DNA from: an uncultured Clostridia bacterium | GTDB lineage: Bacteria; Bacillota; Clostridia; Christensenellales; UBA1242 | Length of the DNA stretch: 64,000 nt | Assembly (NCBI GenBank): GCA_948442695.1 | Contig: CAOJSF010000002.1 | Span: 132,254 to 196,253 of the forward strand | Reading direction: 5' to 3' | Shown: in pieces, positions 1 to 64,000 of the stretch | Layout: each line of letters starts with the position of its first letter | How positions within the stretch are numbered: position 1 is the stretch's first letter | Made by a program: the position numbers and the translations under genes | Notes under the pieces: generated by a model | Databases searched by the model: none | Told to the model about the DNA's origin: nothing | Seen by the model: the letters and a program-made list of their open reading frames with translations, nothing else

Positions 1-6
1 AAATAG

Positions 7-34
7 TTGATTTTTATAAAAAAATTTGCTATAG
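7..34 (+). promoter_or_regulatory. Sigma-70-type promoter for the tRNA-Gly/tRNA-Cys pair
   Basis: TTGATT (7-12), 16-nt spacer, extended -10 TGcTATAGT (26-34). It lies about 40 nt upstream of tRNA-Gly. Confidence 0.5.
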
Positions 35-73
35 TAATAGAGCAAACCTTGACTGGTGCATATATATTGTTAT

Positions 74-148
74 GCGGGAGTGGCTCAGTGGTAGAGCGTT
101 GCCTTGCCAAGGCAAATGTCGCGGGTTCGAATCCCGTCTTCCGCTCCA
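74..148 (+). tRNA. tRNA-Gly (anticodon GCC), CCA encoded
   Basis: Cloverleaf read by hand. Acceptor GCGGGAG/CTTCCGC, D-arm GCTCAGTGGTAGAGC, anticodon stem TTGCC/GGCAA with loop TTGCCAA, T-loop GGTTCGAATCC, terminal CCA. Confidence 0.9.
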
Positions 149-152
149 TAAT

Positions 153-227
153 GGTACCATCGCCAAGCGGTAAGGCAAAGGTCTGCAAAACCTTTATTCC
201 CCGGTTCAAATCCGGGTGGTACCTCCA
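153..227 (+). tRNA. tRNA-Cys (anticodon GCA), CCA encoded
   Basis: Acceptor GGTACCA/TGGTACC, anticodon stem AAGGT/ACCTT with loop CTGCAAA, T-arm CCCGG-TTCAAAT-CCGGG, terminal CCA. Confidence 0.9.
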
Positions 228-365
228 TATGACCAAAGCGACCACCTGAGACGGTCGTTTTTAAATATTGAGGTATTTTTTAGATATTAAACTTTAATAT
301 TTAAAATACTTATATAGATATAGCCAAAATAAACAAATGGTCGCAAAAAATCAACACAAAAATAT

Positions 366-523
<158 letters not shown>

Positions 524-2464
524 TTCGGTCCCACAACTCTACATTGTTTGAACTTGCTAATTCTTTTGCACTTTTAGTAAAGAAATTATTAGAAATGACC
601 ATACATTTATCGGCTTTATAAAATCCTTTGCCTGCAACCGCCTCCATAATTGCATGATTTCCCACAATTGCGCTATAACACTTTGCCTGAATTGCAATTT
701 TATATCCATTTTTAAATGCCAACACATCAACCCCCTGGTCTCCACTGACCTTTGTCACTTCTGTTTGATAACCCATTTTGTCAAATAATTTAGCAATAAA
801 TTCTTCAAACTCTTTTCCACTCATAAGGTCTATTTCATTCATTGTAATTAAATTATTTTTGTTATAATCAAATTGTTCCAATCTTTGAAGTTTATTTTCG
901 TTTTCAATTTTCTTTAATAAAGGTTTAATATTCGTTTCCATTTCTTTTGCGTAAAGTAATAATGGTTTTTCAAGACTTTTTGTATAAAAAATCATTGATA
1001 ATTTTGATATTAAATTTTCAGAACTATCATTATACATCTTTCTCAACATCTCTTCTATAGACATTGACCACGATAAATCATACTCATCAAAAATAGATTG
1101 CACTAAATTTTTTAAATAAACTTTATTCAACTCCCATAATAAGAAATATATGGACTGCAAATCAATCAGATTATCTTTTATCTTCTGACTTTCTACTAAT
1201 AAATGAACAAACTCTAAAATAGGAATTATCTTAAAATCATCTATTTCCTCATCGTCATCATCAGTATAATCAAATTCATCATCAGTATAATCAAATTCAT
1301 CATCATCGTCATAATTTATTTCTAAATTATAACAATCTTTTTTCTTTTTAATCAAATTCCATATTAAAGTATCATTTTCAAAGACATAATTAGAAATGTT
1401 TATAGGTACGTTTAACATATTATTTTCGAATCTCGCTTCTGGAAAATTGAAATATGTTGTTTTATCAAGAAATAGAGCAAACAACTTGCTATCATCTATA
1501 TTTACAAGGTAATCAATATATATTAAGCCTTTTTGTTGATAAATAAAATTTAAACAAATTTTTGTTAGATTATCATCTTCCATGAATTCTGACAATCTTT
1601 GAATTATATTATACACAAAATTTCTTTTGTAAACAAAGTTTAATATACTAGCCATTTTGCCAATTTTTATAGTTTTAACAATATCTGATTTAAAACCTAA
1701 ATATTTATTTGGATTGATAATCAATTGATTTGTTTTATTGAATATGTTATCAAATAATTGACATACAGATTTAAGACCATATAAAGCCTCTACTAAATAT
1801 GAAAGTGCAAAATCATCATCATAACTACTTTCATGTATGATTACATCTTGATTAGACAAAACAAAATACTCATCCTTATTTCGATAGGATAATCTTAAAA
1901 TTATTTTAAATTTTGTATCAGTTTCTATAAAGTTATCTATTATTTCCTCTAGAACAACACTCTTATTAGTTATAATCTCAAAAACACAAACATCATTTAC
2001 AAAAATTGAATAATTTATAAAATCATTAAAATTTATCACTATCATTTTAGTTTTATTAACAAGCGTAAATAATCGATATTCATCATCTCTAGTAAAAATA
2101 TTATCGTATACTTTTACCTGAATATCTAATTTGAAATCATTTTTTATAGCATTCAATTCATTATTTAAGGTTTTTAATGCATCGTCTAAACTTCTCTCAA
2201 TATTTTTTCTGTTAAAAATTCCACACATTGAAGAAAATGATTTAGCAGTTTGTTTACTTTCTCTTACTTTATAAACTATAAATAAAATAACAGGAATAAT
2301 CAAAAGTAAAACAACAAGTATACTATACCACCCCATTCTTTCAATCATTATCTTTAAAAAACTGCTTATAACAACTATCACTAAAACAATTCCTATTATT
2401 TGTCCTTTAGACATCTTTTCCACCTCCTAGTCATATCTAATTATAATATATCATTTATAAATAA

Positions 2465-2478
2465 GCAAGTATACTTGC
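2465..2478. promoter_or_regulatory. Perfect 14-bp palindrome in a divergent intergenic region (candidate operator)
   Basis: GCAAGTATACTTGC is its own reverse complement. It lies between the divergently oriented nuclease gene (start 2423) and the XRE gene (start 2527). Confidence 0.4.
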
Positions 2479-2526
2479 GTAAATTTATTTATATATTGAT
2501 TAAAATTTTTATAGTTAGAGGTGATT

Positions 2527-2769
2527 ATGAATGTAAACAAGGCAGTAGCAATGCGAACTTGTCAATTATTGAATGAAAAGCATATGACACAATATAGACT
2601 TGAACAAAATAGCGGAATATCTCATAGTAGACTCGGTTGCATTTTAAAAGAAAAGAATAAAACTGTAACTTTATCAACGGTAATGCTTATTGCTCAAGGT
2701 TTTAATATTTCACTTATTGAATTTTTAAATAGTCCGTTTTTTGATATGGATAAATTAGAAATTGAATAG
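2527..2769 (+). CDS. XRE-family helix-turn-helix transcriptional regulator
   Basis: The sequence MTQYRLEQNSGISHSRLGCILKEKNKTVTLSTVMLIAQGFNISLIEFL fits the HTH_3/Cro-C1 pattern. ATG at 2527 follows AGAGG by 5 nt. The tracked GTG at 2521 lies inside that RBS. Confidence 0.8.
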   Translation: MNVNKAVAMRTCQLLNEKHMTQYRLEQNSGISHSRLGCILKEKNKTVTLSTVMLIAQGFNISLIEFLNSPFFDMDKLEIE

Positions 2770-2772
2770 CCT

Positions 2773-2806
2773 ATTCACACTTTTGAGGTGTGAATTTATT
2801 TTTTAT
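2773..2806 (+). terminator. Rho-independent terminator after the XRE gene
   Basis: Hairpin ATTCACAC-ttttgag-GTGTGAAT followed by a T-rich run. Confidence 0.6.
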
Positions 2807-3024
2807 TTACAATGAGTTTCATATTCTATATATAATTATATGAATATAAAAAATTGAGCAAATTTCATAAAATATATGTAATTTTGCTTTAATCAACCTC
2901 AACATTTTTATAGTAAATTATATAGTATTTTTAAATATTTATATTTACAGATTATATTATATATATTAATACGCAAAAATTAATTAATACAACTTTATAA
3001 AACAGCATAAAACTAGCCTTGTAA

Positions 3025-3081
3025 GACTTAAAATCCCGAGGTGGCAACACCGTGTGGGTTCGACTCCCACCACCGGCACCA
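3025..3081 (+). pseudogene. tRNA-Leu 3' fragment (57 nt, anticodon stem to CCA)
   Basis: Identical to 395-451, but preceded by unrelated sequence (GTAA instead of the tRNA 5' half). Confidence 0.9.
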
Positions 3082-3153
3082 AAAAAATGCCTATAAGATT
3101 AAAACTTATAGGCTTTTTTCTTTATAAATCTTTTATTTTTTCTTTTAAAACAT
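3025..3153. repeat. Right copy of the 129-bp perfect direct repeat (att-like)
   Basis: Identical to 395-523. It contains a tRNA-Leu 3' fragment and a second copy of the terminator hairpin. Confidence 0.95.
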
Positions 3154-3162
3154 CAATGTTTT

Positions 3163-3292
3163 AAAGTCGAAATTTGTTTAAGTTTATAATTAAACCATCA
3201 AAAGTCGAAGTTTGTTGATTTTTTGCTTGTCTTTAAATATGTATTTTTAAAATCTTAACTTTCAAATAATACTATAAAAGTCGAAATTTGTT
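3163..3292 (+). repeat. Three direct copies of the 16-mer AAAGTCGAA(A/G)TTTGTT
   Basis: Copies at 3163-3178, 3201-3216 (one A>G change) and 3277-3292. Start-to-start spacing is 38 and 76 nt. They lie just outside the right direct repeat and upstream of the CDS at 3400. Confidence 0.7.
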
Positions 3293-3399
3293 TTTATTTT
3301 GGTTTGAATCTTCATTAAAAAAACAGTTTCTAACATCTTGTAATTAGCAAAAATCTATAATTATTGACTAATATATAAATTTATGATATTATAAACATT

Positions 3400-4680
3400 A
3401 TGAAACGATATTTTACAATGTCTTTGACATCATTTGTATTTTCAATTCTTAATGTAATGACATATTTTTTGTTGGGGTTAATAACAGGCAATACAGCATT
3501 ATCAGGTATTTTTTCAATTACATATCCCCTTCAATTTGTAGCAAGTATGCTTCTCAGTTTTTTCTCTTCTGCTTCTAATATTAGAGCAAATAAAGAAGGA
3601 AATAAAAATTGCGTAAACACTGGGATGATTTTAGGAATCATTTTTGGGCTTTTAACATTTGGAATTGTTGCAATATTTGTCGATAATTATATAACTTTTA
3701 TGCAAATGGATGCAAAAATTTATAGAACTTTCACTTTGATGGCAATAGGACAACTATTTTTAGGTTTTGTAAACAATATTATAGCCGATAAACTATATTT
3801 TGAAAACAAAGATAAAAAAGGCAATCTTTGCAGTATAGGTTTTATAATTTTAAATCTTTTGACAGTAACCATTGCTGCCTTAATCACAAAAAATCAGATT
3901 GCCATATTACTTACAAATTTAATTATTCTTTTCATTTATGTTTGTGTTTGGTTTATACTTAATTTAAGCAGATTCAAATTTGACTTTAAGGTAATTTTAA
4001 ACTTTAAATATGAATCTTTAAATATAGTTGGCAGTTTATTTATGCTTCTCATTTACCTATTCGGATTTCGAAAGGCTTTCAGTTTTGGCGAAGAATATTA
4101 TATAGCCATAAGTTTTCTAAACCTTATAACTGACCCACTCTGGGATGCACTTTCGGTAATAGATAAAATTGCAAAAATCAAAATCTCACAATCAAATTAT
4201 AATTATAAAAAAGCACTAAAAAATTCTACTATTATAACATTATTTTATATCGCAATAGGAATTATCTTATACTTTTCACTTTTTAAGGTTTATAATGTAA
4301 TATTAAAAATAGGATTAATCTATTTAAGTATAGAAGTTGCTGATTTTATAGTAAATATTTTCAAATCAAACATTCAAGCATATCTTCAACTAGAATATTC
4401 CCCTACAAAAACTACTACAATCACTCTAATTTCTAAAGGATTAAGAACAATTTTATCAACATTTCTCGCAACGCCATTCAATACTAATATTGCACAAATA
4501 TCATGTGGACTCCTAGGACTTGTGTTATTTATGATTATAAGATACAAAAATTATAAAATCAATGTTGATGGTTTTTTAGTGCGAAAAACAAATGATAAAT
4601 ATCTGCCACTCTTAAAAGATAAATCTCACAAAAGATTAAAAATAAGTTTCAACAAACAATTTGACAAGTCATTTAAATGA
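3400..4680 (+). CDS. Polytopic membrane protein, possibly a MOP/MATE-like flippase
   Basis: 426 aa with about 12 hydrophobic segments spread along the whole length and a basic C-terminal tail. The family assignment is tentative. Confidence 0.55.
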   Translation: MKRYFTMSLTSFVFSILNVMTYFLLGLITGNTALSGIFSITYPLQFVASMLLSFFSSASNIRANKEGNKNCVNTGMILGIIFGLLTFGIVAIFVDNYITFMQMDAKIYRTFTLMAIGQLFLGFVNNIIADKLYFENKDKKGNLCSIGFIILNLLTVTIAALITKNQIAILLTNLIILFIYVCVWFILNLSRFKFDFKVILNFKYESLNIVGSLFMLLIYLFGFRKAFSFGEEYYIAISFLNLITDPLWDALSVIDKIAKIKISQSNYNYKKALKNSTIITLFYIAIGIILYFSLFKVYNVILKIGLIYLSIEVADFIVNIFKSNIQAYLQLEYSPTKTTTITLISKGLRTILSTFLATPFNTNIAQISCGLLGLVLFMIIRYKNYKINVDGFLVRKTNDKYLPLLKDKSHKRLKISFNKQFDKSFK

Positions 4681-4771
4681 GTATCAAAAAAATATTTTTA
4701 AACGGAAAACAAAAAGTAATAATAAATGACAATAAAAACAAACAAGACTAATTTATTTGTTGTTTTATAAG

Positions 4772-4806
4772 AAAAAAAAACAAGAGAAGTACTCTTGTTT
4801 TTTTGT
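4772..4806. terminator. Bidirectional terminator between convergent genes
   Basis: Hairpin ACAAGAG-aagta-CTCTTGT flanked by an A9 run and a T7 run. Confidence 0.7.
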
Positions 4807-4819
4807 TTAAAATTTCTTA

Positions 4820-6250
4820 TTATTTAATGAAATCGACTGTCACCTTACCATCTGTAACAAAATTGATATTTTTTGTCCCTTCATTTCTTTTAAGTGGAAT
4901 AGCAAATTCATTGCCATATCCTTCAACAAAAATATTCTTATTTGTTCTAATTTCATTCTTAGTATTAAGTATATTAAGAATAAAAGCAAGTTCATCTCTA
5001 ACATCAAGGTCAATAGTACCTGAAGATGTTTTAAGATTCAAATAATTATCTCCAAATTCATTATTTTTATAGTTTAAACTAATATTCCCAGATGTTGTTT
5101 TCACATCAATACGAGGAGAAACATTTTTACTTTCATCAGTTGAAATATTGACACTGCCTTTTGTTGTTTCAACTATAGCAAGACCTGAGAATTTATTTAA
5201 CTTAACATTGCTGTTTTTCCCTCTAATATATATCTGTGAATTTTCATTTACACTGCCTATATTTATTGAAGAACTGTTTGCATTTGGAATTGCTAAATAT
5301 CCATTGACTAAACTGTTGATTGCAATATTTGCACTGCCCATATCATTCAACATCGAATATGATGTAAGAGTGCCATTTAATTCATTTATACTAAGTCTGC
5401 CATTTTTTATATTAAGGTCTGCCTTATTTTTTACTGAAAAGTTGTTGGTGCTAAATTCTGAGTTGTTTAAGTTTAATTTAGCCTTTTCTGTAGTTAAACT
5501 TTTAAAATTGATTTTTGATTTTGAAGCATTGATATTTAAATTGTCTATTTTAAAATTATTTCTGGCATCAATTCGTCCATTATTTGTTTTGACAGATAAA
5601 TTTGAAATTTTTTCTGTTTGACTGAAGAAAATAATATCTCCATCTGTATTTTTAACATTTAATGATTTTATAGTTGTTGTATTGCTTGCCTCAATGTTTA
5701 AAACATCATCATTCCCAACAAACACATTTCCTTTTGTGCTGTTGATATTTATGTTTGTATTATCAAAAGATTGACTTTGATAAACAGTTGTCAAAAGAGT
5801 AATTGTTATATCTTTTTTGAAATATACAAAACCTTCTGGTTCTTTGATTTTTATTTGTAAGTTTTTATTTTCATTGTCTGTAAAAAGAACTTCATATTCA
5901 AAGTCAGTGTCATGATCTTCTCGAGCAAAGCCAGAACAATTATTCTCAATTACAATTTTTCCTTGATCTATTTTTGATTTTGCTCTTTTTATCGCAACAT
6001 CACTAAATCCACAATCTATATCAACATTTTCAATTCTTGAAAAATCAATGTTGACATTCTGACCATCTTTTTTAATATATGCGATGTTTGCAGGTTCTTT
6101 GTTGTAAACAAAATATTTAAAGCCTAATATGCTTTTAAATGGAGAGAAAAGCATAACCGTCACAAGTATAAAGAATGCGGCAATAATTGCAATAAATAAT
6201 ATGAGTAAATAATTTGCAAATCCCTTTTTAACATTTCCTTTCTTTGCCAT
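4820..6250 (-). CDS. Membrane-anchored beta-strand repeat protein, DUF4097-like putative adhesin
   Basis: ATG at 6250 is preceded by GGGGAGG. One N-terminal TM helix (LLILFIAIIAAFFILVTVMLF). Repetitive strands such as VKTTSGNISL, LKTSSGTIDL and TKGSVNIS are typical of DUF4097-type beta-helices. Confidence 0.55.
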   Translation of the reverse strand: MAKKGNVKKGFANYLLILFIAIIAAFFILVTVMLFSPFKSILGFKYFVYNKEPANIAYIKKDGQNVNIDFSRIENVDIDCGFSDVAIKRAKSKIDQGKIVIENNCSGFAREDHDTDFEYEVLFTDNENKNLQIKIKEPEGFVYFKKDITITLLTTVYQSQSFDNTNININSTKGNVFVGNDDVLNIEASNTTTIKSLNVKNTDGDIIFFSQTEKISNLSVKTNNGRIDARNNFKIDNLNINASKSKINFKSLTTEKAKLNLNNSEFSTNNFSVKNKADLNIKNGRLSINELNGTLTSYSMLNDMGSANIAINSLVNGYLAIPNANSSSINIGSVNENSQIYIRGKNSNVKLNKFSGLAIVETTKGSVNISTDESKNVSPRIDVKTTSGNISLNYKNNEFGDNYLNLKTSSGTIDLDVRDELAFILNILNTKNEIRTNKNIFVEGYGNEFAIPLKRNEGTKNINFVTDGKVTVDFIK

Positions 6251-6346
6251 TTTTCCTCCCCTTATATTTATCATTGTAGCATAATTTTTGTTAAATTACA
6301 ATAAATATTGTAATAAAATATAAAATCACAATAAAATTATAATATT

Positions 6347-8161
6347 CTAGTCAAGAATAGCCTTAATTCTTCTTATTCCACTTGAAGAAGATTCTTCTTT
6401 AATTATTTTAAAATGGTGAAGATCGCTTGTGTTGTCAGCATGAGGTCCACCACAAATTTCTTTGCTGATTTCACCTATGGTATAAACTTTCACCTCTTGA
6501 CCATATTTACTTGCAAAAATTCCCTCTGCTCCGCTGTTTTTTGCCTCTTCTAAAGTCATTATTTCGCAAATAACAGGAATTGATTTTGCAATTGCATCAT
6601 TGACAAAATTTTCAATTTCATCAAGTTCTTCCTTGCTCATTTTATGGTCAAGATTAAAATCAAAGCGCAGTCTCTCTGGAGTTATGTTTGACCCTCTTTG
6701 TTTTACATCAAAGCCATATTTCTTTTGAAGACCTGCTAAGAGCAAGTGTGTTGCTGTATGAAGATATGCACTTTGTTTTGAACTATCAGCAAGTCCGCCT
6801 TTAAATTGTCCTACAGATGCCTGGCGAGACTTTTCCTGATGCTCTTTAAACCTTTCTTCAAATTCTTTTTGATCAACGCTATAGCCTCTTTCCTCTGCCA
6901 GTTCTTTAGTGAGTTCAAAAGGGAAACCAAACGTGTCATAAAGTCTAAAAGCAGATTTTCCGCTTATTTTATTTTCAACAATTTCCCCTTCTTTTGCATA
7001 TAACTTATGTTTTTCTATGCCATTAATTACCTTTTCAAACTCTTTATGACCTTCTTCTAATGCCTTTGAAAATTTTTCAATTTCCTTTGCAAGTTCTTCC
7101 TTGATAAAATCCCTTTTTGAAGAAATATCATAATAATACTTTCCATATTTATCAACATAAAGGTCTGCTATATCAGAAAAATATTTGCAGTCAAGATTTA
7201 TAAATCTTGCACAATTTATTGCCCTTCTTATGAATCTTCTCAAAATATATCCCTGACCTACATTTGAAGGAGTCACTCCCCTTGCATCACCCAAAATAAA
7301 GACTGCCGAGCGAATATGATCGGTGATAATTCTATAATATCTAGTTGATTTTTCGTCTTCTTTATAACCTTTTTCAGCGTACTTTGAAATAAAGTCTATT
7401 ACATCTTTAAGACATCCAGTGTCATAAACACTTTTGGCGTTGTTTAATATTGCAATTGTTCTTTCAAGTCCCATACCTGTATCTATATTTGGTCTTTCAA
7501 GTTTTTCTGCTTTTTCGCCCATGTTCTTAACATTGTATTGCATGAAAACATCATTCCAAATCTCTACATATTTTCCGCAATCACAGGCTGGCGAACAATT
7601 TTCACTGCATTTTGGCTTGCCAGTGTCAAGAAACATCTCGCTATCTGGACCACATGGGCCTACACCGCCACCAAGTGCCCACCAGTTGCACTCTTTATCA
7701 AAAAAGAAAACATCCTTTATTCCACATTTTTTCCATGTGTCAAAAGCAACCTCATCACGAGGCGCAGTTTCGTCACCTGCAAAAACAGTTGTTGCAAGAT
7801 TCTCTTTTTTTAGTCCCAAATATTCATCGCTTGTCAAAAATTCAAATGATAATTTTATCATTTCTTCCTTTGGACAATCACCTAAAAACCAGTTTCCCAG
7901 CATTTCAAAACAAGTCAAATGCCAGTCATCACCAACACTGTCGATGTCATTTGTTCTTATACATCTTTGCACATCACATATTCGATTTCCTGAAGGATGT
8001 GGTTCACCCAAAAGATAAGGTACAAGCGGATGCATACCAGCAGTCGTAAAAAGCACCGTTGGGTCATTTTCAGGAATAATTGAATATCCGTCAATCTTTT
8101 TAAATCCATGTTTAGTAAAAAATTTAAACCATAATTCTTTTAAATAGTCATCAGTCAACAT
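6347..8161 (-). CDS. alaS: Alanine--tRNA ligase, short form lacking the C-Ala domain
   Basis: N-terminus MLTDDYLKELWFKFFTKHGF...FTTAGMHP...QRCIR...FEMLGNW is the class II AlaRS core. Editing-site motifs HTATHLL and CGGPH are present. The protein ends about 30 aa after CGGPH. Start chosen at ATG 8161, after GGAGA. Confidence 0.85.
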   Translation of the reverse strand: MLTDDYLKELWFKFFTKHGFKKIDGYSIIPENDPTVLFTTAGMHPLVPYLLGEPHPSGNRICDVQRCIRTNDIDSVGDDWHLTCFEMLGNWFLGDCPKEEMIKLSFEFLTSDEYLGLKKENLATTVFAGDETAPRDEVAFDTWKKCGIKDVFFFDKECNWWALGGGVGPCGPDSEMFLDTGKPKCSENCSPACDCGKYVEIWNDVFMQYNVKNMGEKAEKLERPNIDTGMGLERTIAILNNAKSVYDTGCLKDVIDFISKYAEKGYKEDEKSTRYYRIITDHIRSAVFILGDARGVTPSNVGQGYILRRFIRRAINCARFINLDCKYFSDIADLYVDKYGKYYYDISSKRDFIKEELAKEIEKFSKALEEGHKEFEKVINGIEKHKLYAKEGEIVENKISGKSAFRLYDTFGFPFELTKELAEERGYSVDQKEFEERFKEHQEKSRQASVGQFKGGLADSSKQSAYLHTATHLLLAGLQKKYGFDVKQRGSNITPERLRFDFNLDHKMSKEELDEIENFVNDAIAKSIPVICEIMTLEEAKNSGAEGIFASKYGQEVKVYTIGEISKEICGGPHADNTSDLHHFKIIKEESSSSGIRRIKAILD

Positions 8162-8368
8162 AATTTTCTCCATAATGTGTATTTTAACATATAAAATATA
8201 AAAAATCAATCAAAAGATAATCAAAAAAATATTAATTTACAATTAAATAATAAATATAAAAGCCTGTTTTTCTAGCAATCTTGTTTTCATAGAATGATTG
8301 ATGTTTTATTGATATAAAAATCCGCAAATTCAATTTGAAATAAATTTATAATATTTAAAATAATAAAA

Positions 8369-9103
8369 TCAATAAAAAGTATCTTTTAGATAAAGTCCAT
8401 GTGCAGGCATTGTCTGACCAGAATGAGAACGCAAACCTTGATTCAATGCTTTTTCAATATCATCTTTAGTGAGTTTCCCTAGGCTATAATCGACAAGCGT
8501 CCCGACGATTATTCGCACCATATTATATAAAAATCCACTTCCAGTGATAGTCACATAAATAAAGTCTTCATTTTTCTCTACTGTAATATCATATATCGTC
8601 CTTACAAAATCTTCAACAGATGTATTCGCCGAGCAAAACCCATGAAAGTCATGGGTCCCAACCAACATTTTTCCCACCTCTTGCATTTTTTCTATATCAA
8701 GTGTTTTTTTTATCCACCCCATTCTATTTGCCAAAAAGACATCTTTTGTAGGCGAATTGTATATTTTATACTGATATTGCTTTTTCTTTATTGAAAACCT
8801 TGCATGAAAGTCGCTTTCAACCTCAACTGCGTTTTTGATTGCTATGTCATAAGGCAAGGCATTATTTAACACCTCCGCAAGTTTTGAAATAGGAACTGGC
8901 GCTTTCAAATCAAAATGTGCTGTTTGATGAAATGCGTGCACGCCAGCATCAGTTCTGCCACTTCCAAAGATTTCCACCCTTTCTCCGATGCTTCGAAATA
9001 TCGCCTCTTCTATCTCGCCCTGGACAGTCTTTTGATTTGGTTGTCTTTGCCAGCCAGAATAAGCCGTCCCATCATATTCTATTGTAATTAAAATTCTTTT
9101 CAT
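8369..9103 (-). CDS. truA: tRNA pseudouridine(38-40) synthase TruA
   Basis: IEYDGTAYSGWQRQ...GSGRTDAGVHA contains the catalytic Asp motif. Length is 244 aa. Confidence 0.9.
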   Translation of the reverse strand: MKRILITIEYDGTAYSGWQRQPNQKTVQGEIEEAIFRSIGERVEIFGSGRTDAGVHAFHQTAHFDLKAPVPISKLAEVLNNALPYDIAIKNAVEVESDFHARFSIKKKQYQYKIYNSPTKDVFLANRMGWIKKTLDIEKMQEVGKMLVGTHDFHGFCSANTSVEDFVRTIYDITVEKNEDFIYVTITGSGFLYNMVRIIVGTLVDYSLGKLTKDDIEKALNQGLRSHSGQTMPAHGLYLKDTFY

Positions 9104-9287
9104 AATGATATTTTAATTTATAAAGTCAATTATGTCAAATTATTTGAAATAAAAAATAAAATGTATCAAATCAAATTTGTTTAAAAAAAATAGGCATTAA
9201 ATAAATAAAAAACTTTTAGATAAATTAAAAAATAAAATACTATAATTTAAAACATATTTAAAATCAAACATCATTTACAAAATTTAT

Positions 9288-9316
9288 TTGACTTATATAT
9301 ATAAAATATATATAAT
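9288..9316 (+). promoter_or_regulatory. Sigma-70-type promoter of the PFOR gene
   Basis: TTGACT (9288-9293), 17-nt spacer, TATAAT (9311-9316). AGGAG RBS at 9324-9328 and ATG at 9337. Confidence 0.65.
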
Positions 9317-9336
9317 TAAATCTAGGAGTTTATTTT

Positions 9337-12300
9337 ATGAAAACAATTATTACTGATTCTTGCTCTGCAGTTGGCAGTGTCGCATACAAATTATCTCAAG
9401 TCATTCCTATCTACCCTATCACACCATCAAGCCCTATGGCAGAACACGCTTCGGCGCTTAGTAGTAAGGGACATAAAAATATATTTGGTCAAGATGTCAA
9501 AATAATAGAAATGCAATCTGAAGGTGGAGTTGCAGGTCTTTTGCATGGTGCTCTTTCTTCACATTCTCTTTCCAGCACTTTCACATCAAGCCAGGGACTT
9601 CTTCTTATGATTCCAAACATGTTTAAACTGGCTGGTGAATGTCTACCTGCTGTCATTCATGTTGCTTCAAGAACGGTCGCATCGCACGCCCTTTCTATCT
9701 TTTGTGACCACTCAGATATTATGGCAGTAAGAAGCACAGGATTCATTATGCTGGGTTCATTTTCAGTTCAAGAATCAGTCCATATGGCACTTGCATCACA
9801 TATGCTTGCACTAAAGTGTTCTCTTCCAGTCCTTCACCATTTTGACGGATTCAGAACAAGTCATGAATATCAAAAAATCAAAGTCTTTGAAGATGAAGAA
9901 ATTAAAGATTTGGTAAAGTCACTTCCACAAGATTTCATTTCATCATATCAAGACAAACAATTTGGAACTGCACAAAATCCTGATGTTTTCTTCCAAAATA
10001 GAGAGCGTAGTAGCGGAAACTATAATAGTGTTGAAGAAAATTTAAATGAAATATTAAGCCAAATAAACAAACTCACAAATTCAAACTATAAAGCATTTGA
10101 ATATGTTGGCTCACCTGACGCCGAAAATATCATAGTTGCCATGGGCTCTTCATGTGAAACAATTTCTGAATTTATTGACAAAAACAAAGATAAAAAAATC
10201 GGATTAATAAAAGTAAGACTTTATAGACCTTTCCTTTCTCATTTATTTATTGAAGCATTGCCAAAAAGCGTTAAAAATATTACAGTACTTGATAGAACAA
10301 AAGAAAACGGCTCAAAGCCACCACTCTATCTTGATATAGTATCTGCTTTAAATAACAACAAAATTTCTGTCAATACTCTATCAGGTCGATATGGCTTAGG
10401 CGGAAAGGATTTCACACCTGCTTGCGTAAAAGCAGTTTTTGACAATATAGGAAAGGAATCTTCAAAAGATGATTTCACTGTCGGAATAGAAGACGACATG
10501 TTTAATTCCTCTCTTATCGTAGAAAGCGAACCTTATCAAGATGAAAGTTTTGCAATAAAGATTTTTGGGCTAGGTTCTGACGGCTCAGTTTCAGCAAGCA
10601 AATCAACAATAAAAATTTTGGGCGAAAATTATGACAAATATGTGCAAGGCTATTTTGAATATGACTCTAAAAAATCGGGAAGTTTGACGATTTCTCACCT
10701 TAGACTTTCAGATAAAACTATAAGAAGTGAATATCTTGTAAAACATTCAAATCTTATCTCTATCAACAACTTCTCTTTCGTCACAAGATATGATTGTCTT
10801 GACGGACTAAAAGAAAATGGTGTTGTATTATTAAATACAATATTTAATAAAGAAGAAATATCAAGAGTTTTGCCAAAGAATTATGTCGAAAAACTTCAAA
10901 AAACAAATTCAAAACTTTTCGTCATTGACGGACAAAAAATCGCAAGAGATAATAATCTGGGAAGTAAAATAAATATAATCATGCAAACTGCCCTCTTTAA
11001 ATGTTCTAATTTGTTAAGCAACGAAGAAATAATTAAAAATATTTCAAAATCTATTGAAAACACTTTTGCAATAAAAGGCAAAGAAGTGATTGAAAAAAAT
11101 ATCAAAGCAATGAAAGACGCTTTGCAAGGTGCAGAAGAAGTTGATGTAAAATCGTTAATAGGAAAAGAATATAAAAAAGAAAGCAATCAAATAGATGACA
11201 AATTCTATAATGATATCATGCTTCCTATCAAAAATTTACAAGGAAATTCTATCAAAGTATCAAAGTTTGAACCTGATGGTTCAACACCACTCGCAACAAG
11301 CCAGTATGAAAAGAGAGGCATTGCATCAAGACTTCCAAACTGGATTAAAGAAAATTGTATTCAGTGTGGTCAATGCGTAATCGCCTGTCCTCATTCTGCT
11401 TTAAAGGCCATGCTTATCGACAATAAAATGGAAAAAGAAGATTTTGTCAAAGCAATCGGTCTTAATGATAAGTTGTATAAAATCTTACTATCTCCAGATG
11501 ACTGCACAGGCTGTGGTGTTTGTGCGAAAACCTGCCCTGCAATTAATAAGGCTCTCGAAATGGTTGGCACTGAAGAAGTTTATAATGACAAAGCACAAAA
11601 ATATAATGAAGAAATAAAATTAAAAAGAGAAAAACAGACTCTCTTCTCTCCTAACATGACAAAAGGACTGCAATTTAATGATAGTTTGTTTGAATTCTCT
11701 GGAGCCTGTGCTGGTTGCGGAGAAACACCTTATATCAAAATTTTGACCATGCTTAATGGAAGCAATATGATGATTGCAAATGCAACTGGTTGCTCTTCAA
11801 TCTATGGCGGAACTTTTGGTGCCTGCCCTTATGGAAAAGATGATAATGGTGGAATTTTCTGGGCAAACAGCCTCTTTGAAGACAACGCTGAATTTGGACT
11901 GGGTATAAAACTGGGAAGCCAGTTTAATGAAAAAAATAAAGGCAAAAAAGTCTGGATTGTTGGTGGAGATGGCTGGGCTGATGATATCGGATTTGGCGGT
12001 CTTGACCATGTGCTTGCAAGTGGCGAAAATGTAAATATTTTGGTGCTTGACAATCAAAGTTATTCAAACACTGGCGGTCAGGCAAGCAAGGCTACTCCAA
12101 CCGGAGCAAGCGTTAAGTTTGCAGACAGCGGAAAGAAAGTCGCAAAGAAAAATCTAGGTCAAATCGCACTTTCGTATAGAGATGTTTTTGTTGGTCAAAT
12201 CGCCCTAGGTGGAAACATGAACCACGCAATCAAAACTTTAAACGAAGCACAAGAATATGAAGGCGTAAGCATTGTAATTGCCTATGCACCATGCATAAAT

Positions 12301-12567
12301 CAAGGCTTTGAACTTTCTGACATGATGCAAGAGACCAAAAAGGCAGTTGATTGTGGATTCTGGCCATTATATAAATATGACCCTGCCCTTGACAAACTAG
12401 AACTTTCAAGCAACATGAACAGTGACATTTATTTTGATTTCCTTAAAGGCGAAAGAAGATTTCAAATAACCATGGAAAAAGGCAAACAAGAATTATTAGA
12501 CAAACAAAAAAATCAAGCCATTTATGAATATGAAAGACTTGAAAATAAATCAAAAAATAATAAATAA
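9337..12567 (+). CDS. nifJ: Pyruvate:ferredoxin (flavodoxin) oxidoreductase
   Basis: 1076 aa. Two ferredoxin-type clusters (CIQCGQCVIACP, CTGCGVCAKTCP). TPP-binding region GGDGWADDIGFGGLDH...LDNQSYSNTGGQ. N-terminal IYPITPSS motif. Confidence 0.9.
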   Translation: MKTIITDSCSAVGSVAYKLSQVIPIYPITPSSPMAEHASALSSKGHKNIFGQDVKIIEMQSEGGVAGLLHGALSSHSLSSTFTSSQGLLLMIPNMFKLAGECLPAVIHVASRTVASHALSIFCDHSDIMAVRSTGFIMLGSFSVQESVHMALASHMLALKCSLPVLHHFDGFRTSHEYQKIKVFEDEEIKDLVKSLPQDFISSYQDKQFGTAQNPDVFFQNRERSSGNYNSVEENLNEILSQINKLTNSNYKAFEYVGSPDAENIIVAMGSSCETISEFIDKNKDKKIGLIKVRLYRPFLSHLFIEALPKSVKNITVLDRTKENGSKPPLYLDIVSALNNNKISVNTLSGRYGLGGKDFTPACVKAVFDNIGKESSKDDFTVGIEDDMFNSSLIVESEPYQDESFAIKIFGLGSDGSVSASKSTIKILGENYDKYVQGYFEYDSKKSGSLTISHLRLSDKTIRSEYLVKHSNLISINNFSFVTRYDCLDGLKENGVVLLNTIFNKEEISRVLPKNYVEKLQKTNSKLFVIDGQKIARDNNLGSKINIIMQTALFKCSNLLSNEEIIKNISKSIENTFAIKGKEVIEKNIKAMKDALQGAEEVDVKSLIGKEYKKESNQIDDKFYNDIMLPIKNLQGNSIKVSKFEPDGSTPLATSQYEKRGIASRLPNWIKENCIQCGQCVIACPHSALKAMLIDNKMEKEDFVKAIGLNDKLYKILLSPDDCTGCGVCAKTCPAINKALEMVGTEEVYNDKAQKYNEEIKLKREKQTLFSPNMTKGLQFNDSLFEFSGACAGCGETPYIKILTMLNGSNMMIANATGCSSIYGGTFGACPYGKDDNGGIFWANSLFEDNAEFGLGIKLGSQFNEKNKGKKVWIVGGDGWADDIGFGGLDHVLASGENVNILVLDNQSYSNTGGQASKATPTGASVKFADSGKKVAKKNLGQIALSYRDVFVGQIALGGNMNHAIKTLNEAQEYEGVSIVIAYAPCINQGFELSDMMQETKKAVDCGFWPLYKYDPALDKLELSSNMNSDIYFDFLKGERRFQITMEKGKQELLDKQKNQAIYEYERLENKSKNNK

Positions 12568-12577
12568 TAATTTTTCT

Positions 12578-12611
12578 AAAAAAAAATCCATAATTAATAT
12601 GGATTTTTTTA
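12578..12611 (+). terminator. Rho-independent terminator after nifJ
   Basis: Hairpin ATCCATA-attaa-TATGGAT followed by T7. Confidence 0.65.
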
Positions 12612-12764
12612 TTTTTTTAATTAATTTAATCAATCATTATTATTTTTTAATGACTTTATTTATCTATTTTATCTTTATTTTTTATTGATTTTTATATTTT
12701 AAAGATATTTTTTAATTAATTTTAATAATATTTTTTATTATTTTTTAATTTAATTATTAATTTT

Positions 12765-13379
12765 TTATATTTCTATATCAAAATTCTCATAATCCTTTAA
12801 ATCTTTAATTTTTAAAATATACTTATTGGAATATAGACGACGGATTGTATCACCAAACATTTCGTATTGTTCTTCTGTTGCAATCGCAATTTCTCCACCA
12901 ACATACTTAAGATTGCCTAAGTCTTCTAATTTTGAATTTTTATCCAAAATCAAATTTCCGCCTATATATTCAAGCGAGCCTAAACTTTTAATGGCAGAAC
13001 TTCTTAAGTCTAAATGCCCTGAAACTTTTTTGAGATTGTTTCCTAAAGATTCTATAGTATCACATAGAAAAGCGACAAGACTTCCGCCAACCGCTTTCAA
13101 TTCTCCTAAATCAACAATACTCAATTTTAAAAGAAACAAATCGTCGCCTATATATTTTATTGACCCTAAACTTTAAATTTTATTATTATAAGATAAATTT
13201 GTTTCGCCAGAAATATATTCGATATTTTTAATTATAGAATTATGATAGTTTGAAAAAGTTACATCTGCAAAAATATATTTATAGGCATATTTATATTCAA
13301 GAATTAATGGATTATTGCTTATAAAAGTATCTTCAGACTGGTAATTTTTTTGAGTTTTATTTGACAATTTTTTAGCCAT
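12765..13379 (-). pseudogene. LRR-like paralog family member interrupted by one in-frame TAA
   Basis: ORFs 13173-13379 and 12765-13139 are in the same frame. The only interruption is a TAA at 13170-13172 (...NNKI*SLGSIKYIGDDLFLLKLS...). The downstream part shares the family repeats and tail (LGNLKYVGGEIAIATEEQYEMFGD). Confidence 0.65.
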
Positions 13380-13456
13380 ATATATTTTAAAATCATCATA
13401 TTTTGTTTCGTCTATATCTATTTTCTTCTTTTCCTCTATTTATAAATAATTTAAAA

Positions 13457-14119
13457 CTACATTATGTTTTCAATTTGTTCAAAACCAAATTCGAATTCAT
13501 TTCTGAAATAATAACCATCAACTTTTCCAGCATAAAATTTATCACCAAAGAGTTGTCGCAAAGATTCATCAATTTCAATCTTCCCACCGACAAATTTAAG
13601 TTTGCCTATATCTTTCAATTTTGGACAATCTTTTATTATCAAATCTCCATGCACGAATTCAAGATCGCCTAAAGATTCAATATCTGAATTGCGAATTTCT
13701 AAATTGCCATTTATTCTTTTTAAATTCTTTAAAGACCTTAATGATTCGTTATGCAAAACAGAGCAATTCTCCACCTCTTTTAATTCCCCTAAATCAGACA
13801 ACTTTGAACCAGCCAATGAGAAATTTCCTTTTACATATTTAAGCCCGCCTAAAGATTGCAATGAGTTATTATAAAATATAATAAACTTGCCATAAACAAA
13901 TTCTAAGTCAAATACACTTCTTATAATAGAATTTTCATAAAGAGAATTGATATTTACATCCCCAAAAACAAATTTATATTGCATAATTTCATTCAAAGAA
14001 ATCTCTTTACCAACAAAAATATCTTCAGGCTTATATGTCTTGCCAGTTTCATAGGTCAATTTATTTGCCATATACTCTTTAAACTCTTCATATTTTGCTG
14101 AATCTATGTTATGCTTCAT
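13457..14119 (-). CDS. Cytoplasmic LRR-like repeat protein, tandem paralog family
   Basis: 220 aa with AGGAGA RBS. Conserved N-terminus MKHNIDSAKYEEFKEYMANK. Repeats of about 22 aa follow the pattern L.SLG.L.Y..G.L.I. No signal peptide. Confidence 0.7.
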   Translation of the reverse strand: MKHNIDSAKYEEFKEYMANKLTYETGKTYKPEDIFVGKEISLNEIMQYKFVFGDVNINSLYENSIIRSVFDLEFVYGKFIIFYNNSLQSLGGLKYVKGNFSLAGSKLSDLGELKEVENCSVLHNESLRSLKNLKRINGNLEIRNSDIESLGDLEFVHGDLIIKDCPKLKDIGKLKFVGGKIEIDESLRQLFGDKFYAGKVDGYYFRNEFEFGFEQIENIM

Positions 14120-14169
14120 GCTTTCTCCTGTCTAAAAATTAAAATAATCAATACCATTTGTTTTCAGTT

Positions 14170-14330
14170 AAAATAAACAACTATATTTCAAATTCTTGAT
14201 CTTTAGCAATTTCATTTCTGAAATAATAATGCTGTCCGTCTTTATAAACTTTGTCTCCAAATATCTCTGCCTGTTCATCAGACATGATGATAAATCCGCC
14301 AACATACTTAAGGTTTCCTATATCTTTCAA
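14170..14330. repeat. 161-bp tract identical to 14914-15074
   Basis: Matches at 161/161 bases, checked base by base, with an offset of 744 bp. It covers the 3' ends and stop regions of two adjacent paralogs. Confidence 0.95.
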
Positions 14331-14864
14331 CTTGCAACCTTTCAAATTTATTCCTCCGCCGACATATTCAATACTTCCTAAACTTTCAACATCAGAATAC
14401 TCAATGAGCAAATTTTTCTTAATTTTTTTCAAATTATTTCCTAAATATTTCAAAGAATGATTTTTTTTAATTATAAGATTTTCTCCTATTTCTTTTAATT
14501 CACCAAAATTTTTCAATTTTGAGGATTTAATTAATAGACGACCACCTATATAATTTAAACTTCCCAACGATTCAAGATTTTGATTGTTAAAATTTTTAAA
14601 ATCACCACTTATATATTGAAGATTCTCTATATCTTTTTTAGTGTAAATATATTTTTCAGAATCGCCTCTATCGCCTATTGATACATCGCCAAAAATAAAC
14701 TTATATTCTTCTTCATTTGTTAGCAGAATTTCATATTGTATCTTATCTTCATCTGCAACAAAAATTTGATTAGGATAACAAGGAATCCCTGTCTCTTTCG
14801 TCACTTTTTCTGACAAATATTCTTTGAATTCATTAAATTTTTCTTGTTTTATGTTATGCTTCAT
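14181..14864 (-). CDS. Cytoplasmic LRR-like repeat protein, tandem paralog family
   Basis: 227 aa starting from ATG 14864 (MKHNIKQEKFNEFKEY), preceded by AGGAGA. The C-terminal 50 aa are identical to those of the next paralog. Confidence 0.7.
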   Translation of the reverse strand: MKHNIKQEKFNEFKEYLSEKVTKETGIPCYPNQIFVADEDKIQYEILLTNEEEYKFIFGDVSIGDRGDSEKYIYTKKDIENLQYISGDFKNFNNQNLESLGSLNYIGGRLLIKSSKLKNFGELKEIGENLIIKKNHSLKYLGNNLKKIKKNLLIEYSDVESLGSIEYVGGGINLKGCKLKDIGNLKYVGGFIIMSDEQAEIFGDKVYKDGQHYYFRNEIAKDQEFEI

Positions 14865-14913
14865 ACTTTCTCCTGTATTGAAATTAAAATAATCAACACC
14901 ATTTGTTGTCAGC

Positions 14914-15074
14914 AAAATAAACAACTATATTTCAAATTCTTGATCTTTAGCAATTTCATTTCTGAAATAATAATGCTGTCCGTCTTTATAAACTTTGTCT
15001 CCAAATATCTCTGCCTGTTCATCAGACATGATGATAAATCCGCCAACATACTTAAGGTTTCCTATATCTTTCAA
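14914..15074. repeat. 161-bp tract identical to 14170-14330
   Basis: Second copy of the identical tract. See the entry for 14170-14330. Confidence 0.95.
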
Positions 15075-15608
15075 ATTACATCCTCGCAAACTTATACTTC
15101 CACCGATATACTCCAAACTTCCCAAACTTTCAACATCTGAATTATCAATAAGTAAGTCTTCTCCTATTTTTTTTAATTTAGTCCCTAACGTTTTTATAGA
15201 ATGGTCTTGCTCTATATTCAAATTTACACCAACCTCTCTTAAATCACCAAAATCTTTCAATTTTGAATTAAAACCTGTTATAATTAAATTTTGATCAATA
15301 TACTTTATACTTCCCAGTGATTCAAGTGTAAGATTGCTATGATTATTAGTGACAAGATCACCGATTATATACTCTAAATGTTCTATAACATTCTTTTTAA
15401 AAAGCACCTGTTCTCCAGGCCATCCATCAATCCTAACATTACCAAAAATAAATTTATATTTATCTTCATCTTTGAGATTCATGTAAAAACCTTTTTCAGT
15501 GATAAAAATATCTTCAGGCAGGAAAACTTTACCAGTCTCTGATGACATCTTTTTTGCCATATATTCTTTAAACTCTTCAAACTGTTCTGGCTTTAAATCA
15601 AATTTCAT
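14925..15608 (-). CDS. Cytoplasmic LRR-like repeat protein, tandem paralog family
   Basis: 227 aa starting from ATG 15608 (MKFDLKPEQFEEFKEY), preceded by GGAGA. Same repeat architecture as the other family members. Confidence 0.7.
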   Translation of the reverse strand: MKFDLKPEQFEEFKEYMAKKMSSETGKVFLPEDIFITEKGFYMNLKDEDKYKFIFGNVRIDGWPGEQVLFKKNVIEHLEYIIGDLVTNNHSNLTLESLGSIKYIDQNLIITGFNSKLKDFGDLREVGVNLNIEQDHSIKTLGTKLKKIGEDLLIDNSDVESLGSLEYIGGSISLRGCNLKDIGNLKYVGGFIIMSDEQAEIFGDKVYKDGQHYYFRNEIAKDQEFEI

Positions 15609-15737
15609 ATTTTTCTCCACTTATATTTTATCATAATCATTAATTATAGTCAATATTAAAATATCAAAACGTTGCAATTTAAAAAACAAATGCTAATTCA
15701 CACAACAAAAGAGATAATATTCCATTCTTTTTTACCT

Positions 15738-15795
15738 TAAAAAAAAGACACATAAGAACAACACTCTTTACATTTGTGTTATTCCTCTAGTGTCT
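15738..15795 (-). terminator. Probable terminator after the alpha/beta hydrolase gene
   Basis: On the minus strand, AGACAC...GTGTCT closes an imperfect hairpin followed by T8. Confidence 0.4.
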
Positions 15796-15813
15796 AAAGA
15801 AAATGTGCTTTCA

Positions 15814-16734
15814 TTACATATTAAATTTTGATAAAAATCCGCCGAGTACCATTTCATATTCCCTCTCATTTTCTCTATAAGAGCCAACATGACCAGAACC
15901 ACTGCCTATATAAACACTTCTACGCATTTCTGGAACTTGTGAGGAAAGATTGTAAACCATTTCAGTTGGCACCACCCCATCGCTGTCACCATGAATAAAC
16001 ATCATAGGAATTTTTGAAGACTTTACCTTCGCAATTATATCAATTTTTTTCAGATCCAACTCCTGTGTTTTCTTTGTGTAGTTGTAAAAGATTTGATAAA
16101 ATAATTTTGACAATATTTTATGTTGCAAAAACATATATCGAAGTTCTTTATCTGCATTGTCATAACCGCTGTCCTCAACAGCAATGACGACATTATTTGG
16201 CAGATTTTCACCGCAGGCATAACAAACAGTGCTTGCCCCCATTGAAACGCCAAATAAAAGAATCTTATAATTTGGCTTTATTTCAAGCATTTTGTTTATC
16301 CAAAGAAGCAAATCCTGGCATTCTTTTTTGCCCATAGTGATATCTCGTCCATCACTGTCACCATGACTACGCTGGTCAATAGCAAGAATATCATAACCTC
16401 TTTTAATAAAATATTTAGCATATTTTTTTACATGAGTATGGTTTCCACCATAACCGTGCAGTAAAATCGCAAGCCTGCCACAATTATTGTCTTTATAAAA
16501 ACCACAGAGATTTAAATCATCTTCACTTTTTATATTAATTTTTTGAAAATCTTGTTCAAAAATCTTACATTCTTCATCGCAATCAAAATATTTAACTATT
16601 TTTTTAAGCATTCTTCCCTTTCTTGTCAGGATCAACCTATAAAGTGTATTTCCGATTATTAGATAAAGAGCAAGACCTAACAACATAAATATTAATAGGG
16701 ATAAACAAATATACAAAAAAACATTCATGAGCAA
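15814..16734 (-). CDS. Membrane-anchored alpha/beta hydrolase (serine hydrolase)
   Basis: N-terminal TM helix. HGYGGN oxyanion region, nucleophile elbow GVSMGAS, and a downstream HGDSD motif. Confidence 0.75.
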   Translation of the reverse strand: MLMNVFLYICLSLLIFMLLGLALYLIIGNTLYRLILTRKGRMLKKIVKYFDCDEECKIFEQDFQKINIKSEDDLNLCGFYKDNNCGRLAILLHGYGGNHTHVKKYAKYFIKRGYDILAIDQRSHGDSDGRDITMGKKECQDLLLWINKMLEIKPNYKILLFGVSMGASTVCYACGENLPNNVVIAVEDSGYDNADKELRYMFLQHKILSKLFYQIFYNYTKKTQELDLKKIDIIAKVKSSKIPMMFIHGDSDGVVPTEMVYNLSSQVPEMRRSVYIGSGSGHVGSYRENEREYEMVLGGFLSKFNM

Positions 16735-16739
16735 TCCTT

Positions 16740-17705
16740 TTAAATCATAACCGCTTTTACACTTTCTCCGCTGTCTGCATCTTGATATGAAAGCCAGTAG
16801 CCAAATCCTTGAGATTTTTCTTCATCTAGCGGAAACCAAACTGGATAGCCAGAAAGTTCTCTAGGTGCATTTTTTTGATAAACACCTGGCACTCCATAAC
16901 AAATATAAAGAAGTTTGTCTTCATCATAAATAAGCCCCAAAACATAGAAGTTTCCATTGTCATCAATGCTTACCTTAACAAATTTGGAATTTGGCAAAAG
17001 TTTTTCCAAATATTCTTCGCTCGGATTGCTTGCAAAAAGTTTGTCTATTTGTGGCTTAAGTTGTTCATAAAAATTAATTTCTGTTTCCTGCTCTTCCTCA
17101 TTATCTTCAAGTGAATCAACAAGATTTTGATGTTCCTTTGATGACAATTCTAATTTTTGTGTTTGAGAGTTTTCTAAATAAAACTTTTTATAAACGCAGT
17201 TTTCACAATCTCCACATTCATTTCTCTCTTCGCTTGCCATACATTTGTCAATTTCCGTTTCAATCTCACTTTTAAGTTCATCATCAAAGTCGACACCAAA
17301 CTTATCGAGTGTAGATTCAACTTCTTCTACATTTTTTGATTCTTTCAAATCCTCAATCACCTGATTAAAAATTTCCTCTTTGTCAGAATAACCATCACCT
17401 TTACCATAGAGTATAGGACTAGGCTCGCCATTAACAAAATTAATCACTGCACATGAAAAATCATCAGTTATGTTATCTGACTGACAAGCAAAAGTATAAA
17501 GCATTTGAGAACTTCTTATCAGACCTGCTTTTACAACATTTCCTCCATAATATAAACCTAAACTTATAATACCTTTTGGCTCAACTCCAAAGTTGTAGAG
17601 TCTAAGCCTTCCTTTTGCCATTTTCCCGTCACATTCTAAAGTCAGCACCGCCTTTTGTGAACTATTATTGACACCACTAAGCACAATATTTTTCTTACTA
17701 AACAT
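16740..17705 (-). CDS. Conserved hypothetical protein, acidic with a Cys cluster
   Basis: ATG at 17705 is preceded by GAGGTGA. Contains CGDCENC and a C-terminal YICYGVPG...GYWLSYQDADSGE region. No family recognised. Confidence 0.5.
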   Translation of the reverse strand: MFSKKNIVLSGVNNSSQKAVLTLECDGKMAKGRLRLYNFGVEPKGIISLGLYYGGNVVKAGLIRSSQMLYTFACQSDNITDDFSCAVINFVNGEPSPILYGKGDGYSDKEEIFNQVIEDLKESKNVEEVESTLDKFGVDFDDELKSEIETEIDKCMASEERNECGDCENCVYKKFYLENSQTQKLELSSKEHQNLVDSLEDNEEEQETEINFYEQLKPQIDKLFASNPSEEYLEKLLPNSKFVKVSIDDNGNFYVLGLIYDEDKLLYICYGVPGVYQKNAPRELSGYPVWFPLDEEKSQGFGYWLSYQDADSGESVKAVMI

Positions 17706-17857
17706 AAAAATCACCTCTTAATATATTATACTAAGAGATGATTTTTGATGAATTTATTATTATGTCGTGAAAGAGATTTTTTTGTCTAAAAAAATCGAAA
17801 TTTTATTATGAGATGTATTAGATTACAAATCAAAAATATTTTCAACTAAAAACTACA

Positions 17858-19816
17858 TTAATACAACTTTTTTGAAATTTTTCTGACTATATCTCTTACA
17901 TTGAAACCTGCTTTAGAATATACTTCTTTTCCCTCTCCGCTTGATTGATAATCTTCGACTCCTATAAATAAACCATTCTCACCTATATATTTATACCAGT
18001 TTGAGTCATTTGAAGCCTCTATCGCCACTCTAAGAGATGCATTTTTTTGCAACACTTTATTTTTGTAAAGGGTTGATTGCTTTTCAAATATTTCCATACT
18101 AGGCATTGAAACTACACTTACATCATATTTCTTTTCAAGTTCTTTTGCAACATTAAGTGCCAAAGCGACCTCACTTCCAGTAGCATAAATTACCACATCG
18201 GCATCTTTTCGTGCAGGTTTTAAAATATACCCGCCCATTTCTGCATCTTTATATCTGCCATCAACAACTTCCATATTTTGTTTTGACAAGACAAATGCGA
18301 AAGGACCGCCTTCTCTCAAGAAGTATTTATATCCGGCCAAAAGTTCATTTCCATCACATGGTCTAAAGGTTGTAAGTCCGACTATAGACCTTAATTGTCC
18401 CAGTTCTTCTATAGGTTGATGTGTTGGACCATCTTTTCCCACATGAATGCTGTCATGAGTAAATATAAAAAGTGAATTGCAGTTCATAAGTGATGCCATT
18501 CTGATAGAAGGCAACATATAAGAAGAAAAACTTAAGAAAGTGGCACAGAAAGGAATAAAATCTTCATACAAACTAATTCCATTGACTATCGCACCCATTG
18601 CGTGTTCTCTCACTCCAAAATGAATATTTCTACCTCGTCTGTTGCCGACATTGTAGTTTCCTGCATTTTCAATTATGGTTGAACTTTGTTGTGTAACATC
18701 TGCTGTGCCACCTACAACCTGATAAAGTTTTTCACAAATTTCATTTAAGACTATTTTATTGATATCTTTTCCAGACAGACCTTCCCACTTGTAAGCATTT
18801 CTTGAAAGTTTGTCAATATCAAGTTTCTTTTTATCAAAAAAGGTGGTAAATTGACGATATAAATCTGGATTTGAAGTTGCATAGACAGCCAAATCTTGAT
18901 TCCACTTTTCATGATTTAATTTGCCTATTCTAGAACTTGCCATACACCAGTCTCTGACATCGTTTGGCACATAGAAATTTTCATAGACACCCATCTTTTT
19001 ATTGAAAATTTTAAGTTCTTCTTGAGACAATGCAATTCCATGGATAGATGATGTCCCCTCTTTTGCCGTTCCTATTCCACTTGTGGTTTTGAAAATAATT
19101 ATACAAGGTTTATTTGATGATTTCGCTTTAGCAATTGCTCTAGAACAAGCATTGAAATCATTTCCTTTATAACAATGAACAACCTTCCATCCCATTGCTT
19201 TAAACTTCTTTGCAACATTTTCACGATTGACAAGTGTTATGCTTCCATCCATAGTCACATCGTTTGCATCATAAAGCAAAATTAACTTGTTTAAATTTAA
19301 AGTTCCAGCAAGCGAGCAGGCCTCTTGTGCCACACCTTCCATTAGACAACCATCACCAGCAAGACAATAGGTATAATGATTTATAATAGAAAAACCTACA
19401 CTATTAAACCTTTCTGCCATAATTGTCTGTGCTATAGCCATTCCTACAGCATTTGCCACACCTTGACCTGAAAGCCCAGTTGACACCTCAACACCATTCG
19501 TAGTTTTAGTTTCAGGATGGCCTGGTGTTTTAGAGCCCATAGCACGCAATGATTTTAAATCTTGCAAAGAAACATCAAATCCAAACAGAGAAAGAAGTGT
19601 ATAATAAACAGGACAGGCATGACCAGCCGACAAAACAAATCTATCCCTATTTAAATAGTCGGTATCAGATATATCGAAATTGTAATGGTTTTTAAATAAA
19701 GCAAGCATCATTGCACTCACACCCAAAGAAGAACCAGTATGGCCGCTACCAGCATTTGAAATTGATTGTGCAGTCAATGATTTAACATAATTTAAAGTTT
19801 TGTCAGCAATTTTCAT
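17858..19816 (-). CDS. tkt: Transketolase
   Basis: Motifs GSGHTGSSLG and DRFVLSAGHA, TPP-binding GDGCLMEG, and pyrimidine-binding and C-terminal domains. Length is 652 aa. Confidence 0.9.
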   Translation of the reverse strand: MKIADKTLNYVKSLTAQSISNAGSGHTGSSLGVSAMMLALFKNHYNFDISDTDYLNRDRFVLSAGHACPVYYTLLSLFGFDVSLQDLKSLRAMGSKTPGHPETKTTNGVEVSTGLSGQGVANAVGMAIAQTIMAERFNSVGFSIINHYTYCLAGDGCLMEGVAQEACSLAGTLNLNKLILLYDANDVTMDGSITLVNRENVAKKFKAMGWKVVHCYKGNDFNACSRAIAKAKSSNKPCIIIFKTTSGIGTAKEGTSSIHGIALSQEELKIFNKKMGVYENFYVPNDVRDWCMASSRIGKLNHEKWNQDLAVYATSNPDLYRQFTTFFDKKKLDIDKLSRNAYKWEGLSGKDINKIVLNEICEKLYQVVGGTADVTQQSSTIIENAGNYNVGNRRGRNIHFGVREHAMGAIVNGISLYEDFIPFCATFLSFSSYMLPSIRMASLMNCNSLFIFTHDSIHVGKDGPTHQPIEELGQLRSIVGLTTFRPCDGNELLAGYKYFLREGGPFAFVLSKQNMEVVDGRYKDAEMGGYILKPARKDADVVIYATGSEVALALNVAKELEKKYDVSVVSMPSMEIFEKQSTLYKNKVLQKNASLRVAIEASNDSNWYKYIGENGLFIGVEDYQSSGEGKEVYSKAGFNVRDIVRKISKKLY

Positions 19817-20279
19817 ATATTTCTCCTAGTTTTAACATTATTTTTTTTACCGATTGTGAAACCATACATTTATCCTGATAGATGACCAGATTCACATTTT
19901 TAGTAATAAAATTATTGCGATTTTCATAATCGATTTTGTTTGTAATCTTTGAAATCTTCTCTATAGGCAAATTCAAGAATACAATTATTGATTTATTAAA
20001 CAAAGCAAAGTTTTCTTTAAAAAGGTCAAAGTTGATGGTAAGAATGGTATTATTAAATTCAGCACATCTTTTTAAAACGCTTTTTTCTCTTTTCTTAAGA
20101 TAATCAAGTCCGCAAGTTTCAAGCACCTGTTTAGGATTTATTAAATCATAAACAATCATTTGATGACAATCAGCGACAAACATATCTAGCCTGTCCGCCA
20201 AAAGCGTAGCAACATTCTTGCTAAATTTATCATTAAGTGAAATTATTAAAATATTTATCTTGTCACAATTCACGTTCAT
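19803..20279 (-). CDS. Shikimate-kinase-like protein with degenerate P-loop
   Basis: 158 aa, colinear with AroK by memory (NILIISLNDKFSKNVATLLADRLDMFVADCHQ...REKSVL...IIVFLNLPIEK). The Walker A GxxGxGKS is replaced by SLNDKFSK. Overlaps the tkt start by 14 nt. Confidence 0.45.
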   Translation of the reverse strand: MNVNCDKINILIISLNDKFSKNVATLLADRLDMFVADCHQMIVYDLINPKQVLETCGLDYLKKREKSVLKRCAEFNNTILTINFDLFKENFALFNKSIIVFLNLPIEKISKITNKIDYENRNNFITKNVNLVIYQDKCMVSQSVKKIMLKLGEIYENC

Positions 20280-20318
20280 AATTATATATTATCATAAAAT
20301 TTTATATTGTTCAATAAA

Positions 20319-21431
20319 TTATTGCTTTTTTATTTTAAATGATGCAATATTTATTTTTTTGATTGGATAATGCCATATCATTAGAATCAAAATTATAAAT
20401 ATTCCAAATACTAAAGCAAGAAAATTATCGTTTTTTTCGGCTTTTGAAAATTTTATTTGTTGGTCCTTAACTGAAAAGGCAAAATGCCCCATATTGCCAG
20501 TGGCATAAATTTCAATATTGTTTTCTTTTAATCTTTCAACAACTTCAAAGTTTGGCAAAGAAGATGAAGTTCCACTTGATGAAATAATCGCCTTCTCAGG
20601 TTTTACATAATTTAAAAACAATTGCGAAGAAGATGTATAAGAGCCATGATGACCAACTTTCAAAACATCTGCCTTCAATTTGCTTCCATACTTTTCAACC
20701 AGTTTCTCCTCTGCTTCTTTTTCGGCATCACCTGCGAAAAGAAACTTTTTATTCTGATAGGAAATCATTAAAACAGCACTATCATTATTTGAATCGTTGA
20801 AAAGGTCGTCAAAAGGCGATAAAAATTCTATAGTGCAATCACTGGCATTTATTATTATTCCATTTTGAGAGAAATTCAATTCACATTTATTTTTATATGC
20901 CGATTTAATTATGTTATCATAAGTCAAACTTGTCGAAACACGATAATCATTTTCATTCAACAAATTGTCTTTTTCAAATAAAGAATACAACTTTGGCCTA
21001 AATATTCTTTTCACACCAAAATTCTCGATTATCTTTTTGCCACTTCCTATATGATCAGAATCTTCATGAGTCAAAACTAAATAATCAATACCTTTGTTTT
21101 TCTCATAATGATTAAATTGCCTTATGTATGAAGCAACCCTTTCATAATATCTCTCTTCCCCAGTATCAATAAGCATAGTCCTGCCATCTGGCAATCTTAT
21201 AAGAATAGAGTCACCATTTTCAACATCAATAACATGAACTTGAAAAGGATCATTTTTAAATGCAGTTGTATAATTTTCTCTTTCAAAAAATGTTATACCA
21301 TCAAAACAAATAAACAAAATCAAATATACTGCAATAAAAAACAAAGTAAGGGAAAGTTTGATATAAAATTCTCCCTTTGCAAATATTGTTTCACTAAATT
21401 TTTCTTTAAAAGTCTTTTGTTTTTTAATCAT
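20319..21431 (-). CDS. ComEC/Rec2-related metallo-beta-lactamase domain membrane protein
   Basis: Motifs VIDVENGDSILI, LVLTHEDSDHIGS (HxHxDH-type) and VGHHGS. TM helices at both ends. No competence-channel domain is present. Confidence 0.75.
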   Translation of the reverse strand: MIKKQKTFKEKFSETIFAKGEFYIKLSLTLFFIAVYLILFICFDGITFFERENYTTAFKNDPFQVHVIDVENGDSILIRLPDGRTMLIDTGEERYYERVASYIRQFNHYEKNKGIDYLVLTHEDSDHIGSGKKIIENFGVKRIFRPKLYSLFEKDNLLNENDYRVSTSLTYDNIIKSAYKNKCELNFSQNGIIINASDCTIEFLSPFDDLFNDSNNDSAVLMISYQNKKFLFAGDAEKEAEEKLVEKYGSKLKADVLKVGHHGSYTSSSQLFLNYVKPEKAIISSSGTSSSLPNFEVVERLKENNIEIYATGNMGHFAFSVKDQQIKFSKAEKNDNFLALVFGIFIILILMIWHYPIKKINIASFKIKKQ

Positions 21432-21434
21432 ATT

Positions 21435-22262
21435 TTATCTTATAAAAATAATATCTTTATTTATATTTTTAATTTTATTTGTTCTTTTCTTTTTAAAAAG
21501 TTCCATAATTTGAGGCATGATATCTATCGTTGCTTTATAACCTTCTTCAATCATCTCTTCCATTCCATCTGTCTTTGTCGACTTAAATCTTTTGGTTTCA
21601 GGTGCTATGACAAGATCAGAATTTACATAACCTCTCACAGCATTGCTCTTCATAAGTATTCTAATAGAACAACTTATGACATCTATAAACTTTGTGCTGT
21701 CCGTCCCATAAGACCTAGATTTATTTACATCCACAGAAATGACATAGTCACAACCAAAATATCTAGGAATATCGGCAGGAATGGTGTTTTGTAATCCGCC
21801 ATCACAAAGAATCATATCATTATAAACAACAGGTTGAAAGACGCCTGGAACTGCACAACTGCCCATAACCGCTTTTGCTAAATTCCCTTTTGCAAAACAA
21901 ACTTCTTTAGTCGACTTTATATCAACTGCAACCGCAGCAAAAGGAGTAGACAAATCTTCGATATTGATATCTCCCAGCCAACCTGTCACAATTTCACCAA
22001 CACCATCAATCTTTGAAGGCGTAAATGGAATAATATTTTTTCTGATGTCTTTCTCTTTTAGGTTTTTGATTATATCATACATTTGCTTGTAAGTATAGCC
22101 AGCAGAGTAAAATGCACCAGCAATACTTCCAGCACTTGTTCCTGCCACAAAATCAAATTTGAGACCAAATTCTTCAAATGCTTTAATTGCACCTAGATGA
22201 CAAAATCCTCTTGCACCACCACCGCCAAATGCGACTCCTATTTTTACTTTGCGTCCAAACAT
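21435..22262 (-). CDS. Patatin-like phospholipase
   Basis: GGGGARG oxyanion motif, GTSAG nucleophile motif and a DGG motif. Confidence 0.85.
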   Translation of the reverse strand: MFGRKVKIGVAFGGGGARGFCHLGAIKAFEEFGLKFDFVAGTSAGSIAGAFYSAGYTYKQMYDIIKNLKEKDIRKNIIPFTPSKIDGVGEIVTGWLGDINIEDLSTPFAAVAVDIKSTKEVCFAKGNLAKAVMGSCAVPGVFQPVVYNDMILCDGGLQNTIPADIPRYFGCDYVISVDVNKSRSYGTDSTKFIDVISCSIRILMKSNAVRGYVNSDLVIAPETKRFKSTKTDGMEEMIEEGYKATIDIMPQIMELFKKKRTNKIKNINKDIIFIR

Positions 22263-22351
22263 ATCATCACCTCAAAATTAATCACCTAATTAGTATAGCC
22301 CAAAAAGATATAAAAACAAAATAAAATAAAAATAAAATTTCAATAAAATGC

Positions 22352-22380
22352 TTGATTTTTGTAAAAACCTTTGTTATACT
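22352..22380 (+). promoter_or_regulatory. Sigma-70-type promoter of tRNA-Glu
   Basis: TTGATT (22352-22357), 17-nt spacer, extended -10 TGtTATACT ending at 22380. It lies 18 nt upstream of the tRNA. Confidence 0.6.
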
Positions 22381-22397
22381 ATAAAAGAATTTAATAA

Positions 22398-22472
22398 GGC
22401 CTCATGGTCAAGCGGTTAAGACGCCGCCCTCTCACGGCGGAATCAGGAGTTCGATTCTCCTTGAGGCTACCA
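22398..22472 (+). tRNA. tRNA-Glu (anticodon CUC), CCA encoded
   Basis: Acceptor GGCCTCA/TGAGGCT (G1-U72 wobble), D-arm GTCAAGCGGTTAAGAC, anticodon stem CCGCC/GGCGG with loop CTCTCAC, T-loop GTTCGATTC, terminal CCA. Confidence 0.85.
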
Positions 22473-22477
22473 CATTT

Positions 22478-22506
22478 AAAAACCACATTATTATGTGGTT
22501 TTTATT
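22478..22506 (+). terminator. Rho-independent terminator after tRNA-Glu
   Basis: Hairpin AACCACAT-tatt-ATGTGGTT followed by a T run. Confidence 0.7.
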
Positions 22507-22913
22507 ATTTTAATACATTTAAATTTATTCTACTTGTTTTTTTATTAATAAATTTCAACTTTTATACTACTTTCTATTTAAAATGATTTCAATATTTATC
22601 TTAGACAAAAGCGAATATGTTGATTAAAAGCAGTTTATTGTTTTTTATAAATTTCACTTATTTCCAAACAAAAATTAAATGATTTTAAAATATAAATTCC
22701 CTTTTTAATTTTAATAAATAACAATATAATAATAGTGATTTTTTTCAATTTTACCCTTCATTAACTCGCAATTTTTTTCTAAATTTTTAGGCAAAATTTA
22801 CCAAAAAACAAAATACAACATTTTTCGACAATATTTTTGTATGAAAAATTATAATATTTGTAAAAATTGTTCAATTTGCTTTACTTACAAGATGATTTGT
22901 TATATTATAGTAA

Positions 22914-22996
22914 CTGATGAAAATCAGGTACATACAGACGGTTTTCTCCTAAGTAAATGGCTGTCTGGGAGACCTTAAATTTTTAAGGTCTTTTTT
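22914..22996 (+). ncRNA. Candidate ~80-nt structured small RNA of unknown class
   Basis: Upstream extended -10 TGtTATATT at about 22898-22906. Hairpin CTGAT-GAAA-ATCAG (22914-22927). 7-bp stem CAGACGG/CTGTCTG (22935-41 with 22961-67). Loop UCUCC (22945-49) is complementary to GGAGA (22968-72). 9-bp terminator AGACCTTAA/TTAAGGTCT plus T6 (22970-22996). No plus-strand ORF follows. Confidence 0.35.
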
Positions 22997-23110
22997 AATT
23001 CATTACAAATTAGAATTATAAATATTTTTTGCAAAAATCATTAATATAAAAAGATATTTTTTATCAAAAAAACTCACTGAAACAAAACACTTTTATATGT
23101 AGTTTTAAAA

Positions 23111-23788
23111 TTAATCAAAATTTGGTTTAAAAATTATATTGATAGAAAAAGAATAATTTATAGTTGGACAATTAAAAGTGATATTATCAGCATTTTTTAT
23201 GTCGAAAACATGAAATTGTCCAAATTCATAAAGAACATTAAAACTATTTTTATCATAATCATATGAAAGATTTAAATTCTCAATTTTATTATTCATCAAA
23301 TCAAAAATTTCTATTTCAAATAATGCACTATTATCAAAAATAGTCAAACTAGAAGAATTATAATCAAAGTCACAAAATTCTATTGTATTAATCTTAAATT
23401 TATGGCCTATTTCAAAAACTTCAACAACAAAAGTTTTTGTCAATTTTTCCTTTGTATTTTCAATTTCAAGAGTTACATTTACCCTGCCCGATTTCTTACC
23501 TTCTAAATAACTTTCATTTATTTCAATAACATCTTTATTATCAACTTTAATTGAAACTTTTGCAGTTTTATCATTTATTTGATAAAAATCATCAACTCTT
23601 TGCCCTACGCTTATTTTTAAATCTCTTACTATGCAGTTTAGAGGTTTATAATATTCAGAATCGTCATTTTTATTTTTGCCTAGCATAAATACAAGCAACA
23701 AAGTGACAGACATTGCTAAAACTAATAGACTTACAACGATTGTAATAATTCTTTTATTCATATACATAATTATAACAATTTTTGACAA
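23111..23788 (-). CDS. Membrane-anchored hypothetical protein with Ig-like fold signature
   Basis: TM helix IITIVVSLLVLAMSVTLLLVFML. The beta-rich segment SGRVNVTLEIENTKEKLTKTFVVEV resembles a bacterial Ig-like domain. Start codon is uncertain (ATGs at 23767 and 23761 also possible). It lies downstream of rpoC. Confidence 0.5.
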   Translation of the reverse strand: MSKIVIIMYMNKRIITIVVSLLVLAMSVTLLLVFMLGKNKNDDSEYYKPLNCIVRDLKISVGQRVDDFYQINDKTAKVSIKVDNKDVIEINESYLEGKKSGRVNVTLEIENTKEKLTKTFVVEVFEIGHKFKINTIEFCDFDYNSSSLTIFDNSALFEIEIFDLMNNKIENLNLSYDYDKNSFNVLYEFGQFHVFDIKNADNITFNCPTINYSFSINIIFKPNFD

Positions 23789-23954
23789 AAAAGTAAATTA
23801 TTTTACAATAAATATATTTTAAAAATTATAAACTAAAAAATAAAACGACATTTTATAAAATTAAAATCAATTTACTGAATTATTGCAAATAAAAAACCAT
23901 ACATAAGTATGGTTTTTCTTAGAAAAATCTCAAATAAATTAAGTGTTTTCTTTA

Positions 23955-26900
23955 TTATTCTGCAATTGCATCATCTTCATCTTTAATCACAACTGGCATA
24001 ACTGATCTATAATTTTTAAGTCCAGTTCCGGCTGGAATAAGTTTTCCGATGATAACATTTTCTTTAAGTCCCAAAAGATTGTCGACTTTTCCTTTAACAG
24101 AAGCATCTGTAAGAGTCCTTGAAGTCTCCTGGAATGATGCTGCAGAAAGGAAACTTTCTGTTGAAAGAGATGCCTTTGTAATACCCAGCAATACTCTCTT
24201 AACAGTTGCAGGAACTCCACCTTCTTGTAAAATACGTTCATTTTCTTCATCACATTTGAATACATCAACGATTTCGCCAGGAAGGAGAGATGTGTCTCCA
24301 GAAGATTCTACCTTAACTTTTTTAAGCATTTGTCTGATAATAAGTTCTACGTGTTTATCGTTTACCTTAACGCCTTGACCTCTATATGTGTCAATAACTT
24401 GAGATAACAGATAATCTTGAAGTCCCTTCACACCTCTCATTCTGAGAAGGTCTGCAGGATTGATAGCACCGGCTGTAATTTGAGTTCCTGGTTCAACAGT
24501 ATCACCATTTTTAACAAGTAAAACGACAGGTTTCTTTGCTTCATATTCAATATCACCCTCACGAGAAGTAACAGTGAAATAATAATATTTTGCATCTTGT
24601 TTAATTGTGATTTTTCCAGCAACTTCAGAAATAAGTGCTTCACCTTTTGGCTTTCTTGCTTCAAAGATTTCTTCAACACGAGGAAGACCTTGAGTAATAT
24701 CAAGAGCGGAAGCAACACCACCAGAGTGGAAGGTTCTCATTGTAAGTTGGGTACCAGGTTCACCGATTGATTGAGCAGCGACAATACCAACTGCTTCACC
24801 GATATTTACCATGCTCTTATTACTTAAATCTCTTCCATAACATTTTGCACAAACACCATGTTTGCAACGGCAGGTAAAGAGTGATCTAATTTGTACTTTA
24901 GTTATACCAGCCTTAGTCACCTTGCTTGCCTGATCTGTTGTAATCATAGTATTTGCAGGAACAATAAGTTCATGAGTTGTAGGATCAATAATATCATCGA
25001 CACTTACTCTGCCATAGATTCTCTCTGCGAGAGTCTCTTGAACAGCGCCATCAACAACAAGGTCGCTTACCCAAACACCCTTCACCTTTTCATCAAGGTC
25101 AGCAAAACAGTCTTCAGTGGTCACAACAACATCTTGAGAGATATCTACAAGACGACGAGTCAAATAACCTGAGTCGGCTGTTTTAAGAGCGGTATCTGAA
25201 AGTGATTTTCTAATACCACGGGCGGTAATGAAATATTCGATAGGAGTCAAGCCTTTAACGAATGATGACTTAATAGGTCCAACCATTTCACCAGAAGCGG
25301 TTGTTTTCAATCCGATCATACCGCAAAGAGAGTTGATCTGGTTTGTATCACCACGGGCACCAGATACATACATGATTTTGAAAGGATTGTCATCAGCCAT
25401 GCTTGCAACAACTGCTTCAACAACCTTAGATTTTGTATCTGCCCAGTATTCATTGTTGATTTTGATTTTTTCTTCGTTTGTAATGAGACCTCTTCTAAAG
25501 AGTTTCTCATTTTCTCTTACCTTATCTTCTGCTTCTGCAATGATATCATATTTCTCTTTTGGCTCGGAAATATCAAAAGCATTCACTGTAAGAGCACCGA
25601 GTGTGGCATATTTATAACCTGTTGCTTTGATTCTGTCAACAAGTTTTGCACATTCGCTTGTTCCATGAATATCGTAAGCCTTTGCTAAGATGTTTCCTAA
25701 ATCTTTCTTCACAATGGCACGATTAAGTTCAAGTTCACAATAATTTTCAGGATTTGTTCTATCAACATATCCTAAATCTTGTGGAATTTGTTCATTGAAT
25801 AAAATTCTTCCAACTGTTGTTTCAACAATCTTAGAATATTTTTTGCCATCAACTTCTTTTTCAAGTCTAACTTTGATTTTTGCTTGAAGATGAAGTTTTT
25901 GAGTCTGATATGCAATTATTGCCTCTTCTTTAGAAGCAAATATTCCGCCCTCACCTAAAACGCCATCCTTTTGAATTGTCATATAAGCACAACCCAAAAT
26001 AATATCTTGAGATGGTGTAACGATAGGGTCACCATCAGATGGTTTTAAGATGTTGTTTGACGCAAGCATAAGAGTTCTTGCCTCTGTTCTTGCATCAAGA
26101 GAAAGTGGAACATGGATAGACATCTGGTCACCGTCGAAGTCGGCATTGAAAGCAGCGCAGACTGATGGGTGAAGTTTGATTGCCCTTCCTTCTACGAGGA
26201 CAGGTTCAAACGCTTGAACAGAAAGTCTATGAAGAGTTGGAGCACGGTTTAAGAATACTGGATGGTCTTTTATGACCTCAGCAAGAATATCCCAAACAAC
26301 AGCTTTTTCCTTTTCAATCATTCTCTTTGCAGACTTGATATTATGAGACTTATTGAGGTCTACAAGTCTGTTCATAATGAAAGGTTTGAAAAGTTCGAGC
26401 GCCATTTCTTTTGGCACACCACACTGATACATTTTAAGTTCTGGGCCAACAACGATAACCGAACGACCAGAATAGTCAACACGCTTACCGAGAAGGTTGA
26501 GTCTGAAACGACCCTGTTTTCCTCCCAACATAGCAGTAAGAGATTTGAGGTCTCTTTGTTTAGAACTTTGAACGGCTTTTCCCCTCTTACCATTATCAAT
26601 AAGGTTGTCAACAGCCTCTTGAAGCATTCTCTTTTCATTTCTTACAATTACATCAGGAGCACCCAGTTCCATAAGTTTTTTAAGACGATTGTTTCTGTTT
26701 ATAACTCGTCTATAGAGGTCATTCAAGTCACTTGTAGCATATCTGCCACCATCAATAGGAACCATAGGTCTAAGATCTGGTGGAAGCACTGGAATTACAT
26801 CAAGAACCATCCATGTTGGATTGTTTCCACTTTTCAAGAAAGATTCAACAACATCTAGTTTTTTGATAGCCTTGATTCTTCTTTGACCTTTCATAGTCAC

Positions 26901-27488
26901 AAGTGCCTCTTTAAGAGTCACTGCCTCTTTTTCAAGGTCTACCTCATCAAGAAGTCTCTTGATTGCAGAAGCACCCATTCCAACTTCAAAAGCATCATAG
27001 CCATATTTGTCACAAGCCTCATGATATTCTTTGTCAGTGATAACTTGTTTATAAGCAAGGTCAGTGCGTTTTGGATCAAGGACAACATAGCAAACATAAT
27101 AAACAACCTGTTCAAGCACCTTTGGAGTCATTTCAAGAAGAGTACCTATTTTTGAAGGCACATTTCTGAAAAACCAAATATGAGTGCAAGGAGCAGCAAG
27201 TTCAATATGACCCATTCTTTCACGTCTCACCTTTGCTCTGGTTACTTCAACACCACACTTGTCACAAACAACGCCCTTATAGCGAACTCTTTTGTATCTT
27301 CCGCATTGACATTCCCAGTCCTTTCTAGGTCCAAAAATCTTTTCGCAAAAAAGACCATCCCTTTCAGGCTTTTGAGTTCTGTAATTGATAGTTTCAGGTT
27401 TGGTGACCTCACCATGAGACCATTCTCTGATCTTCTCTGGTGAGGCAATTCCTATTTTAATAGAATCAAAATTGTTTAATTCAAACAT
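23955..27488 (-). CDS. rpoC: DNA-directed RNA polymerase subunit beta'
   Basis: 1177 aa. Zinc-binding [20 protein letters not shown], catalytic NADFDGDQM, and bridge-helix and trigger-loop regions. Confidence 0.97.
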
Positions 27489-27505
27489 ATCAAATCCCCT
27501 TTTTA

Positions 27506-30500
27506 TTAATCATCAAAGTCGCCGAAGTCATCAAACAAATCAAGATTGTCAAGATCGTTTTTAGTTGTTTCTTCATAAACTTCTTTGACTTCTTCCGATT
27601 CTTCATCTGAAACGCTGTTCATATGTTCATCAAAGTCAAATATACTTTCAGCAAGGTCTTTTTCTGTATCTTGAGCCATTGCATTATTTGGTTGATCTTG
27701 TTCGTCCTGACTAAGTTCTGAAAGTGAAATTTCCTTTTCACCTTCTGCCAAAATCTTGACATCAAGTCCCAGAGCCTGCAATTCTTTCACAAGAACCTTA
27801 AATGATTCTGGAATTCCAGGTTCAGCAATAGGCAGACCTTTAATAATAGACTCATAAGTCCTAAGACGACCATTGAGGTCATCAGATTTTACAGTAAGCA
27901 TTTCTTGTAAGATATGGCTTGCACCATATGCTTCAAGAGCCCAAACTTCCATTTCACCAAATCTCTGACCACCGAAGAGTGATTTACCACCGAGTGGTTG
28001 TTGAGTAATAAGTGCATATGGCCCGATTGAACGAGCATGGATTTTTGAGTCAACCATGTGTTCAAGTTTAAGCATATATTTCACACCAACAGTAGAAAGG
28101 TTATCAAAAGGTTCACCAGTTCTACCATCGTAAAGTTGAATTTTTCCATCTTCACGGAAGTTGTTTTCAACAAGAAGTTCTTTAATATCTTGCATTGTCG
28201 CACCATCAAAGGCAGGAGTTGCAACCTTCCAGCCCAAAGTCTTAGCAACAAGACCGAGATGCACTTCCATAACCTGACCGATATTCATACGAGATGGAAT
28301 ACCGAGTGGGCTAAGCACGATATCAATAGGTTGACCATTTGCCATGAATGGCATATCTGCTTCAGGAAGAACGATTGAAACTACACCCTTGTTTCCGTGA
28401 CGACCTGACATCTTATCACCGACAGAAATTTTACGCTTTTGAGCAACAGTGACACGAACCATCATGTTTACGCCAGGTTCAAGGTCATCTTTATTTTTCT
28501 TTGAGAACACTTGAACATCAACAACAACACCACCCTTACCATGTTGAACACGAAGAGATGTATCTCTTACGTCTCTTGCCTTATCACCAAAGATGGCACG
28601 AAGAAGTCTCTCTTCTGGAGTGAGGTCTGTTTCACCCTTAGGTGTAACTTTTCCAACCAAAATATCATTTGGATGAACTTCAGCACCGATTCTGATGATA
28701 CCATTTTCATCAAGGTCTTTAAGTGCATCTTCACCGAGGTTTGGAATATCACGAGTGATAGCCTCATCACCGAGTTTTGTAGTTCTGCACTTAATTTCAT
28801 GGTCATAAAGTGTAATAGAAGTATAAACATCTTCTTTTACAAGTCTTTCATTAATTAAGATAGCGTCTTCGAAGTTTTGTCCTTCCCAGTTCATATAACC
28901 GATAAGAACGTTTTTACCAACGGCAAGTTCACCTCTGTCAGTTGAATATCCATCAGTCAAAACATCTCCTTCGCTTACCCTTTCGCCTTTCACAACACAA
29001 GGTCTTTGGTTGAAGCAAACATCATCGTTCGCTTTTGCAAATTTAGTGAGTGTATAGATATCTTCATCACCTTTTTCGGTAAGAACTCTGATTTCATCGG
29101 CTGAAACATATGTCACTTTTCCGGCACGCTTAGCAAGGATTACACATCCACTGTCATGTGCAGCAACTGCTTCCATACCAGTTCCTACAATAGGAGCCTC
29201 TGGTTTTATAACAGGCACAGCCTGACGTTGCATATTTGCACCCATGAGGGCACGGTTTGCTTCGTCACTGCCTACAAAAGGAATCAAACTTGTAGCAACA
29301 GAAACAAGTTGTTTTGGAGATACATCCATATAATCAACTTTGCTTGCTGGAACATCTATATTTGTTGAACCATGACGGCAGATAATATGAGAGTTGATGA
29401 AATGTCCTTCTTCATCTAAAGGTTCAATAGCCTGAGCGATATAACTTTCGTTTTCCACATCAGCCATTTTGAAAACGACATCATTTGTCACAACACCTCT
29501 TTCCTTGTCAACAACTCTATAAGGAGTCTCTAAGAAACCATAGTCATTTACACGAACATAAGTTGCAAGAGTGTTTAAAAGACCGATTGATTGACCTTCA
29601 GGAGTTTCGATAGGACAAATTCTTCCATAATGTGTATAGTGAATATCACGGATTTCAGGGTCTGCTCTCTCCTTTTTAATACCTCCAGGTCCGATAGCAG
29701 AAACACGGCGTTTCTGAGTGATACCAGAAAGAGGATTCTTTTGATCCATAATTTGAGACAACTGTGATTGAGAGAAGAAATCACGAAGTGCTTTATTTAC
29801 TGCTTTAGGATTCATGATTTGAGAAGGTGTAACTTCAACAAATTCACGACCTTGCAATGTTTCTTTTACATTTACAGAAAGTTTTGTAACACCACTTCTG
29901 AAAGCATTGCAGGTAAGTTCTCCAACAGTAGCAACACGCTTGTTTGAAAGGTGTTCGATTTTATCAATTCCAGCAAATCCTTCAAGAACATCAAGATAAG
30001 CAGAAACTGTTGCCAAAATATCATCCATAGTAAGAGTTGTAATTATAAGGTCTTTGGCATTTTCTTTAATAGTTTTAAGTGCCTCTTCTTTAGAAGCAGA
30101 TTCACTCAAGATTTGTTTAAGCACTGGATAGTATACATCTTCAAAAATTCCCAGTTCTTCTTGATTGCAATCAAGCACTTTTGAAAGAGTAACACGATTG
30201 TTTCCTCTAATAAGGTGACGTTTGCCATTAAATTGAATCCAAACTTCATTGATTCCTGCATTTTGAACAAGTTCTGCACTTTGTGCAGTAAACTCCTCAC
30301 CCGCTTTAACAAGGATTTCACCTTCAGAAACGATGTTGTCAGCGTTGATAAGACCAGGAAGACGCTCTTTTAAAGCAAGTTTTTTGTTTACTTTATATCT
30401 TCCAACCTTTGAAAGATTATAGTATGCATCTGTGAAGAAAGAAGCATTTAAGAAACTTCTTGTGCTTTCAACTGATGGGACATCAGTTGGTCTTGTTTTT

Positions 30501-31210
30501 CTTGAAAATTCAAGCAAACATTCATCTTGAGTTGTTTGAGTCTCTTTTTCAATAACATATTTGATATAACGATTGTCACCAAAAAGTCTGATGATTTCTT
30601 CATTAGAGAAACCAAAGCATTTCAAAAATACACCAAGACTTATTACACTCTTACGCTCTAAAACAATTTTTAAGTTTTCATTTGCACCCTGTTTGATTTC
30701 AATCCAAGTTCCATGAACAGGAATCATTTGTGCTTTGAGGGTTGCATTGTTTTCTTTTTCTCTTGTAAGATAAACGCTAGGTGCTCTCACAATCTGATTG
30801 ATAACAACTCTTTCAATACCATTAAAGACAAAAGAGCCTTGATCAGTCATCATAGGCACATCACCCATAAAAACTTCTTGTTCAACAGCCTGTCCAGTTT
30901 CTTCAACGACAAAACGAGCCTTTACTTTTAAAGGTGAAGAATAAGTTGCTCCTCTTCTTTTGCATTCCTTCACATCATAGTTTGGCTCTTGAAAAGGTAA
31001 AATTTCGGTAATATACAATTTTGCCTTACCAGAATAATCTGTCACAGGGAAAAACTCTTCAAGAGTTTTCTTGATTCCTTTACTCAAAAAATCCTTATAA
31101 GATTTTTTCTGAATTTCGAGAAGTGGTGGGACTTTGATAAGTTCTTCACATTGACCAAAGGTCATTCTCTCTACTTTGCCTTGCTTAACTTTTCTAACAT
31201 TAACAGACAT
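27506..31210 (-). CDS. rpoB: DNA-directed RNA polymerase subunit beta, with acidic C-terminal tail
   Basis: 1234 aa. Conserved blocks GTWIEI, RxxSALGPGG-like [17 protein letters not shown] and [23 protein letters not shown]. About 80 aa of acidic tail end in DDFGDFDD. Confidence 0.97.
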
Positions 31211-31335
31211 TTATCTCTCCTTACTAAGTGACTCTATACACAAAAAAGGCCTTTATGGCACAAAAAAGCCCATAATAGCCCATAATCTATTCAATTAATT
31301 ACTATTTTTTTGTTTCACTGTCACGAATATGTATA

Positions 31336-31365
31336 ATTATAACAAACTTTTTTATTGTATGTCAA
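31336..31365 (-). promoter_or_regulatory. Strong sigma-70-type promoter of rpoBC
   Basis: On the minus strand: TTGACA (31365-31360), 18-nt spacer, extended -10 TGtTATAAT (-10 hexamer at 31341-31336). This implies a leader of about 118 nt. Confidence 0.6.
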
Positions 31366-31623
31366 TAATTTTTTTACAATTTTTTAAACTTTATACATTT
31401 TTTTTGAAACAACTTTGCAAGTTTTGCCTTTTATTGTAGAAAGATGTATCTTATTTTTCAATACAACCTTTTGACTCTAAAAATTATAATCACCAACTTC
31501 AATTTTGTTTTTTTATAAAATACTTAATTTCTCAGGTTGATATTGTATTGATATTTTTCTTAAACAATAATTTTTTATTTATCACTATTAAAAAATTATA
31601 AATATATTTAATGATACTTTATA

Positions 31624-31655
31624 TAAAAAAAGCATATCTTTTGATATACTTTTTT
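31624..31655. terminator. Bidirectional terminator downstream of the 78-aa ORF
   Basis: Hairpin AGCATATC-tttt-GATATACT flanked by an A6 run and a T5 run. On the minus strand it follows the ORF stop at 31731. Confidence 0.55.
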
Positions 31656-31730
31656 ATCATACTTAAATTTCACAAAATTTCTAAAATGTTTTATTTTGAA
31701 TATGTCAGAAAAACAAATCATACTCAAATT

Positions 31731-31967
31731 CTACTTTTTCAACTCTTCCGCCTGCTTTTTAAGACTATCAACATATTTTGATAATGTCTCGAAAGATTTT
31801 AAACTGGTTTCCATTAATTCTTGTATTTCAGGCGTAATTCCACCCTCCGCAAGTTTGATGATTTTTTCTCTCTCCTCATTTAACAAAGTCAAAAGGTCTA
31901 ATGCTTCTGTAAGTCTTGCGTTGATTTTTGTGTATTCTTCTAAAGTTTTATTATCTTGAGAACTCAT
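31731..31967 (-). CDS. Small (78 aa) predicted helical-hairpin protein, translationally coupled to the LRR gene
   Basis: ATG at 31967 lies 6 nt after GGAGGAGG, which is encoded by the EEEE codons of the upstream gene. It overlaps that gene by 17 nt. The sequence MSSQDNKTLEEYTKINARLTEALDLL...AEGGITPE...LKKQAEELKK reads as two helices with a central turn. Confidence 0.6.
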   Translation of the reverse strand: MSSQDNKTLEEYTKINARLTEALDLLTLLNEEREKIIKLAEGGITPEIQELMETSLKSFETLSKYVDSLKKQAEELKK

Positions 31968-34197
31968 CTTCTTCCTCCTCCCATAAAACATATTGTTCTT
32001 TATGCCAGTCACCGCTCCAACTTCCACTGCCTGCATATTTATAGTCATCAAAGTTTGGCGCTTTCAATATCTCACTCTTTGGATTTTCCCTTATATAATC
32101 ATTGATTGCCGTCCAGTTTGGTGAGCATCCACAAGTGACTTTTCTTATAGGCTTGGCAGAGTTCTCTATGTTATACTCTTTTACAAATGCCTCAACTCCC
32201 TCAACTGCCTTTTCATATATTGACCTTCTCTGAGAGTCGCTTTCGTCATATGATATATTGACCTCAAAATCATTGACAACTGCATAACCCTCTTCTCTAT
32301 TGACATAGATTATTCCAAAACTTACTATATTCCCATTAAAATCTTTTATTGCAAGCGGTTGTATATCTGGATGTATTATCATTGCCCTCATTGCTCCCGC
32401 TCCCGCTCCATATAGTCTTGCACAACAACTTGTGTAACATCCGATTGCAAAGTTGACTGGGTCACTTTTGTCAAGGACTTCATAGGTGAAGATGTGTGAT
32501 GTGTCTTCTTTCTCTTGTGCCAAAATTTCTTTTGATGTGTCAAGTATGTGGTTGCTTAAGGATTGTGTCTTTTCTCGATATTCATCCAAACTCGCAATTC
32601 GCCCCTGAGAAACCTTTGTTTTCAGCACATTTTCTATGCCTTTGGCCTCTCTTTCTTCATCAATCTCTTTGGCTTTATCAAAATGTTTCTGTTCATAGAT
32701 ATTGTGTTTATCTATCTCCTGTGCAATTTCATGATCTCTTGCTGTCGTCAAGCCTGAAAACTTTTTGTTTGCAAATTCTTTCTTAAAAAGTTCTACTGTT
32801 GGTCTAAGCCACTTTATCTTGTCAACACCATTCTGCATTGTTTTGTAGACGAGTAGTCTATATCTATTCTCTTCAGTATGTGGCAACTCGTCATTTGATA
32901 ATTCTTCTTGCAGGTCTATTTTCTCTCGCTCGAGATACCACTCATATATTCTAGGCAACAATTCTGGCTCCTGACAAACATCATTCCAGTTGGTTTTATT
33001 TAAACAAAATTTTAAAAATTCTTCATTAAATCCTTGAAATTGCAATCCTTGAAAATTTCTATGCATTGACTTAAAATCTAATTCACCTCTGTTTTGAAGC
33101 CCTTGCAAGAATGTGTAAGCCACATCTTTAACTGTAATTTCTTTACCACTTAATTTTATGGTTTTGTCTTTGTCCTCAAATGCACCTAAAACAGAACACA
33201 AATTGCAATAGTCGTAGAGGTTTATTGCCATATCTACCGAATTATTTGATTCAATGAGTTTGATTATTTTGTTTATCTGCTTTTGCGTAATATTTTCAAA
33301 GATTTTTTTAATTCTTCCTTGACTGACCATGCTTCTCAATACTTCACAATGCAAATCCAAACTTTTTCCATTGCAAATAATTGTATTGACACCATTATAC
33401 AAATTTCTTCCTATTGATAATATTGAATCAGGAATTATAATATTTGTTAAACTTTCACAATTATAAAATGCATATTCACCTATTACTTTCACTGAATTTG
33501 GAATCGTAATATTTTTTAAATTTGTGCAGCCATCAAATGCCTGTATTCCTATTTCCGTTACTGAGTCTGGAATTGTTATGTTTATTAAATTTTTACAATC
33601 ACCAAATGCATATTCACCTATTACTTTCACTGAATTCGGAATTGTTATGTTTGTTAAATTTGTGCATCTCCAGAATACACCTTTTTTTATTTCCGTTACT
33701 GAATCAGGAATTATAATATTTGTTAAACTTTCACACTTATAAAATGCATCTTCACCTATTACTTTCACTGAATTCGGAATTGTAATTTTTGTTAAATTTT
33801 CACACTTATAAAATGCACCGTCACCTATTACTTTCACTGAATTTGGAATCGTAATATTTTTTAAATTTGTGCAGCCATCAAATGCCTGTATTCCTATTTC
33901 CGTTACTGAGTCTGGAATTGTTATGTTTGTTAAACTTTCACAATTATAAAATGCATATTCACCTATTACTTTCACTGAATTTGGAATCGTAATATTTTTT
34001 AAATTTGTGCAGCCATCGAATACACCTTTTTTTATTTCCGTTACTGAGTCTGGAATTGTTATGTTTGTTAAATTTTCACAATTATGAAATGCACGGTCAC
34101 CTATTGCTGTGATTCCATCCCATATTTTTTTATTCTTGTTTATTTCAGCAACATCAGAATCATTCACACTGACAAGAATGCCATTTTCAACTTTCAT
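31951..34197 (-). CDS. BspA-type leucine-rich-repeat protein with an uncharacterised Cys-rich C-terminal domain
   Basis: 748 aa from ATG 34197, preceded by AGAGGTG. About ten 23-aa repeats (ITIPNSVKVIGEYAFYNCESLTN / ITIPDSVTEIGIQAFDGCTNLKN), which is the LRR_5/BspA type. No N-terminal hydrophobic signal. The C-terminal ~480 aa contain CYTSCCARLYGAGAGAMR and VTCGCSPNW, and I recognise no family. Confidence 0.75.
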   Translation of the reverse strand: MKVENGILVSVNDSDVAEINKNKKIWDGITAIGDRAFHNCENLTNITIPDSVTEIKKGVFDGCTNLKNITIPNSVKVIGEYAFYNCESLTNITIPDSVTEIGIQAFDGCTNLKNITIPNSVKVIGDGAFYKCENLTKITIPNSVKVIGEDAFYKCESLTNIIIPDSVTEIKKGVFWRCTNLTNITIPNSVKVIGEYAFGDCKNLINITIPDSVTEIGIQAFDGCTNLKNITIPNSVKVIGEYAFYNCESLTNIIIPDSILSIGRNLYNGVNTIICNGKSLDLHCEVLRSMVSQGRIKKIFENITQKQINKIIKLIESNNSVDMAINLYDYCNLCSVLGAFEDKDKTIKLSGKEITVKDVAYTFLQGLQNRGELDFKSMHRNFQGLQFQGFNEEFLKFCLNKTNWNDVCQEPELLPRIYEWYLEREKIDLQEELSNDELPHTEENRYRLLVYKTMQNGVDKIKWLRPTVELFKKEFANKKFSGLTTARDHEIAQEIDKHNIYEQKHFDKAKEIDEEREAKGIENVLKTKVSQGRIASLDEYREKTQSLSNHILDTSKEILAQEKEDTSHIFTYEVLDKSDPVNFAIGCYTSCCARLYGAGAGAMRAMIIHPDIQPLAIKDFNGNIVSFGIIYVNREEGYAVVNDFEVNISYDESDSQRRSIYEKAVEGVEAFVKEYNIENSAKPIRKVTCGCSPNWTAINDYIRENPKSEILKAPNFDDYKYAGSGSWSGDWHKEQYVLWEEEEDEFSR
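33476..34019. repeat. Near-identical 69-bp-periodic DNA repeats inside the LRR gene
   Basis: 33476-33583 is identical to 33821-33928 (108 bp, offset 345 = 5 x 69). A third long match starts near 33939-33959 (offset 483 = 7 x 69). Confidence 0.85.
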
Positions 34198-34394
34198 AAT
34201 TTCACACCTCTGCAAAAATCGTGAGCATAATCTTTATATTTTTATTATATCAAAAATATCAAAATTGTCAAGTCTAAACATATGATATTAAAACACTTAC
34301 AACATTCTTATTATTCTTTTACACTTAAAATATCTCATATTCCTTTTATCATAGTATTTCTAAAAAATGTCTTATTTTCACTATTTTTGTGAAC

Positions 34395-34428
34395 AAAAAA
34401 AAAAAAAACGCTAGGTCTCCCCAGCGTC
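34395..34428 (-). terminator. Strong rho-independent terminator after the giant gene
   Basis: On the minus strand: ACGCTGGG-gaga-CCTAGCGT, an 8-bp stem with one G-U pair, followed by T14. Confidence 0.8.
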
Positions 34429-34437
34429 TTTTTCAAA

Positions 34438-37400
34438 TTAAGTCATATTGATCCATTTAAAATTGTCTTCAATATACAAAGTTGACAACGAATTGAAACT
34501 TGTTTTCCATACCTCATTTAAATATATATTCATATTATCAAAATCTACTTTGGCTATAAAAATACCATCTTTGATTCTTTCATATCCAAATGTAACAATT
34601 TGCCTATCACCCTCGCCTTCAACATTGACAACATTTCTATAACTTTCTCCATCACTGCCCTTATATAAAATAATTTGTTGCAGATTTTCGGTGATTGTCA
34701 TAGACCATTTGTCACGATAATCTTTTTTCTTCTCTTCTTCTGAAGCATCTTCATCAGGTTCTGCTTTTTGATAATAAACATATTGTTCAGTTTCATTATT
34801 GTTTCTGACAATTTTTATATTGCCATTTGTAAACCAGTCTTTTGAAGTATTATAATAAAGTTCTGTTCCAACCATCAACTCATTTGTTGGAAGAGGATTA
34901 GGTTCGCTATCCAACAAGTTCCATGTGTTACCATCATCACCACTTACCTCTCTACCTTTATAATCAAAATCATCCTTGATTTGATATATATTTCCATAAA
35001 GATTTCTAAGTCTATCTGCAGAAACTCCAGATACTTCTTGTGATAGTTTGTTTACATATTCCATAGCAGAAACGCCATAATTATTTAAAGTAAAATTCAT
35101 TAAGTTGTTTTTTGCCCTGCTATAAAATTTTGCATATTCATTGTTTGCTTTGTAAACTTGATAATTTTCCAACTTCCATATTTCATCATTCATTTCTTCA
35201 GGATTTGTAAATTTAGGGTTATCGCTTTCTGTAAATGATTTATTTCCACTACCATCTTTTACCTTGCCTGCACCCAAATAATATACATTATTGTAAGAAT
35301 CGTTGTTTACAACTTTATGAACATATTCAAACAACCCATTATTTGAAGAATTTATTTCAATTTCATCAAATTCTTTGTTTGTACCCAGTGCTTTAATGTC
35401 ATAAACTCTTGCATCTATAATAGAGGTTGTATAGCAATAAGAAAGAACAGGCTCTTTTGTAGAATAACCTATCAATCCACCGGCTTGAGCGGCCGAACCT
35501 ATACCCATAGTATGAGTATCAATATAAAGATTTGAAATACAATAACTATTTTTCATTTCAAGAGAAGAGTAAAGTTCGTCTCGAACGTAACCTACAACTC
35601 CGCCTAGTTTTGGTTTTTCTTGTCTACCTTTAACAGTGAGTTTGTCTGACTTTACTGCAACGCCATCAATAACGAGTGCTGAATTTACCGTTCCAACAGC
35701 GCCACCGACATTGACTGTACCAGTAATATCGGCATTTATAACACTATCTTCAAGCATAGATATTCTTCCATCTGAAGCATGGACGTAACCTATCAAACCA
35801 CCTACGTTTTCAACTATTGTCTGATTTTGTTCATTATAAAGTTCAAAACTTTGTTCATTTAAGACATTTGAGATTTTTCCGCCACAGAATTTACCAGCAA
35901 TTCCGCCGACAGCCATAGGCACTTTTGGAGAACCTACAAATGAAAATTCAGTAGAACCATTATTTGAAACATATGCATGATTTAAATTACCAGAATTTTC
36001 ACCAACAATATAACCAGCATAGAAATTTGATCTTATTTTCATTCCTTTTGTAACATCTGCAAAAGCATAATCTACATTTGCACCATTTCCTATTCCACCA
36101 AAGAGGATACCTGCTTTGCTTCCTGTGACAGATGTTATTTTCTTGACATGAGCATTTTGAACTTTACCTTTGCCTACAAATCCTATCAGGCCACCAGCAT
36201 AAGAATGTCTATTTTCCTGTGAAACATTTTCTATATATTGTTCGTCAACAACAGGAGTATAAACAGACCAAATGTCAGCATCGCTATAAATATCTTTTGC
36301 TTCAAAAGCCGTGTCTGCCTTTCCTATAATTCCACCAACAAAGTTTAGTCCTGAAACAGCAGACAAGTTGTTGCTGTAAGCATCCACAGTAATATCATAG
36401 ATATAACCATGTCTAAGCGTTCCAGCAAGAGTTCCAACATTGTTTGTATTGTTGAAAATCACCTCTTTTGGAGATATTTTAAGATTTTTTACTGAACCTG
36501 TCTTACTTGCTGAATAACCTATCTGAGAGAATAGACCACCATTTGTGCGAGTATTCATATAAACAAGTCCTATGCTTGAAATTTCCATTCCATTGCCTTC
36601 AAAATTTCCAGCATAAATTACTTTATAAAGATTTGAATGACCTTTAAAATCAACATAATTTACATTGCTTATCATTCTGTAATCTGTTGTATTAATATTG
36701 TTTGAAGCGGTTTGATTGAGAATTTCATTTTCCATTGACTGAGCATCATAAATCAATCTAGGATTATGCAATGAGCCCCTCTCTGGAGCGGACATATCAT
36801 CAGTATAGAAATATGTGATTTCATCTGTTGCTTCATCAATTTCAGAACGATCAAAGTTTCTAAGTGAAAGCACTCTAGTATTTGGCGCAACAAGAGAAAG
36901 TCTATTTTTACCAAACATCATAAGTTCTCTGTTGTAAACAGTATTACTTTGATTATTTCCTTCATCACCAGGTAGAACAATTTTTTCTGTTGTTGGAATA
37001 TAATCAACAAAGTATTCTGATTGATAACCTTGCGAGAAGAACCAAACAGATCTTGCACTTACATTTTCATCATAAGAATAACTGTTAAAATATTTTTCAA
37101 TATCAGCAAACTGCCCCTGAGTCAATCTTTGAACGCCTTCAATTGTCACATCATAAAGTGAAACATTGATGTCAATATTGTTTTCTCCAGTGACATAATG
37201 CCCTTCTTTTCTCAGTTGTTCAATTCTATCCTGATCATTGCTAGGCGCCTGCAAGTTGTAAAGATAATAACAATTTTCAAATTGACCATTGCCACCATCA
37301 AAACTATTTTCCTTTACAAAGCCTGCTGAAGCAGTTGTATTATTTCTTAAAATTGACAATGAGAAGGAATTTCTTATAGTTCCACCATTTCTATAAACAA

Positions 37401-40400
37401 AGCCAGCCATATCAGAAGAAGTTTTCGAAAGGTTTATATCAGTATAACAATCTTTAATTGTCCCCGCATTATTATAAACAAAACCTGCACCAGCAAGAGT
37501 AGACGATATTTCACTTTGACTATCTTTACTGAATAGATTTGTGTTTATTTGTTTTCCTGAAACATAACTTGTGATAATTTGAGCATCCTTAGAATTTGTT
37601 ATCGCAAGACCGCCTATATGTTGATCATACTGAGAGTTATTGATGAGAATACCTTTTTCAAAATAGCATCCTGCAATCTTGCCATTATTTTGAGCAACAA
37701 GACCAGCCAAATTGAAAGGCACTTTTGCATTTATGCTTACTCCACTATTTGTGATGTAACCACTGTTATAACCACATAGACCACCAACATAACTATTATT
37801 AGTAATTGCATTGTCGGCTTTTACAGCCAAATAATATTTGTCTTCAGACAATACATCTGAATAAACTCGGCAGTTTGTGATTATTCCCATATTTTGGGCA
37901 ACAATGCTTCCAAAAACAAAGTTTTCTGCTGTTGTGATAAATTTGACAGTCTTTAGACCATACCAACCATAAACAGAATCATTTATGTCTGTATTAAGGT
38001 CAGAACCATTATTTAAGGTTGTGTAATTTACAATAAGGTTTTTAATAATAGAGCCAGCATTTAAAGTATGGAACAAACCGATATCAGTCAATGCACCCAT
38101 ATCATAAATTCCAGCAAAATTAATTGCATGGCCATTTCCATCAAATGATGCAAAATCTCCATTTAAAGGAGTAAATGCACTCGCACCACTCTCTTCTGAT
38201 GTTGAAGGAAGAGTTATGTCATTAAGCAAGATATAATAGCCACCACTTTGCATATTTGTAAGATCTGAATAAGTGTAAATAGGAATAGGACTTTCTTCAC
38301 TGCTTGAAGAATAAACACTGAAAACAAAGGTTGTCTCAATCTTTCTTGCAGTATCTTCAGCACCTTCATCTTTTACTACATAAACACCATTTTCAGAGTC
38401 GAAATATGCACAATAGTCTATATAATAGAACTTTTCAACAGGTTGATGAGTCCTCTTTGGAATCAAACTCAATCCGTCTGATGTGAAATAATAATTATCA
38501 TGTTGTCTATTTTCAACTGAATTGTATCCCAACAAATATCTCTTTCTATCTTCGTTTGTTGGGTCTGCCATTTTATAATCAGGTTGATCATCTGAAATAA
38601 GGTTTGTTATGGTCTCCCATCTTCCCTCTTTTTCAAGAGAAGATATAAATTCTTCAATCTTGTTTTTCACACCACTTATTGAAGGATTATATTCAATGTA
38701 GTCATAAATGTCTAAGCCTAATGTGCTTTTTGTCCCCACTTGAACATTTATTACACCATTACTCATTCCCTTTACAATATCAGAATTTTTATCAAAATTG
38801 TTATTATAATTTAAAACATATTCAAAAACAACAATCTTAGTTTTACTTTCTGCTGTTCTGACAGTTTCGCCATCTTTTTGTGTGGCTTTTGTAGTCAAAA
38901 TAATTTCATTTTTGTTGCCATTAAAATCAATAGCACTTTCGGAAATATTTAAATAATAATTTCCATTTTCAAATGTGACTTTACCTATAGAATTATCCGA
39001 AGTTATGCTTATGCTATCCTGTCTAAATCCATAAGAATTTATATTAAGTTTATATTTTAAGCCACGAGCCACTTCATATGTATGATAAATTCCATTTTGA
39101 TTTGTTGAAACAGGTTCTTTTCCGTCAACCTCAACTGCTACATAATTTTGTAGTTTTACTGTCAATTCTTTACTTGACGAATAATAAGAATTTCCATCCT
39201 TCCAAACAGAAACATTTATTTTTGACTTACTTAAATCGCTTACACCTGAAGAACTGAGGTTGTATTTGATATAAATTACACCATCATAATTTTTATAGCC
39301 TTTCCTAGCATAGATAGCGATAAGGTCATTTAATGTTATTTTAAAACCATTTCCAACGATTGAACCTGCGATAATATTGTCATCAAACATAGGATTATTT
39401 TTGTTTAATTCACTATCTGTAGACAAGTCATTTCTTGCAAGCAAACTAAATAAAGCAATTGCCCTATTATTTGCAAGGTTTTGTTCGTCATTTTCAATTA
39501 AAATATAATCAAAGTCACTATCAGATGGTTTCACCGTCAAGACAAGAAGTCCAGCCTCGCCTGGATAAGCCAAATCAGATGTGCTTGTCAGACCATCTTG
39601 ATTGTCATTCAAATTTGTATAATTGTCAATAACAATAGACTGAACACCAGTTTTTTCAAAATTTATTTCAATATTTCTTGAAACAGTTGAATTGCTTGAA
39701 GACTCTAAATGAAGCAAATAACTACCATATATATCTTTAATATATCTTTCTTGATATAACTCACAATTTGTATTTATTATAATTTCCAAACTAAATATAT
39801 GTTTGAAAGTTCCATTTGTTGAAGAATTAGATGTAGGCTGAGTAGAAATTTTATTAAATTTAAGGATAAACAAAAATTCTGCTTTATTTGAAATTTCATA
39901 ATTGATTTTATCATTAATGATATCACCCTGCAAAGGTTTATCGTTAAGACCCAACATATAATATTTTGGCAAATCTTCTTTTTCATCTGTTGAAATTATC
40001 GTAATTTCATCATAAATTTTCCCACTTGTGACAATAGAAACACCGTTATAATTCTTGTTGTTTAAACTTATTGCCCCAAATTTATAATCTACAACCGCTT
40101 CTTCAAGGGTCTTGTTTGTTGAAGTAGTATAAATATTTCCATCAATAACCTGTTTTAAAATAGGCTTAATTTGAAGTCTATAATCACCTTCCAAAGAATT
40201 ATCTTTTCTTCTGATAGTGATAATCTGACCTACAACACTTATGTCAAGTGGGTTTTCACTTTCATCGTAGAATTTTTGATTTTGTTCATAATTTTCAGAA
40301 TCAGATTTTGTTTTATATAAAACACTACTTGTATTTCTATCATCAAACACTCTTACACTTGCAGTAAGGTCTGTATTTTGTGCCAAATAGAAACTTACAT

Positions 40401-43400
40401 TTCCATAACTTGCAAAGCCTCTAGAATCAGATATAAAATTATATTTATCAATTGCAATTTCAGCCTGATAATCTGGAATCACATAAAGCATTGCAGAATT
40501 ATTGCCACGAAGTGTAATTGTAGATTGATTAATAGGGTCAGATGATGTTGGCGTTGGATAAATCACCGAAATTTTATTATTATCATCTTCAAGTGCTTGA
40601 GAATTGAAATAATTCACCACATAGATATAGAAATTCAAAGACTCGTTTGAATTTAAAATGCTTGACGCTGTCACCAAAGCAAGACCAGTGCCCTTGATTG
40701 TGACTTTCCCCATTTGGTCAAAAGTCAAGATGTCAGGACTCTTTGAAATGAATGTCATCTCACCTTTTGCGACAATAGGATAAAATTCACTTAAAGATGT
40801 GTGCCTATTTAAATCTAAATCAATATCATTTTGCAGTTCTGCAATATCGCCGTCAATCACTGAGGCAATGTTGAAATAATAGGTATAGAAAACTTGAGAT
40901 TTTCCATTTTCGCTCAACAAAGCATTATTAAAATTTTCACCTATTGATAGGTCATCCGCACTGCCTTTAGCAAATTGTTTTTGATATAAAAGAATGTTTT
41001 GCTGAAGTTGATTTTGCCCAACTACTATAAATTCTCCATAATAATTTGCTCTATTTGAATCGGATACTATAAAATTATTTTCAGTTTCAGTCTTTTCCAA
41101 ATAATGTCTATTTAAATATGATAAAACATTATTTTCAGTAAGAGATGATACATTTGCTCCATTTTTAGTTCCAAAACCGAGAGCGTTGTATGATAAGCCA
41201 TTTTCAGTTTCATATTTTTTCTTATCTTCATCAGAAAATTTGCCATCATATAAAACTGCCATTGCACTTTCTTCTAATATCTTACCATCATCAACCGCTT
41301 GAATTGCATATGTTTTATTTTCATCATAGTGTTCTTCATTAGAACTAAAATCAGCGTTTAAATATGAAATTAATGAAATTTGAGAGTTGTCGCCAAAAGG
41401 TTTATAAGCACGGACAAATGTCCTTGTGGTAATTCCTGTGAAATCATGTAAATTATCATTTTCATTTATTCCAGCAACACCACCAGTAAAGCCATGTCCC
41501 CAAACTTCACCACCAACAATCAATCCTTTGCCTGCTTTAAATTCATTTTTGCTATTATTAGTATAAAAGCCAAATTTGCCATCTTCATCTTTATAGCCAC
41601 CCAAAACTTTTGCTTCTGCAGTATTTTTCCCAACAAGACCACCTACGAAGATTTGATAATCTGTTCGAGAATCTGGTTTTTCTATGAAAGATGTCTTTAT
41701 TTTTGAGTAGACCATATAGTTTGCATAACCATTAAATTGAGTTGTGCCGTCTATTTTTTGTATTGTTCCATTATTAACACCGGCTATACCACCAAAATTT
41801 TTCTCAAAAACAAATGTTGAATTTTCATGTATAGTATATTTAATATCAACAACATCGTTCATCATAACAACTTTAGGGGTTGCATTTTTCTCTAATGCCG
41901 TAAAATCTTGAACTATTGTCCCTTTGTTTTCTCCGACAAGTCCTCCAAATAATACATTGACATCACTTGTTATCATGATTTTTGAAGCAAATATAGAAGC
42001 ACCGACATTTGTAAGCGTTCCTTCATTTATACCTGCGACCAAACCGATATAAGATGCTTTATCACTAATTATTTGAAAACTTCCACTGAACTGAACATTT
42101 TTTATGTATGCACCAGAAGAAATTTTGGTAAAGAGACCAAAATAATATTGTCCATCAACATCAATATGACTTCCTATGCCACTAATTTCGGCATATTCAC
42201 CTTCACCGATTATCGAACCAGTAAGTTCTCCCAACGATTTTGTTATACTTGATGCGTCAATGGCAGTTTTTATTTTGAAGTGTGCTGAAAGATTATCTTT
42301 AAGCATTGCTAAATCATCAGAACTTTCAATGGTATATCTGCTGTTTTCTGTCCCCTTAGCAAAAGAGAAGTCAATGGATACATATTCGTTATATCCAGGT
42401 CTTAAATCACCATTTGAATCAAGCCAGTCTTTAGCGACAATCTTGATTTTTCCAGTAATTACTTCACTATCATAATTTTCTTCTTTTTCAACAACTTTTT
42501 TCAAAAAGTCTTCATCAACCTTAAAAGTGATATGTGTTTTGCCATCACTTTCAATAAAGGTTATTGAATTTTTATTGAGGACTTTAAAAATCTGACCGCC
42601 TCTTGTAATCTGACCGCCTTCAACAAGAACTGCAAGTTCACTGCTTGTTGCAGTCGAATTTGTTGGATATGCAATTACACTTCTCTCTTGTTTAAATGCT
42701 GAAAATTCAAGTTCTTTCAAAGTCTCAAGAAGTGTTACTCTTTGCACCTCTTCATACTTATGAATTTTTATATTAATAGTCTCTGAATAAAGTTTGTTGT
42801 ATTGCATCACATGAGCGATAAGTTTTACCTCTCCACTGCCCATAGCAGTAAAGATCATTCTTTCAGCATCAAATGTGCCGACATTTCCGATTGTGTAAAT
42901 ATTGTTTTGATATGGTGAATAGAAAATTCTATCCACATTCTTTCCATCTTTAAAAATTGCTGTATCACTTTCAAAATACACAAATTGTTGCATAAATCTT
43001 TCTGCAACAAAAGTCCTTGTTGCCTCACTGTGACTTTGGCTTTGGAAAAGAAATGCATTTGGATTTTTTAATACAACTTCAAACTTAGCCTGTTTGATAT
43101 CATTGTTGTTTGTGCCAGCATAAACATTTACATAACTTGCCCTTGTTCTTGCCTCATAATTTGGATTGAAAGCATCAGACAATTTGTAAACAAACAAATC
43201 TTGCGCAAGTTCATAAGTGACAAGGTCTACAATATATTCAATATATATTTCATCCTTAACAAAGTTGTCAATTTTATATCCTCGAACCTTAAATGTGAGT
43301 TGGTTTTGCCCACTTAAAGTTGAGTAAATAAAATATCTTCCATCTTCTTGCAATCTCGTCAAAACTGAAGAAGAGTCATTTATAATATCAATATCTATTA

Positions 43401-45546
43401 TCGCAGTTGAATTTACATCGCCATTTGCAATAAGTTTTGCATCAAAATAAACTTGAGAATTGCGATATAAAAGATAGATAAGTGAATTATTTTCGGTATC
43501 ATTTTTGAGTTTAACGGAATTGTCTTCATTTAAAGTTTCTAAAGTTAATGATTTAAGTCCCTCTCTCACTTCAACAGTAAGCAGTGTGCTTATGCCATTA
43601 TCTAAAGTGATTAAATAAGTCCCAGAGCCAACATCACGAGGAAGAAGATTTAAATTTAAGAAATACTTTTCACCCTCTCTTCTGAAAATGTTTGACTCAT
43701 CATAAGCAAATCTTACAACATCCTTTCCAGATTCAAGAGAGAAAGTCAAGCCATTAAATTCTGCATCAGCAAAAATGTCATCAAACAACACCTCCCCAGC
43801 ATATCGCTCGAGTGAAACAACTTCTTTAAATTTCTCGGTATTGAAATCTAAATTACGAACGCCTTTTAAAATTTCGTATTGAATATTAGTTTCAAGGCTG
43901 TCTGGTTGAATTATATTAAAATCCATTTGCACAGGCAAATTCTGAATTTCTGTTGTCAGTTCGGCATTTTCACCGCCTCTAACAAAAACAGGCTCTTTTA
44001 TATCATCAATTTCAACTACCTGTTTTGAATAAATGATATTTTTATATTTTATTTGAAGGTCTGCCCCTGTAAGGTCAAGTTTCAACACATCAAATTCTGC
44101 CCCTTCTGGCACAACTGAGAAATTGAATGCCTGCCAGCCAGAATTTTCTGAAGCATAACTATCATAGAATTTGTAAACTTTGTTCATTTGAGCAAAATCG
44201 ATATTATTTATAAGCAGTGTGACTGGAATAATACGAATGTCTACTGGAAGACTATAAGTAAAATTGACATTTTCGTCCTCACTGTTTTCAAATCCATCAT
44301 ACCAAAAATTGAAATCAACAACTGTTTTTCTTGCATTACCTATACTACAATTCACCTCAAAATAGTAAATGGTTTTATCGTCATACTTTAAAACATTTAA
44401 AAGTTTTGTGTTTACAAAGTCTTTATCTCGAGTATTAAAATCAAAGTTTAATAAGTCATTACTAGGAATTTCAAGTTGCAAATATGCAGTCAAGTAATTG
44501 GCAGTTTTGCCTATTAAGAATGGATTATCCAAAATTGTTGTTGTATATTGAGGAATAAGTGTTATGTTTCCATCTTTAAGTGAATCAATTTTATATAAAG
44601 TATTTTCATTTCCTGAAACAAAATTTACGCCCTCGATTTTATAACCATATTCATGTGAAAAATCTTGAGATGTGATATCTTTCAAAACTTGAAAATCCCT
44701 TTCACAGAAAATATTGCCATTGCCTTCACTTTCTTCAGTTTGACTGTTGAAATATTTTGCCATAAAAGTGAATTTATCACCAAAACTTACTGTAGTTGCT
44801 TTTGCAATATCAAATGAAAAACCTTCTTCATTTTTAGTCACTTCAATGAAATTGTATCTTGTATTATTTGTGCCTAAGACCAAAGTCTCCTCACCCAAAG
44901 TATACAAAAGCCCATCTTTATCTTTAAAGATGAGATAATCATTATTTTCAATTGTTTGCATTTGCACACTTACAAAATTGTTGATATAACCATTGTTTGA
45001 ATTTATATCTTCTTCAGTCAGCGTGCCAAAAGATGTTGTCTTTCCATAGAAATAGAAATCAAGTTCACGTTCTGTTGCACTATCATTAAATTTAAAATCG
45101 GCAGAAGAAGGTGAAAGAATCTTTGATTTTGAAACAAAAAGTCCATTCTCCCCTCTTTCCAAAATACTTGAATATTCCTTGACATTAATAGTCAATGAAA
45201 AAGTTTTTCTTCCTTCTATTGTGGCAAAATCCACAATAGTTCTTCCACCTGCAAGTCCTTTTATGGAATATGTAGTTGTGTTGTTTTGGTTTGCTATTTG
45301 TTCTACTTTTACAGCCAAAGGATTTGACTGGGAAAAAGTGATTCCCCTATTCATTTTATCAACAGGATTTTTAATCGAAATTGAAAGTTCTTCTTCATCT
45401 CCAACAAAGAGTTCTATATAGTCTCCGAGCGATGAAGAAAGATAAGTCTTTGAATAATCCAACTTGCCACAGGACACAAAAATAATGCTTGCTAAGACAA
45501 GTAGTAAACTGAATATAAAAATACTAAGTTTTCTTGATTTTATCAT
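34438..45546 (-). CDS. Giant (3702 aa) surface lipoprotein with Ig-like domain and two GLUG-motif beta-helix repeat blocks
   Basis: Signal peptide plus lipobox (LLLVLASIIFVS-C). Big_2-like segment near the N-terminus (GDEEELSISIKN...YSIKGLAGGRTIVDFAT). Many repeats of GG(L/I)(V/A)G.N.G.I type (VGGLVGENKGTI, FGGIAGVNNGTI, VGGLCGYNSGYI, AGGLIGFVGKGKV, VGGIAGKFCGGKI and others), clustered at about 41450-42130 and 35560-37930. Confidence 0.85.
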   Translation of the reverse strand: MIKSRKLSIFIFSLLLVLASIIFVSCGKLDYSKTYLSSSLGDYIELFVGDEEELSISIKNPVDKMNRGITFSQSNPLAVKVEQIANQNNTTTYSIKGLAGGRTIVDFATIEGRKTFSLTINVKEYSSILERGENGLFVSKSKILSPSSADFKFNDSATERELDFYFYGKTTSFGTLTEEDINSNNGYINNFVSVQMQTIENNDYLIFKDKDGLLYTLGEETLVLGTNNTRYNFIEVTKNEEGFSFDIAKATTVSFGDKFTFMAKYFNSQTEESEGNGNIFCERDFQVLKDITSQDFSHEYGYKIEGVNFVSGNENTLYKIDSLKDGNITLIPQYTTTILDNPFLIGKTANYLTAYLQLEIPSNDLLNFDFNTRDKDFVNTKLLNVLKYDDKTIYYFEVNCSIGNARKTVVDFNFWYDGFENSEDENVNFTYSLPVDIRIIPVTLLINNIDFAQMNKVYKFYDSYASENSGWQAFNFSVVPEGAEFDVLKLDLTGADLQIKYKNIIYSKQVVEIDDIKEPVFVRGGENAELTTEIQNLPVQMDFNIIQPDSLETNIQYEILKGVRNLDFNTEKFKEVVSLERYAGEVLFDDIFADAEFNGLTFSLESGKDVVRFAYDESNIFRREGEKYFLNLNLLPRDVGSGTYLITLDNGISTLLTVEVREGLKSLTLETLNEDNSVKLKNDTENNSLIYLLYRNSQVYFDAKLIANGDVNSTAIIDIDIINDSSSVLTRLQEDGRYFIYSTLSGQNQLTFKVRGYKIDNFVKDEIYIEYIVDLVTYELAQDLFVYKLSDAFNPNYEARTRASYVNVYAGTNNNDIKQAKFEVVLKNPNAFLFQSQSHSEATRTFVAERFMQQFVYFESDTAIFKDGKNVDRIFYSPYQNNIYTIGNVGTFDAERMIFTAMGSGEVKLIAHVMQYNKLYSETINIKIHKYEEVQRVTLLETLKELEFSAFKQERSVIAYPTNSTATSSELAVLVEGGQITRGGQIFKVLNKNSITFIESDGKTHITFKVDEDFLKKVVEKEENYDSEVITGKIKIVAKDWLDSNGDLRPGYNEYVSIDFSFAKGTENSRYTIESSDDLAMLKDNLSAHFKIKTAIDASSITKSLGELTGSIIGEGEYAEISGIGSHIDVDGQYYFGLFTKISSGAYIKNVQFSGSFQIISDKASYIGLVAGINEGTLTNVGASIFASKIMITSDVNVLFGGLVGENKGTIVQDFTALEKNATPKVVMMNDVVDIKYTIHENSTFVFEKNFGGIAGVNNGTIQKIDGTTQFNGYANYMVYSKIKTSFIEKPDSRTDYQIFVGGLVGKNTAEAKVLGGYKDEDGKFGFYTNNSKNEFKAGKGLIVGGEVWGHGFTGGVAGINENDNLHDFTGITTRTFVRAYKPFGDNSQISLISYLNADFSSNEEHYDENKTYAIQAVDDGKILEESAMAVLYDGKFSDEDKKKYETENGLSYNALGFGTKNGANVSSLTENNVLSYLNRHYLEKTETENNFIVSDSNRANYYGEFIVVGQNQLQQNILLYQKQFAKGSADDLSIGENFNNALLSENGKSQVFYTYYFNIASVIDGDIAELQNDIDLDLNRHTSLSEFYPIVAKGEMTFISKSPDILTFDQMGKVTIKGTGLALVTASSILNSNESLNFYIYVVNYFNSQALEDDNNKISVIYPTPTSSDPINQSTITLRGNNSAMLYVIPDYQAEIAIDKYNFISDSRGFASYGNVSFYLAQNTDLTASVRVFDDRNTSSVLYKTKSDSENYEQNQKFYDESENPLDISVVGQIITIRRKDNSLEGDYRLQIKPILKQVIDGNIYTTSTNKTLEEAVVDYKFGAISLNNKNYNGVSIVTSGKIYDEITIISTDEKEDLPKYYMLGLNDKPLQGDIINDKINYEISNKAEFLFILKFNKISTQPTSNSSTNGTFKHIFSLEIIINTNCELYQERYIKDIYGSYLLHLESSSNSTVSRNIEINFEKTGVQSIVIDNYTNLNDNQDGLTSTSDLAYPGEAGLLVLTVKPSDSDFDYILIENDEQNLANNRAIALFSLLARNDLSTDSELNKNNPMFDDNIIAGSIVGNGFKITLNDLIAIYARKGYKNYDGVIYIKYNLSSSGVSDLSKSKINVSVWKDGNSYYSSSKELTVKLQNYVAVEVDGKEPVSTNQNGIYHTYEVARGLKYKLNINSYGFRQDSISITSDNSIGKVTFENGNYYLNISESAIDFNGNKNEIILTTKATQKDGETVRTAESKTKIVVFEYVLNYNNNFDKNSDIVKGMSNGVINVQVGTKSTLGLDIYDYIEYNPSISGVKNKIEEFISSLEKEGRWETITNLISDDQPDYKMADPTNEDRKRYLLGYNSVENRQHDNYYFTSDGLSLIPKRTHQPVEKFYYIDYCAYFDSENGVYVVKDEGAEDTARKIETTFVFSVYSSSSEESPIPIYTYSDLTNMQSGGYYILLNDITLPSTSEESGASAFTPLNGDFASFDGNGHAINFAGIYDMGALTDIGLFHTLNAGSIIKNLIVNYTTLNNGSDLNTDINDSVYGWYGLKTVKFITTAENFVFGSIVAQNMGIITNCRVYSDVLSEDKYYLAVKADNAITNNSYVGGLCGYNSGYITNSGVSINAKVPFNLAGLVAQNNGKIAGCYFEKGILINNSQYDQHIGGLAITNSKDAQIITSYVSGKQINTNLFSKDSQSEISSTLAGAGFVYNNAGTIKDCYTDINLSKTSSDMAGFVYRNGGTIRNSFSLSILRNNTTASAGFVKENSFDGGNGQFENCYYLYNLQAPSNDQDRIEQLRKEGHYVTGENNIDINVSLYDVTIEGVQRLTQGQFADIEKYFNSYSYDENVSARSVWFFSQGYQSEYFVDYIPTTEKIVLPGDEGNNQSNTVYNRELMMFGKNRLSLVAPNTRVLSLRNFDRSEIDEATDEITYFYTDDMSAPERGSLHNPRLIYDAQSMENEILNQTASNNINTTDYRMISNVNYVDFKGHSNLYKVIYAGNFEGNGMEISSIGLVYMNTRTNGGLFSQIGYSASKTGSVKNLKISPKEVIFNNTNNVGTLAGTLRHGYIYDITVDAYSNNLSAVSGLNFVGGIIGKADTAFEAKDIYSDADIWSVYTPVVDEQYIENVSQENRHSYAGGLIGFVGKGKVQNAHVKKITSVTGSKAGILFGGIGNGANVDYAFADVTKGMKIRSNFYAGYIVGENSGNLNHAYVSNNGSTEFSFVGSPKVPMAVGGIAGKFCGGKISNVLNEQSFELYNEQNQTIVENVGGLIGYVHASDGRISMLEDSVINADITGTVNVGGAVGTVNSALVIDGVAVKSDKLTVKGRQEKPKLGGVVGYVRDELYSSLEMKNSYCISNLYIDTHTMGIGSAAQAGGLIGYSTKEPVLSYCYTTSIIDARVYDIKALGTNKEFDEIEINSSNNGLFEYVHKVVNNDSYNNVYYLGAGKVKDGSGNKSFTESDNPKFTNPEEMNDEIWKLENYQVYKANNEYAKFYSRAKNNLMNFTLNNYGVSAMEYVNKLSQEVSGVSADRLRNLYGNIYQIKDDFDYKGREVSGDDGNTWNLLDSEPNPLPTNELMVGTELYYNTSKDWFTNGNIKIVRNNNETEQYVYYQKAEPDEDASEEEKKKDYRDKWSMTITENLQQIILYKGSDGESYRNVVNVEGEGDRQIVTFGYERIKDGIFIAKVDFDNMNIYLNEVWKTSFNSLSTLYIEDNFKWINMT

Positions 45547-45648
45547 TTACATATCCTTTAATTTCAATTTTTTTATTAAAAATCAATGTTTTTTTGTGAT
45601 TTTTTTGATTTTTTAATTAAATTATCATTTTTTTGATAATTTTTTATA

Positions 45649-45687
45649 GCAGTCAAAATATAGTATCTTTCAACCTATTTTGACTGC
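45649..45687 (-). other. Perfect 12-bp-stem hairpin between the VirB4-like and giant genes, no U-tract
   Basis: GCAGTCAAAATA (45649-45660) pairs with TATTTTGACTGC (45676-45687) around a 15-nt loop. It begins 6 nt after the ATPase stop codon. Confidence 0.6.
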
Positions 45688-45692
45688 AAAAA

Positions 45693-48380
45693 TTATTTTT
45701 TCTTTCTCTTTTCTATGATTGAATAAACATAAGGAAGAGGTCTGATTTGAACCATTGTTCTCGCTGTTGGAGAGGTTATAATAAATGCCTGACCAACCGA
45801 CGCACTTACAATGCTGTTTCTCTCTGCTTTATTAATACCACCAGAGTTTTTATAAAGTTCTATAAGGTCGTTTACGTCATTTGGTGAAAGTGAGAATATA
45901 AGCGAATATTGACAGGCGTTGATGACCGCAGTCGATTGACGCTTGATTTCTTCAGAGCCAACAAAGTCGTTAATATTCTGAGTAATTACAATCTGCATTC
46001 CGCCATACTTACGAATACGCTTAGCCATACTTGTCATGAAGTTCAGCGCAATAGGATATTTAGGGTTGATGAACAAGTGGGCTTCGTCAACGACAACAAT
46101 AATCTTTCGATTTGTTGCGTGCAATTCGTTGTAGTCCTTGTTGTTGATAACTTCACTTTCTATATACTTAAATACCAAAAGCATTTGTGCGTTTGTAAGC
46201 ATTTCATTACTTCCCGCAATAAGAGACTGGAAGTTGAAGCAGACAAAGTTTTCATTTGTTTCAATAGATGTTGGTCCATTCCAAATATTTGAGTTTCTTC
46301 CGCCAGTAGCAAACTTTCTGATATACGCCTGAGCAACTCTCAAGTTGTTGAGCACAAACTCTTCTTTTGCTTCACCGAGTTTTTTATTGATAATTTCATA
46401 AAGGTCATCAAAAGTAGGATAATCTGTTGGTTTAAGTTTTTTAAGATCGGTGTATTCATTAATGTTAAACTTATCATACACTTCAAGAATCAATGTGTTG
46501 ATCATTTCAAAAGCGTCTGAAGAAATACCCTGCAAAATTGTTCTGAAGAATTGTTCAAGGAATTGAAGGTGCTGATTGAACGAGTCATCTTTCTTCACTT
46601 TTGCCTTTTCAGCATTTGGATCTTCTTCGTCCATCATCATATCTTCATCGTCATCTTTATCAAGTGCTCTGATAATATTGAACGGATTGATGATACCCTG
46701 CAATGAAGAGCCGACATCAATCATTTTACCATGCAGACTTTCACAAAGTTCAGCATATTCCTTTTCAGGGTCAACGATGAATATCTTTGTATTGTCGGCA
46801 GCAAAGTTTGCTAGAAGTGTCTTTGTCGCAAATGACTTACCTGAACCAGACTTTCCGATAATCATCATATTTGAGTTTACACGCTGAGGATTTCTTGCAA
46901 AGAAATCTACGAAAACTGGATAAACATTGTCACCGATATAGAAACCACCTTCATCTTGAAGTTCTGATGAGATGAATGGGAATGTTCCAGCAAGCGTGTA
47001 AGTTGGGATTCCCCTTTGAAGTTCTTTTATATTATCACGCATAGAAATTCCTGTGCTGATAAATGCGTCTATTTGTCGAGCAAACAATTCAGTGAAACGG
47101 AATCCTTCCTGTTTAAGCATTGATTTGATTTCCTTTCTTGCTGAATCTTCACAGGTAATATAAGTGTTGACATCAAACAATTGCTGGTTTGAAGTTTTAA
47201 GTTCTTGAAGAAGATTTCTCAATGTTTCAAGGTGTGTTTCAATTTCAATTCGAGTACTGCTTTTTCCAGTTCTATATAATTTTGTTTCCATATCCATTAT
47301 GGCTTTATCAATTTTCTTTTCAGATTCAAACTTTGGTGCTTTTTGGAATTTCATAACAACTTTTGTTCTATCCAGAAGGAAGAATGAAGCACCCCAGGCA
47401 TTTCCAACCTGCAATGGATATTCGCTTAAAGCAAAAGTCCTATATCCCACGCCATCAACTTTATATTTCGCTGATGAAAATTTTATTGTATCTGGTGTTG
47501 CCCATTTTACATAATCAGAATATGGTATATTTTCAAGTTCTCGCTCATTAAATTCACGATTATAGTTTGCTTTCAAGAAAATTGCTAGGTCTGAACCTGT
47601 CAATCTCTTTGATGCAACTGGAGTAAGACAAGATGAGAGATTGTTTGCCATACCACTTAAAGTATTGTCGAGTGCATCCAAATCCTTGCCCATAACTACC
47701 AGATAGAAGAAATCTTTGTAAATCTTTTCATCTCGATTTTTGTTTTCGATGTAATTTACTCTTTCTTCAAAGATAGGCGATCTTGCATCAATTTCTTTTT
47801 GAGACATCTGCTTTTCATAAAGTTGGTCTAAAAGTCTATCATATTTTTTATTTTCAAGATATGCATAATTATCAAGCACCATTGCTTTATTTAATTTGAC
47901 AAGTTCGCATACCTGATTTTCTTCAATTCTTCTAAGTGCGTTTCCAAAACCAACATCAATGACATTGTTTTGACTATACTCATTCAAAAGCCCAAACAAA
48001 ATAGGACTTACTTCCAAAACACCTGCATAATAACTTCCATAAGAGATGAATCTATCTTCATAAATTGACTCAAAAGGAATGATGTCTTTCATGTTTGCCT
48101 TGCCATTTTTAGGTGCTTTTTCATATTTCTTCTTTTGCAGAGAATATCTTGCAAGATGGGTCATCGTCACATAAAATCTGTCACTATCTGCAATCTTAAA
48201 AAAGAGCGAAAGAGCAAATATAGCCCAAACCATCGCAATCCAAATATGACCAGGAAAGTTTGAAGCAGCAAGAACAATTAAAATTGCCACAGCAATCACC
48301 GCAATCAAAAGATCAATACCAGTAAATCCCCTGACAAATTCCAGTTTAACTTTAGTTCTTCTAGGAATAACTCTTACCAT
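45693..48380 (-). CDS. virB4: VirB4-family type IV secretion ATPase with fused N-terminal VirB3/PrgI-like two-TM module
   Basis: 895 aa with RBS GTGAGGT. Two N-terminal TM helices (GIDLLIAVIAVAILIVLAA, IWIAMVWAIFALSLFF). Walker A GKSGSGKS, VDPEKEY (the DPxxEY motif), Walker B VVVDEAHLF, and RIRKYGGMQIVITQN. Confidence 0.85.
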   Translation of the reverse strand: MVRVIPRRTKVKLEFVRGFTGIDLLIAVIAVAILIVLAASNFPGHIWIAMVWAIFALSLFFKIADSDRFYVTMTHLARYSLQKKKYEKAPKNGKANMKDIIPFESIYEDRFISYGSYYAGVLEVSPILFGLLNEYSQNNVIDVGFGNALRRIEENQVCELVKLNKAMVLDNYAYLENKKYDRLLDQLYEKQMSQKEIDARSPIFEERVNYIENKNRDEKIYKDFFYLVVMGKDLDALDNTLSGMANNLSSCLTPVASKRLTGSDLAIFLKANYNREFNERELENIPYSDYVKWATPDTIKFSSAKYKVDGVGYRTFALSEYPLQVGNAWGASFFLLDRTKVVMKFQKAPKFESEKKIDKAIMDMETKLYRTGKSSTRIEIETHLETLRNLLQELKTSNQQLFDVNTYITCEDSARKEIKSMLKQEGFRFTELFARQIDAFISTGISMRDNIKELQRGIPTYTLAGTFPFISSELQDEGGFYIGDNVYPVFVDFFARNPQRVNSNMMIIGKSGSGKSFATKTLLANFAADNTKIFIVDPEKEYAELCESLHGKMIDVGSSLQGIINPFNIIRALDKDDDEDMMMDEEDPNAEKAKVKKDDSFNQHLQFLEQFFRTILQGISSDAFEMINTLILEVYDKFNINEYTDLKKLKPTDYPTFDDLYEIINKKLGEAKEEFVLNNLRVAQAYIRKFATGGRNSNIWNGPTSIETNENFVCFNFQSLIAGSNEMLTNAQMLLVFKYIESEVINNKDYNELHATNRKIIVVVDEAHLFINPKYPIALNFMTSMAKRIRKYGGMQIVITQNINDFVGSEEIKRQSTAVINACQYSLIFSLSPNDVNDLIELYKNSGGINKAERNSIVSASVGQAFIITSPTARTMVQIRPLPYVYSIIEKRKKK

Positions 48381-48731
48381 TTTTACCTCACTTAACCAAA
48401 CACTTTAAAGAAAATCATGTCAGCAAAACGAACTTCTTAGTTTGTCAAAATTTCTTTCACATTTATTTTACTACAAATCACATCAAAAATACAAACGATT
48501 AAACAAATATTTTAATAAAAAATAAATTATTTATATATAAATATAATAAATATTATAATAACATGATATTCAACTGCGAAAAATCATTGATTTAAATATA
48601 ATCTACGCCAAAAAATCAATTTTATTTTATCTTATGACAAATATAATTTTAATAGTTTTATAAATGAAATATTACACAAAAATTCTCCTGCATTTCAAAT
48701 TTCAGTTTTTTATTTTTTTTATATTTTTATG

Positions 48732-48758
48732 CAAAAAACAACGATAAAAAATCGTTGC
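48732..48758 (-). terminator. Terminator after the PRC-barrel gene, insulating the VirB4 unit
   Basis: On the minus strand: CAACGAT-ttttt-ATCGTTG followed by T6. Confidence 0.6.
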
Positions 48759-48765
48759 TTTTATT

Positions 48766-49467
48766 CTATTTACTATAGTATGATAACAAATTAAGTTTGT
48801 TATGGGATTTTGCTTTGTTAATGATTTTTTGATTGATTACATCATTCTTTTTGGCAATAAGTTCGTTATTAAAACCTAAAATTTCATTTATAACAATCTT
48901 ACCTATAAGAAGGTTTGAATTTACGAAAATTCTGGTTGGACTTTCAGGTTTAATCGATTCATTATTTATCGTGGAAGCAATAGTCACTTTAGGCAAATTT
49001 GAAGCCTGAAATGTGTCCACCTTTTCTTTAAAAGTTTTTTCTTTTTCCTTTTTATATATGCCATAAATTATAAAATTATCGCCCGATTTTCTCACAAAGC
49101 GTTGAGGAAACTCGCAAAAAGAAGTGATAATCTTTTTGACTACCTTCCCGCTAAGTTCAACATCACAAACTCTCCCCAAACAATTGCCATTGCTGTCATA
49201 AACAGTCTTGCCAACTGGATTGTTTGAATTACTTGAAATATTATATTCAAGACAGTCTGCAGATTTTATCATTATGGTGTCATCACCCATAGAATGAATG
49301 TCCTCCCTTTTAAGGACAAAAGAATTTTCACTTTCATCATCTATGATGATGAGTCCTGTGAAAAATTTTACTCGCTCGTCAAAAATCACATTGACGACAT
49401 ATCCCACCTGATTTGCAGTCTCAAGTGAAATTACTTTTTTTGAAATTATATTGCTTATCTTTTCCAT
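48766..49467 (-). CDS. PRC-barrel domain protein (YlmC/YmxH-like, two barrels)
   Basis: VISLETANQVGYVVNVIFDE...KFFTGLII and VYDSNGNCLGRVCDVELSGKVVKKI fit the PRC-barrel pattern. Confidence 0.55.
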   Translation of the reverse strand: MEKISNIISKKVISLETANQVGYVVNVIFDERVKFFTGLIIIDDESENSFVLKREDIHSMGDDTIMIKSADCLEYNISSNSNNPVGKTVYDSNGNCLGRVCDVELSGKVVKKIITSFCEFPQRFVRKSGDNFIIYGIYKKEKEKTFKEKVDTFQASNLPKVTIASTINNESIKPESPTRIFVNSNLLIGKIVINEILGFNNELIAKKNDVINQKIINKAKSHNKLNLLSYYSK

Positions 49468-49528
49468 AGTATTAATTTATTTTGCAATTTTGAATTTAGA
49501 ACTTTTTTAGAAAAATATTTAAAATTTT

Positions 49529-49557
49529 TTGACATTTTTTTGTCAATGACCTATAAT
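49529..49557 (+). promoter_or_regulatory. Consensus sigma-70 promoter placed for a leaderless transcript
   Basis: TTGACA (49529-49534), 17-nt spacer, TATAAT (49552-49557). The ATG at 49564 lies 6 nt after the -10 hexamer with no Shine-Dalgarno sequence. Confidence 0.6.
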
Positions 49558-49563
49558 CACCAT

Positions 49564-49788
49564 ATGAAAAAGAAAAATGAAAAATTAACAATCACAAAAG
49601 ATATGATTATTGACGATGTAATAAAACTCGATGAAAGTTTGGGCGACATCTTTATGGGCTTTGGAATGCACTGCATTTTTTGCCATCTAGGAATGGAAGA
49701 AACCATAGAAGAAGCCGCATATGTTCATCAAGTCGATGTGGACTTTTTAATTGAAAAATTGAATGATGCATACAAAAAATTAAAATAA
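49564..49788 (+). CDS. DUF1858-like small redox-disulfide domain protein
   Basis: 74 aa. ITKDMIIDDVIKLDESLGDIFMGFGMHCIFCHLGMEETIEEAA resembles the hybrid-cluster-protein-associated DUF1858 family. The tracked TTG start at 49540 lies inside the promoter. Confidence 0.55.
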   Translation: MKKKNEKLTITKDMIIDDVIKLDESLGDIFMGFGMHCIFCHLGMEETIEEAAYVHQVDVDFLIEKLNDAYKKLK

Positions 49789-49810
49789 AAAATTTTAACC
49801 TTAATTAATT

Positions 49811-49860
49811 TCAATTTTTATATGTCAATTTTTATATGTCAATTTTTATATGTCAATTTT
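49811..49860. repeat. 14-bp tandem repeat, about 3.6 copies
   Basis: TCAATTTTTATATG occurs three times perfectly (49811-49852), followed by a partial copy. It lies between convergent genes. Confidence 0.9.
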
Positions 49861-49914
49861 TTTTACAATTGAAGTTTTTAAAAAAACTTTAATAATTAAA
49901 AAAATTTGCAATCA

Positions 49915-51018
49915 TTATTGCAAATTTAATCTATTTTTAATCATTTCAAGCAGACGATTCAATCCCTGCCCTTTTTTTGCTGACAACAAAATTTGATTCT
50001 CTTTTATTTCAATAGGCTTATCTAAAAGGTCGCATTTATTTAAAATTACAATGCGGTTTTTTGTTGCCCCCAGTTCATTAAGCAATTTTTCTGTGACGGC
50101 CATGTTGATTTCATACTCTTTTTTGCCATCAATATTTTTATCAAGCGAGACATCAACCACATGTAGAAGAAGGTCTGCATCTGTTGCCTCTTCAAGCGTT
50201 GAAGAAAAGGCGTCAACAAGTTGATGTGGAAGATCTGAAATAAAACCTACCGTATCCGTAAGCACAGAATATTTGCCCTCACCTAGATATAATTTTCTTG
50301 TTGTTGTATCAAGAGTTGCGAAAAATTTATCATCAGCATAAATACTTTCTTTGACTAAAGTGTTTAAAAGAGATGACTTACCAGAGTTTGTATAACCAAC
50401 CAAAGCAATCTTTGGCAAATTCGATTTAAGCCTTTCTCTCCTTGTAGATTGCCTTTGAGTCTTAATCTTTTCAATCTGAGATTTTAAATTGTCCATTTCA
50501 CGTTCAAGGATTCTTCTGTTAAGTTCAAGTTTGGTCTCACCAGGTCCCCTCATTCCAACACCAGCACTTCCAAACCTGCCACTTGTCCCCTGCATTTGCG
50601 AAAGTCTAGGCAAAAGATAGAGGTCCTGAGCAAGTTTAACCTGCAATTTTGCCTCTCTTGACTTTGCCCCTCTTGCAAAAATATCAATGATAAGCCCAAC
50701 TCTGTCAATCACCTTTGTCCTAAATTCATCAGCAAGATTTTTCATCTGGGATCCAGTAAGAGGATAATCTACTATCACAACATCAATTATCTCATCGCAA
50801 GAAGCAATATACTCCTTTATTTCATCAACCTTGCCACTTCCGATAACAGTGCGTTTATTAAAGTCTTTCACCTTTTGATAAAAGTTGTCAACCACATTCA
50901 GGTCGGCAGAATAACAGAGGCGGTTTATTTCCTCTTTTTTTCTTTCAATGTTATCTTCTTTTTTTACTGCCACAACAATCACAACAGCATTTTCTTTTTC
51001 TACAATATTGTTTTTCAT
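49915..51018 (-). CDS. hflX: GTPase HflX
   Basis: HflX N-terminal domain with GPGETKLE. G1 GYTNSGKSS, G3 DTVGF, G4 NKCD. Confidence 0.88.
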   Translation of the reverse strand: MKNNIVEKENAVVIVVAVKKEDNIERKKEEINRLCYSADLNVVDNFYQKVKDFNKRTVIGSGKVDEIKEYIASCDEIIDVVIVDYPLTGSQMKNLADEFRTKVIDRVGLIIDIFARGAKSREAKLQVKLAQDLYLLPRLSQMQGTSGRFGSAGVGMRGPGETKLELNRRILEREMDNLKSQIEKIKTQRQSTRRERLKSNLPKIALVGYTNSGKSSLLNTLVKESIYADDKFFATLDTTTRKLYLGEGKYSVLTDTVGFISDLPHQLVDAFSSTLEEATDADLLLHVVDVSLDKNIDGKKEYEINMAVTEKLLNELGATKNRIVILNKCDLLDKPIEIKENQILLSAKKGQGLNRLLEMIKNRLNLQ

Positions 51019-51107
51019 ATGATTATTATAACATATAAATAAAAAAAGAGCAAACTTAAATTAAACATAATTTAAAATGCTCATAAAAACAATTAGCCTT
51101 TATTAGT

Positions 51108-51427
51108 TTATTTATCTTTCAATTTCAAAGTAATATTTTTCACCTTTTCAAGAATCAAATAATTATTTTCAACTGGAATCTGATCAGTATTATCAGCAAA
51201 TGCAAAATTCTCATCATCAAAACTTGCATTTAATTTTTTAAATATGTATTTGCATTGTTTTAAAGGCAGTTAGTCATTTGAAATTTCATAAAATAATTTG
51301 CTCTTATTCCCAAACAATCCCCGTCTTAGGCTTAAAATCATATGTTTCGCCTAGCAGTAAAAATAAATCCACAACTAATACAACATAAAAGAAAAAGTAA
51401 AACAAGTGATTTTTTCAAAATTTTCAT
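51108..51427 (-). pseudogene. Decayed lipoprotein gene remnant
   Basis: On the minus strand ATG 51427 encodes MKILKKSLVLLFLLCCISCGFIFTARRNI and then a stop. This is a signal peptide with lipobox. The following ~230 nt read only with frameshifts and stops, ending at a TAA at 51108-51110. Confidence 0.4.
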
Positions 51428-51575
51428 TTCTTATCTTCTTTCTAAAGCCTATTATACCCCCTCGAAAAATGTCAATATATTTTCATAAAAAATAACCACA
51501 AATATTAATTTTTTTTTAAATTTGTGATTATTTTTAGTTTTTTTCATAATTTTTAATAAAAATTGTCAATTTTCT

Positions 51576-52226
51576 TTAAAATTTCAAATAAATAGAACCA
51601 TCTTTGACATCAATGACAACATTCATCACCTTTTTATTTTTTCCAAAAATTGAGAATGTCCAAAACAAATTGTTATCGTTATTAAAATCAAAAACTTGCA
51701 AATAACATTCACCTTGAAAATTGCCTTTACTATAAAATTGTTTTAAATCATCACCAAATTCATCTAAAGCAATTTTTACAGCATCATTATATTGAATTTT
51801 GAAATTTTTACTGATGTTTTCAAAATTCAAAACTATATTATCATACGACAAAGATATCTTATCATCGGCTTTCAATAAATATCCTAAATCTGCCATATAG
51901 GTATGATTCATAGGATTCAGTTCTAATAATAAATCTTTTTCGACATCATTCACAGTCAATTTCGTTTCAATAGCATTTTTTATAGGTTGAACTTTAAATT
52001 TTAATGTAATCAAAGTAAAATCAACATTTTTTGTATGGACTCCATCATATATAAAATTCTCTTCCCTCTCACCAACACATAACGAACCTTTTACATTTTC
52101 AGTTTCTGCTTGAAAATATATTTTCGTTTGCTCACTTATGCAATCTTCTATCTTCATTTTTTTATTGCAACCAACCATAGAAATAGACAAAATTGCCAGC
52201 ATAAAAACTAAAAGAAATTTTTTCAT
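51576..52226 (-). CDS. Lipoprotein of unknown function
   Basis: ATG at 52226 follows AGAGGTG. MKKFLLVFMLAILSISMVG-C is a signal peptide with lipobox. Confidence 0.7.
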   Translation of the reverse strand: MKKFLLVFMLAILSISMVGCNKKMKIEDCISEQTKIYFQAETENVKGSLCVGEREENFIYDGVHTKNVDFTLITLKFKVQPIKNAIETKLTVNDVEKDLLLELNPMNHTYMADLGYLLKADDKISLSYDNIVLNFENISKNFKIQYNDAVKIALDEFGDDLKQFYSKGNFQGECYLQVFDFNNDNNLFWTFSIFGKNKKVMNVVIDVKDGSIYLKF

Positions 52227-52359
52227 AAAACACCTCTTTCTATAACTATGCTGACAATTCATCTTTTATTAAATTTTCTTAAAAAGAAATTGATTTAAAC
52301 TAAAAAATTCAAATTTTTTAAAGAATTAAAATCTTTATAAATTCCAACGCTCTTTCTTT

Positions 52360-52623
52360 TTATAATTTATTGCCTTCCTCATGCAAATATTTAAGTTTTG
52401 TTGCCTGACCACCCCTGATATGCTTTTCCGCAAAGTTCTCATCTAAAATTCTTTTTGTAGTGACATACATCTGATAATCAATATTTTTAAGTTTTATCGA
52501 AACATCATTATGGATTGTGCTTTTGCTATAACCCAAAATCTCCGCTGTCTTTCGAATGGTGTCATGTGTATTAATAATATGCTCAGATGCTGACAGCACC
52601 CTTTCAACCAAATCTTCTTTCAT
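52360..52623 (-). CDS. spoIIID: SpoIIID-family helix-turn-helix transcriptional regulator
   Basis: 87 aa from ATG 52623, preceded by GGTGGAGG. GYSKSTIHNDV and HIRGGQATKLKY match the SpoIIID signatures GVSKSTVHKDL and HLRGGEATKLKY, recalled from memory. Confidence 0.75.
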   Translation of the reverse strand: MKEDLVERVLSASEHIINTHDTIRKTAEILGYSKSTIHNDVSIKLKNIDYQMYVTTKRILDENFAEKHIRGGQATKLKYLHEEGNKL

Positions 52624-52721
52624 ATTCGCCTCCACCCTTTAAATCTATGTGACGCTATGGCGAATTATGTCATATTTTGTTGAAAGATGTAATTATTGCA
52701 AGTTTACCATTAAAAAAATAT

Positions 52722-52750
52722 TACAAAAAAAATAAGCACAATGCTTATTT
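52722..52750. terminator. Bidirectional terminator overlapping the acpP stop codon
   Basis: Hairpin AATAAGCA-caa-TGCTTATT flanked by A and T runs. Confidence 0.6.
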
Positions 52751-52981
52751 TTTTATGTTTTCATCTATTAATTTGACAATTTGAGGAATTGATTTCAATT
52801 CTTCAAGTTTATCGTCAGGAATTGAAACATTAAATTCATCTTCAAATGTCATCAAAAGTTCTACAACATCAAGAGAATCTGCACCCAAATCTTCAAGTAT
52901 ATTTGCGTCATCTTTAATATCATCAGTAGATATGCAAAGTTGTTCAGCAATTATCTTTTTAACTGTGTCGATAGTATTCAT
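52745..52981 (-). CDS. acpP: Acyl carrier protein
   Basis: 78 aa from ATG 52981, preceded by GGAGG. Phosphopantetheine attachment site DLGADSLD. Confidence 0.88.
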   Translation of the reverse strand: MNTIDTVKKIIAEQLCISTDDIKDDANILEDLGADSLDVVELLMTFEDEFNVSIPDDKLEELKSIPQIVKLIDENIKK

Positions 52982-53110
52982 ATTACCTCCATAAACTAAA
53001 TTATAACATAAATTATTCGATATGTAAATAAAAATGCGACAATTTTTTTGTCGCAAATTTATTAGGAGTTGAATTTGTTTAAGTAAATTTAGATTTTTAA
53101 AAAGATTATA

Positions 53111-53674
53111 TTATTTTTCTTGTAAATCTAAATAGTTGTTTGGGTCAACGAAATTATTATTTAATTTCATTGCGAAATGAAGGTGTGCACCCATTTTAAG
53201 TTCGCCTTCCGCAGTGTTGTCAGCAGTGCCTATTTTTTGTCCAGCATCAACCTTATCTCCTGCTTTTACAAGCATATTTTCATTCAAAGAAGAATAAATT
53301 GATTCAAAACCATTTGCGTGTTTTATTGTGATAGTATATCCATCAAGATATTTGTTTTCTACACTTGCAACAGTCCCGCCGAGAACAGCAAAAACATCAG
53401 CATTTTCAGATGCAAAATCTACATATAAATGTGCTTCCCATTGATTGAGAGTTTCATTATTTTGAAGTTCTGAATTTGAAAAGTCTTTAATGATGCTTGC
53501 TTCATTCATAGGCAATTTAAAATTGAGATTTGTGTTGCCTGCAGGGACACTTTTGCCTATTGTTGCCATTAAAGTAAAAGTCAATGCAACCGCAAAGATG
53601 ACAATTCCTACAACTACAAACATCCCATATTTTTTTACAAATTCAACAAACCCGTTTCTCTTTTCTATTTCCAT
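53111..53674 (-). CDS. Membrane-anchored M23 (LytM-type) peptidase domain protein
   Basis: N-terminal TM helix. GYTITIKHANGFESIYSSL...AGDKVDAGQKIG...GAHLHFAM is the M23 signature. RBS is GGAGG. Confidence 0.8.
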   Translation of the reverse strand: MEIEKRNGFVEFVKKYGMFVVVGIVIFAVALTFTLMATIGKSVPAGNTNLNFKLPMNEASIIKDFSNSELQNNETLNQWEAHLYVDFASENADVFAVLGGTVASVENKYLDGYTITIKHANGFESIYSSLNENMLVKAGDKVDAGQKIGTADNTAEGELKMGAHLHFAMKLNNNFVDPNNYLDLQEK

Positions 53675-53728
53675 TGTAAACCTCCTAGAAGTTTATTGAC
53701 AGTTTATAGCAATTTATACATTAATTTT

Positions 53729-54187
53729 TTAAAAACCTATAATTATCATCGGATAACCCAAAATCCAGCAATTTCCATCATAAACTAGTTGAAAATTCAT
53801 CTTTTTGCCATCAATCACACGAAAATCACAATAATCTTTGTCATATCCATAATAAACCTGACAATCTTCTACCATGGTTTTATCCGTCATATTATAGCCA
53901 AATTTTCTTTTAAAATAATTAAGGTCAAAACTATTGTCATAATAATAAACAATTCCACTTATCTTTTCACTGCCTAGACTTTTTAAGGCTGACTGGCATT
54001 CTTTAAAATTCAAATAATAATAAAAATCACTTCCGCTTTGAATAATCTCATCGCATATCTCAAGATTATCAAATTTTGAAATTATCACCGCTCTTTCATA
54101 GTCCTCTGCCTTTGGCAGTGAGTCTTTAAAATAAGCAACACCTAAAAACATAAATACAACAAAAATAAAAGCAATCATTCTTTTCAT
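53729..54187 (-). CDS. Hypothetical exported or membrane-anchored protein
   Basis: 152 aa with an N-terminal hydrophobic segment (MIAFIFVVFMFLGVAYF). Confidence 0.5.
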   Translation of the reverse strand: MKRMIAFIFVVFMFLGVAYFKDSLPKAEDYERAVIISKFDNLEICDEIIQSGSDFYYYLNFKECQSALKSLGSEKISGIVYYYDNSFDLNYFKRKFGYNMTDKTMVEDCQVYYGYDKDYCDFRVIDGKKMNFQLVYDGNCWILGYPMIIIGF

Positions 54188-54276
54188 ATAAAAATGATTG
54201 CCCTTTTACTATTTTTAAACAAAATTAAATTGTAAAATCATGTCGAAAAATTTTATTATATAACTTTTAAACCCTT

Positions 54277-54531
54277 TTATAAAACCAACATTACAACTAA
54301 AACTGCAATGCCACCGAGAAGTGCAAAAGCACCCAAAAGACCAAATATGATTGATTTTGATTGATCAGTGAGTGGCTCTCTTTTACTTTTCTTTTCTTTA
54401 TCTAAGTTTTGGGCTCCTTCATGATTGCTTTCATCCTCTTTTATTTCAGATATTTTATTCTGCAAATTTTGGTCTTGTTGGAAAACTGGTCTAGGAGGAA
54501 TAGGACGCCTAGGTGGAAATTTTTCTTCCAT
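54277..54531 (-). CDS. Small proline-rich tail-anchored membrane protein
   Basis: ATG at 54531 follows AGGAGAG. The sequence runs MEEKFPPRRPIPPRPVF... to a C-terminal TM helix IIFGLLGAFALLGGIAVLVVMLVL. Confidence 0.5.
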   Translation of the reverse strand: MEEKFPPRRPIPPRPVFQQDQNLQNKISEIKEDESNHEGAQNLDKEKKSKREPLTDQSKSIIFGLLGAFALLGGIAVLVVMLVL

Positions 54532-54858
54532 AAAACTCTCCTTTTTTATTATCATAACATCAACGCAAAAATTTGTCAAACATTTATGCCATTTCTACCG
54601 CTTTAAAACAAATTTCTTTTTAAAAATTTTTGCTTTAAAATAATTTTAATAATATTCTTTTATAAACAAATTTATTATAATATAATAAAAACAAATTACT
54701 ATTATACAAAATTATTATAATTCAATATGCAAGAATTAAAGATTTGCAATAATTTAAATGATTTTTTTCAAAGCAATTCTCAAAACAAAATATACAATTT
54801 TATCTTTTAAAATTTAAACAACTGCTTCTTTTGGTGAATTTATAGACAAAAATAGTTG

Positions 54859-55413
54859 TCAAACTTGTTCAACTGGATTCTTGCCCCAAAGTTTGACCAC
54901 ATCTTCTTCCCCACCCAAAGTTTCAACGACAATGGTAAAGATATATTTAGTATTTGTCTGAAGATGAGTTTCTTTATCAATAATTATATGAGAACAAAGT
55001 GCAACTTTATTTTGCATTGTCAAAAGATCATCAAAATAATAATAGCCATCACTTTCATCAAATTTCCAGTTGACAGTTTCAACCATATCCATTTTCAAAG
55101 TCTGATTATCACCTGAATAAATAAAAATTTTTGCACGCAAATAAACTGACGATTCATCATCATTCTTTACAGACACTATTTGAGGAATTCTGTCACCTGA
55201 AAGAAAAGAGCCGTCAATATTCATAGAAATAGAAGTTGCCTCATTTTTATTGACAGACATTTGCACATTTTTGCCTAGTTGCAAATCTGTGGTATAAGAA
55301 ACATCGGTCTTAAAATACCAACCCGAAACACCCAAATATATAGATAAGGCAAGAAGCATTGCCAAAAGAACTGTCGCAAAAAGCCAACCATAATTTTCTC
55401 GTTTTATTTTCAT
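54859..55413 (-). CDS. Hypothetical membrane-anchored protein
   Basis: N-terminal TM helix WLFATVLLAMLLALSIYLGV. It follows the upstream gene directly. Start is uncertain (ATG 55413 or TTG 55431). Confidence 0.5.
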   Translation of the reverse strand: MKIKRENYGWLFATVLLAMLLALSIYLGVSGWYFKTDVSYTTDLQLGKNVQMSVNKNEATSISMNIDGSFLSGDRIPQIVSVKNDDESSVYLRAKIFIYSGDNQTLKMDMVETVNWKFDESDGYYYFDDLLTMQNKVALCSHIIIDKETHLQTNTKYIFTIVVETLGGEEDVVKLWGKNPVEQV

Positions 55414-55435
55414 GGTTTTATTTTGCGACAAGAAA

Positions 55436-56830
55436 TTATAAATATTCTCTTATTCCAGATTTATTTTTTGATTTTCTGCGTTTAGCACGCTCTGATCTAA
55501 ATTTATTAATCTGTTCCTGCTTAAACACCGCACTTTCTTGTGCCAGATTATCTCGCACCACTTCCCATTTGTACTTTTTTGAACCATAAGCAAAGTCGTA
55601 TGAAAGGATGAAAACGCCTTGAAGAAGATAGAAATAATAAGAACAAATTCTCCAAAGAATAAGCACCCATGGCAAATAAGCCGATTGACCTGCTCCAACA
55701 ACCGCCCCAAATGCCGCAGTAAACGAAATTTCATTCATACCTGTTCCGCCCGGCAAAGGGAAGAATGAGGATGATAAATCAACAAGACAGGTCATAACCA
55801 AAAGTTTTATATACATATTCCCTGCCAAATCAGGAATAAAGAACTTTGCAACAAAGAAAGGCATAGAATAATTTATAAAATTTTTCGCAAGACTCAAAAA
55901 GAGCAAGACAATAAAATCTTTAGGAGAACTTGCATATTGTTTCATTACATCTTGAAAATCACTGATATATTTTGTGATTTTTTCATACTGCTTGTCATAA
56001 TTTTTTATGATTTTCATCTTATGCAGAAGTTTTAAGCCTTTTACAACCAGTTTCTTCCCTACTGTCTTGCAGATTGAAAGGAAAAGTGTTATAAAAAGCA
56101 TGATAGAACTTAATATAAAGCCTAATATACTTGCAACAGAAACAAATGTGCCATAACTTGAATCACACCATGAAATTACAAGACAAATAAAACTTGTAAG
56201 AACCCATGCAATCTGAGAAAAAACATATTTAGCAAGCGGAATTGATAAAGCAGTGTGAATAGGCGTGCCATGCGATTTTAAATAAGTGATTTGAAATGGT
56301 TGTCCACCTGTTGCCATAGGCGTCACACTATCATAATATTTCCCCAGTTGAGACACTTTATAAGAGGTGGCAAGTCGCCATTTCCCTGTTGTTTGCTTTA
56401 AAAGATAACTTATTGCAAGAGTTTCAGTAAAAACCACCAAAGCAAGAAGACAGGCAACAACAAAAAGAGAGCCAACATTGAAATTGCCATCAATAGGTTT
56501 CATGTCTTCTTTTAAAAGTTGATAAACCAAAATTCCAGCCACAACTACGACGTTTAAAACAAAAAACAATCCATTTAAAATTTTGCTTCTTTTGCTGTTT
56601 CTCTTTGAGACTGACTGCTCTACCTCGTCCAGTTTTCGCTTTTGTAAATTGATAGCCTCTTCTTGCATCATTTTAAGTTCTTCATCACTGAGTTGTTTTT
56701 CTTTGATTTCAATTCCATTTTTATTTTCATCAGAAACAGCACCTAATTCATCAGGTGCAACAATTTCTATGTTATTATTTTTATTATCAAATCCGGTCTC
56801 TTCCAAAATTTGTTTTTTATTTTTAGCCAT
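55436..56830 (-). CDS. Flippase-like / lysylphosphatidylglycerol-synthase TM-region family membrane protein
   Basis: Polytopic membrane protein. TPMATGGQPFQITYL matches the UPF0104/LPG_synthase_TM signature. The N- and C-terminal extensions are charged. Confidence 0.65.
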   Translation of the reverse strand: MAKNKKQILEETGFDNKNNNIEIVAPDELGAVSDENKNGIEIKEKQLSDEELKMMQEEAINLQKRKLDEVEQSVSKRNSKRSKILNGLFFVLNVVVVAGILVYQLLKEDMKPIDGNFNVGSLFVVACLLALVVFTETLAISYLLKQTTGKWRLATSYKVSQLGKYYDSVTPMATGGQPFQITYLKSHGTPIHTALSIPLAKYVFSQIAWVLTSFICLVISWCDSSYGTFVSVASILGFILSSIMLFITLFLSICKTVGKKLVVKGLKLLHKMKIIKNYDKQYEKITKYISDFQDVMKQYASSPKDFIVLLFLSLAKNFINYSMPFFVAKFFIPDLAGNMYIKLLVMTCLVDLSSSFFPLPGGTGMNEISFTAAFGAVVGAGQSAYLPWVLILWRICSYYFYLLQGVFILSYDFAYGSKKYKWEVVRDNLAQESAVFKQEQINKFRSERAKRRKSKNKSGIREYL

Positions 56831-56847
56831 ATATAATATATATTACC

Positions 56848-56889
56848 AAAAAAAAGATGTTTTTGTCAAGTTTTAAACATCTTTTTTTT
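56848..56889. terminator. Bidirectional terminator after the PrsA-like gene
   Basis: 10-bp stem AAAGATGTTT/AAACATCTTT flanked by A8 and T8 runs. Confidence 0.65.
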
Positions 56890-57008
56890 AGAAACTCAAG
56901 GAATTAAAGAAATGAGTCAATCAATTTCTTTTAATCACAATAATAAATTGTTTAATTAAATCATAAATTGCTTTTTTGCGACATTATTTGCAAATTCAAC
57001 TGTAATTA

Positions 57009-58790
57009 TTAGCCCTTTAAAGCAGAAGGAAATCTTCCTTTATATACCTTTATTTTATAGTCCTCTCTCAAGAAATTTATGTTTGCTTGCTCAAAGTGTG
57101 AGAAGGTATCTTTGTAAATTTCATCATAGAGGATATCAAGATATGTTTTGTCAACCAAAAGGTTTGCTCTTGTTGTTGCAAGTTTAGTTATTGCCAAATC
57201 TGCTTCTGCTGTAATGTCAGAATTAGTTTTTCCGCCCAGTTCAAAATCTTCATTTACTCCATCAAAGAGATTTTTGCACTGTCCAGTATATACAAGGACA
57301 TGGATTCCAAAAGAACTTCTAGCGACCTGCATATCACCTATTTTGCCCTTACCATTGTTGTAAAGTTTGAGACCTGCCTCATTAAATTCTTCAACGAAAC
57401 TTGAAACCGCCTTGCCTTCACTATCAACACCGATCACATAATTTGAATCTGCATTAAACATTCCTGGGTCTTGATTATAGGTGTAAATAAAATTGTTTAT
57501 AGTGTCACCAACAAAATTTACATCACCTGAAGCCTGTGCTGATTTCAAAGCAATTTGAATTTTATCATAGATAATATCGTTTACCGATAAATCATCGACA
57601 TTTTCAATTTCTTCATAAATCTTAGTATCTTCATTATATTTGCGGATGACTGGTTGAATTTGAGAATAAAGTGTGTTCATATCAGATTCATAATCTTCAT
57701 AAGGTTCTGAACCAGAATGCTTTTTATTTATCTCTTCATATTTTGATTTTTGTGCATCAGTAAATTGAAACAATATATTTGCAACAGTAAAATACTTGTT
57801 TGCCTCATTATCATTTCTAAAATAATATACATCCTTAAGAGAATCGCTTACATCAGAAGAATACTTACTGCTGTTTTCGATGACATATTTTGTATAGCCT
57901 GCCCTCACCTTGCTTGAATAAAGTCTTAAAACATCATCAGTCGAAACAGTTGCCATATCTGAAGAACTTTTGTTGTTTTCAGAATATTTTTGCACCAAAT
58001 AGTTTTCATAATTGATTTTGAAAAGTCTGTCAATTTCTCTTTCAAAAATTGATTTTGTATCACTAGAGAGTTTCATACCATATTCGGCAGATTTAAGATC
58101 GTTTACATATAACTTTAATGCCTTTGTGTAATTTTCATTTGAGAATGCTTTTTCTAAAAAGTTTGTATAAATTTCAGCCTTATCATCCTCTACATAAAAA
58201 CTCTTATCTCCATTTTCAGGTCTAAAATTATCTAGAACCCCGTCCTTCTTATCAATTTTTTTAAGGTAAATTTCGCTTTCACCCTTGTCGTTTTCTCTAC
58301 GATCAAGCGTTACATTTTTTTCATAACCATTAAACTTGATATCTTCGCTTTTATCTTCATCTTCTTTCTTATCAATTATTTCATTATAATAATTCTCTAA
58401 GTTTGCATTAAGTGAACTTACAGTTGACTCAAAAAGATATGTCTTTTCAAGTTCTGAAAGTCCCTCGCCTGTTGTAAACTTAATTCCAAAAAGATTTTCT
58501 GCAGTAAGGATTGTAATCTTTCTGTTTTCAAGTTGTTTCAAAGTCATATCAACCGCTTGAGGAATTGTATAGTTGTAATATTGCACATAAACATTTCCAT
58601 AACTCTCATATCCAGCAACAAGGTCACGGTTTGTAATTTCAGCGACTTTCTTGCCTTCTTTGTTATAGATTTCGGCAACAACTTTATTATATAATTTACC
58701 ATTATTTGTTTCTACTAAAGAGCATCCTGTAAAAAGAGACATACACAGTAGAACAAAACACATTAAAAATACTTTAAACTTTGTTTTCAT
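57009..58790 (-). CDS. Lipoprotein, PrsA/SurA-like with a possible parvulin-type PPIase domain
   Basis: ATG at 58790. MKTKFKVFLMCFVLLCMSLFTG-C is a signal peptide with lipobox. The C-terminal FVEEFNEAGLKL...GDMQVARSSFGIHVLVYTG resembles a PpiC rotamase core. Confidence 0.5.
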   Translation of the reverse strand: MKTKFKVFLMCFVLLCMSLFTGCSLVETNNGKLYNKVVAEIYNKEGKKVAEITNRDLVAGYESYGNVYVQYYNYTIPQAVDMTLKQLENRKITILTAENLFGIKFTTGEGLSELEKTYLFESTVSSLNANLENYYNEIIDKKEDEDKSEDIKFNGYEKNVTLDRRENDKGESEIYLKKIDKKDGVLDNFRPENGDKSFYVEDDKAEIYTNFLEKAFSNENYTKALKLYVNDLKSAEYGMKLSSDTKSIFEREIDRLFKINYENYLVQKYSENNKSSSDMATVSTDDVLRLYSSKVRAGYTKYVIENSSKYSSDVSDSLKDVYYFRNDNEANKYFTVANILFQFTDAQKSKYEEINKKHSGSEPYEDYESDMNTLYSQIQPVIRKYNEDTKIYEEIENVDDLSVNDIIYDKIQIALKSAQASGDVNFVGDTINNFIYTYNQDPGMFNADSNYVIGVDSEGKAVSSFVEEFNEAGLKLYNNGKGKIGDMQVARSSFGIHVLVYTGQCKNLFDGVNEDFELGGKTNSDITAEADLAITKLATTRANLLVDKTYLDILYDEIYKDTFSHFEQANINFLREDYKIKVYKGRFPSALKG

Positions 58791-58883
58791 TTTTTCTCCA
58801 TATAATATGAATATGAACATATTTTAACATATTAAAACATAAAATTTCAACTAAAATGATGTTGTTTTTAAATTTAAATCAAT

Positions 58884-61800
58884 TTATTTTTGTTTTGAAG
58901 CACCTTGCTCAAAAAATTCAACAACTTTTTCAAGTTTTTCTTGAACACTGCCACTTAAATCAAACTTAATTTTTATATTGTTATCAAACGACAGTCTTGC
59001 TTTAAAATCGTTTAAATTTTCCGCAAGATTTTCATCTATAATTTTCTCATCTTTTTCAAGAATAGCCATACATTCAAACTTGTTTATAACAATTCTTTTT
59101 ACCTTAAATTGACCTGCAAGATTTCGTAGATATGCAAACATAGCAAGATTTTTTATCTCTTGTGGGATGTCACCATAACCATCTTCAAGACTCAAAATAA
59201 GTTCATCAAGTTCCTCTCTCGATTGAATTTCTCCTATTCTTGTATAATAAACCACTCTTTGGTCACTATCTTCAATATAATCCTCGCTAATATAAGCAGA
59301 AAGTGATATTTCAAGTTTGACATCACTCTTTTTAGTGATAGTTTCCCCTTTGATTTCTTTGACCTGTTCATTGAGAAGTTTTACATACATATCATAGCCA
59401 ACTTTTTCAATATGTCCATGTTGTTGTTTTCCAAAGATATTGCCCGCACCTCTAAGTTCAAGGTCTCGCATTGCAATTTTAAAACCACTGCCCAGTTGAC
59501 TAAACTCTTTCATTGTTTCAAGTCTCTTTGATGCCTCTTCATTTAAGACTTTATCTTTTGTGAAAGTAAGATAAGCATAACTGAGTTTGTCACTTCTTCC
59601 TATTCTGCCACGAAGTTGATAAAGTTGGCCCAGTCCCAGCCTATCAGCATCAACGATAATCATGGTATTTGCAAGAGGAAGATTTATTCCATTTTCAATA
59701 AGCGTGGTTGCAATTAAAATGTTATATTCATTGTTATAAAGTCTTGAAATAATATTCTCAAGCATTTTTTCTGGCATCTGACCATGAGCAACGCCTATCT
59801 TTGCTTCCGGAATGATTTTTCTCAGAAAACTAGCAAATTCCTCAATGCTTTCAACTCTGTTGTAAACAACAAAACTTTGTCCGCCCCTTGCCATTTCTCT
59901 AAGCAGAACATCCTTATAAAGTTGTTCGCTCTCTTCAGCAAGATATGTCTGAATAGGAAGTCTATCTCGAGGTGGAGTTTCAATAATTGAAATATCTCGA
60001 ATACCTGAAAGAGACATATTAAGAGTGCGTGGAATAGGCGTAGCCGAAAGAGTTATGACATCAATATTTCTGTATTTATCTTTGATTTTTTCTTTATGTT
60101 CGACGCCAAAACGCTGTTCTTCATCAAAAATGAGAAGTCCCAAATCTTTATAGATCACATCATCACTTAAAATTCTATGAGTGCCGATTAAAACATCAAT
60201 TTCACCATCTTTGACCCGTCTTAAAATATCTTTGACCTGAAGTGGCGTTTTGAATCTGTTTATCACAGCAACTCTCACCCCAAAGGGCTCTAACCTCTCC
60301 TTTGCCGAACGATAATGTTGTTCTGAAAGAATTGTGGTTGGACATAAAAGTGCGACCTGCCTTCCATTATACACACATTTAAAAGCACCACGAAGGGCAA
60401 CTTCTGTTTTCCCAAAGCCGACATCACCACAAATAAGTCTGTCCATGACTTTTTCGCTTTCCATATCTTTATCTATGTCCGCTATCGCCCTAAGTTGGTC
60501 TGGAGTTTCACCATAAATAAAAGCATCTGCAAATTGCTTCTCCAAAAATTCATCTCTTTTGAATTTAAATCCTTTAAGTTTTTCACGCTCATTGTAAAGG
60601 TCAACAAGTGATATAGCCATCTCTTTTATGCTTGATTTGACTCTTTCAATAAGCCTCGAAAATTCACCACCACCGAGTGATGATAATTTTGGAGATACTT
60701 CACCACCTACATAAGCCGAAATTGTGTTTGCCTCTTCGCTAGGCAGATATAAAATGTCACCTTTTTTATATTCAATGACAAAATAATCTTTTTCGATATC
60801 AGAAATTTTCAATCGTTCAATTCTGATACATTTGCCCACACCATGAAAGGTATGCACAACAAATTCGCCGATCTTTGGCAGATAAAATGTTGAATGTTTA
60901 TGTTTTGAAAATGATGTGATTGATTTTTTAAATAAACTATCACTTCCTATCGCAACAACTCCCTCTTTCAAGAATGAAAAAGAGTATGGCATGGCTTTCT
61001 CAGAAAGGTAAACAACTCCACTTTCAAGTTCGTCTTCCTCTTCATCATCAAAATCTTTATATGACAAATTCTGCTCATGCATAAAAGAAATAAGATTGTT
61101 TTTATATCTTTCTTCACCTGCAAAAAGAATGATAGCCTGATGAAGATTTTTAAAATCATAAATGTCATTTTTAAGAGCCATAAAGTCAGTCAAATAACTT
61201 CTTGCTGGAAGCATTTGGTTGACATAGTCAGGCTTAAAAACCTGATAATTGTCAAATATAAAATCAGTCTTATTTACAAGATAGTCAAATGAGATATAAT
61301 TTTCTTTTTTATAGATTGATGAAACTTTATAACTTTTTATCAAAAGTTCTATTTCATCATTGACTTTTTTGGGTTCATCCAAAATTTTATCGCCTTGCAA
61401 ATCAAAAGCACAGTCCTCACCAAAAGGCAGAAATGAAGCAAAAATATCACAAAATTCAATTTTTTCGATGTTTTTCATAGAAATTTGGTCAAAAATTGAT
61501 ATATTTTCTATAAAATCATCAAAAAGTTCAACCCTGACAGGCTTATCTCCGGTTGTCGAAAAGATATCAAGAATATCACCTCTCAAGGCAAATTGACCAC
61601 CATATTCAACAAGACCAGTCCTTTCATAACCAAATTCTACAAGTTTTGAAACCACGTTTTCAAGATTGATATTTTCGCCTTTTTTTAGTCTAAATGCCTC
61701 TATTTTACTCTTGTCAAATTTGACAATTGCAGAGCATGGCAAAAAGATAAGAGCATCAATCTGCCCAGAAAAATATCTGTTTAAACTTTGCACAAAAGGA

Positions 61801-62024
61801 AGCAAATTTTTATCATGCTCATCCTCATTTTCTCTTGCATTTGAAACTATCTCAACCTTCTTTCCTAAAGATTCAAGTCCTCTCTTGAGTTTTCCTGCAG
61901 AGACAAAATTGCTTGACAAAAAAATCAGGCGTGAACTTTTTGACGATAATAAAACTTTTTCGCCCACGCCCAAAGAAGATATAATTCTTTTATTTTTTAA
62001 ATCTGCCAAATCAGAAATAAGCAT
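58884..62024 (-). CDS. mfd: Transcription-repair coupling factor Mfd
   Basis: CarD-like domain (GEFVVHTFHGVGK), helicase motif I CGDVGFGKTEVA, motif II DEEQRFG, and TRG/TD7 regions. Start is ATG 62024 after GGGAGA, or TTG 62060. Confidence 0.92.
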   Translation of the reverse strand: MLISDLADLKNKRIISSLGVGEKVLLSSKSSRLIFLSSNFVSAGKLKRGLESLGKKVEIVSNARENEDEHDKNLLPFVQSLNRYFSGQIDALIFLPCSAIVKFDKSKIEAFRLKKGENINLENVVSKLVEFGYERTGLVEYGGQFALRGDILDIFSTTGDKPVRVELFDDFIENISIFDQISMKNIEKIEFCDIFASFLPFGEDCAFDLQGDKILDEPKKVNDEIELLIKSYKVSSIYKKENYISFDYLVNKTDFIFDNYQVFKPDYVNQMLPARSYLTDFMALKNDIYDFKNLHQAIILFAGEERYKNNLISFMHEQNLSYKDFDDEEEDELESGVVYLSEKAMPYSFSFLKEGVVAIGSDSLFKKSITSFSKHKHSTFYLPKIGEFVVHTFHGVGKCIRIERLKISDIEKDYFVIEYKKGDILYLPSEEANTISAYVGGEVSPKLSSLGGGEFSRLIERVKSSIKEMAISLVDLYNEREKLKGFKFKRDEFLEKQFADAFIYGETPDQLRAIADIDKDMESEKVMDRLICGDVGFGKTEVALRGAFKCVYNGRQVALLCPTTILSEQHYRSAKERLEPFGVRVAVINRFKTPLQVKDILRRVKDGEIDVLIGTHRILSDDVIYKDLGLLIFDEEQRFGVEHKEKIKDKYRNIDVITLSATPIPRTLNMSLSGIRDISIIETPPRDRLPIQTYLAEESEQLYKDVLLREMARGGQSFVVYNRVESIEEFASFLRKIIPEAKIGVAHGQMPEKMLENIISRLYNNEYNILIATTLIENGINLPLANTMIIVDADRLGLGQLYQLRGRIGRSDKLSYAYLTFTKDKVLNEEASKRLETMKEFSQLGSGFKIAMRDLELRGAGNIFGKQQHGHIEKVGYDMYVKLLNEQVKEIKGETITKKSDVKLEISLSAYISEDYIEDSDQRVVYYTRIGEIQSREELDELILSLEDGYGDIPQEIKNLAMFAYLRNLAGQFKVKRIVINKFECMAILEKDEKIIDENLAENLNDFKARLSFDNNIKIKFDLSGSVQEKLEKVVEFFEQGASKQK

Positions 62025-62143
62025 ATCTTCTCCCACAATTTTATGAAAAAAATTTCTCAAATAATTAATAAAAATTTTTTATTTTTTTATGATGAATAAA
62101 TTTATAAATAAAATTAAATTGTTGATTTCAATTAATAAAGTTT

Positions 62144-62656
62144 TTAATTTATTTTTTCAAGTATGATTTTTACTGCATCATCAACAGACTTGTCTAAAAT
62201 CAACCTGTCTTCAAATTTGATTTTTGAAAGAACAAACTGGGCAAGGTCAACAGATTTATCTCGTCCAACCCCAACTTTAACCCTCTCAAAATCTTCACCT
62301 ATAAAAGACACGATTGAGCGAAGTCCATTATGAGTGCCAGCACTTCCATGTTCTCTATATCGCACAACTCCTTTTGGCAGGTCGATATCATCAACCGCAA
62401 CCAAAATTTTTGCATCTTTATATTTTCTTTTCAAAAGGCTGACAGCCTCTCCACTGTTATTCATATAAGTTGTCGGTTTGCAAATAATCACCGCCTGTCC
62501 ACCGACTCTTCCTTCCGCCAAAATTGATTTGTATTTTTCTTTAGTAAATTCTGCACCTATTTTCAAAGCAAGTTTGTCTGCAACCTCAAATCCTATATTA
62601 TGAAAGGTGTTGTCATATTCACGCCCAACATTGCCCAGCCCTACTACAATAATCAT
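62144..62656 (-). CDS. pth: Peptidyl-tRNA hydrolase
   Basis: The sequence runs MIIVVGLGNVGREYDNTFHNIGF...GTHNGLRS. Its start overlaps the upstream stop in an ATGA arrangement. Confidence 0.92.
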   Translation of the reverse strand: MIIVVGLGNVGREYDNTFHNIGFEVADKLALKIGAEFTKEKYKSILAEGRVGGQAVIICKPTTYMNNSGEAVSLLKRKYKDAKILVAVDDIDLPKGVVRYREHGSAGTHNGLRSIVSFIGEDFERVKVGVGRDKSVDLAQFVLSKIKFEDRLILDKSVDDAVKIILEKIN

Positions 62657-63591
62657 CAGCGGGCCTCACTCAAAATTTTCTCAAATTCAATCTTAGCACC
62701 ACTACTTATTTTAGAATCTTTTATGATTGAACCACAAACTTTGCAATCATTTAAAACGATGCTGTTGTCAATGATATTTCCACTTTCTAATATAGAGCCA
62801 CTTGAAATTACACTTTCACCCTTCAAAATATTGTTTGGATAAATGACAACAGTGCTGTCTATTTCAACATCAGCATCAATAAACACAGTGCTTTTGCCAA
62901 AGATAGACACACCATTTCTAAGATGATAATCCACAATTCTTTCATTTAAAACTTGATAAGCATATGAAAGAGATGAAGAAGAATCACATCTTAAAAGCGT
63001 TGTGACTTCGTTTCCACCAGTTGCACTTGAGATGAAATTTGGATTGTTTTTCAAAAATTCACTTTTTACAATAAAACCTCTTGACAACTGAAGATAATTC
63101 ATGCTTTTAGATGCAAAATAATCCATCACCTTAAAAAATGATGCTTTATCAAAAAGAGGTGTATCACTATAAAAAACGGCTATATACTTTTTATCAGTAT
63201 TTATCCCTCTTAACTTTGATATGATATCCTGACAATCTTCAAGCACTATTTGCTGACAGCAAGAGCCAGAGAGAAGCACCCAGTCAATCATCTTTTTGCC
63301 ACAAAGTTTTAAGTTGGGAAGATTTTTTGCAACATCATCATTATAAGCCTTTACAACGACAAATAAAACCTCCTCTTTTATATAATCATGATTGAGCGGT
63401 TTTATAAGGTTTTCAGTAAACAATAAACTTTCTTCTTTTTCTTCTAAGCCTTCAAAATCAAATGAAATTTGATTTTCAAGAACTAAAGTTTCCATTTCTA
63501 TAGTTTCCATATTAAGATTATATATTTTTTGAAATTTTTTGTCAACAATATAATAAAAATTCAATATTAATAAAATTTCTTTGAAAATCAT
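62656..63591 (-). CDS. GlmU-like relic protein with lost NTP-transferase signature and truncated hexapeptide domain
   Basis: Colinear with GlmU by memory (FVVVKAYNDDVAKNLPNLKLCGKKMIDWVL versus AVVLAAGQGTRMKS..KVLH.VCGKPMVEHVV). YSDTPLF and RNGVSIFGKSTVFIDADVEIDSTVVIYPNNILKGESVI are also conserved. It sits at the glmU position upstream of pth-mfd. Start is uncertain. Confidence 0.55.
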   Translation of the reverse strand: MIFKEILLILNFYYIVDKKFQKIYNLNMETIEMETLVLENQISFDFEGLEEKEESLLFTENLIKPLNHDYIKEEVLFVVVKAYNDDVAKNLPNLKLCGKKMIDWVLLSGSCCQQIVLEDCQDIISKLRGINTDKKYIAVFYSDTPLFDKASFFKVMDYFASKSMNYLQLSRGFIVKSEFLKNNPNFISSATGGNEVTTLLRCDSSSSLSYAYQVLNERIVDYHLRNGVSIFGKSTVFIDADVEIDSTVVIYPNNILKGESVISSGSILESGNIIDNSIVLNDCKVCGSIIKDSKISSGAKIEFEKILSEAR

Positions 63592-63640
63592 TTTTTTATT
63601 TTAAATTTTTATGTTAAAATTATTCAAAGTGAGGTAAGTA

Positions 63641-64000
63641 ATGAAAGTCAAAAAAATAAATATTATTTATTTAATTTCAATAATTTTACTTGCAAGCCTT
63701 TTGTTCGCTTTTTTGCCGATTAATATCAATAAAATTTCTAAGGCAGAAGAGACTAAACAAGGCGAGATGACTCTTGCAAACGGAATCTTCTCTATTGATG
63801 TAATAGGAAGAGACGGCAAACTGCTTTTTGACACACCTGGAAGTTTTAACAATGAAACCGCTCATATTTATGACTGGAAAAATGCAGAGAAATTTATTTT
63901 TAATATCAATACTTCAGGATACAATCCTCCAGTAAAATATGATGAAGAAAAACAACCTTATTATGATGTATCAATCATCATTGACTATGTAAATGGCTAT
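63641..64000 (+). CDS. Secreted or membrane-anchored hypothetical protein (partial, runs off the window)
   Basis: ATG at 63641 is preceded by GTGAGGT. 120 codons are open to the window end, translated by hand. The N-terminal signal-like segment is IIYLISIILLASLLFAFLPI. Confidence 0.6.
   Translation, partial: MKVKKINIIYLISIILLASLLFAFLPININKISKAEETKQGEMTLANGIFSIDVIGRDGKLLFDTPGSFNNETAHIYDWKNAEKFIFNINTSGYNPPVKYDEEKQPYYDVSIIIDYVNGY

Follow-up and report, generated by a model that had tools for sequence, protein, structure and literature searches.

To maintain an intact 11-kb gene, as dozens of species do here, is a considerable commitment for a 1.3-Mb genome, and the question raised by this locus is what such a gene provides. 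The window, by which we mean the whole 64,000-nucleotide stretch of DNA analysed, carries it on the minus strand as a single open frame (34438..45546) for a giant protein of 3702 aa, in a host genome of 1.32 Mb with 31% GC that is 96.9% complete. Bacteria of the UBA1242 type occur commonly in the guts of humans and animals, have not been cultured and lack most biosynthesis through gene loss (PMC12306168, PMC13155120); UBA1242 genomes are reduced, and their bearers are predicted to depend on partners (PMC12306168). The giant protein was divided into the following regions, given from the N-terminus onwards.

45469..45546, minus strand: signal peptide and lipobox, aa 1-26 (...IIFVS-C26), the only hydrophobic segment of the protein
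45109..45444, minus strand: Big_2-like Ig domain, aa ~35-146, from an N-terminal profile match to Big_2 arrays
42364..45108, minus strand: family-specific N-terminal region, aa 147-1061, with no consistent Pfam family and no PDB sequence match
41362..42363, minus strand: GLUG-type beta-helix module M1, aa 1062-1395, with regular short strands in the AlphaFold2 model and four GG[LIV][VA]G motifs
40777..41361, minus strand: mixed alpha/beta connector, aa 1396-1590, with several short helices by DSSP of the AlphaFold2 model and lower pLDDT
38842..40776, minus strand: chain of Ig-like beta-sandwich domains, aa 1591-2235, all-beta in the AlphaFold2 model and matching Ig-like strings by Foldseek
38302..38841, minus strand: beta-rich domain with one long helix preceding M2, aa 2236-2415 (AlphaFold2 model m360b6513f3e5, DSSP)
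37237..38301, minus strand: GLUG-type beta-helix module M2, aa 2416-2770, AlphaFold2 pLDDT about 90-98, opening with YYILLNDI...FDGNGH
36787..37236, minus strand: insert between M2 and M3, aa 2771-2920, short helices and then a beta sheet of long strands (DSSP of m360b6513f3e5)
35395..36786, minus strand: GLUG-type beta-helix module M3, aa 2921-3384 (AlphaFold2), with six GG[LIV][VA]G motifs and opening with ...FEGNGM
34522..35394, minus strand: hypervariable C-terminal tail, aa 3385-3675
34441..34521, minus strand: conserved extreme C-terminal motif, aa 3676-3702, EVWKTSFNSLSTLYIEDNFKWINMT, with the pattern L.[FILVA]E..[LFI].W in orthologues

The N-terminus reads as that of a lipoprotein. The signal peptide runs up to the lipobox MIKSRKLSIFIFSLLLVLASIIFVS-C26, the lipobox Cys26 is nearly invariant in the family alignment, and the N-termini of the orthologues all close with a lipobox-type sequence (F[VA][AS]CG, or FVGC[GDNS] in the deepest branch), which bears out the lipoprotein signal (IIFVS-C) of the original prediction. 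The host genome encodes both Lgt (PF01790, 242 bits, G000:C2:117560-118306) and the signal peptidase II LspA (PF01252, 118 bits, contig C8), and the giant protein is a predicted substrate of these two enzymes that would be exposed at the surface. The alternative of a sortase-anchored (LPXTG) adhesin was rejected: as had been proposed, the protein carries no LPXTG anchor ([LI]PxTG scan), it lacks a C-terminal hydrophobic segment, and the 96.9% complete host genome has no match to sortase PF04203. This absence of sortase would explain the lipid anchor. The anchor had been linked instead to a wall-less or thin-walled host, a suggestion that the genome does not support, as it encodes two PBP transpeptidases together with M23 and SpoIIID; a wall-less host was rejected on the strength of the two transpeptidases.

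Folds were assigned to aa 1036-3435 by AlphaFold2 modelling and Foldseek, and the segment-wise structure prediction that had been recommended resolved this span into beta-helix modules and an Ig-like chain. Two clusters of GLUG-type repeats had been described. The blocks themselves are real, with 12 GG[LIV][VA]G-type motifs observed (aa 1201-1355, 2588-2614 and 3071-3356) versus 0.6 +/- 0.8 in shuffled sequences, but they form three modules rather than two, because the second cluster (aa 2540-3330) consists of two separate modules. M1, M2 and M3 are mutually homologous (hhalign probability 94-98%; M1 versus M2 98%, M1 versus M3 97%), and M2 is the best-conserved part of the protein, with a median identity to orthologues of 52.5%. 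The model of aa 2236-3435 has a pLDDT of 89.4 and a pTM of 0.87, the latter of which suggests that the insert between M2 and M3 packs rigidly with both modules. Its best Foldseek match was the IgA1 protease 6xjb (E 2e-4), followed by BACOVA_03286 (3n6z, E 1.5e-3), both at a Foldseek probability of 1.0, which identifies the fold as a right-handed beta-helix. The beta-rich domain preceding M2 contains two invariant residues, D2256 and E2285. Pfam and NCBIfam searches of the whole giant protein gave no match (Pfam E <= 0.1), Glug PF07581 included, and the whole-family profile found nothing among PDB sequences at E <= 1; a distant homologue (P0058) scored 19.8 bits against Pfam Glug, versus a cut-off of 20.5.

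The model of aa 1036-2235 (m9c37c1106c79) has a mean pLDDT of 83.9, and the Ig-like chain within it matched NUP210, KIT, protocadherins, PrgB (8beg), the S-layer protein SbsC and complement MG domains when compared with the PDB by Foldseek. An hhalign comparison of the N-terminal and central regions, each with the other and with itself, detected no internal repeats of significance, which means that the Ig-like domains have diverged too far for a count by sequence. More than 1500 aa had originally been left unrecognised; most of aa 1396-2415 can now be assigned to the Ig-like chain from AlphaFold2 and Foldseek, while aa 147-1061 and the C-terminal tail still match nothing familiar. An N-terminal Ig-like domain had also been proposed, and is supported indirectly: positions ~9-120 of the N-terminal family profile match many tandem stretches in unrelated proteins, which according to Pfam are Big_2 arrays. 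Big_2 (PF02368) itself falls below threshold in the giant protein, and one of the 47 orthologues matches it (E 0.0099). When the N-terminal profile was searched against 1.84 billion representatives, no match from outside the family, among the best 150 overall, extended past this first domain. Pfam searches of the 47 N-terminal segments gave scattered weak matches, the commonest family occurring in three of them, and the invariant residues of aa 147-1061 are all Gly, aromatic or hydrophobic.

The giant protein belongs to an unnamed family of about 100 clusters at 50% identity, with lengths of 3,300-3,900 aa, found only in uncultured gut Clostridia whose genomes measure 0.7-1.4 Mb; its host range is probably the GTDB family UBA1242. 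We collected 57 homologues of nearly full length, at 27-67% identity, together with 47 loci that encode full-length orthologues, the latter in MAGs of uncultured gut Clostridia. Conservation of both length and sequence is even over aa 1-3400. Strains of one species agree in length (3707-3714, 3809-3820 and 3835 aa), and the comparison of repeat numbers between strains advised in the original prediction revealed no variation. The tail is different. Its median identity among orthologues is 11.6%, versus 36-52% in other regions, its length ranges from 109 to 424 aa, and within two species it holds 92 of 155 and 34 of 138 variable columns. The motif at the extreme C-terminus lies within the last 25 residues in 31 of 46 full-length orthologues by the strict pattern (34 by a relaxed one), and is missing from the deepest branch. 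Several other giant surface proteins are encoded in the host genome (6445, 4925, 3560 and 3208 aa). The family HMM matched neither the host's other giant ORFs nor the large proteins encoded after VirB4 in distant genera; by BLASTP, the 6445-aa ORF (contig C14) is tied to the giant protein through the beta-helix blocks.

The gene is flanked by the following features.

45693..48380, minus strand: VirB4-type ATPase of 895 aa with N-terminal transmembrane helices, upstream of the giant gene, assigned by NCBIfam and PDB matches
45547..45692, minus strand: spacer of 146 bp between VirB4 and the giant gene, with the ribosome-binding site AAAGGA, read directly from the sequence
34401..34434, minus strand: strong intrinsic terminator directly after the giant-gene stop codon, with a stem of 15 pairs and then a run of T

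The upstream ATPase matches NCBIfam NF045975 (VirB4_plasma, mycoplasma ICE type) over its full length at 580 bits, where the cut-off is 590, and PDB entry 4ag5 at 3.8e-45; VirB4 is present in 146 of the 151 genomes of the family. A terminator scan found nothing terminator-like in the spacer, and the two genes are probably co-transcribed. Even where the giant proteins share no more than 28-45% identity, the loci retain the order PRC-like gene (48766-49467 in the window), VirB4, giant gene, rpoB, rpoC, and other genera carry different genes after VirB4. Clade-wide synteny extends over M23, acpP, SpoIIID, hflX, VirB4, the giant gene and rpoBC. Because this whole neighbourhood is syntenic in the clade, the adjacency to VirB4 could be plain inherited gene order, with the two genes uncoupled. 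A further point against a link between them is their distribution, as VirB4 occurs throughout the family and the giant protein is detected in roughly one third of its genomes, with other genes behind VirB4 in other genera. A VirB6-like membrane protein (Mbov_0396/MMCAP2_0566-like, G000:C3:57229-59793) and a VirD4-like protein (contig C9) are encoded away from the VirB4 contig, and no relaxase was found in the host genome. A literature search on VirB4 with a giant protein in Clostridia returned nothing specific. Since VirB4 adjoins the giant gene with no intervening terminator, VirB6-like and VirD4-like proteins are encoded elsewhere and no relaxase was found, we propose, at somewhat less than even odds and from gene order, that the protein could serve a domesticated type IV secretion-like apparatus as its arm for contact or adhesion.

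The lipid anchor, the fast-changing outer end, the proximity of VirB4 and the non-enzymatic nature of the protein together make it a candidate for gripping other cells. The explanation we favour, and hold with reasonable though far from complete confidence, is that of a contact fibre, non-catalytic and anchored in the membrane, in which the distal tail would determine partner specificity and which, to judge by gene order, may work with VirB4. After Sec export, Lgt and LspA would lipidate Cys26 and so fix the N-terminus in the membrane. The remainder would form a long, extended, almost entirely beta-structured fibre, in the order Big_2-like domain, family-specific stretch of about 900 aa, M1, Ig-like beta-sandwiches, M2 and M3. 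With a lipid anchoring the N-terminus, the distal end of the protein is its C-terminus, and the last 300 aa or so, farthest from the anchor and hypervariable between species and strains, would be a putative partner- or ligand-binding tip. In this arrangement the fibre would mediate cell-to-cell contact for the secretion-like apparatus. The original view of the protein as a candidate adhesin thus survives as an adhesin-like role, the best reading of the beta-helix and Ig-like folds and the anchor; the accompanying suggestion of an effector, in the toxin sense, does not. Adhesins usually vary in repeat number, and uniform conservation with a fixed length over 3,400 aa would be unusual for an adhesin and counts against the explanation we favour.

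This evenness, and the constancy of repeat number between strains, would suit a structural envelope component, such as an S-layer-like coat or a wall-spanning scaffold, with no specific partner binding and no tie to VirB4. The Foldseek match to SbsC and the presence of further giant surface proteins in the same genome point the same way, and the synteny with VirB4 would then be mere inheritance. However, the distal tail is hypervariable and turns over at the strain level, which fits recognition, or immune or phage evasion, better than it fits a scaffold. In addition, only some third of the family's genomes have a giant protein that can be detected; it is missing or undetectable in the other two thirds or so, which means that it is no universal part of the envelope. 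We therefore regard a coat or scaffold as unlikely.

Less likely still is a surface-anchored enzyme whose beta-helix modules are catalytic, either as a glycan depolymerase or lyase or as an M26-related protease. Its attraction lies in the Foldseek matches of aa 2236-3435, which include IgA1 proteases, PL6 alginate lyases, Lam55A glucanases and tailspikes; a siphovirus 'putative IgA1 protease' turned up as well. However, the IgA1-protease match spans non-catalytic beta-helix only, and the lyase, hydrolase and tailspike matches have low Foldseek probability (0.03-0.3). The giant protein contains no HExxH anywhere, and the family alignment has no invariant His; Gly, Asn and aromatic residues make up most of its invariant positions. 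The invariant acidic residues are few, and D2469 and E2983 occupy the same [DE]GNG turn, repeated at the opening of M2 and of M3, with no module-specific cleft. An M26 IgA1 protease was accordingly rejected, there being no Pfam or NCBIfam match to a peptidase or any other enzyme, and the original statement that no HExxH or other catalytic signature is present holds. The best reading of these residue patterns is that the giant protein would be non-catalytic. The models cover aa 1036-3435, and a small enzymatic or toxin domain could conceivably lie in the N-terminal 900 aa or in the tail.

A large conserved beta-helical body followed by a hypervariable C-terminal part, here of 109-424 aa, is the classic layout of a polymorphic toxin, and a contact-dependent-inhibition effector made of a conserved filament and a variable C-terminal toxin domain was considered on that account. 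We judge it highly improbable. No small immunity-type gene lies downstream of the giant gene, either here or at loci L001-L005: in the relatives rpoB starts about 320-410 bp past the giant-gene stop, and at this locus the stop is followed by the terminator and then by an LRR gene with a promoter of its own. Past the variable part the sequence is conserved again at the extreme C-terminus, Pfam and NCBIfam recognise no known toxin domain, and an N-terminal lipid anchor would keep the protein on the cell that produces it. The polymorphic toxin was therefore rejected despite its variable tail, and the 'contact-dependent effector' of the original prediction is unsupported in this sense.

That the giant ORF is an artefact of misassembled repeats or a decaying pseudogene can for practical purposes be dismissed, as a DNA repeat scan found no direct or tandem repeats at 34438-45546, the 3702-aa protein recurs with six substitutions in an independent assembly (P0002), intact orthologues of similar length occur at 47 loci and in many strains, and persistence of an 11-kb open frame by chance is impossible in a genome of 31% GC. 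The intact frame, the lack of DNA repeats and the recurrence in independent assemblies rule out the misassembly against which the original prediction had cautioned, and confirm the uninterrupted frame it described. Judged by these comparisons, the gene is genuine and under selection.

A wider proposal is that UBA1242 bacteria might attach to partner cells, and exchange material with them, through a domesticated, relaxase-less type IV secretion system (T4SS) of mycoplasma-ICE ancestry, with the giant protein as its contact arm and the C-terminal tip setting the partner range. This is speculative, and we rate it as rather doubtful. If true, such a contact arm would represent a Firmicute counterpart to the epibiotic lifestyle of Patescibacteria. 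The contact fibre we favour is a concrete, testable candidate for an attachment device of UBA1242-type bacteria, and a possible handle for finding their partners and bringing them into culture; the domain map indicates which pieces of the protein to express.

Among known systems, the closest structural matches to aa 2236-3435 are the N-terminal beta-helix of M26 IgA1 metalloproteases (6xjb, 7uvk) and BACOVA_03286 (3n6z), a stand-alone domain from Bacteroides ovatus, with which the giant protein shares the right-handed beta-helix and the GG[LIV][VA]G-type turns. Unlike the streptococcal M26 IgA1 proteases, it has neither the M26 catalytic domain nor HExxH, is lipid-anchored rather than LPXTG-anchored, and contains three beta-helix modules per chain. 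Its long all-beta stalk of Ig-like domains, beginning with a Big_2-like domain, resembles that of the giant Ig-repeat adhesins of Gram-positive bacteria. However, its domains are recognised neither by Pfam nor by internal hhalign comparison, and its repeat number is invariant. In comparison with sortase-anchored adhesins its orientation is reversed, with an N-terminal lipid anchor and a distal C-terminus. An adhesin encoded together with a Gram-positive T4SS is known in PrgB of the pCF10 conjugation system, which contains Ig-like domains (8beg).

Mycoplasma ICEs carry an essential surface lipoprotein, and in their transfer module VirB4 (Mbov_0397 family) neighbours a membrane protein of the Mbov_0396 family. 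At our locus, too, a lipoprotein gene adjoins VirB4, the ATPase matches NF045975 (the Mbov_0397 family), and an Mbov_0396/MMCAP2_0566-like protein is encoded in the same genome. In contrast to the mycoplasma elements, the host genes are chromosomal, scattered and vertically inherited throughout the family, and no relaxase was found; the giant lipoprotein is about ten times larger than the ICE lipoprotein, to which it is likened by its position beside VirB4. Patescibacteria possess chromosomal, relaxase-less MPF-FATA-like T4SSs for which co-option for cell contact has been proposed (PMC12102498). As in Patescibacteria, a conjugation-type VirB4 is here chromosomal and unaccompanied by a relaxase, in genome-reduced hosts that are probably partner-dependent (PMC12102498). 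The hosts belong to another phylum, here Bacillota, and the abstract of that study mentions no giant lipoprotein beside virB4 (PMC12102498); the resemblance between the two would be a functional parallel, in which reduced bacteria may have turned a conjugation-type machinery to contact with their partners.

The giant protein, a 3702-aa lipoprotein encoded at 34438..45546 (-), belongs to a new and unnamed family, giant beta-helix and Ig-like surface proteins being in general a known kind. A word-indexed search identified 57 homologues, nearly all of 3,500-3,900 aa and aligning end to end at 27-67% identity, which were unnamed and lacked Pfam domains. A search of 1.84 billion representatives with an N-terminal profile (1,009 aa) recovered 103 clusters at E < 1e-30, most of 3,300-3,900 aa and the remainder fragments. 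In a one-genome-per-species collection, 47 full-length orthologous loci were found, all of them in uncultured Clostridia MAGs from the gut of human, mouse, rabbit, deer and sheep. The central region was detected in 50 of 151 sampled genomes of the host's GTDB family, and was essentially undetected outside this family.

The protein starts with a standard lipoprotein signal, MIKSRKLSIFIFSLLLVLASIIFVS-C26, which is its sole hydrophobic segment. The lipobox Cys is kept across orthologues (F[VA][AS]CG; FVGC[GDNS] in the deepest branch), and most matches to the N-terminal profile begin at residue 27-32, directly C-terminal to it. The host genome encodes Lgt and LspA, and two PBP transpeptidases, indicating that the host makes peptidoglycan. 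No sortase was found in this genome (96.9% complete), and LPXTG is not present in the giant protein. The lipid anchor therefore fits the absence of sortase and not the absence of a wall, and the wall-less host suggested by the original prediction was not borne out. We infer that the giant protein is lipidated and displayed on the surface.

We modeled two segments of the giant protein, together covering aa 1036-3435, with AlphaFold2, each from a 48-sequence alignment of orthologous segments. The model of aa 1036-2235 was nearly all-beta (mean pLDDT 83.9, pTM 0.60), and Foldseek against PDB matched it to strings of Ig-like domains, including those of NUP210, KIT, protocadherins, PrgB, S-layer SbsC and complement MG domains. 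The model of aa 2236-3435 (mean pLDDT 89.4) had a pTM of 0.87, which indicates a single rigid body. It matched the beta-helix of the S. pneumoniae and G. haemolysans IgA1 proteases and the stand-alone BACOVA_03286 domain, each with probability 0.9-1.0; lower-ranked matches were generic right-handed beta-helices of low probability, and comparable uncharacterised GLUG-like helices were matched among viral models. There are 12 copies of the GG[LIV][VA]G motif, where 0.6 would be expected. Two GLUG-type blocks had been predicted; blocks of this type are present, and since three helix regions are mutually homologous (hhalign probability 98, 97 and 94%), the two blocks resolve into three modules, M1 to M3, sharing one opening cap. 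The layout is as follows.

aa ~35-146, first domain past the lipobox, Big_2-like
aa ~1062-1395, module M1, cap '...I.s.eDL..m...L.ahy.l...Id.s...lG.l.G.i.G.g'
aa 1396-1590, mixed alpha/beta connector between M1 and M2
aa 1591-2235, Ig-like sandwiches between M1 and M2
aa 2236-2415, beta-rich domain with one long helix, ahead of M2
aa ~2416-2770, module M2, cap 'YYILLNDI...FDGNGH'
Between M2 and M3, 150-aa insert of short helices and a long-stranded sheet
aa ~2921-3384, module M3, cap 'YRMISNVNY...FEGNGM'

The Big_2-like part of the family profile also found 6 to 31 tandem matching stretches in unrelated proteins, which are Big_2 arrays according to Pfam. No Pfam family matched aa 147-1061 consistently in the 47 members, PDB gave no match, and the best 150 profile matches included no homologue from outside the family. 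The protein thus combines three GLUG-type beta-helix modules with Ig-like domains.

The protein is uniformly conserved from its first residue to ~3400, beyond which conservation collapses: median identity against the 47 orthologues is 11.6% for aa 3385-3702 and 36-52% in all other regions. Tail length among orthologues ranges from 109 to 424 aa. Total length is near-fixed within species (3707-3714, 3809-3820 and 3835 aa), so repeat number does not vary. Of the variable columns, 92 of 155 within one species and 34 of 138 within a second lie in the last ~10% of the protein, and within-species length differences likewise fall there. After ~300 hypervariable aa, the terminal ~25 residues (EVWKTSFNSLSTLYIEDNFKWINMT; 34441-34521 (-)) are conserved again as EVW.TS...LSTL.FE..L.W, a motif that 31-34 of 46 orthologues share and the deepest branch lacks; it may act as a structural strand that folds back to dock on the helix, or as a signal for sorting or recognition. 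With the anchor at the N-terminus, this hypervariable tail forms the distal end and is probably a fast-evolving binding tip. A beta-helix rung measures ~0.48 nm and an Ig-like domain ~4 nm. By these textbook values the protein, if extended, would form a fibre of several tens of nanometres, spanning the wall. The main rival to this fibre is a structural coat protein.

A surface enzyme is unlikely, as is a polymorphic toxin. As predicted, we saw no catalytic signature: HExxH is not present in the giant protein, and its 31 His residues include no invariant one. Gly, Asn, and aromatic or hydrophobic residues make up the overwhelming share of the invariant columns, the pattern that beta-helix ladders and sandwich cores should give. 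D2469 and E2983, both acidic and invariant, share the same [DE]GNG turn, opening M2 and M3, and therefore look structural. An artefact, in which repeats had been misassembled, is also unlikely, since no direct or tandem DNA repeat long enough to mislead an assembler exists in the gene, and a 3702-aa version with six substitutions came from a second assembly. The frame is a single uninterrupted ORF of 3702 codons, coding reads well with table 11 (window G+C ~31%), and an identical protein is recorded from two contigs. The giant lipoprotein of the original prediction is thus a real, conserved, Sec/lipobox-bearing protein.

The genes and sites around the giant gene are as follows.

48766-49467 (-), PRC-like gene, 233 aa, weak PRC-barrel match, no NCBIfam match
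45693..48380 (-), VirB4 ATPase gene, 895 aa, N-terminal transmembrane helices
34434-34401, strong intrinsic terminator just past the giant gene stop
34271-34244, the LRR gene's own 12/12 consensus promoter
31951-34215 (-), BspA-type LRR gene (LRR_5, 288 bits), 754 aa, between the giant gene and rpoB

VirB4 lies 146 bp upstream of the giant gene with no terminator-like site between them. Its full-length match to mycoplasma-ICE VirB4 (NCBIfam NF045975) scores 580 bits, the cut-off being 590, and it also matches PDB 4ag5. The order PRC-like gene, VirB4, giant gene, rpoB, rpoC is preserved where giants share only 28-45% identity with that of the window, and the PRC-like gene (212-247 aa) keeps its place in all related loci examined. 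The LRR gene is missing at this position in five related loci examined, where rpoB directly follows the giant gene, and is therefore an insertion in the window's lineage. The lipid anchor, fixed size, three modules and apparent operon with VirB4 set this protein apart.

VirB4 is present in 146 of 151 sampled family genomes at ~38-65% identity, and in loci with the giant gene this gene has a fixed position behind it. In more distant genera of the family other genes take this place, including those for large membrane proteins of up to 3,746 aa.

L087:3576-14813 (-), giant membrane protein, 3746 aa, after VirB4
L086:4774-11136 (+), giant membrane protein, 2121 aa, after VirB4

The C-terminal part of both matches the Mbov_0396/MMCAP2_0566 family, below curated cut-offs, and each looks like a VirB6-type channel with a huge extension. 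This family neighbours VirB4 in mycoplasma ICEs. The host genome encodes one such protein on another contig, amid housekeeping genes (C3:57229-59793), and a VirD4-like protein (C9:46899-48932); no relaxase match was found in it to two families tested. About a dozen tandem paralogous genes of roughly 250-370 aa each (C9:30331-48932) adjoin the VirD4-like gene, all opening with a motif like ...EFKKFMA.KLT.ETG..Y..EDI.

The 1.32-Mb host genome (G+C 31.3%) holds at least six further giant ORFs, two with lipoboxes, which with the giant gene make up ~6% of it.

C14:3753-23087, 6445 aa, alone among the six sharing beta-helix blocks with the giant protein (28% identity)
C3:96138-110912, 4925 aa
C5:32138-42817, 3560 aa
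C4:56714-66337, 3208 aa
C7:1603-10224, 2874 aa
C1:248307-254792, 2162 aa

A 1428-aa ORF at C1:44400-48683 (+) begins MAKYFLGLDIGTNSCGWAV..., which looks like the N-terminus of Cas9, with its RuvC motif; if it is Cas9, this very small genome has retained the nuclease of a type II CRISPR system. Genomes sampled from the host's family are 0.6-1.6 Mb, and SpoIIID is a sporulation gene retained in the host and related loci. Together with the gut origin and the order-level label 'Christensenella', these traits suggest that the family is UBA1242 (Christensenellales). UBA1242 has been described as genome-reduced and probably partner-dependent (PMC12306168; also PMC13155120). The main value of the giant protein is as a possible clue to how an uncultured gut lineage lives. 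Its gene order suggests that it may cooperate with T4SS-like parts. The picture of a scattered, chromosomal, apparently relaxase-less T4SS in a reduced genome resembles the one drawn for Patescibacteria (PMC12102498).
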